A DNA stretch of 63,458 nt, filler included, from Nemertoderma westbladi (Eukaryota > Animalia > Xenacoelomorpha): assembly GCA_032718475.1 (NCBI GenBank). It is 4 parts of 4 records of this genome, joined end to end, with 100 filler letters (N's around TTAATTAATTAA, not from the genome) between each part and the next. Parts side by side here need not be neighbours in the genome. Positions count along the whole stretch, not along the records: positions 48,974 to 59,694 come from JAUCBJ010004901.1; 3 more parts are not named here. One strand, written 5' to 3'. Below are positions 1-63,458 of the stretch, in pieces. Below the pieces are notes generated by a model. That model was not told the origin of the DNA, searched no databases, and worked only from the letters and a program-made list of their open reading frames with translations. Both the position numbers and the translations under genes were made by a program. Numbering within the stretch: the stretch's first letter is position 1; each line of letters begins with the position of its first letter.

Positions 1-114
1 ACAGCTAGAACTTGCGCCGGGAGCTGGTGCAGAAATGCGCTACGCCGGGCAATGAGCCGGAAGGGTCGGTGCAGAGATGTGCTACGCCGGCAGAGCACTG
101 TCAATGGTAGAGAT

Positions 115-944
115 TAGGGCTCAATCGGAGTTGGGATTTGGCCGGAGCCGGAGCAGGAGCCGGAGTTGGACAATTTAGCCGGAGCCGGAGCAGGAGCCGG
201 AGTTTTTCAAAAATTTTAAAAATTTAATTATTTATTTAAAAAAAATAAAGTATGGTTATCGTTCGCCAATCGCTCATAATCAATCATACTGCTCGTATTA
301 GGTCTAATTAATTTCATAATTTATAGATTTACGAATTTTCAATTTAACAATTTAAGTAATTAATTTATCATCCTTGACACGGACGGCTGAGCACGACGGC
401 CTGACGCTGACGGCTAAAAATTACCTACAGTACCTAACTCACTAACTGTGGTAGAGGTGTGTACTGCTGTACTGTAGGTAGCCTACCTGCCTACCGCTGT
501 ACGTACCGTACTGTGTACCAGTTCTGCAGTACATTATGCTGGCATGACAGTCAGTAAATGGCTGCAGTGGTACAGTGCAGACAGTGTACAATCATACAGT
601 CATAGCATTTACAACAATTTTTTACAGTAGGGCCTATCCCTGTATCCGTAACAGTCTGCTAGTCAGCCAGCTGACCAGTACACAGTACCAGTACTGCAGT
701 ACAGTCAGTCAGTCATTGACTAAGTAAATACTGCAGTATTCTGCTTGATATTGAAGCTGTACTTCAGTAAGCTGTACTACAGTACTTATAGTGTAAATAA
801 TTGTTCAGATTAGAATATGCACGAATTATAATACTTTATTACAAAATTAACTCCGGCAATATTTTTACCGGAGCCGGAGCAGGAGCCGGAGGTGCCAAAA
901 TGGCCGGAGCCGGAGCCGGATGCCGGAGCTCCGATCGAGCCCTA
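115..944 (+). mobile_element. hAT-type MITE, family A, copy 1
   Basis: 16-bp TIR TAGGGCTC(A/G)ATCGGAG...CTCCGATCGAGCCCTA; exact 8-bp TSD GTAGAGAT (107-114, 945-952); subterminal CCGGAG repeats; no coding capacity. Confidence 0.93.
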
Positions 945-1625
945 GTAGAGATGCTGCGCTCGACGGCGTCGACGCTGCAGAAATTGACCCGGCGGCGGCG
1001 CAGAAGCAGGAATCAGCCCAGCACACCCGGCGTACATATTTGCCTGGCGCAGCAATCCAGCAATCAGCCAAATAGGGCTCGATCGGAGTTGGGATTTGGC
1101 CGGAGCCGGAGCAGGAGCCGGAGTTGGACAATTTGGCCGGAGCCGGAGCAGGAGCCGGAGTTTTTCAAAAATTTTAAAAATTTAATTATTTATTTAAAAA
1201 AAGTATGGAGTATGGTTATCGTTCGCCAATCGCTCATAATCAATCATACTGCTGTACTGTAGGTCTAATTAATTTCATAATTTATAGATTTACGAATTTT
1301 CAATTTAAAATTTAAGTAATTAATTTATCACGGACAGACGGCCTGACGCTGACGGCTAAAAATTACCTACAGTACCTAACTCACTAACTGTCCCAGGTTG
1401 GAATTCATGCTGCAAAACTCGGACGCGTACCTGCGCGAATGACCGCAAACCAGATGCGCGTTGCGCGTTTGGGTGAGACAGGTGCGCGTTCGGGTGTGAG
1501 ACAGGTGCGCGTTGCGCCTCAGCGCGCAGCTCTGCCTCTGATGCGCACCACAAATTAATTGAAATCACGAAAATACACAAAAAAATTTCCAATTCTTCAA
1601 ACAGTCAAATCACTTCACCATAATA

Positions 1626-2861
1626 CAGTAGGGCACTTTTGCCCAATCGGGCCATACTTTTATGGCCAGATGGGGCAATACTATGGCCTAAACGGGCCAT
1701 ATCCCACGAAATGCAAATCCGCCCGATCGGGCCATAACCTGGCCCAATGGGGCAATACATACTTGTACTTGCCAAATCAGGCCATAATTAATTTTCTAGG
1801 GCAGTTCTGAGATACAGTGAAATGCGAAATTTTAAACAGCGAAATATTTTCATTCTGTGCAGTGAATAAAAATTTAAAATTAATACAGTAATAGGCGTAG
1901 GCCTATACCGTAAATTGAAATTTCACATTTCACTGTTAAAAAAAATCAGCAGTGAAAAGTAAATCCCTCTACAGTAGACCTTTTAAAAATATTAAGTAAA
2001 AATTCACATTTGTCGTTTCGCTTTGCAATGGTCAGTGTGACTGTGTTAATGCTGTGCTGTATGCTGGCAGTCTGTATACAGTAGTGTAGTGTAGCAGTGT
2101 AGGCCAAGCCAAGGCCATAGTCAGATAGTATGAAGAGCTGTTTGATTTTGATATATTATAATTATACACTAATAAACTTATAGGCCCTACTGTTATACTT
2201 GTTTGTTATAGGCCAATTACTATTAGTCAATACTTTGTACTCGACTTACCATTTGCCATTGCTTGCTTGATGTTTATTTTGCTGTTTATTAATATTATTA
2301 TTCAGTTGTCAGTTGCCGTATTTTAATTCTTGGATATTATGTCAAGAAGAAGCATTGCTCTCTCAGGCTCTGTTAAACTTAAATTGCTTTGCTCCACTGC
2401 CTTCAACTTCTTACGTTGTTTTATAAGAATCAAACTTGCAGACTTGAGTGAATATTCGAACGATCAGTCATGGGGGAGTGGGGGGGGGGGGGGGGGGGGG
2501 GTGGGGGTATCTACTGTAGCATCATACTGCTGTAGCCTACTGGCCCAATCCGGCCATACATATAATAATATTCCTCAGCCACCCCACGGATAATTTTATG
2601 TATGGCCCGATCGGGCAAGACGATTACAGCCTTCCAAGTATCAACCTATAGAACGTCAACATGCAAACTCTCATGAGTCATAGGGAATTATTCCTAGCCT
2701 ATATAGGGTGGCTAACAAAACAATGTAGTAACAGTGGTTAAGTGCGATTCCTGCCCTGGAAGTGCGACAAGAAAATCAGTCAAAAATGGCCCGATCTGGC
2801 AATATCGTATGGCCTGATCGAGCCATAAGTTATGGCCCGATTGGGCAAAAGTGCCCTACTG
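1626..2861. mobile_element. Tc1/mariner-type non-autonomous element
   Basis: 31-bp perfect TIR CAGTAGGGCACTTTTGCCCAATCGGGCCATA, flanked by TA on both sides; internal GGCCCGATCGGGC-like repeats. Confidence 0.85.
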
Positions 2862-3124
2862 TAATACTGTAATACCGGCAACCGGAGCTGAATTTGTCTA
2901 TTTATTTTAACTACAGTACTCTATTGTTGTATTGTTATTAGGTCTATGCTATGCCGATGTTACGTTAGTAAACAGGTAAAGTCAGAAAGTAACAATGTAT
3001 TATAAGTATGACTTAATTATAAGCCAACTGTATGTTTAAGCCTAATTGTTAGGTAGGCCTATACAAAGTATTATTGGCAGACTGGTACCTATTTCAATAT
3101 TCGTTTTTTTTGAAATTACCGGTA

Positions 3125-4777
3125 GGGGAAAGTGGGGGAATTAGAAACACTTTTTGGATTTTAAAAAATTAAAAGTGCCCTCATTTCTACACAAACAGTC
3201 ATAGAGGAAATATAACTATAGATTTGGAATCATGCATCTCTCTGCTAACAATAGAACATCCTATCTCGTCTGCCTATCACTATCTGGTAGTGACAGGCAG
3301 ACGAGATTTTTTTTAAGTCGAGATTGTTTCCATTTACCCCACAATGGGGTAAATGGAAACAGTGTTTGCCTCCCAATGGTTAAATCTACCAGAAATTAAC
3401 ATGGGGTAATTGGAATATTTCTAATTAACACATGGGAATGTAGATTAAATTGCGCACAATTTGATATATAACATGTCTATGTTGCCACATATGTTTGACA
3501 TTTAAAGTGTTTCACAAACCTTCAACAATTAACAGAGATATGCATGTTTGTGAATAAATGACATCCAGCAACAATATGGATATATGAAAACTAATTATAG
3601 CTCTTTATATAACTAAATTAAACTTAATATATTTAAATTAAAATGAATTAGCTTAACTTAAATTAAAATTAGAATTTCTTGTTGGTTCAGCACAGCCCCA
3701 TTCCCGCTTTTCCTATTACCACCAGATATTGGGCCAATGTTTCCTCGTTGGCTTTTCCGAGAAAACATCTACGCACCTGACCTATATAATTAGCGATCAC
3801 TATATTTACGTTTCTTGTTCCCAGAGGGTACCCCCAGGAATTCCAAAGGTATATGCAGCCTTCCGAATAGTGGCATGACCACTGGAAATGGTGCTTTAAG
3901 GCAGCAGATAGAGATTCCATAGAGTATGACGCCCAGGCAAAGCAGGCAGCCATGAAGTTTTGCGTAAAATTGAGGGAAAAGAGCAGGTTACAGAGGCTGG
4001 CTTTTCTAACCCAAACAATAAACGGCCACTTTCCCAAATGAGGGAAAGGAGCAGATTACAGAGGCATGCTTTTCTAACCAAAACAATAAACGGCCACTTT
4101 ACCAATTGAGGGAAAGCAGCAGGTTACCTAGGTGGGCTATTCTAACCAAAACAATAAACGATTACTTTACCAATTGAGGGAAACCATATGGTCAGACTTC
4201 TAGTCAGCTAGTAGTCATTAGTCACATGGTCAGACTGTCAGTAGTCACTCTATAACCAAAAAAATCAGGCACTCAAGCAATAGGCAGATAGGTACCGGTG
4301 CGCAGCTGTATGACAATTAGAAACTGTTGAAAAGGACGGTCCCCAAAGTAACAGGACCAGCTAAAAAAATTAATGTTTCCAATTACCCCATGGCACTAAA
4401 ATTTGACCATTTTTAAATTATGTTGAACAAACAAATTTTTAATTATGCTATCATTAAATTAGGTTGTCTACTGAATAGATGACATAATAAGCTTTAAATT
4501 AAGCTATTGCTTGAGATAATTGGAATAAGACATCGCTCACAATCCATTTGTGAAGTTGCAAAAAAATAATCGAAAATTTGATTTTTTTTTCATCTTTTAT
4601 ACAATCAGCCATTTGACAATGAAGAAGTGAAAATAAACGCCATATTCCTATTGGAAAAATAATCACCAATAATTTATCTCAATAAACATCAAAATTTCAA
4701 GTCTATACATACAAAAGCATGCATGTAGTAGCCATTGCTTCTAATTACCCCATGTTTCTAATTCCCCCACCTTCCCC
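3125..4777 (-). mobile_element. pogo-like DNA transposon, internally deleted
   Basis: 25-bp TIR GGGGA(A/G)GTGGGGGAATTAGAAACA with one mismatch, flanked by TA; relic of the transposase N-terminus inside; ~58-bp internal repeats at about 3970-4185. Confidence 0.85.
3690..3930 (-). pseudogene. pogo-type transposase N-terminal remnant (pipsqueak HTH plus start of CENP-B HTH)
   Basis: Joining frames gives YSMESLSAAL/STISSGHATIRKAAYTFGIPGGTL (HTH_psq pattern), then RRCFLGKANEETLAQYLVVIGKAGMGL; frameshifted; no DDE domain retained. Confidence 0.7.
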
Positions 4778-5876
4778 TACATGTTTTGTTTGTAATCTAA
4801 AATAATATTTTCTGTTATAAAAGCAGTGAGCCCGATGGGCCACCATAGTAGTGGATTAAAAAAATATTTTTTAATATTAACAATTTTGATGTTGCAAAAA
4901 TTACATTTATTATGTAAGCCTAGATTCAACGTACAGACAGACAGACGTAAAGATAAGCTTAAAACGCTCAAACTTGTAAAATAGGAATGTAAAATTGTTC
5001 TTATGAACTGTGCGATTTTTTGAGATATGCATGACATGAGCTGCGCGATTTTGTTTGGATTATGACATATGATGAGGTGCGCGACGAGCCAATTTCAGGT
5101 GCGCGGTGATTTCAAAACAACAAAGCGTACCTGCGCGCTCATGCATGAATTCCAACCTGGTAACTGTCTAACTGTGGTAGAGGTGTGTACTGTAGGTAGC
5201 CTACCGCTGTACCGTACGTGTCGTGTACCAGTACTGCAGTACATTATGCTGGCATGACAGTCAGTAAATGGCTGCAGTGGTACAGTGTACAATCATCTGA
5301 TCATAGCATTTACAACAATTTTTTACAGTAGTGCCTATCTGTAACAGTCTGCTAGTCAGCCAGCTGGCCAGTACCAGTACTGCAGTACAGTCAGTCAGTC
5401 ATTGACTACATAATTACTGCAGTATTATGCTTGATATTGAAGCTGTGTACTACCTGACTACAGTACTTATAGTGTAAATAATTGTTCAGATTAGAATATG
5501 CACGAAATATAATACTTTATTAAAAAATTAACTCCGGCAATATTTTTACCGGAGCCGGAGCAGGAGCCGGAGGTGCCAAAATGGCCGGAGCCGGAGCCGG
5601 AGGCCGGAGCTCCGATCGAGCCCTACAGCCAAACCTAGCACCAGGCAGACAGTGCTGCAGTGAGACTGAGACAGCAGACATGCGTTCATCAGACCAACAG
5701 CACAGCAACACAATAACAACTGGCCATGCAGGAGGCAGAAACTCACACTGCAGCACTGGCTGACTGCAACTGGTCATTTATTTACGTATTTAACCTTATG
5801 CTGTTATGCAGTAGGCAGGTAGGCTATCAAAGTTCCAGCTATCAGCTGATCAGTCATTATTGCTATTGGTCATAGG

Positions 5877-8088
5877 TAGGGCTCGATCGGAGTTGGGATT
5901 TGGCCGGAGCCGGAGCAGGAGCCGGAGTTGGACAATTTGGCCGGAGCCGGAGCAGGAGCCGGAGTTTTTCAAAAATTTTAAAAATTTATTTATTTATTTA
6001 AAATAAAATAAAGTATGGTTATCGTTCGCCAATCGCTCATAATCAATGATACTGTAGGTATAATTAATTTCATAATTTATAGATTTACGAATTTTCAATT
6101 TAAAATTTAAGTAATTAATTTATCATGGCATGGACAGACGGCCTGACGCTGACGGCGACGGCCTGATGCTGACGGCGACGGCCTGACGCTGACGGCTAAA
6201 AATTACCTCCAGTACCTACCTTGCTAACTGTCTAACTGTGGTAGAGGTGTGTATTGTAGGTAGCCTACCGTACGTGTACCAGTACTGCAGTACAGTATGC
6301 TGGTATGCTATGCTGGCATGACAGCAGTAAATGGCTGCAGTGGTACAGTCTGACAGTGTACAATCATAGCATTTACAATTTTTTAAAGTAGGGCCTATCT
6401 GTAATAGTCTGCTAGTCAGCCAGCTGGCCAGTACCAGTCAGCCAGTACTGCAGTACAGTCAGTCAGTCATTGACTTTAAGTACAAACAGTCAGTGATCTA
6501 TGCCAAAATTGGCAGTTTTCAAAATTGGAAGTTTTCATGCCAAAATTGGAATTTTTGATATATTTTCTGTCCAGGGTCAGCCAATATTGGGTGGGGTTAA
6601 CTAAATTTTGCAAAAAAATATAATTTAATGCATTTAGAAACTTTTGACCGAGATAAAAAAAAATTCACCATGCTTTGGGTTTTTTATGACAAAAATTTTG
6701 AGACTGTAACCTCTAGTTCCAAAATTGGAAGTTTTTGACCTGCCGTTTTTGGCACCTTTTATTCTGCTGATAGAGGCAGAGAGGACTAACGGTTTCAGTT
6801 TCATGCATTTATGGGCATTCATATCATAATGACCAATTTCTAATATTGGGATTAACCAATTATACCGGTATGCTATGCCTCGTGATTGGAATAAATCTAT
6901 CTCGCTACCATTGCAGCATTGTGTAGGCCTATATTAAGCCATCCACACAACATGCGGTCCAATTACGATGTCCAATATCCTGTTTTATTACTTCTAACAC
7001 ATTGGTAATTGATTCATATGATTCCATACTACCATCCATACTACCATACTACCATATACTACCATCAGCTTGTGTTTCTACACAATTTTTTATCAATTCG
7101 CTATCACCAGCTTGTACTGATGAGGACTCAGTTCCAGTTGTTAGCTCTATGTTGGAGTTAGTACTTCCAGAAGCAGTCATTACTGGTGCTTTTTATTTGA
7201 TTAAATAACGACTTTGTGCCACACATCTACTGCATAAGTAACCACGATCACGATTAGTACCACCAATAAGTTCTAGATGATACAGATATGACAGGCAATG
7301 TCTTGGTATACGATGACCTAAACTTGTAGCACTATTGTATAGAGTAAATGGAACATATTTTGACACACAAAAATCGTGTATGATGCACTGACATTCACCA
7401 CCCTTAAATTGTCCCTTTACTCGAGCATGAGTCATTTTGACACCATTGCATTTATATATAATAGGATAATATAATATGCTTATGTATATGTATGCTAATT
7501 AACTATATTTATATTATTACACTACACTCTAGCCTAGTGAATAGAATTACTAACCTGACTACTGCTACCAGTAATAACAAAATATTAAAAAAGTTAAATT
7601 TATACTAATGTACCCAAATAACAATTAACCAATGTACAATGTAGGCTGTAGCATGTAGGCTTACAAGTATATTTCAGTATTTGAAATATAATGCAATACA
7701 ATAAATTTGCATGAAAATATATTAATTTCAAAATAAGCCACACTCTTTATCCAATAACTGGTGCCTAACAGTACAACTTCCAATTTTGGAATTAATGCCA
7801 AAATTGGAATAAAAACTTCCATTTTTGAAAACTGCCAATTTTGGCATAGATCACTGACTGACAAAGTAAATACTGAAATACTGCAGTATTATCAGATTAT
7901 ACTTGATATTGAAGCTGTACTACAGTACTTATAGTGTTAAATAATTGTTCAGATTAGAATATGCACGAAATATAATACTTTATTAAAAAATTAACTCCGG
8001 CAATATTTTTACCGGAGCCGGAGCAGGAGCCGGAGGTGCCAAAATGGCCGGAGCCGGAGCCGGAGGCCGGAGCTCCGATCGAGCCCTA
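5877..8088 (+). mobile_element. hAT-type MITE, family A, copy 3, with nested insertion
   Basis: Same TIRs; exact TSD GTCATAGG (5869-5876, 8089-8096). Confidence 0.92.
6487..7860. mobile_element. TIR DNA element with 5-bp TSD, superfamily unassigned
   Basis: 38-bp perfect TIR CAGTCAGTGATCTATGCCAAAATTGGCAGTTTTCAAAA; ACAAA on both flanks; repeated CCAAAATTGG subterminal motif; short Cys-containing ORF remnant at 7193-7435 (-). Confidence 0.8.
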
Positions 8089-9480
8089 GTCATAGGCCTA
8101 GTCAGTTTATTTATTTACATAATATTGCAATGCAATATAATAATGCAATGCAGGCATGGGCCAGGTTGGAATTTATGTAGAGTTTGCTCAACATGTGTGG
8201 CGCGCATTTAGGATCCTGGCGCGAAGGAACAGGGGCGTGTGGCGCGCATTGAGGATCCTGGCGCGGAAATGGATGTCATGTACAGTATCAAAATGCACTG
8301 GCTGACTGGCAACATATAACTGTATAAAGCCACTCTACCAGTCTACATCTGTACTTGAAATTCTATCAGTCAGCCAGTAGAGCCTATTTTTAAAAAGAGT
8401 TAGTTAGGCCTAGCCTTAAAAATAATTTTCGCTTTTGTATTTTATACCTACTGTCTGACTGTATTACGCCCTACTCTTATTGACTTAGGCCTATTACAGT
8501 TGACAGTATTAATCATTCAAATAACAGAATAACTGTAATAGGGATATTTGATTACAGTGATATTTTATCACCCACATTACTGCATTATGGACAAACCGAG
8601 AGATTGAGCATTGAAGGTGCCATATTCAATCCACTTTAATCATCATGGCCAATATCAGGCCAAATTTTTAATGTGTTTAATAATCAAAGTTTAATAATGA
8701 GTTGATTGAAAGGTTTTTCAATTGTTCACACCAATACTGCAATATAGCCTATAACCACGATTCAGCAGATTTTCTGTGCTCGCTACACTCTGACACTCCG
8801 ATTTAATTCATAATCACCTGGTGATCTGTACTGCATGTGCTGCATCTGTACTATATAAATGAAATATCTCAGATCGCTATGCCCTGTCAGCCTGTAACAT
8901 TTCACAACCAAAATATTTAAGTGTGAAAAGTGTAGGCCTCTACCACACACCGCCCAAACAACCGCAAACGCATAGCCAACAAATTTAACAAAAGGTTACA
9001 TACATGTTGGGTTCATGACGAGATGAGTGAAAATTGATCGCGTAATATAAAGTAAAAAATTAAGAGACGGGCTGGCTCTCCTCCACTTTCTTACCCAATG
9101 GATATGTTTTTGTAATAATCTAATATTGGGGCGGCTTTCTCTCGGTACTGCAGTATAAACTGGTAAATGATTACAATAATTGCAAAATTTCATGGGTCAA
9201 TCTGTCAATGGTTGGCGCGCATTGAATGTCATGGCTGGCGCACTTTTCGTTTAACCAGAACTCGTGTGGCGCGCTTTTTGTCAATATTCCATATAGGGGC
9301 ATGGGGTGTTGGCGTTGGGCCAGTAGTTCCATAAAACCTGAAATTAATTCATTGTTGGATGGATATTGTTTACCTGGTTTTGGTTACTGTCAGACTGTTG
9401 CTGTTTAAAGGTATGGTGTAGTGTAGTTGCATTCTCATACTTTTAATATTTATACAGCTTAATTTTTCCATTACTCTTAG

Positions 9481-12400
9481 ATTGGGATCAATTATTTAAA
9501 CGAAAGGCAACCAACTCACATAACAAAGAAAACTAAACGTGATGTGGAGTCCTATTACTGTTTGGAGTGTCTCCGGAAAGGTCCAAATGGATCAAAGTCA
9601 TTACAGTCGTGTTCAGTTGGGAGGAGTCGCGACTCGCGAACATAAGCGTCATAAGGATCGCCACCACAAGGATCTGCATTCCTCTAAAAGTACTCTAATA
9701 TCGAAATATGATCCGAGTACATCTTAACTTGTAAACAAATTCAAGTCCATGGAGAATAGGATATTGGATGCCTTAAAAGATTTGCAATTAAGTCCAGTTC
9801 CTAAGCCACTACCACAACCAGAAGGTGCAGAGGATAGTTATATTGACTGGAACGCTATAAAAGCACTAGATGATTTGCCAGAATGTATCTGTTCAACTGT
9901 GTCCACGGACAATGTAGTGCGTATTATATGTGATATATGTTCCAGATTTTACTTGGAAACAGGACGAAAGCTTGTTTCCCAATCTCTCGCTGCTGGATTA
10001 GTGTACAGGGGTGAAAAGGCAGTGCAAATAGTATCCGCTGAGGGAAATGCGTGGGTGAGATTGAAAAGCCTTGTAAAACATCATATAGGTTTAATGGATG
10101 GATGCGCCCACATGCAGGCTCTGTACTATAACAACAAATGTCGCACATATGAGAAACGTAGCCAAATAGTTATGTTTAATTTGGTTACACTTACAACTTG
10201 TTTGACTGTGGTAAAGGAGAAAGCAGCTGCACAGCATTACGAAACACAAATAGCTTGCTTGAAGTTAACTGGAGCAGATGTTGGAAACCTGGGCCATAGC
10301 AGGAAGAACGTGCCCCAAATACTAGATGCTGCAGCTACTGTAATAGATTTGACAGTTGAAAAGTATCTGAAGACGCCCTTAGAGTCAACTGGGTTAAGCC
10401 CACATTTCTGGACAACAGTGGATAAAAGTACGCCGGGCCGTACCACAAATCAGGCTATATTAATCTGCCCTGTTATCAATGGCAAACGGGAGGCTGTGTT
10501 TGTCAATTCCCCAAAAGTATATGATATATTAGACGATGAATTGACTGGTGGCAGTTTAACCAAGCTGTCAAAGGAGACAATAACGCAAATTAAGACTACA
10601 TATAATTTGGTCCCTGAAGATTTATCTCGTTTGGTTGGGTTAAGCGCCGATGGTGCCTACAGGTCAGCCTCCTTTAAGGACGTTTTAGCTGCGGAGTGTG
10701 GAGGGAATGTCGTTCCAGATTTTACTGTCTTGTGGGATGGGGCACACTTGATTGACCTGGTTGTCACCGACATAAAGTCAAGTAAGATTGGATCTTCTGC
10801 TAAATATTTGAATAGAGTTATACGCCGAACAAATATATTTAGAACTGATCTTAAGCATGGTAAGAAATTCGAGCAGATGATATTGGTGTCGAATATATTA
10901 AATCAGAAGCCACTGAATGCCTTAAGCTATTCCGACACACGCTTTACGAGTAGCTCATACAATGCTATGCAACGTGTTGAATCAAACTATGAAGTTTTTG
11001 CTACCACAATTATTGACTATGGCGGTGGTGACCTAGATACGGAAAAGAGCTACAATATCCGTGGACGAGATTATTTATTTGATCTGTGTGTAGTTCTGGA
11101 TGTCCTTCACCCGATAATTACGCTGATGCTACGCCTCCAAGATCTGCAGCTCCCTTGTTGGAAGGTCAGTAAAAAAATATATTTGATATTTTATACTTTT
11201 ATTTTATAGTAACTAGCCTTGCTTTGCTTGATTAGTAGTAATAAATATAAATATTATTAAATTAATTATTACAATTAAATTATATATAACTGAAGAATAT
11301 AATCAGTAATTGTCCATCATGACAACACAAGGGGTGTTTTATTATTATTTATTTATTATATTATTTATTTATAATATATAATATTTATTTATATTATATA
11401 TTATTTATTTATATTATATATTATTTATTTATATTACCGGTAGGGTATATATTATTTATTTATATTATCCAATCTGCTAATTCTTGTTAGCTAGTATTTA
11501 AATTTATTGATAATAATAATTAACTCGCTAATAATACTCTCGGCTTTATGTATCTTCATAATTTTGTAATAAAATAATTTTCAGCAAATATATTAATTGT
11601 GTTCGAATAGATTGTTAGATGGATTCCCCGGGTACGACACCAACTACAGGTAATTCAGGAGTCTCTTCATTCCGTGGAGATGGAGACGAGTTTCATACAC
11701 AAGCTGCCAATGCCAGTTCTAGAGAGACACATGGCAGAGATATGTAATGAAAAGAAATTCAATAACATAGAGCTAGACGACGGCTGGATTATAGTCAAAC
11801 AGACACAATCATTAGGAGGCGGCAAGATTGATATCTGGGAGATGAGAGAAGTGGCAGATTGTTTAAGTGATGGTCACTGTTTTGTCGATGACATAATAAA
11901 TTCATTGGACCGAAGAGAACTGATAATTAAAGACCAGACTCCACTAGTTTATGAATTATCCGAAGCATTCGACTTTACGATATATATAGACCTTCTTTGT
12001 GGTTATCAACCTGGTACCCACAGGCTTCAGCCCGTCCGACTGATTGGTGGCGAAGCCGCATTTGGTACTGCCGGTGTCTTTGAGTGGGACCGTGTATATA
12101 ATAAATTACAAAAACTTGACCTTGATTTCCCACTAGAGGAAATGTCCCATGTAAGTCTAGAAGACTTCAAAGCAGCACTACGGTGGCTGATGTGGAGTGA
12201 TGATAGTGAGGCAGGGCTATTACGAGTTTCGGTATTCATTAGGCCAGTGGGAAAAACACCTTCCGAAATGCCCATGTCAGCACCAATATCCATCCAGAAA
12301 ATCATATGTCTTCCACATCAGCAAGATGATCTAACAGATCAATATGAATTCGAATTCAGAGGGGATAAGATAAAGTACATTACCTACTTAAATGAGGCGG

Positions 12401-12800
12401 CCATAATCCAAAGTATTATATATATACCAATAAATCATTCTATACACGAGTCGGTAGAGTGGCGTGTACAGTGTATGATGTCCAGCTTGCAAGAGGGGGG
12501 CCGGAAGCTATTTGTGAAAGTGTTTATTCTGTGATGGGTACGCAAAGACAAGAGGGCGGTCAGTCAAATAAAACATTGGAAAATCGCACAAAATGTGATT
12601 GGATGCTTCCTGTTCCAATTGCCTGCCCAAACACTCTGAAAGAAATTGTGACGCTATATCTAAAAAAACATAAACCCCCAGTCCTAAAAATGACTGACCC
12701 AAGAACGCAGTTGCAGCCTGGCCATGGCTGCATGGTCAAGTTATCAAACGTATACAGACGAAAACTAAATATTTATTTGATTAAATTCGTCATTGAATAG
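9481..12800 (+). pseudogene. Spliced hAT-family (KIAA1586-like) transposase, inactivated
   Basis: BED-like finger YYCLEC...HKDRHH (frameshift near 9640, stop at 9725-9727); catalytic-type motifs TVDKST, SADGAY, WDGAH, SDTRF, EAICESVYSVM; GT-AG intron 11165-11610 joins LPCWK to IVRWIP in frame; frameshift in the (TA)n run near 12420. Confidence 0.82.
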
Positions 12801-12920
12801 TAATACTGAATCAACATAGACTTAAATTCTATGCAAATTTTGCCTATTATTAATCTACGCCTATTTGCAATAGGGAAAGAGGATTGAATTGGGGGGGGGG
12901 GGGGGGGGTGTAGTGTTGAT

Positions 12921-13095
12921 CAGGGATGGCATAACAAAAACGAAACAAAGCATAGTTGCTAATAATGAAACGAAAAAATAATGTAAGGTAAAAATGCCAA
13001 ACGAAATAAAAACACAAGCAAATAACGAAACAAAATAATATAAGTTTCGTTTTTTTCGTTTTTTTCTTTTGTTTCATTTCGTTATGCCATCCCTG
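12921..13095. mobile_element. Small hAT-type MITE
   Basis: TIR CAGGGATGGCATAAC; 8-bp TSD GTGTTGAT/GTGTTAAT (7 of 8 match); internal AACGAAA repeats. Confidence 0.8.
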
Positions 13096-13368
13096 GTGTT
13101 AATTTTATAGATGATTTTAAATTTTGTGGTTTGAGGGGGGGGGGGGGGGGGCTTTTCTGTTATAACGATTTTTATTTCACTTTAAGAATGATGTAGTCCT
13201 ACTCTACTTGCACTATACCATTAGAAGTTTAATAAATAGAAGGCCAAGGGGTTTGGAGGGGAGGGGGGGGGGGGGGGGGGTAGTAGAGTCAGGATTGTAA
13301 TTTGTTTAAATACAGTGTAATTGTCAATGATTCTCGGAGGGCGGGGGGGGGGGGGGGGGGGGGGGGGA

Positions 13369-13770
13369 ATAGAGGTAGGTTTGTAATTCGTGTAAATACA
13401 GTATGTAATAATTGTCAATAATTATCTTATCTTATGATTTATTTTTTTATGTGTTATTTATAATGCATTTTCTACATTCTTCTATCACTTAAGGGAGGGG
13501 GTGGGGGGGATAGAGGTAGGTTTGTAATTCGTGTAAATACAGTATAGGCCTATATGTTATAATTGTCAATAATTCTCTTATCTTAGGATTGATTTTTTTA
13601 TGTGTTATATAATGCATTTTCTACATTCTTCTATCACTTAAGGGAGGGGGGGGTGGGGGGGTAGAGGTAGGTTTGTAATTCGTGTAAATACAGTATGTAA
13701 TTGTCAATAATTATCTTATCTTAGGATTGATTTTTTATTTAATGTGTTTAATGCATTTACTACATTCTAT
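13369..13770. repeat. Tandem repeat, ~140-150-bp unit, about 3 copies
   Basis: Recurring TAGAGGTAGGTTTGTAATTCGTGTAAATACAGTAT...TAATGCATTT blocks separated by G-runs. Confidence 0.75.
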
Positions 13771-13964
13771 CAGTGTAATTCTTTGTTATTCTGAACTCTA
13801 CTTGAGAAATACATCAATACTTTCGAATTTAATTATATTAACCAAACATATTGGAATTAATGCGATTACTAAAATTATGTTAAAATTGCTCGCTAAAATA
13901 TGACCTGATAAAAGTAAAATAAATAAGTAAATAGATTGCATCGAGTTATAAAATAATGAAATAA

Positions 13965-14280
13965 CAGTTGTCCATCGTAATGCAGAACATCGTCCCGTGA
14001 TAAGCGACCTCCACGTCTGAATTTAACAACTTTTATTTTTGAGCTATTGACTGTTAGGTCGTGGTCTCTGCAGTAGTCAAGTAATGCATCGAGTCCAATC
14101 TGAACTTGCGCAATGGAATTTCTACAAATAACTAGATCGTCCGCATACATGAATATAAGGCATCCAGTTGCTATAATAACTGCAGGGAGGTCGGAAACAA
14201 ACAAGATGAATATGAGAGGGTATAGCTCAGTAGCATGTCACCTTGAATAACTCCAATGGTCTGTGTGATCGGTTCCAGAA
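13965..14280 (-). pseudogene. Non-LTR retrotransposon reverse transcriptase fragment (RTE-X/L2-like)
   Basis: IGVIQGDML / LFVSDLP / MYADDLVI / LTVNSSKIKVVKFRRGGRL, with one frameshift. Confidence 0.85.
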
Positions 14281-14669
14281 CATAAATCCCAATTAATATA
14301 CAAACAAAGTTTATTGCTAGTATAGCTACATTTTTTCTGGCGCACATCAATTTATAGAGTTCAGAGTGTTGTCGCGGCGCGATTTCCAATATTACTAGGC
14401 GCAGCGCGATTTTCATAATATCTGGCGCGTTATCCGGCGCGCTTTTTGTAAGGATTCCACTAGGGGCGCCAGGATTCTAAATGCGCGCCACACGCCCCTG
14501 TTCCTTCGCGCCAGGATCCCAAATGCGCGCCACACGCCCCTGTTCCTTCACGCCAGGATCCTAAATGCGCGCCACACATGTCAGCATGTTGAGCAAACTC
14601 TACATAAATTCCAACCTGGGGGGAATGGACTGAGAATGATGCAAGGAGTTCTGTCCGCGACCAGGATAT

Positions 14670-14746
14670 AACTCCGGCTCCAGTCAAACTCCGGCAATTT
14701 TTTTCCACTCCGGCTCCGGCAAAATAAAAACTCCGATCGAGCCCTA
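14670..14746. mobile_element. Orphan end of a family-A-related hAT element
   Basis: CTCCGG repeats ending in CTCCGATCGAGCCCTA (14731-14746); no partner end in the window. Confidence 0.65.
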
Positions 14747-15195
14747 CATACAGCTAGTCATTATTCATTCAGACATGCCGTATCTGTAGCATAGACATAG
14801 GCCTATAGGACCACAGTACGTAGTATGTAATAAAGTAGAACGTAGTAGGTAGTACATAAATACAAGGACTAGGCCTACTGAAGTAGTCTTTAATATTCTT
14901 TCTATAATTCATATTGTAACATTTGAGTAATTTCAAAAAATGTACCTGTGTACACTTTACTTGACAACAAAAATTTACATGCAGTGTTTCTTAAGTAGTT
15001 GTTTCGTAATGTTACACTTTTGGAATAAAACAACGTACCTACTGTGTATTTGTTGCATTTGTCTTTATTAAGGTTTTCCGTCTCCGCATCCTTATTTTCA
15101 TTTCACCCACCCACAACTTTCGTTCGTTTAAGTAAACTTGGATTAGTGCAGCTGCAGTATTATAGATAACCGAATAAACTACAGGTACTGTACAG

Positions 15196-16957
15196 TAGCC
15201 TAGCGTTAGACCGGAGCCAGATTTTTGCCGGAGCCGGAACCGGACCGGGTAAATTCCAAAAGTACCGGAGCCGGAACCGGAGCCGGAACCGGAGCCGGAC
15301 CGGGTAAGTAAAATAAAAAAAATATATTGAGGCCTGGTACTGTGGTATGACTGTATGACATACAGGCAGACAGACAGATAGGTACCGGTACCACTGTCAG
15401 ACTGTATTACAGTAGCCTAGGGCCTATGACCTGGCATGTTGCAGTTCTGCAGTTCAGCAGTTAGTCCACTACACAGCTACATTTAGTAAGCCAACTTCTG
15501 CACTCTCTGACTTTGTTTTTACTCATAAACGAGTACATTTATTTGTCTGGTAGTTTTATTAGATAGGCCTATTACAGTAACAACAGAACAACTATGCAAT
15601 ATAAGAATGGTTGATCTGTTGAGTTGATACCATCAACCAGTTAACCCAGTACCGGTAGATCTATGTAGAGGCAGAGAGGTATACTAATACTAGCACTAGG
15701 GTAGTGACAGGCTAAGCAGAGTGCTTAGTTAGTACAGTCTGACAGTACTGTATAGCTGTAGGTACTAGTGTACTGACTCTAGCCTCAGCCTGGCACCTGG
15801 TAGGCCAGTACATCAGTCAGTCAGTATTAGCGTTAGACCGGAGCCAGATTTTTGCCGGAGCCGGAACCGGACCGGGTAAATTCCAAAAGTACCGGAGCCG
15901 GAACCGGAGCCGGACCGGGTAGGTAAAATTTAAAAAAATATATTGAGGCCTGGTTGCTGGTGCCTGGCAGCCTGGTATGACTGTATGACCTAAAGGTACC
16001 GGTACCACTGCTGCGCTGCACTGTCAGACTGTACTATAATACGACCTGGCATGTTGCAGTTAGTCCACTACACAGCTACATTTAGTGAGCCAACTTCTCC
16101 ACTTTCTGACTTTGTTTATACTTTATACTCATAAACCAGTACATTACGGTCTGACGGTAGTCGGGTAGTTTTATTACATATTAAATCTAACAAAACAACA
16201 GATCAACGACAGAACGATGCAATAGACAGATAGAAGAATGGTTGATAGCATCAACTCAGTCTGCCAGTAGATCTGTAGATGTAGACAGGTAGAGGTATAG
16301 TATAAGGTACTAGTACTAATACTACTGTACTAGGCAGAAGGCTAGACAGAGTCAGAGAGTGAGTAGGAAGTACAGTACCGGTACTGTAGGTACTAGTGTA
16401 CTGACTGGCCTGTCTTTGTAGCCTCAGCCTGGCACCTGGTAGGCCAGTACAGCAGTAGGCAGTGTAGCTGTCTGGCTGTACTATGATGGACTAGACTATA
16501 CTGCTAGATGACTGTGACTGTGGACAACTGACAGACTGATTGTGCATTGTACGTACATCTGTACATTGTGTGTCTCTGTCTGTCTTTTACAGTTTTATAC
16601 TGGAGCTCCGGTCCTCCGGTCATATTTTAGCCGGAGCCGGACCGGAACCGGAGCACCATTTTCTGGGCCGGATCCGGACCGGAGCCGGAGCTCCGGTCTA
16701 ACACTAGTCAGTATGCAGTGTAGCTGTATGCTGTACTATGACAGTATGATGGAATATGGAATAGATTACCAGTACTGTGACTGTGGACAACTGATTGTGC
16801 ATTGTACATTGTGTGTCTATCAGTCTATGTCTGTCTTTTACAGTTTTATACTGGAGCTCCGGTCCTCCGGTCACATTTTAGCCGGAGCCGGACCGGAACC
16901 GGAGCACCATTTTCCAGGCCGGATCCGGACCGGAGCCGGAGCTCCGGTCTAACACTA
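15196..16957 (+). mobile_element. hAT-type MITE, family C, outer copy
   Basis: TIR TAG(C/T)GTTAGACCGGAGC; TSD CTGTACAG (15188-15195, 16958-16965), with an extra TAGCC at the left tip. Confidence 0.85.
15828..16706 (+). mobile_element. hAT-type MITE, family C, inner copy nested in its own family
   Basis: Same TIRs; exact TSD GTCAGTAT (15820-15827, 16707-16714). Confidence 0.9.
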
Positions 16958-17910
16958 CTGTACAGTATAACAAGCAGATCTTATGTTTTATACCAGTCAG
17001 CCCGGTCAGCCATTCCAAGCAAAAGTAAACCTTTTGGTGTAAAATGAAAGTACTTAGAAATTAATTTCTTTTGTATTGAGTGTGTAGCACACATATTGTG
17101 CTTCATAAAACTGTTTTCAAATGTTCCATAACCCTAGCCAATTTTTTTTTAAGGCGTCCGCAAAATGTGATTTAAAAAATGCCAAAAATTCAATATTTTT
17201 GGGATTAATTACATACAAACCAAAATGGCATGATAATTACCAAACTGGCAATGCCATATGTTTTTCAGAATCTTATATCTATGTAGTAATTAGCCATGTC
17301 GGTTAAATAATATACAACTAATAAATATTTTTCTAATAGCATTGTAATGAGTGGATGGAAAATATGTCACGACCGTTACGCAGAAGAACAAGTTTTTCCA
17401 ATATCTCCATATCCCCGGCAGTAATGGTTATAATCTTTTATATCTATCGTTAGGTGGTTCGTATCAATTGTTTGAGTCATATAGTTTAACTTGACTATAT
17501 GTTCCAGTTGTAGTAATCAGCGTAACGGTCGTGACATTAACATGTGGGAAATGGGAATATTAGCATAGCATGTATAATTCAAGGAGCGAAAGGTCGTCTT
17601 TTTTACTCTCTATTTAGATTACATTTTGGAATATGATTCCACACAAAGTGATAATTGTAATATTGGGTGTACAAAGGTTTCTTCTTAACCTATAATGTGC
17701 CATAACAGCACTTATGACCGTAACGGTTGTGACACAAATGACAAACCTTAGGAATCATTATTATACAGTATAAATTAATTTGTATCATTTATGATACCAC
17801 TGCTGCAGTGGGATGTAATTATAATTATACTGTAATCAGGTAGTACACATAATAACCAAAATATCAGCTTACAATACTACATAGAACATTTTACTTGTGA
17901 ACGAAGAGTT

Positions 17911-18845
17911 TACTTGCACTTTTCATTTCAGCACCAAAAATGGTAGGTATGTTCAACCAGTCAACTGCGGAATTTAAAAAGCCTTCCATTGAAATCGGCG
18001 TACCAGAACAGCAGGAAAACTGTATGTAATAGAGAAAGAAACACCATTCGTACAATTCTAGTTGTTTTCACTAATTTGAAAAATGCTGGTTACTTGCACC
18101 AAAAATGGTAGGTCAGTAGATGTGTTCAACTGCGGAATTTAAAAAGCCTTCCATTGAAATCGGCGTACCAGAAAACCTGTATGTAATTGAAATAAGCACC
18201 ATTCCTGCAATTCTACTTGTTTGAACTAATTTTAAAAATGCTGGTTACTTGCACTTTTCATTTTAGCACCAAAAATGGTAGGTCAGTAAGTGCGTTCAAC
18301 TGCCTGACTGCGGAATTTTAAATGCCTTCCATTGAAATCGGCGTACCAGAAAACCTTTATATAATTGAAATAAATACCATTCCTACAATTCTTATTGTTT
18401 TCACTAATTTGAAAAATGCTGGTTACTTGCACTTTTCATTTTAGCACAAAAATGGTAGGTGTGTTCAACTGCGGAATTTAAAAAGCCTTCCATTGAAATC
18501 AGCGCACCAGAAAACCTGTATGTAATTGAAATAAACACAATTCCTACAAGTCTAGTTGTTTTCATTAATTTGAAAAATGCTGTTTACTTGCACTTTTCAT
18601 TTTAGCACCAAAAATGGTAGGTGTGTTCAACTGCGGAATGTAAAAAGCCTTCCATTGAAATCAGCGCACCAGAAAACCTGTATGTAATTGAAATAAACAC
18701 CATTCCTACAAGTCTAGTTGTTTTCATTAATTTGAAAAATGCTGTTTACTTGCACTTTTCATTTTAGCACCAAAAATGGTAGGTGTGTTCAATTGCGGAA
18801 TGTAACAAGCCTTCCATTAAAATCAGCGTACAAGAAAACCTGACT
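17911..18845. repeat. Tandem repeat, ~160-bp unit, about 6 copies
   Basis: Units start with TACTTGCAC at about 17911, 18091, 18246, 18424, 18585 and 18747. Confidence 0.9.
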
Positions 18846-19289
18846 GAAATCGATAGCAATACCTAACTTTAATACCTTACCATTTTTTGAAATTCAGATT
18901 TATGTGAAAATCGATAATGTCACAACCGTTACGAAACTATGTCACGACCGTTACGCTGGTTAATTGATTGCCACATTCTCTAATGATATTATATTGCCAT
19001 ACTGTTAATTTCATTTTAAACTCTATCTATTAACATGTTAGTCTGACATAAGTAACGCTAAATAAGTACAGTAAATTCGATAGAAATTTATAATGTGTAG
19101 GAGTCTCTAAAAAGCTTGTCCATTTCAGTCACGACCGTTACGCCAACTTTAAACTGGAATACAATCAATAAAACTTAATGTATTCCAGTGCGGTTTCGAT
19201 TTTATTAAAGGTCCATATCTTAGGATTATATCATAGTAATATATTTTCAATATCATTCTTCCATGTGCCCTTAGAATACTCATTAATAC

Positions 19290-20082
19290 TAGGGCTCGAT
19301 CGGAGTTGGGATTTGGCCGGAGCCGGAGCAGGAGCCGGAGTTGGACAATTTGGCCGGAGCAGGAGCCGGAGTTTTTCAAAAATTTTAAAAATTCAATTAT
19401 TTATTTAAAAAAAATAAAGTATGATTATCGTTCGCCAATCGCTCATAATCAATCATACTGTAGGTCTAATTAATTTCATAATTTATAGATTTACGAATTT
19501 TCAATTTAAAATTTAAGTAATTAATTTATCACGGACAGACGGCCTGAAGCTGACGGCTAAAAATTACCTACAGTACCTAACTCACTAACTGTCAGACTGT
19601 GGTAGAGGTGTGTACTGTAGGTACTAGGTAGCCTACCGCTGTACCGTACGTGTACCAGTCACCAGTACTGCAGTACATTATGCAGTTATGCTGGCATGAC
19701 AGCAGTAAATGGCTGCAGTGGTAGGCCTACAGTGTACAATCATAGCATTTACAATTTTTTACAGTAGTCTGTTATAGTTTGCTATTGCTAGTCAGCCAAC
19801 TGGCCAGTACCAGTCTGCCAGTACTCCAGTACAGTCAGTCAGTCAGACATTGACTTTAAGTAAATACTGCAGTATTATGCTTGATATTGACAGATTGAAG
19901 CTGTACTAAAGTACTAGGCCTACTTATAGTGTAAATAATTGTTCAGATTAGAATATGCACGAAATATAATACTTTATTAAAAAATTAACTCCGGCAATAT
20001 TTTTACCGGAGCCGGAGCAGGAGCCGGAGGTGCCAAAATGGCCGGAGCCGGAGCCGGAGGCCGGAGCTCCGATCGAGCCCTA
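19290..20082 (+). mobile_element. hAT-type MITE, family A, copy 4
   Basis: Same TIRs; exact TSD ATTAATAC (19282-19289, 20083-20090). Confidence 0.93.
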
Positions 20083-20149
20083 ATTAATACCGGAAACCCA
20101 TGCGGAATGTCACGACCGTTACGCTGGAATGGCTGCCGGTGCGGCTTTG

Positions 20150-20375
20150 AAGAGCCGGTGGAAGATTTTTCACCCGGCGCAGCATTTTGCATTGCACAGA
20201 GCCGGCGCAGAAGTTTTTGCACCTGGCATGGGTGTGGGTTTGCACAGAGCCGGCGCAGGATTTTTTGCACCCGGCGTGGTTTTGCACAGAGCCGGCGCAG
20301 GATTTTTTGCACCCGGTGTGGTTTTGCTCAGAGCCGGCGCAGGATTTTTGGCACCCAGCGTCGCGTTCGGCGCAG
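20150..20375. repeat. GC-rich ~42-bp tandem repeat, about 5 copies
   Basis: GCACAGAGCCGGCGCAGGATTTTTTGCACCCGG units; similar motifs occur at 1-100 and 985-1050. Confidence 0.75.
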
Positions 20376-21667
20376 AAAATAAAACTTTTCAATAGGGCTT
20401 GGAGTTGTACTAAAGTCCAATATTGGACTTTGGAGTCCAAAATTGGACTTGAAGTCCAATTTTTGACTTCTCACCGACTGACAGTCAGACAGTTCTGCAG
20501 CTGCAGTCCTGCAGTTAGTGCAGCAGGCAGGCAGGGTACCGCCGTACCGGTAGTAGGTGTACACTGACTGACTGACAGACTGATATTATTTCATGGGAAA
20601 ATGATGGTTATAATTGCTGAATTGTATAATGTTACGCCGTACGCGTCGCGTCAGCCATCAGGCACTTTGCTGCTTTGGCTGTTTGGGTACAGCGGTACAG
20701 CGTACAGCTGTACAGGCAGACAGGGTATGGGCAGAGGGCAGATGGGCTATGTTTATGCATGCGTAATGGGCAGAGGGCAGATCAGCAGATGGGACCGAAA
20801 TGTTGGCCAGTTGGCTGATTGGCCTACTACTGTACCTGTGTACCGGACTACCGGTACTACCGATTGCGATACCTGACAGCCTGACTAGTCTGTCAGTCTG
20901 TCTCACTGTCTGACAGTACTAGTATGAGTATCAGGCTGTCAGGATGATACAGTACTGTACTGTAGTGTAGTAGGCCTACTGTCCACTGTCTGACTGTAGT
21001 GCAGTAGTGTAGTTACCCTGTTACCGTACCGGTATTTGGTATTGCTGTACTGCTGTACTGTGAGACTGTAGTAGGCGAGTAGGCCTAACAGTCTAAGAAA
21101 TACAAAAGCAGGACAGCAGGCAGGATGTTGTAATTCAGCATTAAATCTGTAAATACTGAAATATGCAGATAGGCCTACAGTTGTACAGTAGGTGCAGTAA
21201 AATGCCTGCAACTCAGTAGGTAACTGCAGAACTGTCAGACAGTAATAATTACAGAATGACTTTGTCTTAATTTCTGAATTTCCATGTCCTCCTGAAGTGG
21301 GTTTGACTTTTCCGTGTACAGGTGTAGGCGATGGAATGCAGTTTCGCATAGGTCTGTAGGTAAATTTTTTGCGTAGGCAACCAATGAATGAATCGAACAA
21401 GAACCTTTATAAAAGAGAGGTAAATTCAAATATGCTCAATATAACAAACGATAATAGAGTTGTTCGGCAGATTGTTATGTTAGTTCAATACAGATGTAAT
21501 CATCTACTTACCCAGAAAAGTCACAGCATGATAAGTCGCTGAGAAATTGCTACTAATTTCGCCGGCTAATACCCTGCTAATTTCGCCGGATAAAAGCCGG
21601 CTTTTTGGTTCCAATGTCAGAATGTTCTTAAAGGTTTCGAAGGGTGGATTTCGAAGAGAAATAGCCG

Positions 21668-21900
21668 TCGTTTAGTAGACTATTATTAGCCTTCGATTAC
21701 TACCTAGTTTACGAAGCATATTCAAAGCATAATTCGAAGATAAAAATGCTTCGTTTAGTAGACTATTCGCCTGCGATTAGAAATTTACGAAGCATTTTCG
21801 AAGAATAATTTCGAAGACAAAAATGCTTCGTTTAGTAGACTATTCGCCTGCGATTAGAAGTTTACGAAGCATTTTCGAAGGATAATTTCATCGAAGCATA
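21668..21900. repeat. ~77-bp tandem repeat, about 3 copies
   Basis: CGTTTAGTAGACTATT...TTTACGAAGCAT...TTCGAAG units. Confidence 0.75.
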
Positions 21901-22096
21901 AAAAATGCTTTTTATCGAAGAAAAAAAAAGTAACTGAAACTGGACCTGCTGACCTGCCTGTGGATGTTTTTGGTGGAGAGGGAGGAGGGGGGGGGGGGGG
22001 GGGGGGGGTATTGGTATTAGCCTATACAGCTATACCTACCTTATCCTACCCTACATCCCTGAGTGTTTAAAGCTCATCTATCCCATCATAGTAGAC

Positions 22097-23257
22097 ATGT
22101 ACCGAACAACAAGAGTCCCACAAGAAATGAAAACAAATAAGTTGGTGCCAGTTCCCAAGAAGGGCAACCTAACACTCTATGGTTCTTTTCGGGGAATCTC
22201 ATTGATCTCGATTGCTGCAAAGCTATACAATAGGATTCTATTAAATCGCATCAGGGATCCCATTGAGAGACTGCTCCGTGGAAATCAGAATGGGTTCCGT
22301 AAAGGTCGTGGGACCATGGAGCCCATTTTGGCACTTAGAAGGATAATTGAAGAGTTATCAAAAAAGAAAGACAGGCATCTGGCTGTTATCTTTGTTGACT
22401 TCTTCAAGGCCTTTGATTCAGTCTCTCGCTCACGTATGTTCAGCATACTTTCATTATATGGGATTCCTGATGAAATTATTGCAGCAATCAGATCAGTATA
22501 CGATGGTTCGACAACATTTGTGTCTACTGTTGATGGTGACACAGAACCATTTGAAGTGTTATGGGGCGTCCTCCAAGGAGACACACTTGCACCATTCTTG
22601 TTCATTATTGTGGTTGACTATGTTCTACGCATGTCCTTAGATCATTATAATGATGATGGGGTGATGATAACTCCACCTACTGGCTCCAGAAGTCGAGGAA
22701 ATCCTGCCAAGTACCTAACTGATCTAGACTTTGCTGATGACTTAGGAGTACTCTCAGAATCATTAGAGGGAGCCCAACGGCTCCTCAGCTCATTAGAACA
22801 TGCTGCTTCTAGTGTTGGTCTTTTTATTAACTCCAGAAAGACCAAAATTCTGACAGTTAACTTTGAAAGTCCTCAGCAAGTCTCTGATCGGATGAGCATA
22901 AGCTCAAAGGATGGTATGCTTGAGCTTGTGGACGACTTCTGTTACCTGGGATCATGGATCCGGAAGTCAGGTGAGGACCTTCGAATACGTAAGGGAAAGG
23001 CATGGGCAGCCTTAAATAGGCTTTCCAGGATTTGGAAGTCACCGAGAATTAATCGGAAACTTAAGGTCCGATTATTTAGAGCAGCAGTAGTTCCAGTACT
23101 CCTCTATGGGAGTCCATGCTGGGCTCCAACTGCTGAGGACACCAAATCTCTGGATGGCACATTCACAAGAATGCTACGCCGGGTTCATTGTGTCAAGTAC
23201 AATGTACACATCTCCAACCAGACACTATATAACATTGGAGGTGTCTCATTGGTTCCC
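22097..23257 (+). mobile_element. RTE-clade LINE, reverse transcriptase region (5'-truncated, runs into the gap)
   Basis: Open frame with PVPKKG, FRGISL, QNGFRKGR, FVDFFKAFDSV, GVLQGDTLAPFLF, DLDFADD, FCYLGS. Confidence 0.93.
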
Positions 23258-23357
23258 NNNNNNNNNNNNNNNNNNNNNNNNNNNNNNNNNNNNNNNNNNN
23301 NTTAATTAATTAANNNNNNNNNNNNNNNNNNNNNNNNNNNNNNNNNNNNNNNNNNNN
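23258..23357. other. Assembly gap with artificial linker
   Basis: 44 N + TTAATTAATTAA + 44 N. Confidence 0.97.
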
Positions 23358-23594
23358 GTCCCCGTCCCCGTCCCCGTCCCCGTCCCCGTCCCCGTCCCCG
23401 TCCCCGTCCCCGTCCCCGTCCCCGTCCCCGTCCCCGTCCCCGTCCCCGCCCCCGTCCCCGTCCCCGTCCCCGTCCCCGTCCCCGTCCCCGTCCGTCCCGT
23501 CCCCCGTCCCCGTCCCCGTCCCCGTCCCCGTCCCCGTCCGTCCCGTCCCCGTCCCGTCCCCGTCCCCGTCCCCGTCCCCCCCCGTCCCCGCCCT
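23358..23594. repeat. (GTCCCC)n microsatellite
   Basis: Hexamer array abutting the gap. Confidence 0.95.
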
Positions 23595-24220
23595 CCTTAA
23601 TAATCACTGTGACATTATCACAGTGTACACAGGTTTAATAATAATCACATAATAATCCATAATAATCACAGGTTCATTTTATAGCACTTAAACTTTTAAA
23701 CAATTCGGATTCCGGTCGCTAGAAGGCTGTCATTAAATTTGTTATTATTAGATCTTTTAAATTTGTGCTGGCAAAGTGGTAAAAAATTCCATCAGTCCCC
23801 AAATGGCCTATCTGAATTGTAGTCAATCATCTTAACAACTTCTTTGACAGAGAGTTATCACTTTGTGTTTTACTTTAAAAAGTGGACTACCGGTACTAAT
23901 TTTAAACAGATTTACTAGAAATATTTTTAATTGTTATTTCTTACTTTGGAGTTCGACTTATCCCCCCCCCCCCCCCCCCCCCCACTCGACTCCCTTCTCA
24001 TTCTCAGAAACACCATGTGTAGTCCTACTGACTTTTAGTTTAAGAATTGAAGAGTTTCTAAGAAATAAGCTTTGGAAGATTAAACCGACAGATCGACAGA
24101 CAGACACGAGGTATGTAGAGTTATTGGAACGGTACCCTTTTTGCTCGCTTGAAATCATCATTTATCCGATCTCATTATAACATACATAGTTAGTTACACG
24201 TTCGTGGGGACTTCGCGCAG

Positions 24221-25139
24221 CACGTAGTCGGCAAGCCTTGCATACGGTTCATATAGAGCAAATGGGGCATGTCTAGTTTGGACCCCATATCCCATGCTAT
24301 AAATGTATTCATTCGATATACAATCATATGTTAATCCGCTAGGTGGTGTCAAATTGTTATTCTGCAATTTCGTACTTACCAGTGCAGCACTGTACAGCAG
24401 TACCGTACCGGTAGGCGAAGTTGAAGTTGAAGTTTTTTATTAACATCGTACATAACAATAACATAACATAAACAGCAAACAGCATATTAAAAACGGTATA
24501 TATGGAGATTGTCTGTTTTAAAAATAATGCAACCAACATAATATTAAATTATAGTACAGTCATAGTCACAGTACAATGTTAGGGATAGCCCCATGGCCAT
24601 GAGGTTATACCTCGTTTCCATGGAGGTCCCTTTAAATTAAACGGAATTAAACAGGAATCACGTGCAGTTTAACATGCAACTAAATAAAATATGGTAGACC
24701 ATAGTACAGTACCTACGTAATTAAAAAATATAACAGCAATTCGATGGCAGGCCTATGTCATTACTTCTGAGTCTCTAGCGGATCCCCAATTAAATGTCTT
24801 AACTTTTCAATTTCGTAAAAGATAGACTTCATGATTCTCTACAGGCCACCAAAATTTCAGCTCAGGAAAATGAGGCCTTCCCGAGAAATTTAACATTTTC
24901 TAAAAACCACATAATCTGTCGTAGCTGACGTCAGACTGCATGATTTTTCACCAAACTTTACAAACTTTCTAAACTTTCTCTCTACTACTTACTCCTAAGT
25001 TTGGTTCAATTCCGAACGAGCGATGCCGAGAAATTCGCGTTCAAACATTTACCAGACAGACGACAGACAGACAGACGGACAGACGGACATGCCCCATTTG
25101 CCCTATATGAACCGTATGCAAAGGCTCGCCGACTACGTG
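24221..25139. mobile_element. Non-autonomous element with ~53-bp inverted repeats and a (CAGA/CGGA)n tract (DINE-1/HINE-like)
   Basis: 24221-24273 is the near-perfect reverse complement of 25086-25139; CAGACAGACGGAC tract at 25054-25090; no clear TSD. Confidence 0.5.
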
Positions 25140-25841
25140 TCTCGCCCCACATAGGCCTACGTCCTTTGTCCTTCCGTCTACCAAGTAGGCCCCCTATAAC
25201 CTTTCAATTTTTATATGAACATTTTTAGCTGAAACCTACAATATATTGGGGATATCTACTGAGGCTGAAAATGGTGGAAAAATGAAAATTCGCCAATATT
25301 ATTAAATTACCCAAATTGTAAACAACTTCGGCAGAGGTCCCATGGGAACATTAAACCATGTTGTGGAAGCTTAGACACTTCTTAAAAATTGTTCAAATGA
25401 TTTGTAGAAGCTTTGAGCTTTATTGACCCTTTGAAGTTTTGACCCTGCGTAAGAGTTGACATTGGGACTGATTTGACATTGAATGGTAATGTAGGCCTGT
25501 GTCAAGGTCTATAGTAAATTCAAGGCGGGAAAACCTAATTAATAATACAATTTATATCAATCATAAAGTAAGAGAAAGCGAGAAAATATTTTATCAGTTG
25601 ATATAAACGCGAGCCTTGCAAGCAAATCAAAATTTTGTGACTAGAGTTTACTATACAAATATAAACAATCGAGTGAGAGTGTAATTGTGTTTAGTATTTG
25701 TTCTAAAGAGATAATTCTAAATCGTGAGATTTAGAAAAACGCGAGAGAAAGCCTGCGGATTTATTCTTCAAATGTTGCAATATTTGAATAGAGTTTTTCA
25801 TGCAGTAATTGTAATGTTTATCGGGGGACGGGGGATGATGT

Positions 25842-25877
<36 letters not shown>

Positions 25878-26022
25878 ATGCCATCCGCTCTTAATACAAC
25901 ATTGGTGTGTGTCCACTTCCATTGTATAGGTACATACTGTAGTAGCTGATAAAGTCAGTAAGGTGATCTACCAATGCCAATGGGTGTGACATGTAGAGAT
26001 CCGATTTTACCAATTTATTTTA

Positions 26023-26200
26023 TAATAATAATAATAATAATAATAATATTGGTTATTTATATAGCGCTTTTCTACGCTCAGCATACATCACATGCATAGC
26101 TTTTATTATCATTACCCCAGCAAAGCCAGGTTCCCATTATACCGCTGGGTTGGCGTAGGCACTAATGTCTAAAGTGTCTTGCCTGGGGACACAACAGTGC
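26023..26200 (-). mobile_element. SINE, 5'-truncated
   Basis: Minus strand reads GTGTCCCCAGGCAAGACACTTTA...ACCCAGCGGTATAATGGGAACCTG...AAAGCGCTATATAAAT plus an (ATT)n tail, typical of metazoan SINE body and L2-like tail. Confidence 0.7.
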
Positions 26201-27097
26201 GAAATTTCGACTGCCTTTTGTCAGATATTTATGGCATAATAGGTCAACGAATAATATGGCCACAAGATTTCAATATAAATTGTTATCACCTTAGGCCTAC
26301 CGTATCATTCATTCATCATACTTATCAGGCCTTTATTGTCGCAGAAGATACAGTATGTCCTCATTGGCTAATTTTAACTGTAATTGCCTGTTCAATGCTA
26401 TTCAGCTGTTACAAACTTCCTATTAAGTGTACCACCTCGAGATTGCCATTATTACAATACCTATAGCACTAGGTACTCACCTCTATTTGTTTATTAATAA
26501 TTTGTTTCGTAACATTTTAAATTTCTTGCCTTGCAACTTTTGTTATTTTCACATAAAAAAGGTAAGTTAATTTTTTACTATAATAATAATAATAATCCTG
26601 TAGTTTTGTTATAACGTTATAAATGTAAACTTGATTTGGTACCCAGTATATTTCCATCATGGACATTGGTTTGTTCACAAACAAATTTTTGACTTACATT
26701 AATTTTAGTTATAATTTCAACCGCGTCATCAAGATTTAACATTACATAGGCACATGTAGGCCTACAATACCTACTGTACATTTTTGTATTATTATTTGCG
26801 GGGTAAAATATAGTCCAAATGATTTAATGATCTCAAATTAGTAGAAGTAATCAATATACAGTAATTGCTGTCTAGGCATATGTGGTGATGAGCGTGTATG
26901 TATTGCATAACCTTTTACAATTCTGGCTCTATACAGTAGGTCAATAGTGTTACTGTAAGTGTGGTCTATATCTTTTTGGGTGGTTCCAGGGCTGTTACTG
27001 TACATATGTACATATTTCTTTAATTAAAATAAATTATAAAACTTATTAATTATTTATTTATTTATTTAGGCACTTGTACTCACCTCCACAATTGACC

Positions 27098-28629
27098 ATG
27101 AAGTTATTACTTGTCGCCATTGTTGTAGCTCTTGCTTTTGGATTCGCTTCTGCCGACTCTACTCCCTTGGCAGGTAGGTTTCGGTTTGGGTACCGGTAGT
27201 CTAAAGCCTTAATGAATGATCACTAAGTGAAACCTACCAGATTCCTTTGGGGTTGTAGTTTTTGGTTGGTGTTGGACCTTACTGCACTGTAGTTAAATCG
27301 TCTTTATTATAAGTTTCTTTTTGTTTTGTAAAGATTTAAATTTCATTAAATAGGTCTACTTGTACAGTATATAAAGCCACAAAAGGGTAATGGTAGGCCT
27401 ATTGCTGGCAATACAACCTAATACTGTTTACTATGTTACCTTTATTGCAGTGCCTTTCTACCGTTACTGGGGCAACAACGACCATTTTTATACGACAAAC
27501 GTTCAGGAGATCGGCACCACGACCCCCGGACAAACTGGTAACCATGGCTACACGTCGGAGGGATACCAGGGAAGAATCTACGTGGAGCATCAGGAGTACA
27601 CAGTTCCTTTGTACAGATACTATAAGGTAGGTGGAGAAAGGGTCGTACTCCCAAGGTTGGACATTGTTATTATACATCACTCTTTCTTTAACCGCCCCCC
27701 CCCCCCCCCCCCCGGCTGCACTGACTGATTTGTTTTATGGGTGGAAATGTCTAACGCCATTTTTCTATTATGGTTCAGAATTGCACTAGCATTGCTATTA
27801 AAGTGGAGTGTTGGTTGTGGTGCCGGTTATTTCTTTACAATTACTGTACAATCTAAAATATTTAATTTATTGTTAGATTTTCATTGTGGTAGGACAGTAT
27901 AGAATCCTATACTGTACTGTATGAATGATAAATCTATATATTAAATATAATCTAAAATACAACAGAACCAACTACACGTAGCGTAGCATTCACAGCGGGG
28001 CAGTCACAGCGGATATTCCTATTTATTTATTTACTAAAAGTCCTGATAGGGGGGTGGGGTGGACATTCGACGCAATCATAAAATTTCCAGGGGAAACAAC
28101 AGCAAATAACAGCTGAATACTCTCAAAAAATATAACTAACCTGTTTGACTTTCGTTTATTGTTTTGGTTAAGTGATGTGCCACTGTAACATGCTCCTTTC
28201 CTTAAATTGAAAATCTAACATTGAGACGAGATTGGATTTACGCCCACCCTTCCAAATTAAAAAGGATCAGCCTAGAGGCTAACCACAAAACATTACGGGA
28301 AACTTGTTTTAATTGATTTATTATATTTTGCATCGTTTTTTCCTCAGGGATCCGGTACAGACCACTTCTACACTACCAACGCCGCCGAAATCGGAACCAC
28401 TACCGCGGGTAGCACTGGTAACCACGGCTACGTGAGTGAAGGCATCGCCGGTTACTGCGACGAGTTCCATGTCGAGGGTACGATCCCGCTGTACCGCTAC
28501 TGGAAGGCCTCGATCACGGATCACTTCTACACGACGGATTCGGCCGAGATCGGTACCACATCCCCGGGTACCACCGGTAAACATGGATACGTGTCTGAAG
28601 GGATTGCCTGTTTCATCCTCACCAAATAG
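27098..28629 (+). CDS. Secreted 177-aa protein with three DUF5648-like repeats (3 coding exons)
   Basis: Exons 27098-27173, 27451-27626 and 28348-28629 with GT-AG introns and compatible phases (1, 0); signal peptide MKLLLVAIVVALAFGFASA; three copies of P(L/F)YRY(W/Y)...DHFYTT...EIGTT..G.TG.HGY.SEG; stop TAG. Confidence 0.9.
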
Positions 28630-28656
28630 ATGTTAAGAACTCAAAATGTAATGATT

Positions 28657-28662
28657 AATAAA
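28657..28662 (+). promoter_or_regulatory. Probable polyadenylation signal
   Basis: AATAAA 27 nt after the stop codon of the repeat-protein gene. Confidence 0.6.
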
Positions 28663-28870
28663 CTAATCGCTATAGAAATTATTTAATTAATTCCACTAAT
28701 TACTGTGCTAAATGTTTGTTATCTGATCTTCGTTATAAATTATAATATTTTGTTATCATTAAGTGTTACTAACATCCGATCTGAACCAAACTTGGTACAC
28801 ACGTCATGTAGTCTATCAAAAGTTAGACCCACACACACACAGACCTCCAATAGTTTATCAGTACGAATCC

Positions 28871-29362
28871 ACTACTACTAGGATCGGCATGCTGCATTGC
28901 AGCTGCATTTATAAGAATGCTGGGGGCTGGCTTGTCAAGAAAATTGCGCAGCCACAACTTATCACCCATGACATTTGCTAGATCATCCGCATCTTCAAGG
29001 CCAGTGTCCTTTAAGATGCGTCTCAAGAAGAAAGTCATGGGCTGTCCACCATGCTTATTCACTCCATGAGGCTGCCAAAGTACAAGATTATGCACTGGCT
29101 GTTCCTCACGGCGAAAGCAATGTCCTGCAAAGCGGTGGCGATTTTGTTCTAGTGTCAAGCTTGGGGGAACCAATGAGACACATCCAATATTATAGTGTCT
29201 GGTTGGAGATGTGTGCGTGCATTGTACTTGACACAATGAACCCGGCGTAGCATTCTTATGAATGTGCCATCAAGAAGATTTGGTGTCCTCATCAGTTAGA
29301 GCCCAGCATGAACACCCATAGAGGCTTGAACTACTGCTGCTCTAAATAATCGGACCTTAAGT
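28871..29362 (-). mobile_element. RTE LINE 3' fragment, degraded copy of the same family
   Basis: Reverse complement matches about 62805-63293 with indels; (TAG)n tail. Confidence 0.9.
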
Positions 29363-31004
29363 GAACCAAAACTGGAAAACAATATACAGTATGGCAGGAT
29401 AGTGCAATAATTAGTCAACACATGTTGTGAATTACAATTAACATACAGTAAAATAAGGATGCGAATTTTCATTCGTTGTAAACGGCAACAATTTACTTTT
29501 GATCCCAGAAAACGTTTATTGACAATAAAACAAAAAGGTAATAAAACGTTGTTGCGCGGGTGTAGCCTACAAGTATTTTACACATTTTTGTGTGGTATTG
29601 TTAAATAATTTACAATAGTTTTTGAGTTATTTAAAAAAATCAAGTCTCCCCTAAAGTCAAGTCTCCCTCACTCACCCTACTGTTCAGTATATACTGATTA
29701 GACAGGCAGACTGCACTGTATATACTATACGTCTTGAGCAATAAGTTACTGTGTGTGAGGGGTTCCAGCAACAAGTTTCAGAAACAAGTTGATCCGCGTG
29801 AGGGGGGCCTATCGCTATATAACGTGCTATTTTATGAACAATGAGTTATATACAGTAGGTATTATTCGCTTTCATTTGCGCTCTAGAATATATAATATAT
29901 TAAGCGAATGCCAATTAGTCACTACAGTATAGCCACATATATTTTTTAAGCACTCTGCTATATTCTTAGCGCATCAAGGGACATCTTTTTAGGCACCAGT
30001 ACCAGTTTACTGCACCTGACCAGGAGATATATCACTCTCTCCATACTGGTATTGTAGATACGGTAAAATGTCAGATTACAACGGTAGTTACTGTAGTTAG
30101 TTTTATTGTAATATACAGTATATCCTGGAGAGCTCCATCCACGGTACTATGAGTACGCATTTGACTCGGATGAATTTGAGGATGTTCGTGAATCAGAGAT
30201 TCGTGAATCAAAGATGGGATAGTTCAGATTTCAACGTTAGCAGTTATGAGGGCCTAATCAACCTTAACCCAACCAACCAAAACACTGAACCAAAATATTC
30301 ATAAAACAGTGGAATTCGTCAAAAGTAAAAAGTGATATATCAGAAATGAAATCACCTACCAAGAAAACCCCCATTGCCAAATTTCAGGTTGATGGTATGA
30401 TTTCTTTGTATTTGACAAACAAACTGACTGAAAAACAGACAAGCAGATAGAGTAGATTTGGGAAAACGTAAGTATAAAGTAAAAAAAGAACAAAAATTTC
30501 AGGTTGATGGTATACTTTTTTTAGCTTTTGACACACAAACTGACAAACAGACGCCTACCCGCGTTAGATAGGCCTACATATATTAAACAAAGTAAATCAA
30601 TCATTAGGAAGAAAATTAAAAAACAATCTACAGTAATAGATGAGTTACAGTAAGATAAAATAAATATACAAAGAATACGATTTTATTCACTTTCATACAG
30701 TATCATAAAAATATAAATTAAATTAATTAAATAAACGAATAAAAAGTAAAATAAATATACAGTAGGCTTACTTTGTGGAATAGGAGCTGAGCTGAGCTGA
30801 GCTGTTGCTTGGATACTGTAGGCTAGTACAACCCTAGAAATATGACAAAAATTTATTGTAATTACACTGTAGTACTGTATGTAACTAGATTTCATTGAAA
30901 TGTTTAATGATATTGGTGATGTGATTCTGGACGCCACCTAGATCGCAAGCGAGTTGTAGTGATGGTCGCCAAAATGAGAGAAACGAAGTGAAATGGACTG
31001 GACA

Positions 31005-32037
31005 TAATACCCCCAATACCTCCCCGAGTACCACCCCCAATACCTACCCGAGTACCATACCCCCAATACCTCCCCGAGTACCACCCCCAATACCTACCCG
31101 AGAACCATACCCCCAATACCTCCCCGAGTACCACCCCCAATACCTACCCGAGAACCATACCCCCAATACCTCCCCGAGTACCATACCCCCAATACCTCCC
31201 CGAGTACCACCCCCAATACCTACCCGAGAACCATACCCCCAATACCTCCCCGAGTACCATACCCCCAATACCTCCCCGAGTACCATACCCCCAATACCTC
31301 CCCGAGTACCACCCCCAATACCTACCCGAGAACCATACCCCCAATACCTCCCCGAGTACCACCCCCCAATACCTCCCCGAGTACCATACCCCCAATACCT
31401 CCCCGAGTACCATACCCCCAATACCTCCCCGAGTACCACCCCCAATACCTACCCGAGAACCATACCCCCAATACCTCCCCGAGTACCATACCCCCAATAC
31501 CTCCCCGAGTACCATACCCCCAATACCTCCCCGAGTACCACCCCCAATACCTACCCGAGAACCATACCCCCAATACCTCCCCGAGTACCATACCCCCAAT
31601 ACCTCCCCGAGTACCATACCCCCAATACCTCTCCGAGTACCACCCCCCAATACCTCCCCGAGTACCATACCCCCAATACCTCTCCGAGTACCACCCCCCA
31701 ATACCTCCCCGAGTACCATACCCCCAATACCTCCTCGAGTACCATACCCCCAATAACTCCCCGAGTACCATACCCCCAATACCTCCCCGAGTACCATACC
31801 CCCAATACCCCCCCGAGTACCATACCCCCAATACCTCCCCGAGTACCATACCCCCAATACCTCCCCGAGTACCATACCCCCAATACCTCCCCGAGTACCA
31901 TACCCCCAATACCCCCCCGAGTACCATACCCCCAATACCTCCCCGAGTACCATACCCCCAATACCTCCCCGAGTACCATACCCCCAATACCCCCCCCCCC
32001 CCCCACCGAGTACCATACCCCCAATACCTCCCCGAGT
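31005..32037. repeat. 25-26-bp minisatellite, about 40 copies
   Basis: Unit CCATACCCCCAATACCTCCCCGAGTA and variants. Confidence 0.95.
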
Positions 32038-32072
32038 AACTTCAGTACAGCTACAACACCTCACCTTACTAC

Positions 32073-33408
32073 TAGGGCGGTGCGTTTTTTACTTTTTTTT
32101 CGATTTCATTGTTCTACAGGTGCACAAAAGTTGCCAAATTGTAAAAAAATAAGGCAAAAAATATTTCTTTAAATTTCGTCTATATCTTCACGGATTCCAA
32201 GTGGGTTGAAAGTTTGAGCCATCGCGATGCGCCATAATTAAATATATAGCAATATAACACATTAATGAAAGATCAATGACTCAAGAAAGAACTTCCTGCA
32301 TGCATCAAATGTCATCAAATGGGTCCAAACTTTGTTAGATACCAAAATTTTAATTTTTTGATCAAGGGAACTAGTGTCACAGGCACATGGACAGAACCTA
32401 CCCTTTGGCGCAAGTGGTGATAATTCTCAATTTTCGGGATAGCCAACTTTGAGTTCTCCTACTGCATTAATATTATGCTCATTAGAACCACAATGTCTGA
32501 TTTAGTGGGGGTAGACAACTTCAAAACAAGAGCGAATAGTTCTTGAAATATTGCAGAAAATGTGAAGTCTGGCACAAGTCTACATTACCGCCTTGATGCG
32601 ATATGGACAAATCCTCAAAAAAAATTGTATTTTGAATTATCTCAAGGAATGAAGAATAGACACATCGCTGCAACAAATTGGTTTAGTGTATACAGACACC
32701 TTCAAAATTAAAGAGTAGTGATTAATTCACTATAGTTTTTGTAAAAATGTGTGGAATGTGTCAACTCAATATCAAGTATTAATTGGTGGATATAGTCTTG
32801 ACATTTTGTAAAATAACTCAAGAACCAATGACTCTACTCTTATTTTAAAGGTGTCTAACTACACCCAATACATCGATCATTTCTGTGATGTGTCTATTCT
32901 TGATTCCTTGAGATAATTAAAATAAAATTTTTTGAGGATTTGTCCATATCGCATCAAGGCGGTAATGTAGACATGTGACGGACTTCACATTGTCTGCAAT
33001 ATCTCAAGAACTATTCGCTCTACGTTTGTTTTGAAGTTGTCTACCCCCACTAAAGCGGACATTGCGGTTCTAATGAGCATAATATTAATGCAGTAGGAGA
33101 ACTCAAAGTTGGCTATCGCGAAAATTGAGAATTATCACTAACTATCTAACTAAGTTTGGACCCATTTGATGAGATTTGATGCATGTAGGAAGTTCTTTCT
33201 TGATTCATTGATCTTTCATTGATGTGTTATATTGCTATAAATTTAATTATGGCGCATCGCGATGGCTCAAAATTTCAACGCTCTTGGGATCCGTGAAGAT
33301 ATAGACGAAATTTGAAGAATTTTTTTTGCCTTATTTTTTTACCATTTGGCAACTTTTGCGCACCGGTAGAACAAGGAAATCGAAAAAAGTAGATAACGCA
33401 CCACCCTA
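32073..33408. mobile_element. Foldback (near-palindromic) hAT-like non-autonomous element
   Basis: TAGGG(C/T)GGTGCGTT termini; TSD CTTACTAC/CTGACTAC (7 of 8 match); inverted arms of about 550-600 bp (32073-32690 versus 32870-33408). Confidence 0.85.
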
Positions 33409-34068
33409 CTGACTACTGCTACTGTACTGTAGGCCTACTACCAAGTTTCCAGCTGCGAGCTACCAAGCGCATTTCTTTGTCTTAGAGCAGTCTCTAGCAG
33501 ACCTTGGGGCACATGTGAAGTGTGCCAGACTTTCTACTGTAATACTGTATTTATATTTTGAGTTTACCCCCATGTGAAGAGTAGCAGCTTTTCTCTAAGA
33601 ACACAGGTTAGGGTTGAAGCTAATCAAAACAATAAACAATAGTAGTTTTGAAAATTTATTAGTTTATTGAAAATTAACAATGATAATTCACCAAAGTGTG
33701 TTTTGTGTCAATTATAATATATCCCCCCCCCCCCCTCCCCTCAAAAAATAAATATATTAAAGTTCCCTCCATTGCACTGCTACAATTTTATGGTAGCTTT
33801 AGCTTGTGGTTTTTGCCAAAATAGACATACTCAAAATAAAAATCGGCATACTGTATGCCAGTTAATCTCTGTTATAACCTTGTCAATATCATCAGCAAGC
33901 GGAAGTTGATTTTCTGAAATAAAAAAAGGGAAAAAATGTGTGAAAATGGACAAAAAAAAAGGAAAAAAGAAAACGTTCTAAAAAAGGAAAAAAAAGGAAA
34001 AAAAAAAGGAAAAAAAAAAGGAAAGAAGGAAACTCTGGGAGGTCTGCTATGTACAGTGTACAGATGTA

Positions 34069-34362
34069 TTGCACAAAAGTCTATTCGAGGAGCATCGTCT
34101 CGCCTTAACGCGATTCAGAGTTTCGGCTCACCGCTTGCGCGTCGAAACAGGGAGGTGGAGTAGAATTGATCGGAAACAACGAACCTGTTGTTGTGGTTCA
34201 GGCGACGTGCAAGATGAGAAACATGTTTTGTTCCATTGTATATTAACAGAACATCTACATATTGACGGCGAACATAGCGATTTGCATGGAATCATGGAAC
34301 TCGATTCGGATTATCGAACTCTAGCAAAAAGGGTCTACGATACACTAACGGTGTACAATTGA
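34069..34362 (+). pseudogene. LINE ORF2 C-terminal zinc-finger fragment (RTE-X/L2-like)
   Basis: RLALTRFRVSAHRLRVETGRW...RTCCCG...VQDEKHVLFHC. Confidence 0.82.
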
Positions 34363-34854
34363 TTACTACGTCTTCTATTAATTTTAGTAATACAATTATT
34401 CTAACAAATGTTTCTTCATGTAAAATAAAATAAATTTATTTTCTTACTTGTAGTGAATTTGAATTTGTAATTATTATTTTGCTTAGTCCGATATTTTCAC
34501 ATTCTTTTAAGGACTTATGATTACGTCGGGAAATTTATTTGTGCTATAATTTTAAGTCTATAATTATATAATATAATATATGCTATGCTGTATAGTAAGG
34601 TCCATCTTCATTTATCATTACAAATAATGAGCAAAGAATTTATTAATAGTTGAATCCGTAAATGTAAAATTAGTTAAGATTATTACCATATGCATGCATA
34701 TGCCAGGTATGCGTATCCTTTCACCTTTCATATCTTTAGCACAAAGTCAGCGCTTGCACCCGCGCTTGCACCTACGCCTGACCACAAAATGTTCTGCTCC
34801 TGATATATCCATGAGATTGTAGATACTTTGAAATCACTGGACAGCTGGACGGTC

Positions 34855-36860
34855 AGGGCCCTAAACCGATTAGGTTCTCTGTTCGCAGAACACCGAACAC
34901 TATTCCGGCCACGGAACTAGTCCAGCAGAATGCCTTTATAGAATCCTGGAATTTGTGGGACGAGAGGATCTCAGCAACTAAGCGAAAACGAACAATAGGA
35001 TGTTCCTAGACCCCCCCCCCCCCAAAAAATTTATCCAGAAGACTTTTCGCCATACATTATGTGTTAAAAAAGTCTACGGTTCTCCGTCTAGGACCAATTT
35101 GAGTCAAAAAGTCCGCTTCCCTAGCAACCGCGTTGCTATGCGCATATCTCCAGAACCGCTAATGCTACGGACTTGGGACCGGCGCCAATCGATAGGCAGC
35201 ATATGGGTTTACATTCAGGTAACTTTTTTTGGAGCGATTAGATCATGATCTTGACCATGATCAGCAAAGATCAGTTTTGATCAGCAATCGGACACTCAAG
35301 GCTTGCTCCAATCGCAAAACTTAACATTACAAAAAGAATCAGCGACCACACATTAGTCATGATTCCCGTTAAAAGATTAAAAAAAAAGTGAATTCTTCCC
35401 GGTCAAAACGCAAGATCATGATCGCGCCAAGATCGGACTTCGTAAAATCGTAACTAAGCATTTTGGATATAAACAATTACTGTAGGAAACGTTCAGAACA
35501 CCGCCCTGAGTCGATTAAAAAAAAATTGGCTCGATCGGACAAACGGTTCTCGAGATCTGATACCTGATCATTAAAGATCATATTTTTCGGTTTTTTCCAG
35601 TTTTCTCGAAAACTTTGTTTGAGACCCCCGATTTTTTTTTTACGAATCGACTTCTATGATGAAGGGGCAACTTTTGAGCATTTCGAAATTTTCAAAAAGC
35701 GATTTGATCAGGCCGCGATCAGAAAAGATCGTGTTTTTGGTTTTATTTCGAAGACCAAGTCCTGGGAGTTCACCGTATGGAAAAACTTAACATCACAAAA
35801 AGATTCCTCATCCTCGAATTATGGGGGGTAGCCAAAATTTGGGCATAAAAAAGTTCAAGTCTAGTGGGTCAAAACTCAAGATCATGATCGCGAAAAGATC
35901 AGTATATTTAAAATCGAATCTAAGCATTTTTCTAATAAACATTCATTGTAAGAAATGTTCAATGGTCTATTCTGAGTTGATTAAAAAAAAATTGGCTCGA
36001 TCGGACAACCGGTTCTCGAGATCTGATACCTGATCATAAAAGATCGTGTTTTTCGGTTTTTCCCGATTTTCTCGAAAACTTTGTTTGAGACCCCCGATTT
36101 TTTTTTTACTAATCGACTTCTATTAAGAAGGGGCAACTTTTAAGCATTTCGAAATTTTTAAAAAGCGATTTGATCAGGCCATGATCACGAAAGATCATGT
36201 TTTCGGTTTTATTTCGAAGACCAAGTCCTGTGAGTTCACCGTATGAAAAAACTTAACATTACAAAAAGATTCCTCACCCTCGAATTAGGGGGGGTAGCCA
36301 AAATTTGACCATAAAAAAGTTCAATTCTAGGGGGTCAAAAGATCATGATCGCGAAATGATCATTTTTTTCGAAATTACTTCTGAGCATTTTGGGGCAAAA
36401 CTTTCAAACTAAAAAACATTCACTGGAGTGTTCTAAGTAGATTAAAAAAATTTCGACTCAATAGGCCTACCGGTACCGGAGATATGGTCGTCCAAAGTCT
36501 GCTTCCGGTAATTCGAAAATATTTCGAAAAACGCTTGATCGAATTTTTTCCTTGAAAATATGTGAATGTACAGTTAGTGGACCCGCATTTAACGATATAT
36601 CACAATCCATATTTCGGATGACAGGTACCGGTGAAATCAGACTTTACCGAAAAAAATTCAAATTTTAGCTACTCATGTCTGACTATCTCGAAAACTATAA
36701 TAGGTATGGAAATACTTTCACTGCAAGAAATGTTCGCCTATCCAATGCGCTTCTAACTCTGTGCTCGGATTTTGCATAGTGTCAAAATCTACAACTTAAC
36801 CCCCCCAGCGGAGGGAACGGAGTGACCGGAGCGCCAGTACTATCTTTCATTATTATGAAG
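34855..36860. mobile_element. Probable Helitron/Helentron-like non-autonomous element with an internal ~468-bp duplication
   Basis: 35511-35890 is repeated at 35979-36350; GATC-rich; short hairpins near both ends; class assignment is inferred. Confidence 0.45.
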
Positions 36861-38105
36861 TAATAAGGGCGGTGGGTGGGGTAGGTGGTGAACACTATTT
36901 ATAGGGTGGAGGGAGGGTCTAGTATATTACTTTAGGATATTTGATTTCTTTGCAATATAGTTTAGCTGCCTCAGTCTTATTTGTAATATGTTATACATTA
37001 TACCAAATTATATCAAGTTTTAATATCTACATTGTCTACCTGTAGGAGAAATATACAATGTAGGGCTCATAATATATTTATAAATAGATTTAGTATATTT
37101 ACATTGTATAACAGAGTTAATTGATACTATTACGGTATTATAATAAAGACACCGCTTTGATATATCTGATCAAATGGCAATTTGTGGTAAATTATTTATT
37201 TCACTATCTTGGGTATATCATTCAATTTCTAAAACTATAATAATAATAGTTTAATAGTTTAATAGTTAAAAGGGTGATACGGAAAGTGTATATACTTTTA
37301 GCACCCATAATTCACAAATATATCACAATAATAAAGTACTGTTAAATTAGTTTGAGACAATATACCGGTATTTGTTTTACGTAGAGTAAGTAAGAAAAGA
37401 GGCAAGTAAAATATATTATACTGGCACATTTAAAGCATGCAATACAGTTAGTTACTATGGAAATACGTCTGTCCGGATTGATTATAAATAGGGCAATAGT
37501 ACACAGTATGCATGACACATGTAAATCGTAGTGTAGTGTAAAACACGGGCTGAATAAAATCATTTATAAAAAAAAGTTGCATCAACAGCTCAAAATAAAA
37601 TAAGGTAGAGTGACGCTAGACAGTGTAACGACTAACGAGTAAAAGGAAGCATTAAAATAATTAAGATTGGCAAACATATTACAAAAGATATTTATATATA
37701 TATATACACACTGTTAAATGAGTAAATAAATAAAATAGTCATAATCACTGTATGTATGTACATGTACAGTGATTATATTCACCTGCGGTACTGTTTGTAT
37801 AATAAAATAAATGCATTGACAATAGCATTGTCCAATTTGTAATGACACGTACACTTTCGATTTTTTAGAATAGCATGAACTTGAACCATGGTAAAAATTA
37901 GTTGTGTTTCACAAGTGACAAAATGATAAGTGATATAAAAAGATAGATAGCCTAAAAGGATTAAGAAACGATAAAAATAATTCTCTCCACTCAAAAATTG
38001 CTAATATTCACATAATTACATTTCATACAAATTAAATCTTAAATAAAATAAATGTTGATATTTGGATGGCGATGGTTAATTAAATTAATTAATTATTATA
38101 CGGTA

Positions 38106-38955
38106 CTACCACCAGGATGGGGAAAATTTCAATGGCAAATTCTTATAGTGTTCGTTTAGCCTTGACTTGAATGTGTTTAGAGTCGGCGATGAAACAACAG
38201 ATTCGGTAAGACTGTTCCAATCGTCGATTACTCGATAGCTAAAGGTGTCATTACATAATACCAAACGCGCCCGAGGTTTGAATAACTTCAGAGAGTGTCC
38301 GCGACGACTGGAAGGATCCAATGTGAAGTAAGTGCGGTAGTCTGCGTTATCGAGACCGGTCAGCAGTTTATAGACTTGGATCATATCGGCGCGGTGGCGC
38401 CGGTATTCCAACGTTGGCAGACCCAACTTACGAAGGCGTGAAGGATAATCGAGATCACGGAGACCTGAGACAAGCCGCGTCGCGCGGCGTTGTACTCCTT
38501 CGATTAGTTTCGATTCGCCAATTTTTTTTGGAGACCAAACCACAGATGAATATTCAAGAATGGGACGAACCATACTCTTATATAACCCAAGAAATATATC
38601 GCCATCTATATGATTAAAGCTGCGGTATATAAGACCAAGATGGCTGTTTGCTTTCTTAACAATGTTGGCGATGTGGATGCTGAAATGTAGATTATTCTGG
38701 AAGTAAACACCAAGATCTTTTTCTGTTGTAGTTTCCGCAAGGTGATGCTGGTTGGTAATATCTCCCAGGGTGTAAGCAAACTTTGGGTTTGTCCTTCCTA
38801 TGTGCATAATTTTGCATTTGTCATTATTAAATAGCTGCTGCCACACGACACTCCATCTGTAAAGGTTGTCAAGATCGTTTTGGAGGGGCCCGCATGTTAG
38901 ATATGGGGATGGGGTAAATATGGCACTGTCCTTAGTGTCGTCTGCGAAGAGGTGT
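38106..38955 (-). mobile_element. CR1-clade LINE, 5'-truncated (RT C-terminal half)
   Basis: LFADDTK, LQNDLDNL, KCKIMHIG, EKDLGV, LYKSMVRPILEY, VQRRATR, RGHSLKL, FSYRVIDDWNSL; uninterrupted frame. Confidence 0.93.
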
Positions 38956-41098
38956 ATTATCCATGTCACAGCATTCACATTTACTTCACATAAACATTTA
39001 CTTCACTTCTTGTTTACTCGCATGGATATATTGATATAAAACACTTCAGCATAATATCTTATAGGGCCAAACGCAGATTAATAGGAATAATATGTTTAAT
39101 TATTATTACAATTGGCACATTGAAGTAAGTAGTACATGAGTTTGATAAAATAATTATGAATCTGTATCTCATTCTACTTTGTCTATATGATTATGTTATA
39201 TAATAATGTTACTTTATCACTTTGGTTTAAACCGATCTCCTTTACTATTACTTACTACTTATACTACTACTACTACTACTATTACTACTACTACTACTCA
39301 CTACTACAGAGTTATATATTATAAGAGGAGGGGGTTCGTGATTATTAGTTATTATACAAGTGCCCCTCGGCTATAGAGAGTCCACCCTCGGTTGCTTACT
39401 GGATGCACTCCCTGACGCCTGCACCATGCACACCTAGCAGGAGCAGGCCTAGTTTTATTTGGATCAGGTCTCAGGCTGTCAGGAATAATATACGGTACTG
39501 TGTACTGCTGTCTGTACTGTATTGCAGTATTCCATATTCTGGTATTGTACTGTTGTACAGTTGTAGGCCTATAAACATAGCACGTCACGTAGCAGTTCAG
39601 CAGTTATAGATAGCACATACCCGCATACCATAGTACCGTTCCGTAATACCGAGTACCGTTAGCGATAGCACCTATTTCAGTATTTAAAAGTTTGCATGTG
39701 CGCCGAAGGCCGAACTGCCGAATACATATGGCGCAGAAGAAATCGGCACAGCCCACAGCTCATCAGCTCATTCAACACACAAGTCCCTAAAACAGTAAAA
39801 GGTGCCACCCTGCTCCATAGCGCGGGAAATTCAAATGATTGAAAGACATGTAATTTGTACTGGAAAGGGTGGCAGATCAGATCTGCCACCTATATTTTGG
39901 CGGTAAATTCAAATCTGTTTTAACATTGAATACATGAATAGAGTAGAGTAAGACTAATGTAATTCTTTGAATCAGAATAAATTATTTCTTATCGGTCTGT
40001 CGGTTTAACTCACTCCTCCGTCCGTTATTGTTGTTGTTTTATCTATTCTGGGGCTTCGAGCAGCACGTGAACAACTATAAGCTGACTGGTTAACTAGTCT
40101 GGGACTTCGAGGAGCACGTGAACAATGCCCTTTAATACTTTATTAGAAGATTATCTTTATCTGTTTATTAGTACATTATTACTTTTTAGACTTTACTAGA
40201 ACTTTATTACCCTTACTTCCAGTTCCAGAGCGATGACATGAAAACTTTTCTACCTTGTAATTGGTAGGCCTATATTTTCTAGTTCCTCTAGATTTAATAC
40301 ATTTTGATGTACTTCCTTCCACACCCAACTTCCACTCATGGCTGCATGGAACTCATTGTAAGTATCGAAGTTTACCGTTTGTACTGAACATGCAATACAG
40401 CAATAGGTACCGTGATTGGCATGTACATTGTACATGATAAATTATATCGCACTGACTGCCAAATGTGTCACTACAAAGTCAACATTGTACTATTCCCTGT
40501 TTCGGTTTAAGTTGCTCATTTAGGATTACAGTTTCTGAGGTAGTGGTAGCGGGTTGTATTTTGTCACAAGTTACTAGGCCTAAAGAATAAGAATGTTCAT
40601 TCATAATAATATTTTATCATATTATACTGTATGTCATAGACAAATAGCAGTATAGGCAGAGGCATTATCCATTATGCACCTATTGTTATTACAGTAGGCC
40701 TACTGCACATGCAGTAGCATTAGCAGTAGCTACTACATTAAGGAGTTTACAGTATGAAGTCTACTGCTCTAGATCCTTGACCTTTTAGTACGTACCCACG
40801 TACATTATGCAGCACACACGGTATACAGTTTGTGATGGAAATATGATAATTCTGTAATTTGAATCAACCACCAAAAATATATAAATTCACTGCGCCTTTC
40901 TCAGTTTCTATCATCTATCTACTTGAAATCTACTATTAATATACTAGGTAGGCCTATAAGTGTATAATTGTTATAATTATAATGTTCTGATGTCAAGCAA
41001 ATAATAAATGTTCTTTACATTTTACTGGGATAGAAGTTAAGCTAAATCCCCCGACCCCCCCCCCCCCCCCCCCCCCCCCTCCTCTATTTTCAATTTTG

Positions 41099-41802
41099 CT
41101 CGAAGTCCCAGACTAGTTAACCAGTCAGTTTAGTTTTTCACGTGCTGCTCGAAGTCCCACACTAGTTAACCAGCCAGCTTAGTTGTTCACGTGCTGCTCG
41201 AAGTCCCACACTAGTTAACCAGCCAGCTTAGTTGTTCACGTGCTGCTCGAAGTCCCAGACTCGTTAACCAGTCAGCTTAGTTGTACACGCGCTGCTCGAA
41301 GTCCCAGACTAGTTAACCAGTCAGCTTAGTTGTACACGTGCTGCTCGAAGTCCCAGACTAGTTAACCAGTCAGCTTAGTTGTACACGTGCTGCTCGAAGT
41401 TCCAGACTAGTTAACCAGTCAGCTTAGTTGTTCATGTGCTGCTCGAAGTCCCAGACTAGTTAACCAGCCAGCTTAGTTGTTCACGTGCTGCTCGAAGTCC
41501 CAGACTAGTTAACCAGTCAGCTTAGTTGTTCACGTGCTGCTCGAAGTCCCAGACTCGTTAACCAGTCAGCTTAGTTGTACACGCGCTGCTCGAAGTTCCA
41601 GACTAGTTAACCAGTCAGCTTAGTTGTTCACGTGCTGCTCGAAGTCCCAGACTAGTTAACCAGCCAGCTTAGTTGTTCACGTGCTGCTCGAAGTCCCAGT
41701 CCCAGACTAGTTAACCAGTCAGCTTAGTTGTTCTCGTGCTGCTCGAAGCTCCAGTCTAGTTAACCAGTCAGCTTAGTTGTTCACGTGCTGCTCCAAGTCC
41801 CA
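41099..41802. repeat. 49-bp tandem repeat, about 14 copies
   Basis: Unit CTCGAAGTCCCAGACTAGTTAACCAGTCAGCTTAGTTGTTCACGTGCTG; about 1.5 inverted units at 40050-40125. Confidence 0.95.
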
Positions 41803-41837
41803 GAATAGATAAAACAACAACAATAACGGATGAGTGA

Positions 41838-42642
41838 CTCCCAGACTGGAATCTCTCGGCTTTTTCGGGGAGATCTCCGGCGCACACAAGCAAGCACCGG
41901 TCCACGCCGGCGTAGAAACTAATGCCTCGGCGTCGGCGCAGCCAAGGAATTAGAAAACTAAACTGCGAAACACAAACCAGTGCTGTACGGTACGTAGTCG
42001 GTAGACCTAGTTTTAAACCATTTTCGTCGCATAAAAGGAACAAAACTTGGTTGAAAACTAACCCACCAACAACATTATAGCACTGCGCCAATGCCCTGGC
42101 TACATGATATAATACAGAGCACACAGAGGCAATACAGCACTTTAACTGTCTAACAATACTATCCGTGTATCTTGCTGTCTTATCTAATGTAATTTTTCAT
42201 TCTGTTATTTACAAGATGTCAAGTGTGTATGTGTATATCTACTGTAATTTCTTTGGTTGGCGTAAAGTCTGTGTCGGTTGGCGCAAATTATTCTACGCAC
42301 GGCGCACCTCCGGCGTGCAATACATAGAGATTCCAGTCCAGTCTTTGCCAGGCTTTGTCAGCCCAGTGGTTGCATTGAATTCACATCTCCTGTAGGTCGT
42401 GGGTTCGATCCTCACATGGGCCAGGGCAGTTTTCGTTTCGGCACGAATGCTTTAAAAGGACCAGCCAGGGCGCATCGCTACCTTGCATCCCTAAGTGGTA
42501 GCTTAATGAGTACTGGATTTTCCTCTGGGGAGTAAAATTCTGGGGGGACCGCACTGGAAATAAATCGTCAGACTTTGTGCGTAATCCCCGGCCTAGCGGC
42601 CGAAGAAAATTTACTTTACTTTTACTTTTTACAGTCTGGGAG
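41838..42642. mobile_element. Small TIR element with 3-bp TSD, inserted in the right TIR of the preceding element
   Basis: TIR CTCCCAGACTGGAATCTCT; right TIR split by a SINE (AGAGATTCCAGTC at 42326-42338, CAGTCTGGGAG at 42632-42642); TGA on both flanks. Confidence 0.7.
42345..42631 (+). mobile_element. tRNA-derived SINE, apparently full length
   Basis: Degenerate A box (CAGCCCAGTGG), B box GGTTCGATCC at 42402-42411, (TTTAC)n tail, flanking CAGTCT duplication. Confidence 0.78.
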
Positions 42643-43153
42643 TGAGTTAAACCGATAAGAAATAATTTATTCTGATTCAGTCTTACTCTATCTGTCTATT
42701 GATGTATTCAATGTTAAAACAGATTTGAATTTCCCGCCAAAATATAGGTGGTAGATCTGATCTGCCACTCTTTCCAGTACAAATTACAATATATCTTTCA
42801 TTCATTTGAATTTCCCGCGCTATGGAGCAGGGTGGCACCTTTTAGGGACTTGTGCTCATGCAGCTGCACAGGAGAGAAAGGTTTTAGCAAGTAGCCTACT
42901 GATCTCAGGATCTGAAGCACTCCGGAAGTAATGACCTAACCTGTCAGGGTTAGCCTGTGCCGGTACTCTATGCAGCTACAGAGCTATGCTTGGGTAAATC
43001 TTTTCGACCTACGCGTAGCTACGCGTAGTTCGCAACATTGGGTCATATATCACCAGTTTCAGAGTTTTTACAATAACTACGCGTAGGTGCTACGCGTAGC
43101 TACGCGTAGGTGCTACGCGTAGCTACGCGTAGGTCCTACGCGACCTACGCATA

Positions 43154-45624
43154 CCCTGCAAACAATGTATTGTTAAAAAGCTGTTACTAAAATGTTATTT
43201 AATGACATAGATAACATTATTTCAAATTGTTAGATTAATGATAAAAAAACTGTAAATTGGCCAAGAAATATGACGTTATATACTAACGTTATTATTTCGT
43301 TTTTAATAACATTAAAATAACAAAGCCAGGATGGTTACATATATCATTACTTTTATGTTATTCCTTATCATTATTATTGTATTTTTAATGACATTAAAAT
43401 AACAACGGCATAATGTTATTTAGATCGTTACTGTTATGTTATTTCTTAACTTAAAAATATTGTTTGCTAAAAACGTAACATTAAATTTACGTGCAATTAA
43501 GCCCTTCTCTCATGTTTTATGGTTCGCTTGCTCTCAAACTAATAATCCCCCTCCATTGCCGTTCTTTATTATCGTTCTTTGTAATTGCCAAACCCTTTAT
43601 TGAATAATTAATTAATAATTTCCCTACGCATGTTGATATGGTAGTGGCAGGCTACAATCTCTAACACAGTTTGATTGAATACAATTTTGTTGTAGGCAAT
43701 TGTATGCAAATTAATAACAATTAAAACGTATAACATGAATTGAATATTTTGTATAATGACCAGTCAGAAACAAATAATGAAATAAGCAGCAAAATCAAAG
43801 TAAAATATCACAGAATAAGTAAACAACAAATATATGGCTGTATGGCCCAATTACGTAAATGGTTTTGATATTTCGGTTAAAGTTAATCACAGACTTAAAA
43901 AGAATATGTTTATGACGTAATAATAAGTGATAACAACATAATGAATTGCATCAATTAAAATACTTTGAGTTAATATTATTCACTAGATTTATAGATCTGA
44001 TTTGTAGTCTATATAAAATAATGTAGATAGATAGATATGTTTATTGACAATTTACATATGCGATACAAATAATATCAAATATAATACTGCACAAAACCTT
44101 TACGATAATTAGTTATTGACACAGTTATATAAATTGTCCAGTAGATTTTTGAAACTGTCTATTTTGTCTTGAGAACTTTAGCGAATACTAAAATTATTTG
44201 AACGTAATTTAACACAAAAATAACAAACAAACCGACATAATAAACCTGAATATCTAGTGAATGGTAATAACCTACGCTTAACATTACTGACTCTATATAC
44301 CTACACATTTGTTCAATATTATCCATATTACCATTGAAAAAGATACATATACATGTACATATAGTGGGTTTAATAAATAATACCTCACAACAATGTTAAA
44401 TTTATTAAAAGGAGCAGGTTACAGTTGGCTACAGAGGCACATATACAGATTTATTTCTGGGAGAGTAATCAGTACTTATTTGAATCGATATCTCCCTGGA
44501 GAGGGATGATTTTGATTGCATCGCAAATCCTCCCTATCTGAACAAATCATATTTAAAAAATTAAATGTTAATTATAATTATAATTATAGCTGAGTGAGCT
44601 TCATTTATTAAACTGTAAAAATAAATCAATAGGCCTAGGCCCTACAAAAGTACAATCTAAAAACTGAAACAATAAATAGTTTGTAATAACAGTTAATGTG
44701 AAGTTTTCAAATCGAAATCGAATCGAAAGTTTTGTAGTAATGCTGTCCCTGTGCCCTGCCCCTTCAACTGAAAACTGGGACCTCCCAATAATAAGAATTC
44801 CAATCTGTAGTCCTCGGCTGTTGAAATCCACCATCAGTACAGACAAATAAGTCAATCCTCCACCTGTCAGTGCTGGTTTAAGGGGACTTCCTGGTCCTGG
44901 CAGCCTTGAATTCTGTAATTGGTAGGTCTAATGAAGTAATGTGTGAATCCAGAGGGTAAAGGCGAACTCGCATTCAGGTAGATATGTTTTATTTATGAGT
45001 TTAGGTTAAATAAATCACAAAACCAAAACTATAAAACCAAAAATATGAGCTACTGTACACTGTACAGTGCAGTAGGCCTACAGTAACTACAATACAGCAC
45101 TACAGTAATATAAAGATAGGCCTTGCAGTACAGCAGTATAACAATACATATACGCAATAAACATTGAATACAGGCATGCCAGAATGAGTATTGTACAACA
45201 TACCATACTGTGTACTATTTTACATGTGGAAAATTCCTCCATTACCGCCAATTTTAAAATTAGCCAATCATCAATCTCAGATTAGATAATAGAAGTGACA
45301 GCAGCGTCTATCGCATAATGTTTATTTTATGTGACAAAATAACATTGTTCTGATATGTAACAAACCATGTTCTTAAAATGTTAGAACTAAACACTTATAA
45401 AACATTTTTGACTAATGTTTATGTTCTCACATTAAAATTACGTTTTTCTAACATCAACAGTTATCATTTATTTAATGTCTGACAAAGACATTATAGAGTA
45501 ATGTTAAAATAACATATATTGAACATCTAAATATTCTATCAAACAAGGGAATGACATTTATCAACATTTATAACAAATTAATGATGTTTTTCTGACATTC
45601 CTCGAAAGTAAATTGTTTGCAGGG
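43154..45624. mobile_element. EnSpm/CACTA-like (animal CCC-type) non-autonomous element
   Basis: TIR CCCTGCAAACAAT; 2-bp TSD TA; interrupts a host CTACGC(G)TAGGTG repeat; AACATT/AATGTT-rich subtermini. Confidence 0.8.
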
Positions 45625-45721
45625 TAGGTGCTACCCATAACTATGCCTATACGTCAGTACGTCGTTTATCATTAGTAGGCTTACGTATTCCAAGCGAGTC
45701 AGTACTAAAATAAGACACAAT

Positions 45722-47265
45722 CCCAGGTAGCACAAATACGTAAATTTACGGTAAATTTACGTTCATTATTCGTCCAGACGTTCTGGATTTATGTTCATAT
45801 GACGTTGTATTTCTCCCATAAGATGCTATTGATGCTAAACGTTCAATAGTTCAAAGTTGGCCGTCAGAAGTACCGTAATATGAACGGGCAATTGAACGTA
45901 AAAGAGACCACAGGCAATCTATGTTCAAATGACGTGTTCACTAGACGTTCATTTCTGGTGTGTTATAGGTCCATATTAGGTTGAATAAACGTAAAAATTT
46001 AACGTGAGACCAACCAATCACTGTTTGTTGGTGCATGTTCTGTGTAGAGAGGGGATGGGGGGGGGGGGTAGCCTACCTTATCCAATCCCTACACCCTATC
46101 CTACGGCCCTACACCTACAATACCCTATACATTTAGAGAAGGAAGCATCAGAGTATATATGAAATTATTTAATCGATAGTGATATAAGAGTATCCATGAA
46201 ATATTATGGTGATGATCCACAAATTCACATTGGATTAGTTAGATTTCTGTATTTTATCTTATTTCCAGCCAAAATAGATTATTCATATTGATGAATCTTA
46301 AAAAAATTAATTAATTTTATGACCTTATAATTGATATTTTAAATTTTGTATCTATGCAATAAGGCAATAATACATACAAAAAGCAATTGAAACGTAAGAA
46401 AGGTTTATATAATATGATAAATTTGTAAAATAAAAAATAATGTTTTGCGATTAAAAAAATTACCCTACGCATGATAGAAGTTTGAACATTCCAACGCCCA
46501 TATATCCGATTTATCTTAACAAAATGTAATGGTATTTGGTCAGTTGGTATCAAAATAGACAAACTTTTGCGGTTTTCTTTGTTTGATATTTTCTTGGTTC
46601 AAAAGGCCTAATATATTCTAATAATTTTATTAAAATTTTTCGTGACATAGTACTAGTGTATTAGCTTTAGTAATCAGTAGAATCACCTTTGTCTAATTTT
46701 GATGTTATTTGTTGTTTAAAATGTTTAAAAATGCGTCAGCATTGTATTGGTTATCAATGTTTTGTTGTGTGAATAATTTTTCGATTACTTAAAGTAATTG
46801 TTTTGTATTGAGAATGAACCATTAGTCCAGATATAACTAAGCGGAACCACACCAACCATACAAGTAGTAGGCTAACCAACATAAAAAATAATTGCACAAT
46901 AATAAATAGTCAGATAATTGTATCACGAACAAGTTTGAACATGCCATTGACATAACAAGTTAAAGTAAATTATGTTTGAACGTTCATAAATGTTCAAACA
47001 ACGTACATATTTAGGTACAAAGAAATGAACGCATAACTGGACGCAATTTGAACGTTCAATATTCGTTTGTTTTGGTACATATTCAATTTCTTTAAAGTTA
47101 GGACGTTAAATTACCTAATGTGAACGTCACAATTTGGTAAATTACTCACAACGTCAGCAATGTTTACCTATTTTGAACAATATTTCATTGATGTTCAGAT
47201 TCGCATAAAAAAAGTACCAAATATGAACGTTCAATTTCTTTCATGGACGTCCTGTGCTACCTGGG
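45722..47265. mobile_element. EnSpm/CACTA-like (animal CCC-type) non-autonomous element
   Basis: TIR CCCAGGTAGCACA; 2-bp TSD AT; GAACGTTC-rich subtermini. Confidence 0.8.
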
Positions 47266-48873
47266 ATACGGTATGTTCAATAAACAACCCACAACCATCA
47301 AATGCTTTCAACAGTAATGTATCCTATACCTGTATACTCTATATAGAGGAATACGCGAGAACTACATATTCTTCAATTCATGCGTTGCGGGCGGTAAAAT
47401 GTGTTAATAATTAATGTTTAGAGTTCAAAAATAGTTTACAAAGGAAATAGGCCGATGGTTCTTATCGATTCTCTATGCTTTTTATTGCCTTTGTTCACGA
47501 TAGGGCAAGGATACTGTATTTAATATGTTAACCCCTTGACAAGGGAAGGGGGAGACTAAATTGTCTACCATGATTGGTTGCACTTGTCTTTTGACCAAAC
47601 AATTTGATTATATGCAGTATTTATCAGCTTTCGCTTAGCTCTTCACCAGTAGACTGGTCGCTTTATTTACTACTGTTCAATATTTAAATAATCCAATGGA
47701 AACAAAGATACTTGAATCATGAGACGTGAATTTCAAGTTTACTTTTTATTCATCCTCTGTGTTTGTATGTGAAAGAGCCGAATATTATTTATTACCAGTG
47801 CTGTATGTAGAGATATGAGTTTCCGATTCCGTTATTACATTTGTCTGATAATCAGATACCTGACATATACCGATACTTGCCTAACAACTCAACCCTACCG
47901 GACCTGAAATGAAAAATCATTGTTATCAGGACTGCTACGCGTAGCACCTACGCGTAGCTACGCGTAGCACCTGCGCGTAGTTTCAAAATACCTACGCGTA
48001 GTTCCAAAATAACTACGCGTAGTTTTAAAACACCTACGCGTAGTTGTTAAAAAGGCAGTAAGTCTGGCCCTACCGGTAAATGACAGGAATGGAAGTTACA
48101 AACTACGCGTAGCTACGCGTAGGCCTACGCGTAGGTCGAAAAGATTTACCCCTATGCTTTACACTCTTACTCGACAGCTTAATGCTGCAATGTAACCTAA
48201 AAAACTGACCTAGTACTGTAGTAGTACTACTGTACTACAGTATGGTGGCCCATGAGTATCATAACAAAAAAATATATTTATATAATTTTAAATGAAATAA
48301 AAAAACTAATTTTAAAATGCATATGAAAAAAATTCAAACAAAAAATAAAATGCAATTTAAAATGTATTTTAAAGTCGATTTCAAAACGATTTTTAAAAGG
48401 CATTTTAAAACGCATTCACAACACGCAGCCCATGAGTATCATAACAGACTGTCGTAATGGTAGCTGGCCCAGGAGTATCATATCGAACTGTCAGAGGATA
48501 GGCCTAACATGCGCATGCGCGCGCATGCGCATACGGCAGGCTACCTAGTTCCCTTGCTGCCAGCTGTAGAGTACCGGTAGTGCACTACTGTTGAACTGCA
48601 CTAGACAGAATCAGAACAGCAGAAGTCAGCTAGTGCAGTAGTGGTATCGGTTCTGCGGTTGTGGCACTTGTGGCAAGGCCCTAGGCGTACCGGTACCTGT
48701 AACTGAATAAGCTCTTTGCTTTGAGTATGCTGAGCGTAGAAAAGCACTATAACTAACTGTATAAGACTATGGCAGTTCGCAGTATGGCTATATAAATACA
48801 GAAATACCCAGGCTATTATTAGCCTATAGCAGTATAGGGCTGTAGGGTGACCAGTGACCACTGATAGATTGCA

Positions 48874-48973
48874 NNNNNNNNNNNNNNNNNNNNNNNNNNN
48901 NNNNNNNNNNNNNNNNNTTAATTAATTAANNNNNNNNNNNNNNNNNNNNNNNNNNNNNNNNNNNNNNNNNNNN
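48874..48973. other. Assembly gap with artificial linker
   Basis: 44 N + TTAATTAATTAA + 44 N. Confidence 0.97.
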
Positions 48974-50037
48974 GAGGACCTTTTGGGTCAAACAATTGAG
49001 GAAGAAGGTAAAGCGGTAGTGGGGCAGTGCCAGACCTGCCGACGAGCGAAGAAGGAGCGAGCCATACAGGAGATGGCACCACTAACGGCGCGGCGAGTAG
49101 GGTAAGACAGCACGACCCGCCATTTACACATTGCGGTGTGGAAATGTTCGGGCCGATAAAGATCAAGGTGATGCGGCACACGGAGAAACGCTACGGTATT
49201 ATCTTCGTATGTAATAACACGCGGGCGGTAGGGATAGAACTCGCCCAAGATGCAACCGCATCGGCATTCATTAATGCCTTAGAGAGGTTTAGAGACCGCA
49301 AAGGTGGGACGATTGCAGTAATATACTCCGACAACGGAACCAACTTTGTGGGGGCGGAGAATGAGATGGCAGAGGCCTTGGATATCCTGGAAGGAGAGGA
49401 AGTCAGGGCAGCCATGAGGCGACGACAAGTAAAGTGGGAGAGGAGGACGCCGTATGCACCACATACCCTAGGATGCGTCGAGAGACTAGTGGGTAGTTCG
49501 AAGCGTCTGATGACGAAGTTGATGAACACCCATATGGTCCCGAAGGATGTGCTAAGGACAGTACTTGCGAAGTGTGAGGGTATCATTAATAGCAGACCGC
49601 TATATCCAGAGAATTGTGACCCTGAGTCACTAGACGTGCTGACGCCCAGCCATTTCCTAATGGAAAGACCAGCAACCATCGACATGCGGGGTGTAGACCC
49701 AGATGACATACACTCACGCCAGAGTTGGAAAGTCACTAAGGCGATAAGCGCAGAATATTGGAGAAGATGGGTTGAGGATTACCTACCCACGCTTCACAGA
49801 AGAAGTAAGTGGAGGAAGACGAACAGAGAGCTGAAAGTGGGTGATCTCGTGATGGTCACGGATGATACTATCATCAACAACCAGTGGCGGTTGGCGAGAG
49901 TTGTAGGCACTTACTCCGATGAGGACGGAAGAGTCCGATCGGTAGAAGTGCAGATAGGTGGCAAGATAGGTGCGAAAGACAGGAAAACCTACAGACGGGC
50001 TGTAGGAAAGTGTTATCTTCTAGAGGGAGCACCTTAG
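48974..50037 (+). pseudogene. BEL/Pao pol C-terminus: integrase plus DUF5641-like domain
   Basis: CQTC, EMAPL, PFTHCGVEMFGP (first catalytic D reads E), SDNGTNFVGA, ERLVGSSKR, INSRPL, LTPSHFL, WRRWVEDYL, WRLARV, DGRVRSV; frameshifts near the 5' end. Confidence 0.92.
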
Positions 50038-50179
50038 TGTAGAGTATGAAAGAAGTTTAATCGTCCAAATTTTGGACTGAGGGGGGTGGGATTGAGGGCG
50101 AGACGCCCTTCCCACACAAAAAATAAAATAAAAAATAATAAATATAAATGATAGATACGCAGTAAGTAGGCAGATAGAA

Positions 50180-50700
50180 GTTAGTTAGTTGAGTTAGATA
50201 GAGGATAGTAAGAGGGTACGTAGTACCATTAGTTAGTTGAGTTAGATAGAGGTTAGTAAGAGGGTACGTAGTACCATTAGTTAGTTAGTTAGTTGAGTTA
50301 GATAGAGGTTAGTAAGAGGGTACGTAGTACCGTTAGTTAGTTAGAGAGAGTAAGAGTTAGAGGGTACATAGTACCGTTAGTTAGAGAGAGTAAGAGTTAG
50401 AGGGTACGTAGTACCGTTAGTTAGTTAGAGAGAGTAAGAGTCAGAGGGCACGTAGTACTGTTAGTTAGTTAGAGAGAGTAAGAGTTAGAGGGTACGTAGT
50501 ACCGTTAGTTAGAGAGAGTAAGAGTTAGAGGGTACGTAGTACCGTTAGTTAGTTAGAGAGAGTAAGAGTCAGAGGGTACGTAGTACCGTTAGTTAGTTAG
50601 AGAGAGTAAGAGTTAGAGGGTACGTAGTACCATTAGTTAGAGAGAGTAAAAGTTAGAGGGTACGTAGTACCGTTAGTTAGTTAGGGAGAGTTAGAAGTTA
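50180..50700. repeat. 40-44-bp tandem repeat inside the LTR element, about 12 copies
   Basis: Unit (GTTA)2-3 GAGAGAGTAAGAGTTAGAGGGTACGTAGTACC. Confidence 0.92.
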
Positions 50701-51212
50701 GTAAGAAAGCAGTACTAGTTAGTAAGAGATACAGGTAGAGGGGTATATATAGTATAGATATTAGTCAGTAGTTAGTAGCGAGAGGGGGGCATATGAGTAT
50801 AGCTGGATAAATCGTGTAGGCCGCGCGATGCATACTGTTGTACTGCACAAGCCCACAGAGTAGGCCAGAATGTGGATTATGAAATAGAATGATCCATAGG
50901 CAATAGTAAGTAGTAGGACAGTAGAACTAAAATTAGATTGAAAATAAAATAAAAATAGGGCTGAAAAATTAACAAATTACGGTAACAGTAGAAAAGGAAA
51001 TTCTGGAACATAATTAAAGCAACGGACAAAAATTGTGATTTAGGCTACATTTAGTAGCTTCATAATTAAGTAGTGTAAAAAATAGGCAATAACTCAGAAA
51101 TTCAGAGAGAGATAGGCCATCGAACTGAAATAAACCATCTAAACCTATCACTCATCCTATAGCGCCTTGGTAAGGCACCACCCAAAGGGTGAGCGATCGG
51201 GCAAAGTTCGAG

Positions 51213-53775
51213 ATGGCAAGCAAACTCGTGCGAAAGAGAAAGGCGGAGCTAGGAGGAAAGGAGATACTGGTGGATTTCACCAAGAGGCATCCGGAAGAGA
51301 GGACGAGGGGATACTATGAGCGGTTAGAAAAGGGTCACGCAGCATGAGCGCTACAGGACCACTTCAGGGAGATGCATGAACAGCGGCTGGTCGGGACCTA
51401 CGGGACGCCGTCGCTGGACAACGCGATCTTTGAGCATTTCCACTACATGGTGAAAGGAGATGAGGCGAAGTTCGGGAGTCCGAAGTATGCGAGAGAGTCA
51501 CCGAGGAAAGATTGGAAGAGGTTCATAGAGTCCGTCAACAGGGGAGGATACATGATCCTAGACGACGAAGGGACCGTGGAAGACGAGGAGGGTTCAAGGA
51601 GAGGATCGGCGGGATTGGCCAGAACCATACTCCTACATTTGGCCGCGCCAAACGGGGACATTTTCCTATTTGACCTGGGAACGTATGGGAAGAAGGATGG
51701 GCCGAAGTTGGACCGGCTGCCGAGGGCGGTGCAGGTCCTGGTGAGAGAGAAGTCGACAACGAAAGTGGGATCGGCGATTCGCGACGACGCGGAGAGAATC
51801 ATCGGTCTGGACACCCCCAACCTCCTGGATATGCAGAAGGTCTTCATGGCTATGACAGCACCAGACGGGTTGGGACTAGTCGAGAACACAGGCCATTGCG
51901 GAGCGGTGGCGATGGGCCAGCTATTGGGGCTCGTATGTCACAAACCGATGGACTGGGGGAAGTTCAGGGAAGAGTACGGAGCAGAACTAGCGAACTCGCT
52001 GAAGTGGGGAGCGAGGCCGGGAAAACAGGAGGTGTATCAATTCCGAAGAGGAGCGATTAAGGTATATCAGAAGCGATATATCCTGCAGGAGGATTGGATA
52101 ATGATAAGTTTGCTTAACTTATTCATAACCATGGTTATCGAGAGGGAACCAGCTATTCTTATTATCGGGATCACCCCTAAGCTACAGAAGAGCCTTTAAG
52201 ATGGCTTTCGATGGTCTGGTAGACCACCCGGGGCTAAAGGGCGAGTCGGTGTACTACAACAGCCGACATCTGGTAGACTGGGAGATAGATACGCCGTATC
52301 AGAGATGGGAGCAGCTAGAGACGGATAGACGGGAGGCGAAGTGACTGGAAGAAGTTGCTAGACGGGAGAGGAGAGAAGCAGAGGAAAGGGAGGAGGAAGC
52401 TAGGGCGCAGAGCTACGGCTTCGAGGAACAGGCGGGCTTAGATGAACTTCGTTGGACTTCGTCAGTGAGTTCGGGGGAGTCTCTAGGGTGAGAACTGGGA
52501 TGGACGGTGGGATCGCCGAAACAGTCGACGTCGGGATTGCAAACGACGCCCATACCAGCGGGCGCCGAGGGGGACCAGCCGCTAAGGAAGCTAGGGGAGC
52601 TAGAGGGATGGAGAGCTACGGGCGAGAGCCAAGGCGGGAAGGGACATAGTGGGTCCATCGGGATACCGGGGTTGGAGCCACTGCCAGAGGAGGACGAAGA
52701 CGACGACGAGTTCGGAGAGATGCCGCCCATCGGGAGGATATGCCACTCGGACACGGACTGGGTTGGCGAGAGGGTGGTGACGGCCAGTGGGGCGAGGGCC
52801 TTCTGGGATAGACCCGGCAAGCGGGCCTGGGTGCACGAGGAGCCGGCGATGGATTTCGCGGGGAGCACTATCAGGTTGGGCGAACAACCGGGGACAGCAC
52901 CACGGGTAATATTCGGGGAGACGATGCACGAGAGGGGCGAGGAAATCGACGTAGACAGGGACACTAACGTCCGGAAGTTCGCTTACCAGCGACTCCACAG
53001 ACCGCGGAGATCGCTTGGGACGAAGGACGACGTGGGGAGGGAGACATTGGTACTTGGTTGCGACTACTGTGGGAGACAGACCCACCAGGAAAGGAGCTGT
53101 TTGTACCGGTTCCAGAAAGGGACTTATTGTCTCTATTACCGCGAGTCGAGCCACAGGATAGGGGCGTGTCCACGGTTGCATAACCGATGTTCGAAATGTA
53201 ACTTTCGGGGACATTACGGACGCCAGTGCGACTGGATGGACGACGAAGAGAAGTTTAGGGTCTTCGAAGAATGGGCCGACGTTGGGGCGATGACTCAGCA
53301 ACGTATGAAGGCCCAGGAGTTTCGGTGGGGCTTCTTTAACATCAATCAGGAGGCTCACATGGAGATTATCAAACGGAGGCTTCCGTTTACCTACCAGGAA
53401 GTGGCGACGGCGGCATCATATGCCGGGGTGATAAATACGCAGAGGTATTTGGACAGGTGGACGCCACAGAGTAGAGGAGAGTTTAGGGATTTCTTGGCAG
53501 AGCATGTGCCGCGGGCAATGAAGATGATCTTATGGGACGCCATCAGGGGGAGACAACAGGGCCACTCGGAAGGGCCACCCGCAAAGCGATACCGGGAGCT
53601 AATAACACCGGCACCCAAGGAGTCGACGACCGGGATCAGTAAGGAGGTGGCGGCGAGAGTCCGAAGGCAGAAAGCAGATCCCAGGGGAGCGGTAGTAACC
53701 AGGAAACAACCCAGGGAGGAGGACGGCAAAGGGAAAGACTGGAGGTGGTTCCCAAAGGCTGGTGGAACGAACTAA
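51213..53775 (+). pseudogene. Retrotransposon accessory gene: WRN/EXD-like DEDDy 3'-5' exonuclease plus three CCHC zinc knuckles
   Basis: ATG at 51213; TGA stops at 51345, 52342 and 52489 and one frameshift before about 52200 join the track ORFs 51372-52199 and 52507-53775; motifs ILDDEG, LLHLAAPNGDIFLFDL, LPRAVQVLVREKSTTKVGSAIRDD, QKRYILQED; knuckles at 53059-53229. Confidence 0.78.
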
Positions 53776-54289
53776 GACTTTGTGTAACATGCCTGGAAGG
53801 CACCACGCGAGACTCTTAAATACAAATTCAAATAATGTGAATAATCGAATAAGTGCAATTTGTATGTACGTACGTAATAATCAGTAATCTAGTGATAAAA
53901 ATATATTCGAAGTAAGTACTATAGTCATATAACCTTTCTCAATTAGCTACTGGGACTGGGGACCAATGGACTATGATACTACCACGGACGAGACATCGGA
54001 CGACATCATGCTTCTTGAGTGCGACGGCACAAAAGGGAGGGGTGAAACTCGTCGGGAGTGAGTGGTCAGAATAGGGGTTGAGTTGTAGTATGAAGAGAGT
54101 GCGGGGTATAGAGAGAGTGCGAGCGCAATTCAAGTGTGGGGGGGGGGGGAGAAGTAAGAGGCAGATTAAGGGACGAGGAAGTTCGAGAGAGTGTAAGAGT
54201 TGGGGTGAGAGTAGAGTAGAGTTGGAGTAGCGAAAGTGATTGGGGAAACAAAAGTCGTGTGGGAGGAGCGCACGATCGGCCCGACACGG

Positions 54290-54453
54290 GACGCCAGGCA
54301 AACGGGTAGCATTATCATACCCATAGGGAGCGGCCTGGAAAGCCGGCTCCGAAAGAAAAAATAGTTCCACCCCACACCCGACACTAGGTCGGGATCCAGC
54401 GGAATTGTAGCGCACTAGAGGTAGATGCTATCTTCTCACCGGGAAGATAGCAT
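54290..54453 (+). ncRNA. Putative structured cis-acting RNA element upstream of the PPT
   Basis: Series of hairpins conserved in the diverged copy at about 59371-59560 (-), with compensatory substitutions. Confidence 0.55.
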
Positions 54454-54463
54454 GGGGGGGGAG
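54454..54463 (+). promoter_or_regulatory. Polypurine tract
   Basis: GGGGGGGGAG directly before the TGT LTR start; GGAGGGAG at the same place in element 2. Confidence 0.8.
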
Positions 54464-55035
54464 TGTTAGCTTATCCAATTCCGCTAACCTACCCCATAAA
54501 GTGAGCCGTTAAGCAATATTGGGAACACGAGGTTTATTACCAATATCAACCTCGTGTCACCCCAACAAAGTGGGAATGGAGAAAACACACACACACACGC
54601 ACAATAAGTGTCAGGGGTTACACCCCTGAAAGAGGGAGAATAGCAGGGGCGAAGGGAAGCACTTCAGGGGAGGCAAAGGGTGACAACAGAGTTATTAGCC
54701 AATGGGGGGAAGGCACCGGCTGGGTAACGTAACTTGGCCAACCGTGCGATATATATTATCAGTACAGTAATCATTTCATTCACTTATAGTAAGTCAGCTT
54801 AGCTAGGGTAGTACCGGAACTTCAATTACCGTCTTACCGTCTTCGTATACCATCCGTGTATCCAATATCATATCTTATACCTTGTGTCATTATTTATGTA
54901 TCTTATACTATATCTATACTATTATACCCGGAAGACTATATACAGCGATCAATAACTCTCTTTATCTTTCACACACGGCGGGGACGCGTAGATTGAAAAC
55001 CGGATAAACCGGGATCCTTCATAGATCCCGTCACA
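54464..55035 (+). repeat. 3' LTR (572 bp)
   Basis: TGT...ACA ends; follows the PPT; terminal GATCCCGTCACA is identical to the end of LTR 2. Confidence 0.8.
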
Positions 55036-55169
55036 ATAAACTTTAAGCAAGGTGTTATCGGCAAACATCCTGCTATCTGTAAAGCAGAATATACACTGAA
55101 CAAAGAAATGTCGCAATGCAGCTTAAAACTTGCTTAGTATCGAATGAAAATAATTCTTAAAACGGAGGG

Positions 55170-55397
55170 TGGGGGGAAACTGGACGCAATAAAAATTCAT
55201 CCCTCTCCAGGGGAAAATTAGACGCAAATATCAGTTGATTACTCTCAAAAATAAAACTGTAATCTGTTCTATTGTATTTAGTTTATTGTTTTGGGTAAAA
55301 TAACGTGCCACTGTAACCTGCTCCTTTCCCTAAATTGAGAATTTAACATTGAGGCGGGATATTAATTCGCTAAGACGGTATTTGCGTCCAGTTCCCC
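55170..55397. mobile_element. Small dispersed MITE-like repeat
   Basis: Imperfect inverted ends GGGGAA(A)CTGGACGCAA; a diverged copy lies in the host gene intron at about 28050-28250. Confidence 0.55.
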
Positions 55398-56121
55398 GCC
55401 CCCCCCCCCCCCCCCCCCTGTCTCCCATTACGTACCTTCCCTCTCTCGGCGTAGCCAATTCGTTACATCGCTACTCATACTTAACATACTGAACTGGAAG
55501 ATACTGTAGGACAACGAATGTTCTCTTTGTTCTGAATGTCTCATTCTCTTTGATTGAGCAGCTGCTACTGTACAGTACTGTGCATACAGCAGTTAACTAT
55601 TAATTGTTGGAACTCCCTTGTTGCCTGTTGGTTTAAAGTAATTTTTACTAACAATGACCGTTTAGAAACCCTTACATGTAACTTCATTGAAAGAATAAAC
55701 TTATAACTTCAAAAGACAATTGGTTGCTTTTAATTGCAACATCTAAAGAATTGAGTTTGTTTGAAGATCAAAAAAAAATTTATTTAACAGCATTCTAGAC
55801 AGCAACGCAATTGGGGCTAATACAGAGCAAAGTAACAATGAATAGACAATGCAGAACAGCAATAATCAAGACTTAAGGCACTACCTGTTTAACTGTATAT
55901 GATGTATACTGTAGAAGTTATCAATCGACTAGGTTGCGGTTGGTGAGGTATGGAAAACAGGAGTGCTGAACATACCATTATTGGATGTTTGTAACCGGAA
56001 GCAACCAAAAGAGGGAAACTCATCAATTTGTACTAAAAATCAAATAAAGCCTCAAGTCAACAAGTCAAGTCAAATGAGCGCATATATTTTTTCCACCACT
56101 GCTTAGCAAAACAATATTAAC

Positions 56122-58265
56122 GCATAGCATTATAGCACATTACATTAATAACTGTATACCATAGCATCATAGCACGTTACAATAATATCTGTATAGCATA
56201 GCATTATAGCACGTTACATTAATAACTGTATGTATAGCATAGCATCATAGCATGTTACAATAATAACTGTATAGCATAGCATTATAGCACGTTACATTAA
56301 TAACTGTATAGCATAGCATCATAGCACGTTACATTAATAATTGTATAGCATAGCATTATAGCACGTTACATTAATAACTGTATGTATAGCATAGCATCAT
56401 AGCATGTTACAATAATAACTGTATACTGTAGCATAGCATTATAGCACGTTACAATAATAACTGTATACTGTAGCATAGCATAATAGCACGTTACATTAAT
56501 AACTGTATAGCATAGCATTATAGCACGTTACAATAATAACTGTATATCATAGCATCATAGCACGTTACAATAATAACAAACTGTATACTGTAGCATAGCA
56601 TTATATCATGTTACAATAATAAATGTATACTGTAGCATAGCATAATAGCACGTTACATTAATAACTGTATAGCATAGCATTATAGCACGTTACATTATTA
56701 ACTGTATAGCATAGTATTATAGCACGTTACAATAATAACTGTATAGCATAGCATTATAGCACGTTACAATAATAACTGTATACTGTAGCATAGCATTATA
56801 GCACGTTACATTAATAACTGTATAGCATAGCATTATAGCACGTTACAATAATAACTGTATACTGTAGCATAGCATAATAGCACGTTACATTTATAACTGT
56901 ATAGCATAGCATTATAGCACGTTACAATAATAACTGTATATCATAGCATCATAGCACGTTACAATAATAACAAACTGTATACTGTAGCATAGCATTATAG
57001 CACGTTACAATAATAAATGTATACTGTAGCATAGCATAATAGCACGTTACATTAATAACTGTATAGCATAGCATTATAGCACGTTACATTATTAACTGTA
57101 TAGCATAGTATTATAGCACGTTACAATAATAACTGTATAGCATAGCATTATAGCACGTTACAATAATAACTGTATACTGCAGCATAGCATTATAGCACGT
57201 TACATTAACTGTATAGCATAGCATTATAGCACGTTACAATAATAACTGTATACTGTAGCATAGCATAATAGCACGTTACATTAATAACTGTATAGCATAG
57301 CATTATAGCACGTTACAATAATAACTGTATATCATAGCATCATAGCACGTTACAATAATAACTGTATACTGTAGCATAGCATTATAGCACGTTGCAATAA
57401 TAAATGTATACTGTAGCATAGCATAATAGCACGTTACATTAATAACTGTATAGCAAAGCATTATAGCACGTTACATTATTAACTGTATAGCATAGTATTA
57501 TAGCACGTTACAATAATAACTGTATACTGTAGCATAGCATTATAGCACGTTACAATAATAACTGTATTGTGTAGCATCATAGCATGTTACAATAATAACT
57601 ATATAGCATAGCATTATAGCACGTTACAATAATAACTGTATAGCATAGCATTATAGCACGTTACAATAATAACTGTATACTGTAGCATAGCATTATAGCA
57701 CGTTACAATAATAACTGTATACTGTAGCATAGCATAATAGCACGTTACATTAATAACTGTATAGCATAGCATTATAGCACGTTACAATAATAACTGTATA
57801 TCATAGCATCATAGCACGTTACAATAATAACTGTATACTGTAGCATAGTATTATAGCACGTTACAATAATAAATGTATACTGTAGCATAGCATAATAGCA
57901 CGTTACATTAATAACTGTATAGCATAGCATTATAGCACGTTACATTATTAACTGTATAGCATAGTATTATAGCACGTTACAATAATAACTGTATACTGTA
58001 GCATAGTATTATAGCACGTTACATTAATAACTGTATAGCATAGTATTATAGCACGTTACAATAATAACTGTATAGCATAGCATTATAGCACGTTACATTA
58101 ATAACTGTATACTGTAGCATAGCATTATAGCACGTTACAATAATAAATGTATACTGTAGCATAGCATAATAGCACGTTACATTAATAACTGTATAGCATA
58201 GCATTATAGCACGTTACAATAATAACTGTATACTGTAGCATAGCATTATAGCACGTTACATTAAT
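56122..58265. repeat. 37/42-bp satellite, about 55 copies, with higher-order structure
   Basis: Unit GCATAGCATTATAGCACGTTACA(A/T)TAATAACTGTATA, with a variant carrying an extra CTGTA. Confidence 0.95.
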
Positions 58266-58729
58266 ACATCTGAACATCCACAAAGAACTTAGTTGTACCA
58301 ATAAACTACAGTATAGTGGAGTCAGTCTCCTTATGGTTGAAGCCAAATTACAATAGTACAATACTAATAATAGTACTGTAGTACTCTAGTAACCCGTTTA
58401 GTGACCCGTATACACCAATCAATTCGATTCGATATAGAATTATACCTCGAATATAGAGAAACTACTGAGTAAGGGAGCGATTTTGCCGTTCTGACCTTCG
58501 TGAAGTTTAAGAATGCATTCTACTCCAATGTTGTTAAATTTGCCAAACGAGATAACATCAGATCTAAATAAGCTAGTGCGGCGTATAACCCAAACATAGG
58601 GAGCATGAAATATATCGGCTTACTAGAATTAGGCTGGTTATGTATCATTCGATTGATTGATTTTTGCTATATAATTCCTAACAATTATGTTCACTTACAG
58701 GGAGACAGGGGGGGGGGGGGGGGGGGGGG

Positions 58730-59694
58730 TGTGACGGGATCAAGGAGTTGGCAGTATAGATCCCGACCGGTGTGTTATACGCGTCGCCGCTTCCGTGGGC
58801 TGCTGAGCTGTCTACTGGATATGTGTGGTAGGCTGAAGGCCGTTCCAAATAACTGAGTTTAGTTGTCAGTGTTAATAATCACAGTAAACGATAATAGCAC
58901 AGTCTGAATATAATAGCATGCAATACAACGGTTAGTAACGACGGTCAAAACTGTTCCGGTCTCACAACTGTAAGGAACCAACTGAACTAGTAATCAATAA
59001 CCACAACGGTTATAATATCATTGACACATATTAAATTGCCTCTGCGCTACTGAGTGGCCTGAATATCCAATAGATGCGCTCTAATCACCCCCAATGTGCT
59101 TTCCCGGACACCATTGGCTTAGCCTGATTAATTGTCACCTCGCCACTCCCTGTTGCCATTATCCCTCGTGCTAGCCTTACTAGCTTGTTTGTCCCTCTGA
59201 GGTGGTTTGACCTCTCAACTCTCTCTGTGGCTTATGGCGTGTATCGCCTTAGTTGGTTGTGAGGTGACATTATAATTTGTAATGTCACCTCGCCAACTAT
59301 AATTGGTAAAATGCCACTAATACCATTTTCGGTGGGTAGTGCAGGGAATTGAATCCGCTTACACTCCCTCCATGCTATCTTCCCGGTGAGAAGATAGCCT
59401 CAACCTTGAGTGCGCTTCAATTCCGCTGGAATCCAATCTAATATTGGATGTGGGGTGGAAATTTCTTCTCGGGGTTGGCTTTCCAGGCCGGCCCCCATGA
59501 GTCTGTTATCATTATACCCATCCTTGGTACATCTGCGAGCTATGCTGTACCAAGGCATCTGGCGTCTCTGTTTTAGATGATCACCCTCACTCCTCACACA
59601 GTTTTCCTCTCGGACTTTGTTGTCCCTTCCTCTCTCGCCAGTCCATTGGGACTCATCCCCCTCTATGCTCGCTCCCCATACTTGAATCTCACTT
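58730..59694 (-). mobile_element. Second, related LTR retrotransposon 3' end (3' UTR, PPT, LTR 58730-59363)
   Basis: Minus strand reads ...GAAGATAGCATGGAGGGAG TGTAAGC...GATCCCGTCACA; 3' UTR homologous to about 54120-54463; the rest is lost in the gap. Confidence 0.82.
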
Positions 59695-59794
59695 NNNNNN
59701 NNNNNNNNNNNNNNNNNNNNNNNNNNNNNNNNNNNNNNTTAATTAATTAANNNNNNNNNNNNNNNNNNNNNNNNNNNNNNNNNNNNNNNNNNNN
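59695..59794. other. Assembly gap with artificial linker
   Basis: 44 N + TTAATTAATTAA + 44 N. Confidence 0.97.
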
Positions 59795-60066
59795 AGGTTT
59801 CAGAGTATTTTAGCGTATGGGGGAAAAACTGGGTTGCGGGGCGAAGGGCCAGTTACATCCCACAGAAGCTTTTACAAGTATCGAGCTTTTTACGTCATGA
59901 AATTGCAGATTATGTCCTCTAAAGTACAAATACAGTTCAAATACAGAAGAAATGACTTTTATGTCCTCTAAAACACCAGTACAGCAAGGACACGGCCTTT
60001 TTATGCCTGGCAAACCAACTACAGAGTACTTTAAGGGAAAATAACCGGTTAATGACGCAAAAGCTT

Positions 60067-61335
60067 TTACAAGTCCCTCGAAATATCATAATATTCCTGG
60101 TCTGCTCCATCGTTAGATTGATCCAGGTTGGCTGTGGTGCGGTAGGTGGCGTCCGGGAGGTCTGTACCGCGGGTGGCGCTGTCCGGGTTCGCTGTGGCAT
60201 GGTGGGTGGCGTCCGGGAAGTCCGCACCCCGTGTGGCGCAGTCCGGGTTCGCTGTGGTGTGATGGGTGGCGTCCGGGAGATCCGTACCACGGGAGGCGTG
60301 GTCCGGGTTCGCTGTGGTGCGGTGGGTGGCGTCCGAGAGGTCCGTACCATGGGTAGCGCGATCCGGGTTCGCCGTCATGCAGTGGGTGGCGTCCTGGAGG
60401 TCCGCACCACTTGTGGCGCGGTCCGGGCTCGCTGTGGTGTGGTGGGTAGCATCCAGGAGGTCTGTACCGCGGGTGACGCAATCAGGGTTCGCTGTGGCGC
60501 AGTGGGTAGCGTCCGGGAGGTCTGCACTGCGGGTGGCGCGGTCCGAGTTCACTGTGGCGTGATGGGTCGCGTCCGGGAGGTCCGCACCGCGGGTGGCGCG
60601 GTCTGCGTTCGCTGTGGCGCAGTGGGTGGCATCCGGGAGTTCAGCACCACGGGTGGTGCAGTCCGGGTTCGCTGTGGCACGGTGGGTGGTGTCCGGGTAG
60701 TCCGCACCGCGGGTGGCGCGGTTGGTGGCGTCAGGGATTTCCACACCGCGGGTGGCGCAGTCTGGGTTCGCTGTGGCGCGGTGGGTGGTGTCCGGGAGGT
60801 CCGCATTGTCAGTGGCGCGGTCCAGGTTCACTGTGGTGCGGCGCTTGGCCCCACTGGTGTTAGCGCTATCTGAGGTGGAGAGCAGTTTGGAGAAATGAGT
60901 TCTCCATCGTTCTAGGGATATTGGGCAACTAGATTGGTGCGCTGAACTGGTTTGTGTCCACTTGTAAGGGTGTTCCTCTGCGTCCCGTATGACCCGTTCC
61001 TCTTGTTTTGATCTGTAAGCTTCCAGTTTATCAGTTAGGAGTTTCTTGTATTCTCCTTTAGTTGTATGTAACACATGTCGTAACTGGGGATCCAGTTTAG
61101 AAGCGTGAGCAAAATATATTACTTTCTTCCGTTGGTTGAAGCAGTCCTTGTCGAACCAGGGTCGTGCTTTCCTATTAAAGTACGGTTTGTCGATTGCGGC
61201 GTCCTGGATCATGTCAGAGATAGTCGTGTATGCTGAGTCCACATCGTTGGCAGCGAGGTACGTTTCTGTTACTTGGATTCGCGGGTCGATTTTCAGTTGC
61301 TCGAGATTTAGCTTGCGTGTCTTTGTGGAGTGCAT
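60067..61335 (-). CDS. LINE ORF2 linker region fused in frame to a 20-aa repeat (no endonuclease, no RT)
   Basis: ARPWFDKDC...YKKLL...WRTHFSKLL is the typical segment between APE and RT; it is followed by (TANPDRATRGADLPDATHRT)n. Confidence 0.5.
   Translation of the reverse strand: MHSTKTRKLNLEQLKIDPRIQVTETYLAANDVDSAYTTISDMIQDAAIDKPYFNRKARPWFDKDCFNQRKKVIYFAHASKLDPQLRHVLHTTKGEYKKLLTDKLEAYRSKQEERVIRDAEEHPYKWTQTSSAHQSSCPISLERWRTHFSKLLSTSDSANTSGAKRRTTVNLDRATDNADLPDTTHRATANPDCATRGVEIPDATNRATRGADYPDTTHRATANPDCTTRGAELPDATHCATANADRATRGADLPDATHHATVNSDRATRSADLPDATHCATANPDCVTRGTDLLDATHHTTASPDRATSGADLQDATHCMTANPDRATHGTDLSDATHRTTANPDHASRGTDLPDATHHTTANPDCATRGADFPDATHHATANPDSATRGTDLPDATYRTTANLDQSNDGADQEYYDISRDL
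60120..60845. repeat. GC-rich 60-bp tandem repeat, about 12 copies
   Basis: Unit GTCCGGGTTCGCTGTGGYGCGGTGGGTGGCGTCCGGGAGGTCCGCACCGCGGGTGGCGCG; variants are mostly CpG transitions. Confidence 0.93.
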
Positions 61336-61449
61336 TGTGGTGTATTTTCTAGAGGTTCGGTTTCAGATACATGTGGTAGCATCTATTCCATTGTCGCCCC
61401 TGGACGATGGTTGATAGTAGTGGTGGCGGGGTTTCAAGTTAAGCACCGA

Positions 61450-62190
61450 TCATTCCGAGTCAGACAGTCTGTAGTTGCATATGACAACTCCTTCTTCCCA
61501 GTTGTCGGGATCCATTAAGCGTAGGTGGTCTTCATGGCTGCAAATTAGATGGAATGATTGCGTACTACTGATGAGCTGGTCGGGGTTTGTGTGCAGTGAC
61601 GCCGGTATAGAAATGATATCGTTGAACAGTAGGGATTCACGTTGCAGATAAGCCTTGATATCATCCGCTGCGACAGTTTCCGCAAAGCAACCAATATAAA
61701 TATGGGCGACCTGAGGTTGCGGGGATACCACCGGAGCTGGTGAGACTCCCAGACCGCTGCCGGATCTCCTGCCTACAACGTTTGGTCGCGGGCGGAGGAG
61801 GCGGGATCTATATGGTGCCGGGTCTGTCTCTACCGACTGACCAGTGGCCATTGTTTTAGACGGTACAACAGTAGTGGTCGTTTTTGGCGGGATCGTAGCA
61901 CTAGAATAGTCATTGTTGTGGAGTGGGAGTTGAGTTAGGCGGGTGGCCATTGATGGGAAGCTTGTCTGACGCTTTAATAGTTGATTGTGCGCCTCAATCA
62001 TCTCGCGTTGTGACTCCGACAATCTGCCGAGTGCAACAGAGTATAGAGAAACCATTTTCAGCAAGTTATCGGTTATGAGGCGTTCCTGGTCGTTGTTTAG
62101 GTTCTTCTTTTGTTTGACAGACCGCAAGACGTTAATTATTTCATCATTTAAATTGGTGAAGGCTTCTGCCATAATTATGTATTGATACAA
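61450..62190 (-). CDS. LINE ORF1-like protein (coiled coil plus RRM-like C-terminus)
   Basis: Intact 246-aa frame; HIYIGCFAETVAADDIKAYL...SFHL...LMDPDNWEEGVVI matches the CR1/L2/RTE-X ORF1 pattern; lies just upstream of the ORF2 remnant. Confidence 0.68.
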   Translation of the reverse strand: MYQYIIMAEAFTNLNDEIINVLRSVKQKKNLNNDQERLITDNLLKMVSLYSVALGRLSESQREMIEAHNQLLKRQTSFPSMATRLTQLPLHNNDYSSATIPPKTTTTVVPSKTMATGQSVETDPAPYRSRLLRPRPNVVGRRSGSGLGVSPAPVVSPQPQVAHIYIGCFAETVAADDIKAYLQRESLLFNDIISIPASLHTNPDQLISSTQSFHLICSHEDHLRLMDPDNWEEGVVICNYRLSDSE

Positions 62191-62314
62191 TTAATATAAT
62201 ATTCCAACAGGCAGACAGGTCAGTTTAGAGATCAGATAGTCAGATAGCTGTCATCCGCCAGCTAGGCTACAGAGGAATTATATCATTGGCCCTACAGTTA
62301 ATCAATAATGACAG

Positions 62315-63293
62315 GTCCTCCAAGGAGACACACTTGCACCATTCTTGTTCATTATTGTGGTTGACTATGTTCTACGCATGTCCTTAGATCATCATAATGA
62401 TGATGGGGTGATGATAACTCCACCTACTGGCTCCAGAAGTCGAGGAAATCCTGCCAAGTACCTAACTGATCTAGACTTTGCTGATGACTTAGGAGTACTC
62501 TCAGAATCATTAGAGGGAGCCCAACGGCTCCTCAGCTCATTAGAACATGCTGCTTCTAGTGTTGGTCTTTTTATTAACTCCAGAAAGACCAAAATTCTGA
62601 CAGTTAACTTTGAAAGTCCTCAGCAAGTCTCTGATCGGATGAGCATAAGCTCAAAGGATGGTATGCTTGAGCATGTGGACGACTTCTGTTACCTGGGATC
62701 ATGGATCCGGAAGTCAGGTGAGGACCTTCGAATACGTAAGGGAAAGGCATGGGCAGCCTTGAATAGGCTGTCCAGGATTTGGAAGTCACCGAGAATTAAT
62801 CGGAAACTTAAGGTCCGATTATTTAGAGCAGCAGTAGTTCCAGTACTCCTCTACGGGAGTCCATGCTGGGCTCTAACTGCTGAGGACACCAAATCTCTGG
62901 ATGGCACATTCACAAGAATGCTACGCCGGGTTCATTGTGTCAAGTACAATGCACATATCTCGAACCAGACACTATATAACATTGGAGGTGTCTCATTGGT
63001 TCCCCCAAGCTTGACACTAGAACAAAATCGCCTCCGCTTTGCAGGACATTGCTTTCGCCGTGAGGACCAGCCAGTGCATAATCTTGTACTTTGGCAGCCT
63101 CATGGAGTGAATAAGCATGGTGGACAGCCCATGACTTTCTTGAGACGCATCTTAAAGGACACTGGCCTTAAAGATGTGGATGATCTAGCAAATGTCATGG
63201 GTGATAGGGAGTTGTGGCGGTGCAATTTTGTTGACAAGCCGGCACAGCATTCCTAAAAATGCAGCTGCAATGCAGCATGCCGATCCTAGTAGT
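62315..63293 (+). mobile_element. RTE LINE, 5'-truncated copy with intact 3' end
   Basis: Only about 9 substitutions versus 22568-23257 over ~690 bp; ORF runs to 63256; short 3' UTR and TAGTAG tail. Confidence 0.93.
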
Positions 63294-63458
63294 TTGGCTT
63301 TCACGCTGTCGGTTTTATTTTGACGGGCAGGGATCTGAACCAAGAAAACCGATACTGGGAATCTTTAAGATAGATAGTACAGTACAGTATATGCTTTTAT
63401 GTCTTTGTAATGTTTTGGAGACATCTGACGGTGACGGACAGAGCGACAGTGAAACGGA

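Follow-up and report, generated by a model that had tools for sequence, protein, structure and literature searches.

A highly repeated retrotransposon family of Nemertoderma westbladi carries a third open reading frame (ORF3) that is a real gene of the family and under purifying selection, and that is broken in the copy described here. The element is of BEL/Pao type, as judged on its integrase, polypurine tract (PPT) and long terminal repeat (LTR). In the reading that we favour with moderate confidence, ORF3 would encode an accessory DEDDy-type exonuclease with zinc knuckles that trims RNA 3' ends, like the mitochondrial RNase D of Trypanosoma brucei (TbRND).

Layout of the element and of ORF3

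The window, that is, the whole stretch of 63,458 nucleotides that was analysed (from assembly GCA_032718475.1), consists of four contig pieces joined by N spacers. The spacers at 23258-23357, 48874-48973 and 59695-59794 are identical (N44-TTAATTAATTAA-N44), and pieces across them are not true neighbours. The piece in question is 48974-59694 (JAUCBJ010004901.1). As the contig starts inside the integrase, gag, the reverse transcriptase (RT) and the 5' LTR are out of view, and the window shows only the 3' half of the element. From 5' to 3', the integrase stop (50037) is followed by a purine-rich spacer, ORF3, 680 non-coding bases, the PPT and the LTR (Table 1).

The integrase matched the Pfam families DUF5641 (E 2.2e-23), which is reported in the BEL/Pao element roo, and rve (E 1.8e-4). 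Its motifs agree with those of BEL/Pao family integrases in PMC3118150 supplement 6; NSRPL was found 585 times in the BEL/Pao domain file of that paper, and the two integrases compared share the other motifs. The lengths of the PPT and LTR fall within the sizes given for BEL/Pao elements (PPT about 10 nt, 3' LTR 0.2-1.2 kb; PMC8742986), and the assignment in the preliminary description agrees with all of these features. No match to the integrase was found among metagenome contigs. Two frame changes near the contig start break the integrase and, since it is broken along with ORF3, this copy is dead. The boundaries of the LTR and PPT could be fixed because a sister family on the same piece shares the pre-LTR stretch and the last LTR bases. 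In the sister family, the 170-bp stretch at the PPT is conserved and the LTR ends in the same 11 bases, while the rest of the LTR has diverged; the contig end cuts this family off ahead of any ORF.

ORF3 amounts to about 850 codons between the integrase stop and the PPT, in the env slot, and runs from an ATG at 51213 to a stop at 53773-53775, split over two frames. In-frame TGA stops lie at 51345, 52342 and 52489, and the frame changes within 52129-52199, where both frames are open. The frames and breaks are those of the sense frame first rebuilt across three TGA codons and one frameshift, and each motif quoted from it is present (D-x-E at 51561/51567, KVG..I.DD at 51762-51788 and QKRYILQED at 52068-52094).

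In BEL/Pao elements such as roo, the third ORF is described as env-like (PMC8742986, PMC13524379), and the ICTV profile of Belpaoviridae gives gag, pol and env only (PMC8742986). The element here shares with roo-type BEL/Pao elements the integrase type, a PPT of about 10 nt, the LTR size and the third-ORF slot, whereas its third ORF has no convincing membrane segment and is for that reason not taken as env. The maximal 19-residue hydropathy is 0.49 in the stop-free C-terminal part and reaches 1.64 where the first frame ends, beside the frameshift; the N-terminus is charged, and the signal peptide and membrane anchor of env-like ORF3s were not found. Within 500 bases 5' of the ATG, a pyrimidine-rich AG occurs just once, at 51138-51162, and is a candidate splice acceptor for ORF3.

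Table 1 Features of the element and of the sister family, in positions of the window.
Feature	Position	Strand	Basis
Integrase end of pol, judged BEL/Pao type	48974..50037	+	Pfam DUF5641 and rve; motifs as in BEL/Pao integrases; three-frame reading
Tandem array of a 44-bp unit (11.7 copies), in the purine-rich spacer that separates pol from ORF3	50184..50701	+	
ORF3 first frame: N-terminal arm and putative DEDDy-like exonuclease domain (core about 51500-52139)	51213..52199	+	
ExoI-like D-x-E	51561..51569	+	Glocal alignment (combined profile) and MAFFT; weak as a lone block
ExoII-like KVG..I..D, Asp at 51786	51762..51788	+	Best block on both profiles
ExoIII-like helix Q-x2-Y-x3-E-D-W: Tyr 52077, Glu 52089 (Asp column), Asp 52092	52068..52097	+	
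ORF3 second frame: charged helix, Gly/Pro-rich and acidic spacer; TGA 52342, 52489	52195..53058	+	
Three zinc knuckles C-x2-C-x4-H-x4-C, spacers 9 and 6	53059..53229	+	
ORF3 C-terminal domain (no family match) and basic tail to the stop	53230..53775	+	
PPT, 10 nt	54454..54463	+	Sequence
3' LTR, 572 bp, TG...CA	54464..55035	+	Last 11 bases and scattered blocks in common with the sister LTR
Sister family 3' end: pre-LTR stretch, PPT, 634-bp LTR	58730..59694	-	170 bp at 80% with 54313-54482

Probable fold and putative active site of the N-terminal half

Searches with the N-terminal half found no match in Pfam, NCBIfam, PHROGs or PDB sequences, no homolog in a set of 5.8 billion sequences, longer and near lengths included, and none among metagenome, viral and genome contigs. 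The sole match in a set of 1.84 billion was a 14-fold repeat protein, which is a repeat artefact. A tblastn match to a plasmid (E 0.07) was rejected as chance; it falls in a 585-residue ORF without exonuclease motifs, by eye presumably a glycoside-hydrolase-like protein. For the C-terminal half, searches including the 5.8-billion set and Pfam likewise found no relative, and its C-terminal domain is without a match. The preliminary description had expected Pfam matches to DNA_pol_A_exo1 or WRN_exo and to zf-CCHC; Pfam gave no exonuclease match, and zf-CCHC_4 came up only at E 0.67.

Because every blind search was empty, targeted DEDDy profiles were built from up to 112 bacterial and phage domains (53 WRN-like, 39 NrnC, 10 RNase D and 10 Pol I), and the stop-free N-terminal half was scored against them with filters off. 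The first combined profile gave 5.6 bits, which none of 1000 shuffles equalled, and one of 1000 did so for the WRN-like profile. Small single-family profiles were poor, with 295 and 271 of 1000 shuffles as good for RNase D and Pol I and no score for NrnC. All four larger and more diverse profiles gave local HMM scores of 8.7-11.7 bits (0 of 5000 shuffles); the score climbed from 5.6 to 11.7 bits on addition of diverse WRN-like sequences, and the last set gave 9.1. In a scan of 25,000 families, the best local P values (5e-6 to 6e-5) would lose their significance. Whole-domain alignment gave z 5.85 and 5.56 (0 of 250 shuffles), with the reversed sequence at background.

Among ungapped blocks, ExoII and ExoIII were each placed best at the expected site and in the correct order, the former equalled by 0 of 400 shuffles on both profiles and the latter by 6 and 11 of 400. 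Strands 2-3 were weak (34 and 191 of 400), and the ExoI position was not the best site for its block. Glocal alignment to the combined profile put D-x-E and the ExoII Asp in register and ExoIII at an earlier Tyr without an acid, while MAFFT reproduced, with insertions, the register noted before. An invariant-column test was weak (8 of 15 columns, which 9 of 200 shuffles reach), and hhalign passed one of four modes and gave a probability of 6%. The WRN-like group and ORF3 share the pattern KVG..I..D and Q..Y...[D].W, with no significant sequence match.

An unguided structure model had a pLDDT of 32, and the fold search from it was uninformative. The model guided by a DEDDy alignment reached pLDDT 72.7 and pTM 0.74, values biased by that alignment and without a control, and its matches to DEDDy structures (Z up to 13.7) are expected by construction. 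Giant-virus and phage exonucleases retrieved with it from a viral library were discounted as a consequence of the guiding alignment. TbRND had the highest query TM (0.60) among the Foldseek rows listed for the guided model, and its Z of 13.1 (rmsd 3.3, 176 aligned, 17-20% identity) placed it among the tied best rows. The domains of Egalitarian, EXD1, EXD2, WRN and Nibbler/mut-7 belong to the same fold group and were tied structural matches. Among the largely tied rows with Z >12, TbRND (176) and Egalitarian (177) aligned over the most residues; both rank low by sequence to the guiding alignment (TbRND only 36th-37th of 48), so that their match is less expected. On the targeted profile test and the alignment-guided model, the N-terminal half probably has an exonuclease fold of the WRN/EXD/RNase D type.

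As in DEDDy enzymes, ORF3 has an ExoI D-x-E (51561, 51567), an ExoII Asp (51786) and a targeted-profile match with ordered motifs. The catalytic acids read D, E, D and then Glu in the ExoIII column, where reference enzymes have Asp, with an Asp one residue later. Because ExoIII in this copy is Y-x3-E-D instead of Y-x3-D, the domain is termed DEDDy-like and not strictly DEDDy. Of the DEDDy exonuclease that had been proposed, the fold thus stands as likely by the targeted profiles, whereas the site is D-E-D-E and blind searches gave no match.

It is slightly more likely than not, we infer, that the protein cuts, with Glu as its fourth acid. That Glu argues against cutting; in TbRND, loss of the matching fourth-column Asp nearly abolishes activity (PMC7797062). 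The main rival, which we consider somewhat unlikely, is that the same fold serves without cutting, as an RNA adaptor like Egalitarian or EXD1 that would bind element RNA and steer it, for instance towards the germ line or assembly sites, or would protect it against silencing factors. The Glu and the large insertions would suit such an adaptor, and the structural matches to Egalitarian (Z 12.2, 177 aligned) and EXD1 (Z 12.7) are level with the best. PDB entries are titled as Egalitarian in complex with RNA of the I-factor retrotransposon, and EXD1 and Maelstrom are named inactive DEDD derivatives in PMC5408684. Nevertheless, ORF3 retains three canonical acids as well as the Tyr, and its fourth column is still acidic; a site long dead would have no need of this. 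Rotifer ORF3s also alter the motif (DEED) yet are read as possibly active (PMC5408684).

It is quite improbable that the N-terminal half is not DnaQ-like at all and that ORF3 is an orphan nucleic-acid-binding protein with coincidental motifs, its knuckles perhaps taken from a gag nucleocapsid. This reading would fit the negative blind searches, the failed unguided fold and the weakness of several targeted tests (single-family profiles, hhalign, invariant columns). Three knuckles are also carried by BEL gag and LINE ORF1 proteins. Coincidence would, however, have to account for the whole-domain z of 5.6-5.9, for ExoII and ExoIII blocks that are ordered and at their expected sites, and for a score that grew with diverse WRN-like sequences.

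Zinc knuckles, proposed function and known systems

A charged and acidic spacer of about 300 residues without family match separates the nuclease half from the knuckles. The knuckles lie at 53059-53100, 53128-53169 and 53188-53229; two are canonical CCHC motifs and the middle one is degenerate (second Cys replaced by Tyr), all as first described, after the spacer. The TbRND knuckle array was one of three weak PDB matches of the C-terminal half (E 0.91), which alone is not significant, and no TbRND match was obtained with the nuclease half among PDB sequences.

TbRND is a DEDD exonuclease (PDB 7c42, 7c4c) with four knuckles; these bind U-rich RNA and increase both the binding and the cleavage of RNA, and the authors call the combination of exonuclease and knuckles very unusual (PMC7797062). 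In TbRND, as in the predicted ORF3 protein, a CCHC knuckle array with a first spacer of 9 residues comes after the exonuclease domain. TbRND differs in its linker of 28 residues, four intact knuckles and Asp as fourth acid, against the about tenfold longer spacer, three knuckles (one degenerate) and Glu of ORF3; it is also a cellular single gene, whereas ORF3 is transposon-borne and has an extra C-terminal domain. ORF3 lacks the TbRND set of four intact knuckles with Phe or His directly after each, the residues just after its three being Leu, Pro and Asp, and it has no high sequence similarity to TbRND. The likeness thus recalls a common layout, not a demonstrated common descent.

In the favoured reading of an RNA-trimming exonuclease, the protein would be made from a separate message, spliced or internally promoted; such a message is proposed because ORF3 lies well away from pol and starts with an ATG of its own. 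The knuckles are predicted to hold single-stranded RNA, the 3' end of which the nuclease domain would trim, and trimming would benefit the element. As a tentative guess, the target may be silencing RNAs of the host, or tails that are added to the RNA of the element and destabilise it, whereby the element would escape control. The fullest version is distinctly unlikely: that this BEL/Pao lineage evolved its own active TbRND-like D-E-D-E enzyme, destroying or trimming silencing RNAs or uridine tails, as a counter-defence independent of the rotifer and gypsy cases that aided high copy number. If true, ORF3 would be a counter-defence nuclease encoded by a transposon, in which zinc knuckles feed an unusual D-E-D-E site.

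The preliminary description had suggested proofreading or trimming of RT intermediates. It is very improbable that ORF3 edits DNA in this way inside the particle. The domains of WRN, EXD2 and Pol I, among the structural matches, do act on DNA, and CCHC knuckles bind nucleic acid in particles. However, ORF3 is separate, 1.2 kb downstream of pol and not fused to RT, the copies are diverged (many <95% alike), no packaging signal has been shown, and RNA is the substrate of the only enzyme solved with exonuclease and knuckles together (PMC7797062).

DEDDy ORF3s have been published for the bdelloid rotifer LTR retrotransposons Juno1/2 and Vesta2/5 and for Terminons, where their activity is untested (PMC5408684); this is the rotifer precedent given in the preliminary description. 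The nematode precedent given with it was not found in the literature searched, and the DEDD passages in one review concern rotifers and transposases. The rotifer ORF3s resemble ORF3 here in being non-envelope third ORFs 3' of pol with an RNase D-like exonuclease and an altered acidic motif, which is DEED there and D-E-D-E here; the knuckle fusion is not described for them in the parts of PMC5408684 covered. Rotifer env and GDSL ORF3s that were tested had neutral within-genome variation, according to PMC5408684, whereas here the synonymous bias is strong and the family highly repeated. The rotifer host elements have GPY/F-type integrases, in contrast to the BEL/Pao type here.

No nuclease ORF3 in BEL/Pao was found in the literature searched, which lay outside Repbase, GyDB and subscription journals. 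The GPY/F-type integrases of the rotifer elements are Ty3/gypsy-like. Nuclease ORF3s are already known in other retrotransposon groups; this one is set apart by its BEL/Pao element, for which the literature searched gave no case, and by its TbRND-like layout, its altered site and the lack of a detectable relative. With a nuclease-plus-knuckle ORF3 under selection, what was seen in rotifers would hold for a second family of LTR elements, suggesting that such elements repeatedly recruit 3'-end RNA enzymes. With no detectable relative among 1.84 billion representatives, it would, if confirmed, be a new branch of the fold.

ORF3 among copies of the family and neighbouring sequences

Parts of the stretch are present in five DNA runs, all of one organism and drawn from three studies. 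Contigs cover all 30 bins of 48974-55400 in three of four runs. In run X1, summed depth, which is not copy number, was 40,000-73,000 for the integrase, 12,000-61,000 for ORF3 and 38-46 for flank contigs, integrase and ORF3 being of the same order and about 1000x the flank contigs.

Differences between copies were scored in the best-supported 40 of 897 and 40 of 220, which gave 38 distinct sites in ORF3; two of these, at the breaks, were excluded. Of the remaining 36, 25 are synonymous in the ORF3 frame, against an expected share of 0.29 (p 8e-7), and 7 and 6 are so in the other two frames at the same sites. The share was 14/19 in the N-terminal half and 11/17 in the C-terminal half, and 5/9 in the integrase as control. 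Because the lists are a best-supported subset, the signal is read as purifying selection and not as dN/dS. Of the 11 length differences listed in 51100-52420, nine precede the ATG and two fall at the frameshift. At the first stop, 94-100% of the summed depth reads otherwise in all four runs, so most copies are without it. Other copies also repeat the 44-bp array, in varying unit number.

The plus-strand purine share is 0.61-0.64 through the integrase, spacer, ORF3 and 3' stretch, and 0.49-0.53 in the LTR, flank and five other ORFs. At fourfold sites, A+G is 0.65 in the integrase and 0.79 and 0.71 in ORF3, with comparison values of 0.47-0.50. CpG content and strand purine bias are uniform from the integrase to the PPT and differ in the flank and the other ORFs. 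ORF3 is contiguous with the element and, as the preliminary description held, belongs to it, given this uniformity and the repetition of all bins. That ORF3 stems from an element other than that of the integrase, by chance juxtaposition or nested insertion, is highly improbable: no single contig joins the two, cover dips at 50909-51230, the 5' LTR is unseen and an imperfect direct repeat flanks ORF3 (51164-51181, 53791-53806), yet that repeat is at chance level (101/1000 shuffles), strand bias and CpG content are uniform, every bin is repeated and no RT or tail of a second element lies between ORF3 and the PPT. The direct repeat was accordingly rejected as an insertion mark.

A joint of 51230 to 52366, which skips 1135 bases corresponding to the whole putative nuclease domain, is present in three of four runs from two studies at a depth of 420-720. 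This deletion sub-family retains the ORF start and the knuckle half. Its existence counts against the favoured reading and fits a domain that a copy can do without, or that other copies provide in trans. An abundant family with natural copies lacking the nuclease domain would offer a built-in comparison for the question whether transposons use an enzyme of their own against RNA tailing or silencing by small RNAs.

In runs X1 and X3, flank contigs of low depth start at 55036, directly after the LTR, and in the X1 flank contig the 17 letters ahead of 55036 do not fit the LTR. A possible empty site at 55036 would mean that this insertion may be polymorphic.

Elsewhere in the window, long open frames at 9728-11209, 11611-12534 and 38106-39002 (minus strand), of 493, 307 and 298 codons, had no Pfam match at E up to 1. 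The stretch 59800-62200 (minus strand) has, by eye, a LINE-like layout, with a 246-codon ORF and then a 431-codon frame in which a 60-bp tandem repeat encodes a 20-residue unit; it gave no significant Pfam match. Non-LTR RT fragments (RVT_1 and DUF6451) lie at 21953-23257, 62312-63256 and 28874-29275, of which the first two share at least 300 identical bases and the third is inverted. Between the two LTRs, a 37-bp satellite of about 55 copies occupies 56122-58266, and a short, very abundant repeat at 55164-55360 recurs at 28049-28232, 3968-4159 and 44444-44522.

What the first reader, a model, noticed from the sequence alone, without database searches (positions are those of the whole stretch)
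54290..54453. Covarying, possibly pseudoknotted RNA module just upstream of the PPT in two diverged LTR elements
Seen: this segment and about 59371-59560 (-) are far more alike than the adjacent LTR bodies. Hairpin CCCGAC-ACTAG-GTCGGG (54377-54393) becomes TCCAAT-ATTAG-ATTGGA in copy 2, which is three compensatory pair changes. Both copies keep the GGC-CTGGAAA-GCC hairpin, whose loop CTGGA (54335-54339) is complementary to a conserved TCCAG (54395-54399), and a TTCC...GGAA enclosing stem. Both also have an identical GCTATCTTCTCACCGGGAAGATAGC hairpin touching the PPT. Inference: a selected cis-acting structure (packaging/export signal, nuclease-resistant RNA, ribozyme or plus-strand priming aid), perhaps the partner of the accessory exonuclease-knuckle protein. 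One stem pairs better on the antisense strand, so the functional strand is not settled.
Basis: partly seen in the sequence, partly recalled or inferred. Interest (0 to 1): 0.75.

Follow-up and report, generated by a model that had tools for sequence, protein, structure and literature searches.

The report
Folded RNA element ending BEL/Pao retrotransposons
Two otherwise diverged jumping genes share a 170-base non-coding stretch just before their final repeat, with stems that keep their pairing through sequence changes; it is likely a folded RNA platform for starting DNA copying, and possibly a docking site for a host tRNA.

Summary
The core (54324-54453) is 81.5% identical between two BEL/Pao elements, against 50% upstream and 54% in the LTR bodies (shuffled 46%). 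Four of 44 modelled pairs change on both sides. In public runs of this organism the module is abundant: loops and linkers vary, most stem variants keep pairing as G·U on the sense strand, and indels exclude coding.

Corrections: homology starts near 54313 and runs about 20 nt into the LTR. The TTCC/GGAA stem is not supported; GGAATTG more likely pairs across the PPT with the LTR start. The kissing pairs are invariant, so the pseudoknot shows no covariation.

There is no Rfam match, and the whole module is absent from 80 related loci. One clade of relatives with the same EXD2-like exonuclease/knuckle ORF carries, at the same distance from the LTR, a sense copy of the 3' end of its primer tRNA-Lys. 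The module's invariant CCACCCCACA is the best match to that motif, but weakly (10 and 105 of 500 shuffles).

Best reading (0.4): a 3' reverse-transcription platform that works like the 3' half of Ty3's split primer site. An export or packaging element is the main rival.

The parts
49012..50037 (+). BEL/Pao integrase with C-terminal DUF5641 (end of pol of element 1; its 5' part is cut by the contig start)
   Evidence: Pfam DUF5641 E 2e-23, rve E 2e-4; 995 homologues, best 41%
51348..52199 (+). Piece of the accessory ORF: EXD2-like DEDDy 3'-5' exonuclease domain, first D-x-E motif present; the ORF is broken in this copy
   Evidence: Family profile hits EXD2 (6k17) at E 3e-12; D27 invariant, E29 and D203 nearly invariant in 25 rows; no Pfam hit on its own
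52492..53775 (+). Piece of the accessory ORF: triple zinc-knuckle domain
   Evidence: 87 relatives; conserved Cys/His columns
54304..54322 (+). H1, small hairpin with a variable loop
   Evidence: MFE; loop variants at 54310-54313
54327..54350 (+). H2, two-part hairpin with the invariant loop CTGGAAA
   Evidence: One compensatory pair; G·U-type variants at 22% and 35%
54365..54376 (+). C-rich site; CCACCCCACA (54367-54376) shows no variant row; candidate tRNA-like or anti-PPT site; TTCCA is also a second possible partner of the H2 loop
   Evidence: 0 of 10 positions variable; best PWM site; 54336-54340/54365-54369 pairing
54377..54393 (+). H3, covarying 6-bp hairpin with a hypervariable loop
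   Evidence: 3 of 6 pairs compensatory; 54382 and 54388 both changed in about 99% of depth; pair probability 0.97-1.0
54395..54399 (+). TCCAG, predicted partner of the H2 loop (pseudoknot)
   Evidence: 5 of 5 Watson-Crick, invariant; no covariation
54401..54416 (+). Two strands predicted to pair across the PPT: 54401-54407 with LTR 54476-54482, and 54412-54416 with 54462-54466
   Evidence: RNAalifold; probability 0.90/0.84 in copy 2 but 0.09/0.09 in copy 1; invariant, no covariation
54425..54453 (+). H4, 11-13 bp hairpin touching the PPT; the most deeply covered part
   Evidence: Pair probability 0.88-0.97; depth peak
54454..54463 (+). Polypurine tract; the G run varies in length among copies
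   Evidence: Sequence; indel rows
54464..55035 (+). 3' LTR of element 1 (TGT...ACA)
   Evidence: Shares a 12-nt end with element 2's LTR
59338..59517 (-). Second copy of the module with PPT and LTR start (element 2, cut by the contig end at 59694)
59522..59555 (-). H0, 10-bp hairpin upstream of the core, absent from copy 1
   Evidence: MFE; a contig in 4 runs has a perfect 11-bp stem here with two double-sided changes, compared by eye (table 5c)
58730..59363 (-). 3' LTR of element 2

Best explanation
This is a conserved non-coding structured element at the 3' end of BEL/Pao retrotransposons that likely folds in the genomic (sense) RNA and likely serves reverse transcription, by holding the PPT and LTR start in a defined fold and possibly docking the primer tRNA through an invariant C-rich site. 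SHOWN: position, conservation island, compensatory changes in H3 and H2, variable loops, an invariant C-rich site, and a tRNA-Lys 3'-end copy at the same place in one clade of relatives. PREDICTED: helices across the PPT; the loop-loop pseudoknot. INFERRED: that the C-rich site is a worn form of that tRNA copy; and that, once copied into minus-strand DNA, it would anneal to primer-tRNA positions 60-66, just beyond an 11-nt primer site, and so help end plus-strand strong-stop synthesis or free the primer. It would work like the 3' half of Ty3's bipartite primer site, but with the opposite polarity.
For: Island of 81.5% between flanks of 50% and 54%. 96.6% of 88 cells paired with 4 double-sided changes, against 28-49% paired and no double-sided change for slid controls. 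Variable at 5% or more: 7 of 64 paired, 9 of 41 other unpaired, 0 of 10 C-rich positions. Indels of 1, 2 and 4 nt exclude a reading frame. The fold includes the PPT and U3 start. Relatives: at least 12 of 15 letters of the tRNA-Lys1,2 3' end in the sense 3' UTR of 16 of 66 loci, against 3 antisense and 1 of 63 coding controls; at 13 or more, 11 against 0 and 0. These sites lie 59-119 nt before the LTR in most loci (182 in one), and the window's lie 94 and 91 nt before it. Seven of 80 loci show an 11-12 nt tRNA-Lys-type primer site. Positions 60-65 are invariant in 14 of 14 distinct sites, with G>A 8/70 and C>T 0/84 against a control of 0.152 and 0.154, as expected if the minus strand pairs with the tRNA. 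Short-PBS elements Ty1 and Ty3 need extra tRNA contacts (PMC4974528, PMC5371799, passages).
Against: The window family's own primer site is not in the window, so its tRNA is unknown. The PWM match is weak: 10 of 500 shuffles for copy 1, 105 of 500 for copy 2, and 7 of 126,220 window positions score as high. The window's integrase does not fall in the clade that has the tRNA copy. The tRNA-copy sites are essentially one clade, so the Fisher p of 0.0014 counts kin, not events. The helix from UTR to LTR is not general among relatives (8.6 against 8.5 bp) and is weak in copy 1 (0.09). Only two full copies were aligned; the shuffle control was reached by 28 of 500. Variant tables give no linkage. 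Three minor variants (1.5-2.6%) and one at 18% break sense pairs. Unchecked earlier notes report self-priming in many BEL/Pao families, which would remove the need for a tRNA site.
Confidence: 0.4

Rival explanations
1. An RNA export, packaging or dimerisation element like the MusD MTE: a sense-strand multi-hairpin with a kissing contact that binds host export factors, Gag or the knuckle protein.
For: Sense-strand G·U bias and invariant loop sequences. [quoted passage not shown] The position just before the PPT is that of CTE-type elements (recalled).
Against: No Rfam match. The predicted fold includes the PPT and U3 start. It does not explain the tRNA copy at this place in relatives. Function not tested.
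Confidence: 0.27
2. An anti-PPT switch: the C-rich site pairs in cis with the PPT G run and shields it until minus-strand synthesis; no tRNA is involved.
For: In 3 of 4 loci of one clade the PPT pairs with a site at -80 to -85 better than shuffles (p 0, 0.04, 0.02; 0.12 for the fourth), and RNAalifold predicts it. The window site can pair with the G run (probability 0.27 in copy 1).
Against: Over 35 sequences the median p is 0.395; the window copies give 0.46 and 0.89; probability 0.01 in copy 2. C>T changes would be tolerated as G·U but none is listed.
Confidence: 0.13
3. A new self-cleaving ribozyme or exonuclease-blocking RNA that sets or protects an RNA end near the PPT.
For: Compact fold with one or two possible pseudoknots and invariant single-stranded letters. 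A pistol-like order (loop pseudoknot, A-rich linker, GCG after the partner strand) was noticed by eye; the pistol layout is recalled. Earlier notes list many hammerhead repeats in this genome (unchecked).
Against: No Rfam family at E <= 10 except three chance hits. No hammerhead, HDV-L3 or twister core string on either strand of either copy; AAATA only in copy 1. The closing helices of a pistol cannot be drawn. Cleavage here would cut the genome from its 3' LTR.
Confidence: 0.08
4. No selection on structure: the two elements share the stretch through recent recombination or conversion at the PPT boundary.
For: LTR swaps near the PPT are plausible (own knowledge). Most pairs (35 of 44) are simply invariant.
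Against: Similarity ends sharply on both sides. Within it, linkers vary up to 30-80% while neighbouring motifs do not, and stem changes keep pairing.
Confidence: 0.05

Closest known systems
Ty3 bipartite primer binding site (3' segments in the 3' UTR/U3 bind the T-psi-C and D arms of tRNAiMet); PMC4974528 and PMC5371799, passages
   Same: LTR retrotransposon with a short 5' primer site and a proposed second tRNA contact near the 3' end
   Different: Ty3's segments pair with the tRNA at RNA level. Here the site lies upstream of the PPT, in relatives it is a sense copy of the tRNA 3' end whose substitutions fit minus-strand pairing, and it sits within a hairpin array. The window's primer is unknown.
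MusD transport element (MTE); PMC5767303, passages (the primary paper was not held)
   Same: Structured cis element of an LTR retrotransposon with a kissing contact and pseudoknot
   Different: No sequence or Rfam similarity found; export untested; this fold is predicted to include the PPT and U3 start
DEDDy-type ORF3 of bdelloid Juno and Vesta LTR retrotransposons; PMC5408684, passages
   Same: Extra ORF after pol coding a DEDDy 3'-5' exonuclease, proposed there to process element RNA ends
   Different: Here the host element is BEL/Pao, the domain is EXD2-like and fused to a triple knuckle, and one clade has lost the D-x-E motif; the passages read describe no RNA element
HIV-1 primer activation signal and tRNA-like U3 motif (recalled; search found no paper)
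   Same: Genome sequences outside the PBS that engage the primer tRNA
   Different: Different location and polarity; not tested here

Membership tests
BEL/Pao LTR retrotransposon (host element) | Integrase with C-terminal DUF5641 at the end of pol | tested here: met
BEL/Pao LTR retrotransposon (host element) | PPT followed by a TG...CA LTR | tested here: met
BEL/Pao LTR retrotransposon (host element) | Gag, RT, paired LTRs, primer site and target duplication | not testable with these tools
   Both elements are cut by contig ends; no genome held
Selected structured RNA element | Conservation above the flanks | tested here: met
Selected structured RNA element | Compensatory or wobble-preserving changes in stems | tested here: met
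   H3 and H2; two full copies only, no R-scape test
Pseudoknotted RNA | Covariation or probing support for the loop-strand pairs | tested here: inconclusive
   5 of 5 pairs invariant; a second partner exists at 54365-54369
Ty3-type bipartite primer site | Short 5' primer site for a known tRNA in the same family | not testable with these tools
   5' end missing; relatives show 11-12 nt tRNA-Lys sites in 7 of 80 loci
Ty3-type bipartite primer site | 3' segment that matches the primer tRNA | tested here: inconclusive
   Clear in one clade of relatives, weak in the window
Ty3-type bipartite primer site | Required for initiation or strand transfer | not testable with these tools
   Needs bench work
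CTE/MTE-type export element | Match to a curated family | tested here: not met
   Rfam
CTE/MTE-type export element | Promotes export of unspliced RNA | not testable with these tools
   Needs a reporter assay
Known small ribozymes (hammerhead, HDV-like, twister, pistol) | Covariance-model match or catalytic-core strings | tested here: not met
   (core strings recalled)
Known small ribozymes (hammerhead, HDV-like, twister, pistol) | Self-cleavage | not testable with these tools
   Needs an in vitro assay
xrRNA | Match to a curated family | tested here: not met
Protein-coding constraint | Open frame kept among copies | tested here: not met
   1-, 2- and 4-nt indels; no shared ORF
DEDDy exonuclease (accessory ORF) | Profile match and acidic motifs | tested here: met
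   activity untested

The most novel reading that the evidence does not exclude
BEL/Pao elements with an EXD2-like exonuclease/knuckle ORF encode a second, inverted primer site 60-120 nt before the 3' LTR. Once copied into minus-strand DNA it captures tRNA-Lys, either to stop plus-strand strong-stop synthesis exactly at the 11-nt primer boundary or to prime plus strand after the exonuclease trims the unmatched tRNA end. The window's module is a pseudoknotted descendant of that site, with the tRNA copy split by an inserted hairpin.
Probability: 0.17. Interest if true: 0.82.

Novelty: new variant of a known kind. Interest (0 to 1): 0.55.

Why it matters
My searches found no description of cis-acting RNA structures or auxiliary tRNA contacts in BEL/Pao elements, a major animal retrotransposon group. 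This 170-nt module is small, abundant and naturally variable, so it can be probed directly. If the tRNA reading is right, it would show how elements with an 11-nt primer site end plus-strand strong-stop DNA, and it would give a testable job to the exonuclease ORF, whose catalytic activity had not been shown in such elements according to PMC5408684.

Tried and rejected
Rfam on 53700-59700: three chance hits at E 3.9-8.2; on 10 related loci: two chance miRNA hits. Exact module patterns: 0 in viral contigs, 0 in metagenomes, and 1 in GTDB, a chance match in an unrelated context. Covariance model R1 over the window and 80 loci: only the two copies and their antisense echoes. ARAGORN: no tRNA in the window or in 121 viral loci. 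No RNA holder was listed among sequencing runs, which says nothing on expression. A resemblance of H3 plus CGGAA to the top half of tRNA-Val (by eye against PMC7555719) was considered; a primer-site search of the window gave 1 match against 0.79 expected, so it stays a coincidence candidate. HDV-like reading of the relatives' CCCACGT: the flanking three-pair stem is not kept (by eye). A cis-folded tRNA T arm in the relatives: only 1 of 27 listed sites has 5 of 5 T-stem pairs. The TTCC/GGAA enclosing stem was rejected. A general UTR-LTR helix and general anti-PPT pairing were not found. Two primary papers were not held. No supplements were read.

Full report
SETTING. The window is a string of contigs joined by N spacers. 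Contig 48974-59694 holds the 3' ends of two LTR elements tail to tail. Element 1 (+) has a BEL/Pao integrase (DUF5641 E 2e-23; best homologue 41%), a broken accessory ORF, about 690 nt of UTR, a PPT at 54454-54463 and an LTR at 54464-55035. Element 2 (-) is cut by the contig end; its LTR is 59363-58730. The two LTRs share a 12-nt end. The accessory ORF has a triple knuckle and an exonuclease domain whose 25-row profile hits EXD2 at E 3e-12. No genome is held.

OBSERVATION. All named strings are present. The copies align at 80% over 170 nt (E 3e-37). Identity is 106/130 in 54324-54453, 71/142 upstream, 27/69 in 54290-54323, 18/26 in the LTR start, and 54% in the LTR body against 46 +/- 1.5% shuffled. 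So the island is about 54313-54482. Both strands fold better than shuffles (z -2.5 to -3.5).

STRUCTURE. RNAalifold on the two copies predicts H2, H3 and H4, plus two helices across the PPT (54401-07 with 54476-82; 54412-16 with 54462-66). It does not predict TTCC/GGAA. With the kissing helix added, 96.6% of 88 cells pair and 4 of 44 pairs change on both sides. Slid controls pair 28-49% with no double change; 28 of 500 shuffles reach the observed value, which two rows cannot improve much. Single-copy pair probabilities are about 1 for H3, about 0.9 for H4, 0.9 (copy 2) against 0.09 (copy 1) for the helix into the LTR, and 0.01 or less for TTCC/GGAA. The H2 loop has two possible partners: TCCAG (invariant) and TTCCA at 54365-69. 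By my own knowledge of pseudoknot geometry the nearer one, after an A-rich linker, looks more classical, but its T's vary in about 17-23% of depth. The pseudoknot is therefore predicted, not shown.

OTHER COPIES IN THE ORGANISM. Contigs of four runs (at most three samples) were laid on each copy: 1514 and 780 records in run X1. Summed depth in X1 is under 1,000 at 54170-54233, 27,000-52,000 at 54250-54313, 68,000-252,000 over H2-H3, about 500,000 over H4, and 43,000-107,000 in the LTR at 54490-54569. This is no copy number and stretch ends lose cover, but it fits a module shared by families with different flanks. Positions 54382 and 54388 are both changed in about 99% of depth, so copy 1's C-G is a double change. 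I tabulated 38 of the 40 listed rows (two rows under 1% in X1 dropped; one row was not shown). At 5% or more, 7 of 64 paired, 9 of 41 other unpaired and 0 of 10 C-rich positions vary. Five of the seven give G·U on the sense strand, one is probably half of a compensatory pair, and one leaves a sense mismatch in 18% that would be G·U on the antisense strand. Three minor variants (1.5-2.6%) also break sense pairs. Linkage cannot be read from the tables, and hid 61 rows. Indels of 1, 2 and 4 nt exclude coding. One contig has a perfect 11-bp stem at the place of copy 2's H0, with two double-sided changes (by eye, table 5c). Conclusion: selected structure, more likely on the sense strand.

RELATIVES. 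Exact module patterns found nothing usable. The covariance model finds no module in the 80. A stem touching the PPT is common (mean 6.8 against 5.4 bp in 34 sequences including the two window copies; LTR starts chosen by eye). It changes on both sides within one clade (2 pairs). A UTR-LTR helix is not general (8.6 against 8.5). CCCCACG is enriched in the UTRs (19 of 70 loci against 3.1 shuffled). It is part of a copy of the 3' end of tRNA-Lys1,2; the reference was taken from 17 viral loci and identified by PMC8775094 (passage) and PMC7555719 (table passage). At least 12 of 15 letters match in 16 of 66 sense UTRs, against 3 antisense and 1 of 63 coding controls. Seven of 80 loci show an 11-12 nt primer site of the same tRNA. 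In 14 distinct sites, positions 60-65 never vary; G>A occurs 8/70 and C>T 0/84, with equal control rates. That fits the minus strand pairing with the tRNA. However, the nine such rows that have an integrase lie in one 12-row clade, so this is one origin.

LINK TO THE WINDOW. A matrix from 17 such sites picks 54364 as the best site in copy 1's UTR (10 of 500 shuffles) and the homologous 59461 in copy 2 (105 of 500); 7 of 126,220 window positions score as high. The distance to the LTR, 94 and 91 nt, is within the relatives' usual 59-119. By eye, H3's 3' arm resembles the next tRNA letters, as if a hairpin had been inserted. Against this, the window's integrase sits outside that clade on a long, unresolved branch, and its primer is unknown. 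The alternative that the site pairs with the PPT holds in one other clade, but not generally and not clearly here.

MECHANISM. I commit at 0.4 to a reverse-transcription platform: a sense-RNA fold around the PPT and LTR start, with a C-rich site that probably engages the primer tRNA. It works like the 3' half of Ty3's bipartite primer site (PMC4974528, PMC5371799, passages), but membership is untested and the polarity differs. An MTE-like export or packaging element (PMC5767303, passages) gets 0.27, an anti-PPT switch 0.13, a ribozyme or xrRNA 0.08, and neutral exchange 0.05. Earlier unchecked notes describe tRNA copies in place of the PPT in plant Gypsy families, and self-priming in many BEL/Pao families. 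These are leads for and against, not evidence.

LITERATURE. Searches showed no description of this module or of a tRNA copy before the PPT in BEL/Pao. I saw passages only of PMC5408684, PMC4974528, PMC5371799, PMC5767303, PMC8775094, PMC7555719 and PMC13524379; all others as search listings. No supplements were read, and subscription journals and Repbase reports are not covered. CTE position, HIV tRNA-contact motifs and ribozyme cores are recalled.

VERDICT. A real, selected, lineage-specific structured element; a new variant of a known kind; interest 0.55.

Noticed in passing
L009, L029, L036, L039-L042, L056, L062, L066-L072 (3' UTRs): One well-supported clade of BEL/Pao elements carries a sense copy of the 3' end of tRNA-Lys1,2 before the PPT, and some members also carry its first 6-7 letters a little upstream. 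This is clearer than in the window and deserves its own study.
   Followed up: partly
L008, L015, L030, L048, L052, L059, L076, L080: A second group keeps a T-arm-like GGGT(T)C..CCC string instead. Where the exonuclease was readable these keep the D-x-E motif, whereas the clade with the tRNA 3'-end copy has lost it. This is one or two events, so no co-evolution is shown.
   Followed up: partly
L012, L046, L079, L081: A C-rich anti-PPT site at -80 to -85 and a covarying hairpin at the very start of the LTR.
   Followed up: partly
L003-L082: An EXD2-like exonuclease plus triple-knuckle third ORF is widespread in BEL/Pao elements: 45 of 51 long ORFs have the domain. No paper was found.
   Followed up: partly
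window 50078-50092: A G-rich tract right after the integrase stop, where a PPT would sit in an element without a third ORF; possibly a vestigial or central PPT.
   Followed up: no
window 50179-50742: Tandem 40-56 nt repeats between integrase and the accessory ORF.
   Followed up: no
window 51345-51347 and about 52090-52500: The accessory ORF of element 1 is broken by a stop and by frame breaks.
   Followed up: no
window 54465-54488: The LTR start of copy 1 can form its own hairpin whose loop holds the strand that pairs upstream, a possible second pseudoknot; weak in copy 2.
   Followed up: partly
window 56100-58300: A 37/42-nt satellite lies between the two tail-to-tail elements.
   Followed up: no
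window 23258, 48874, 59695: The window is several contigs joined by N spacers, so adjacency across these points is artificial.
   Followed up: yes
window 60067-62190 (-): Non-LTR-like ORFs with a 20-residue tandem repeat in the next contig.
   Followed up: no
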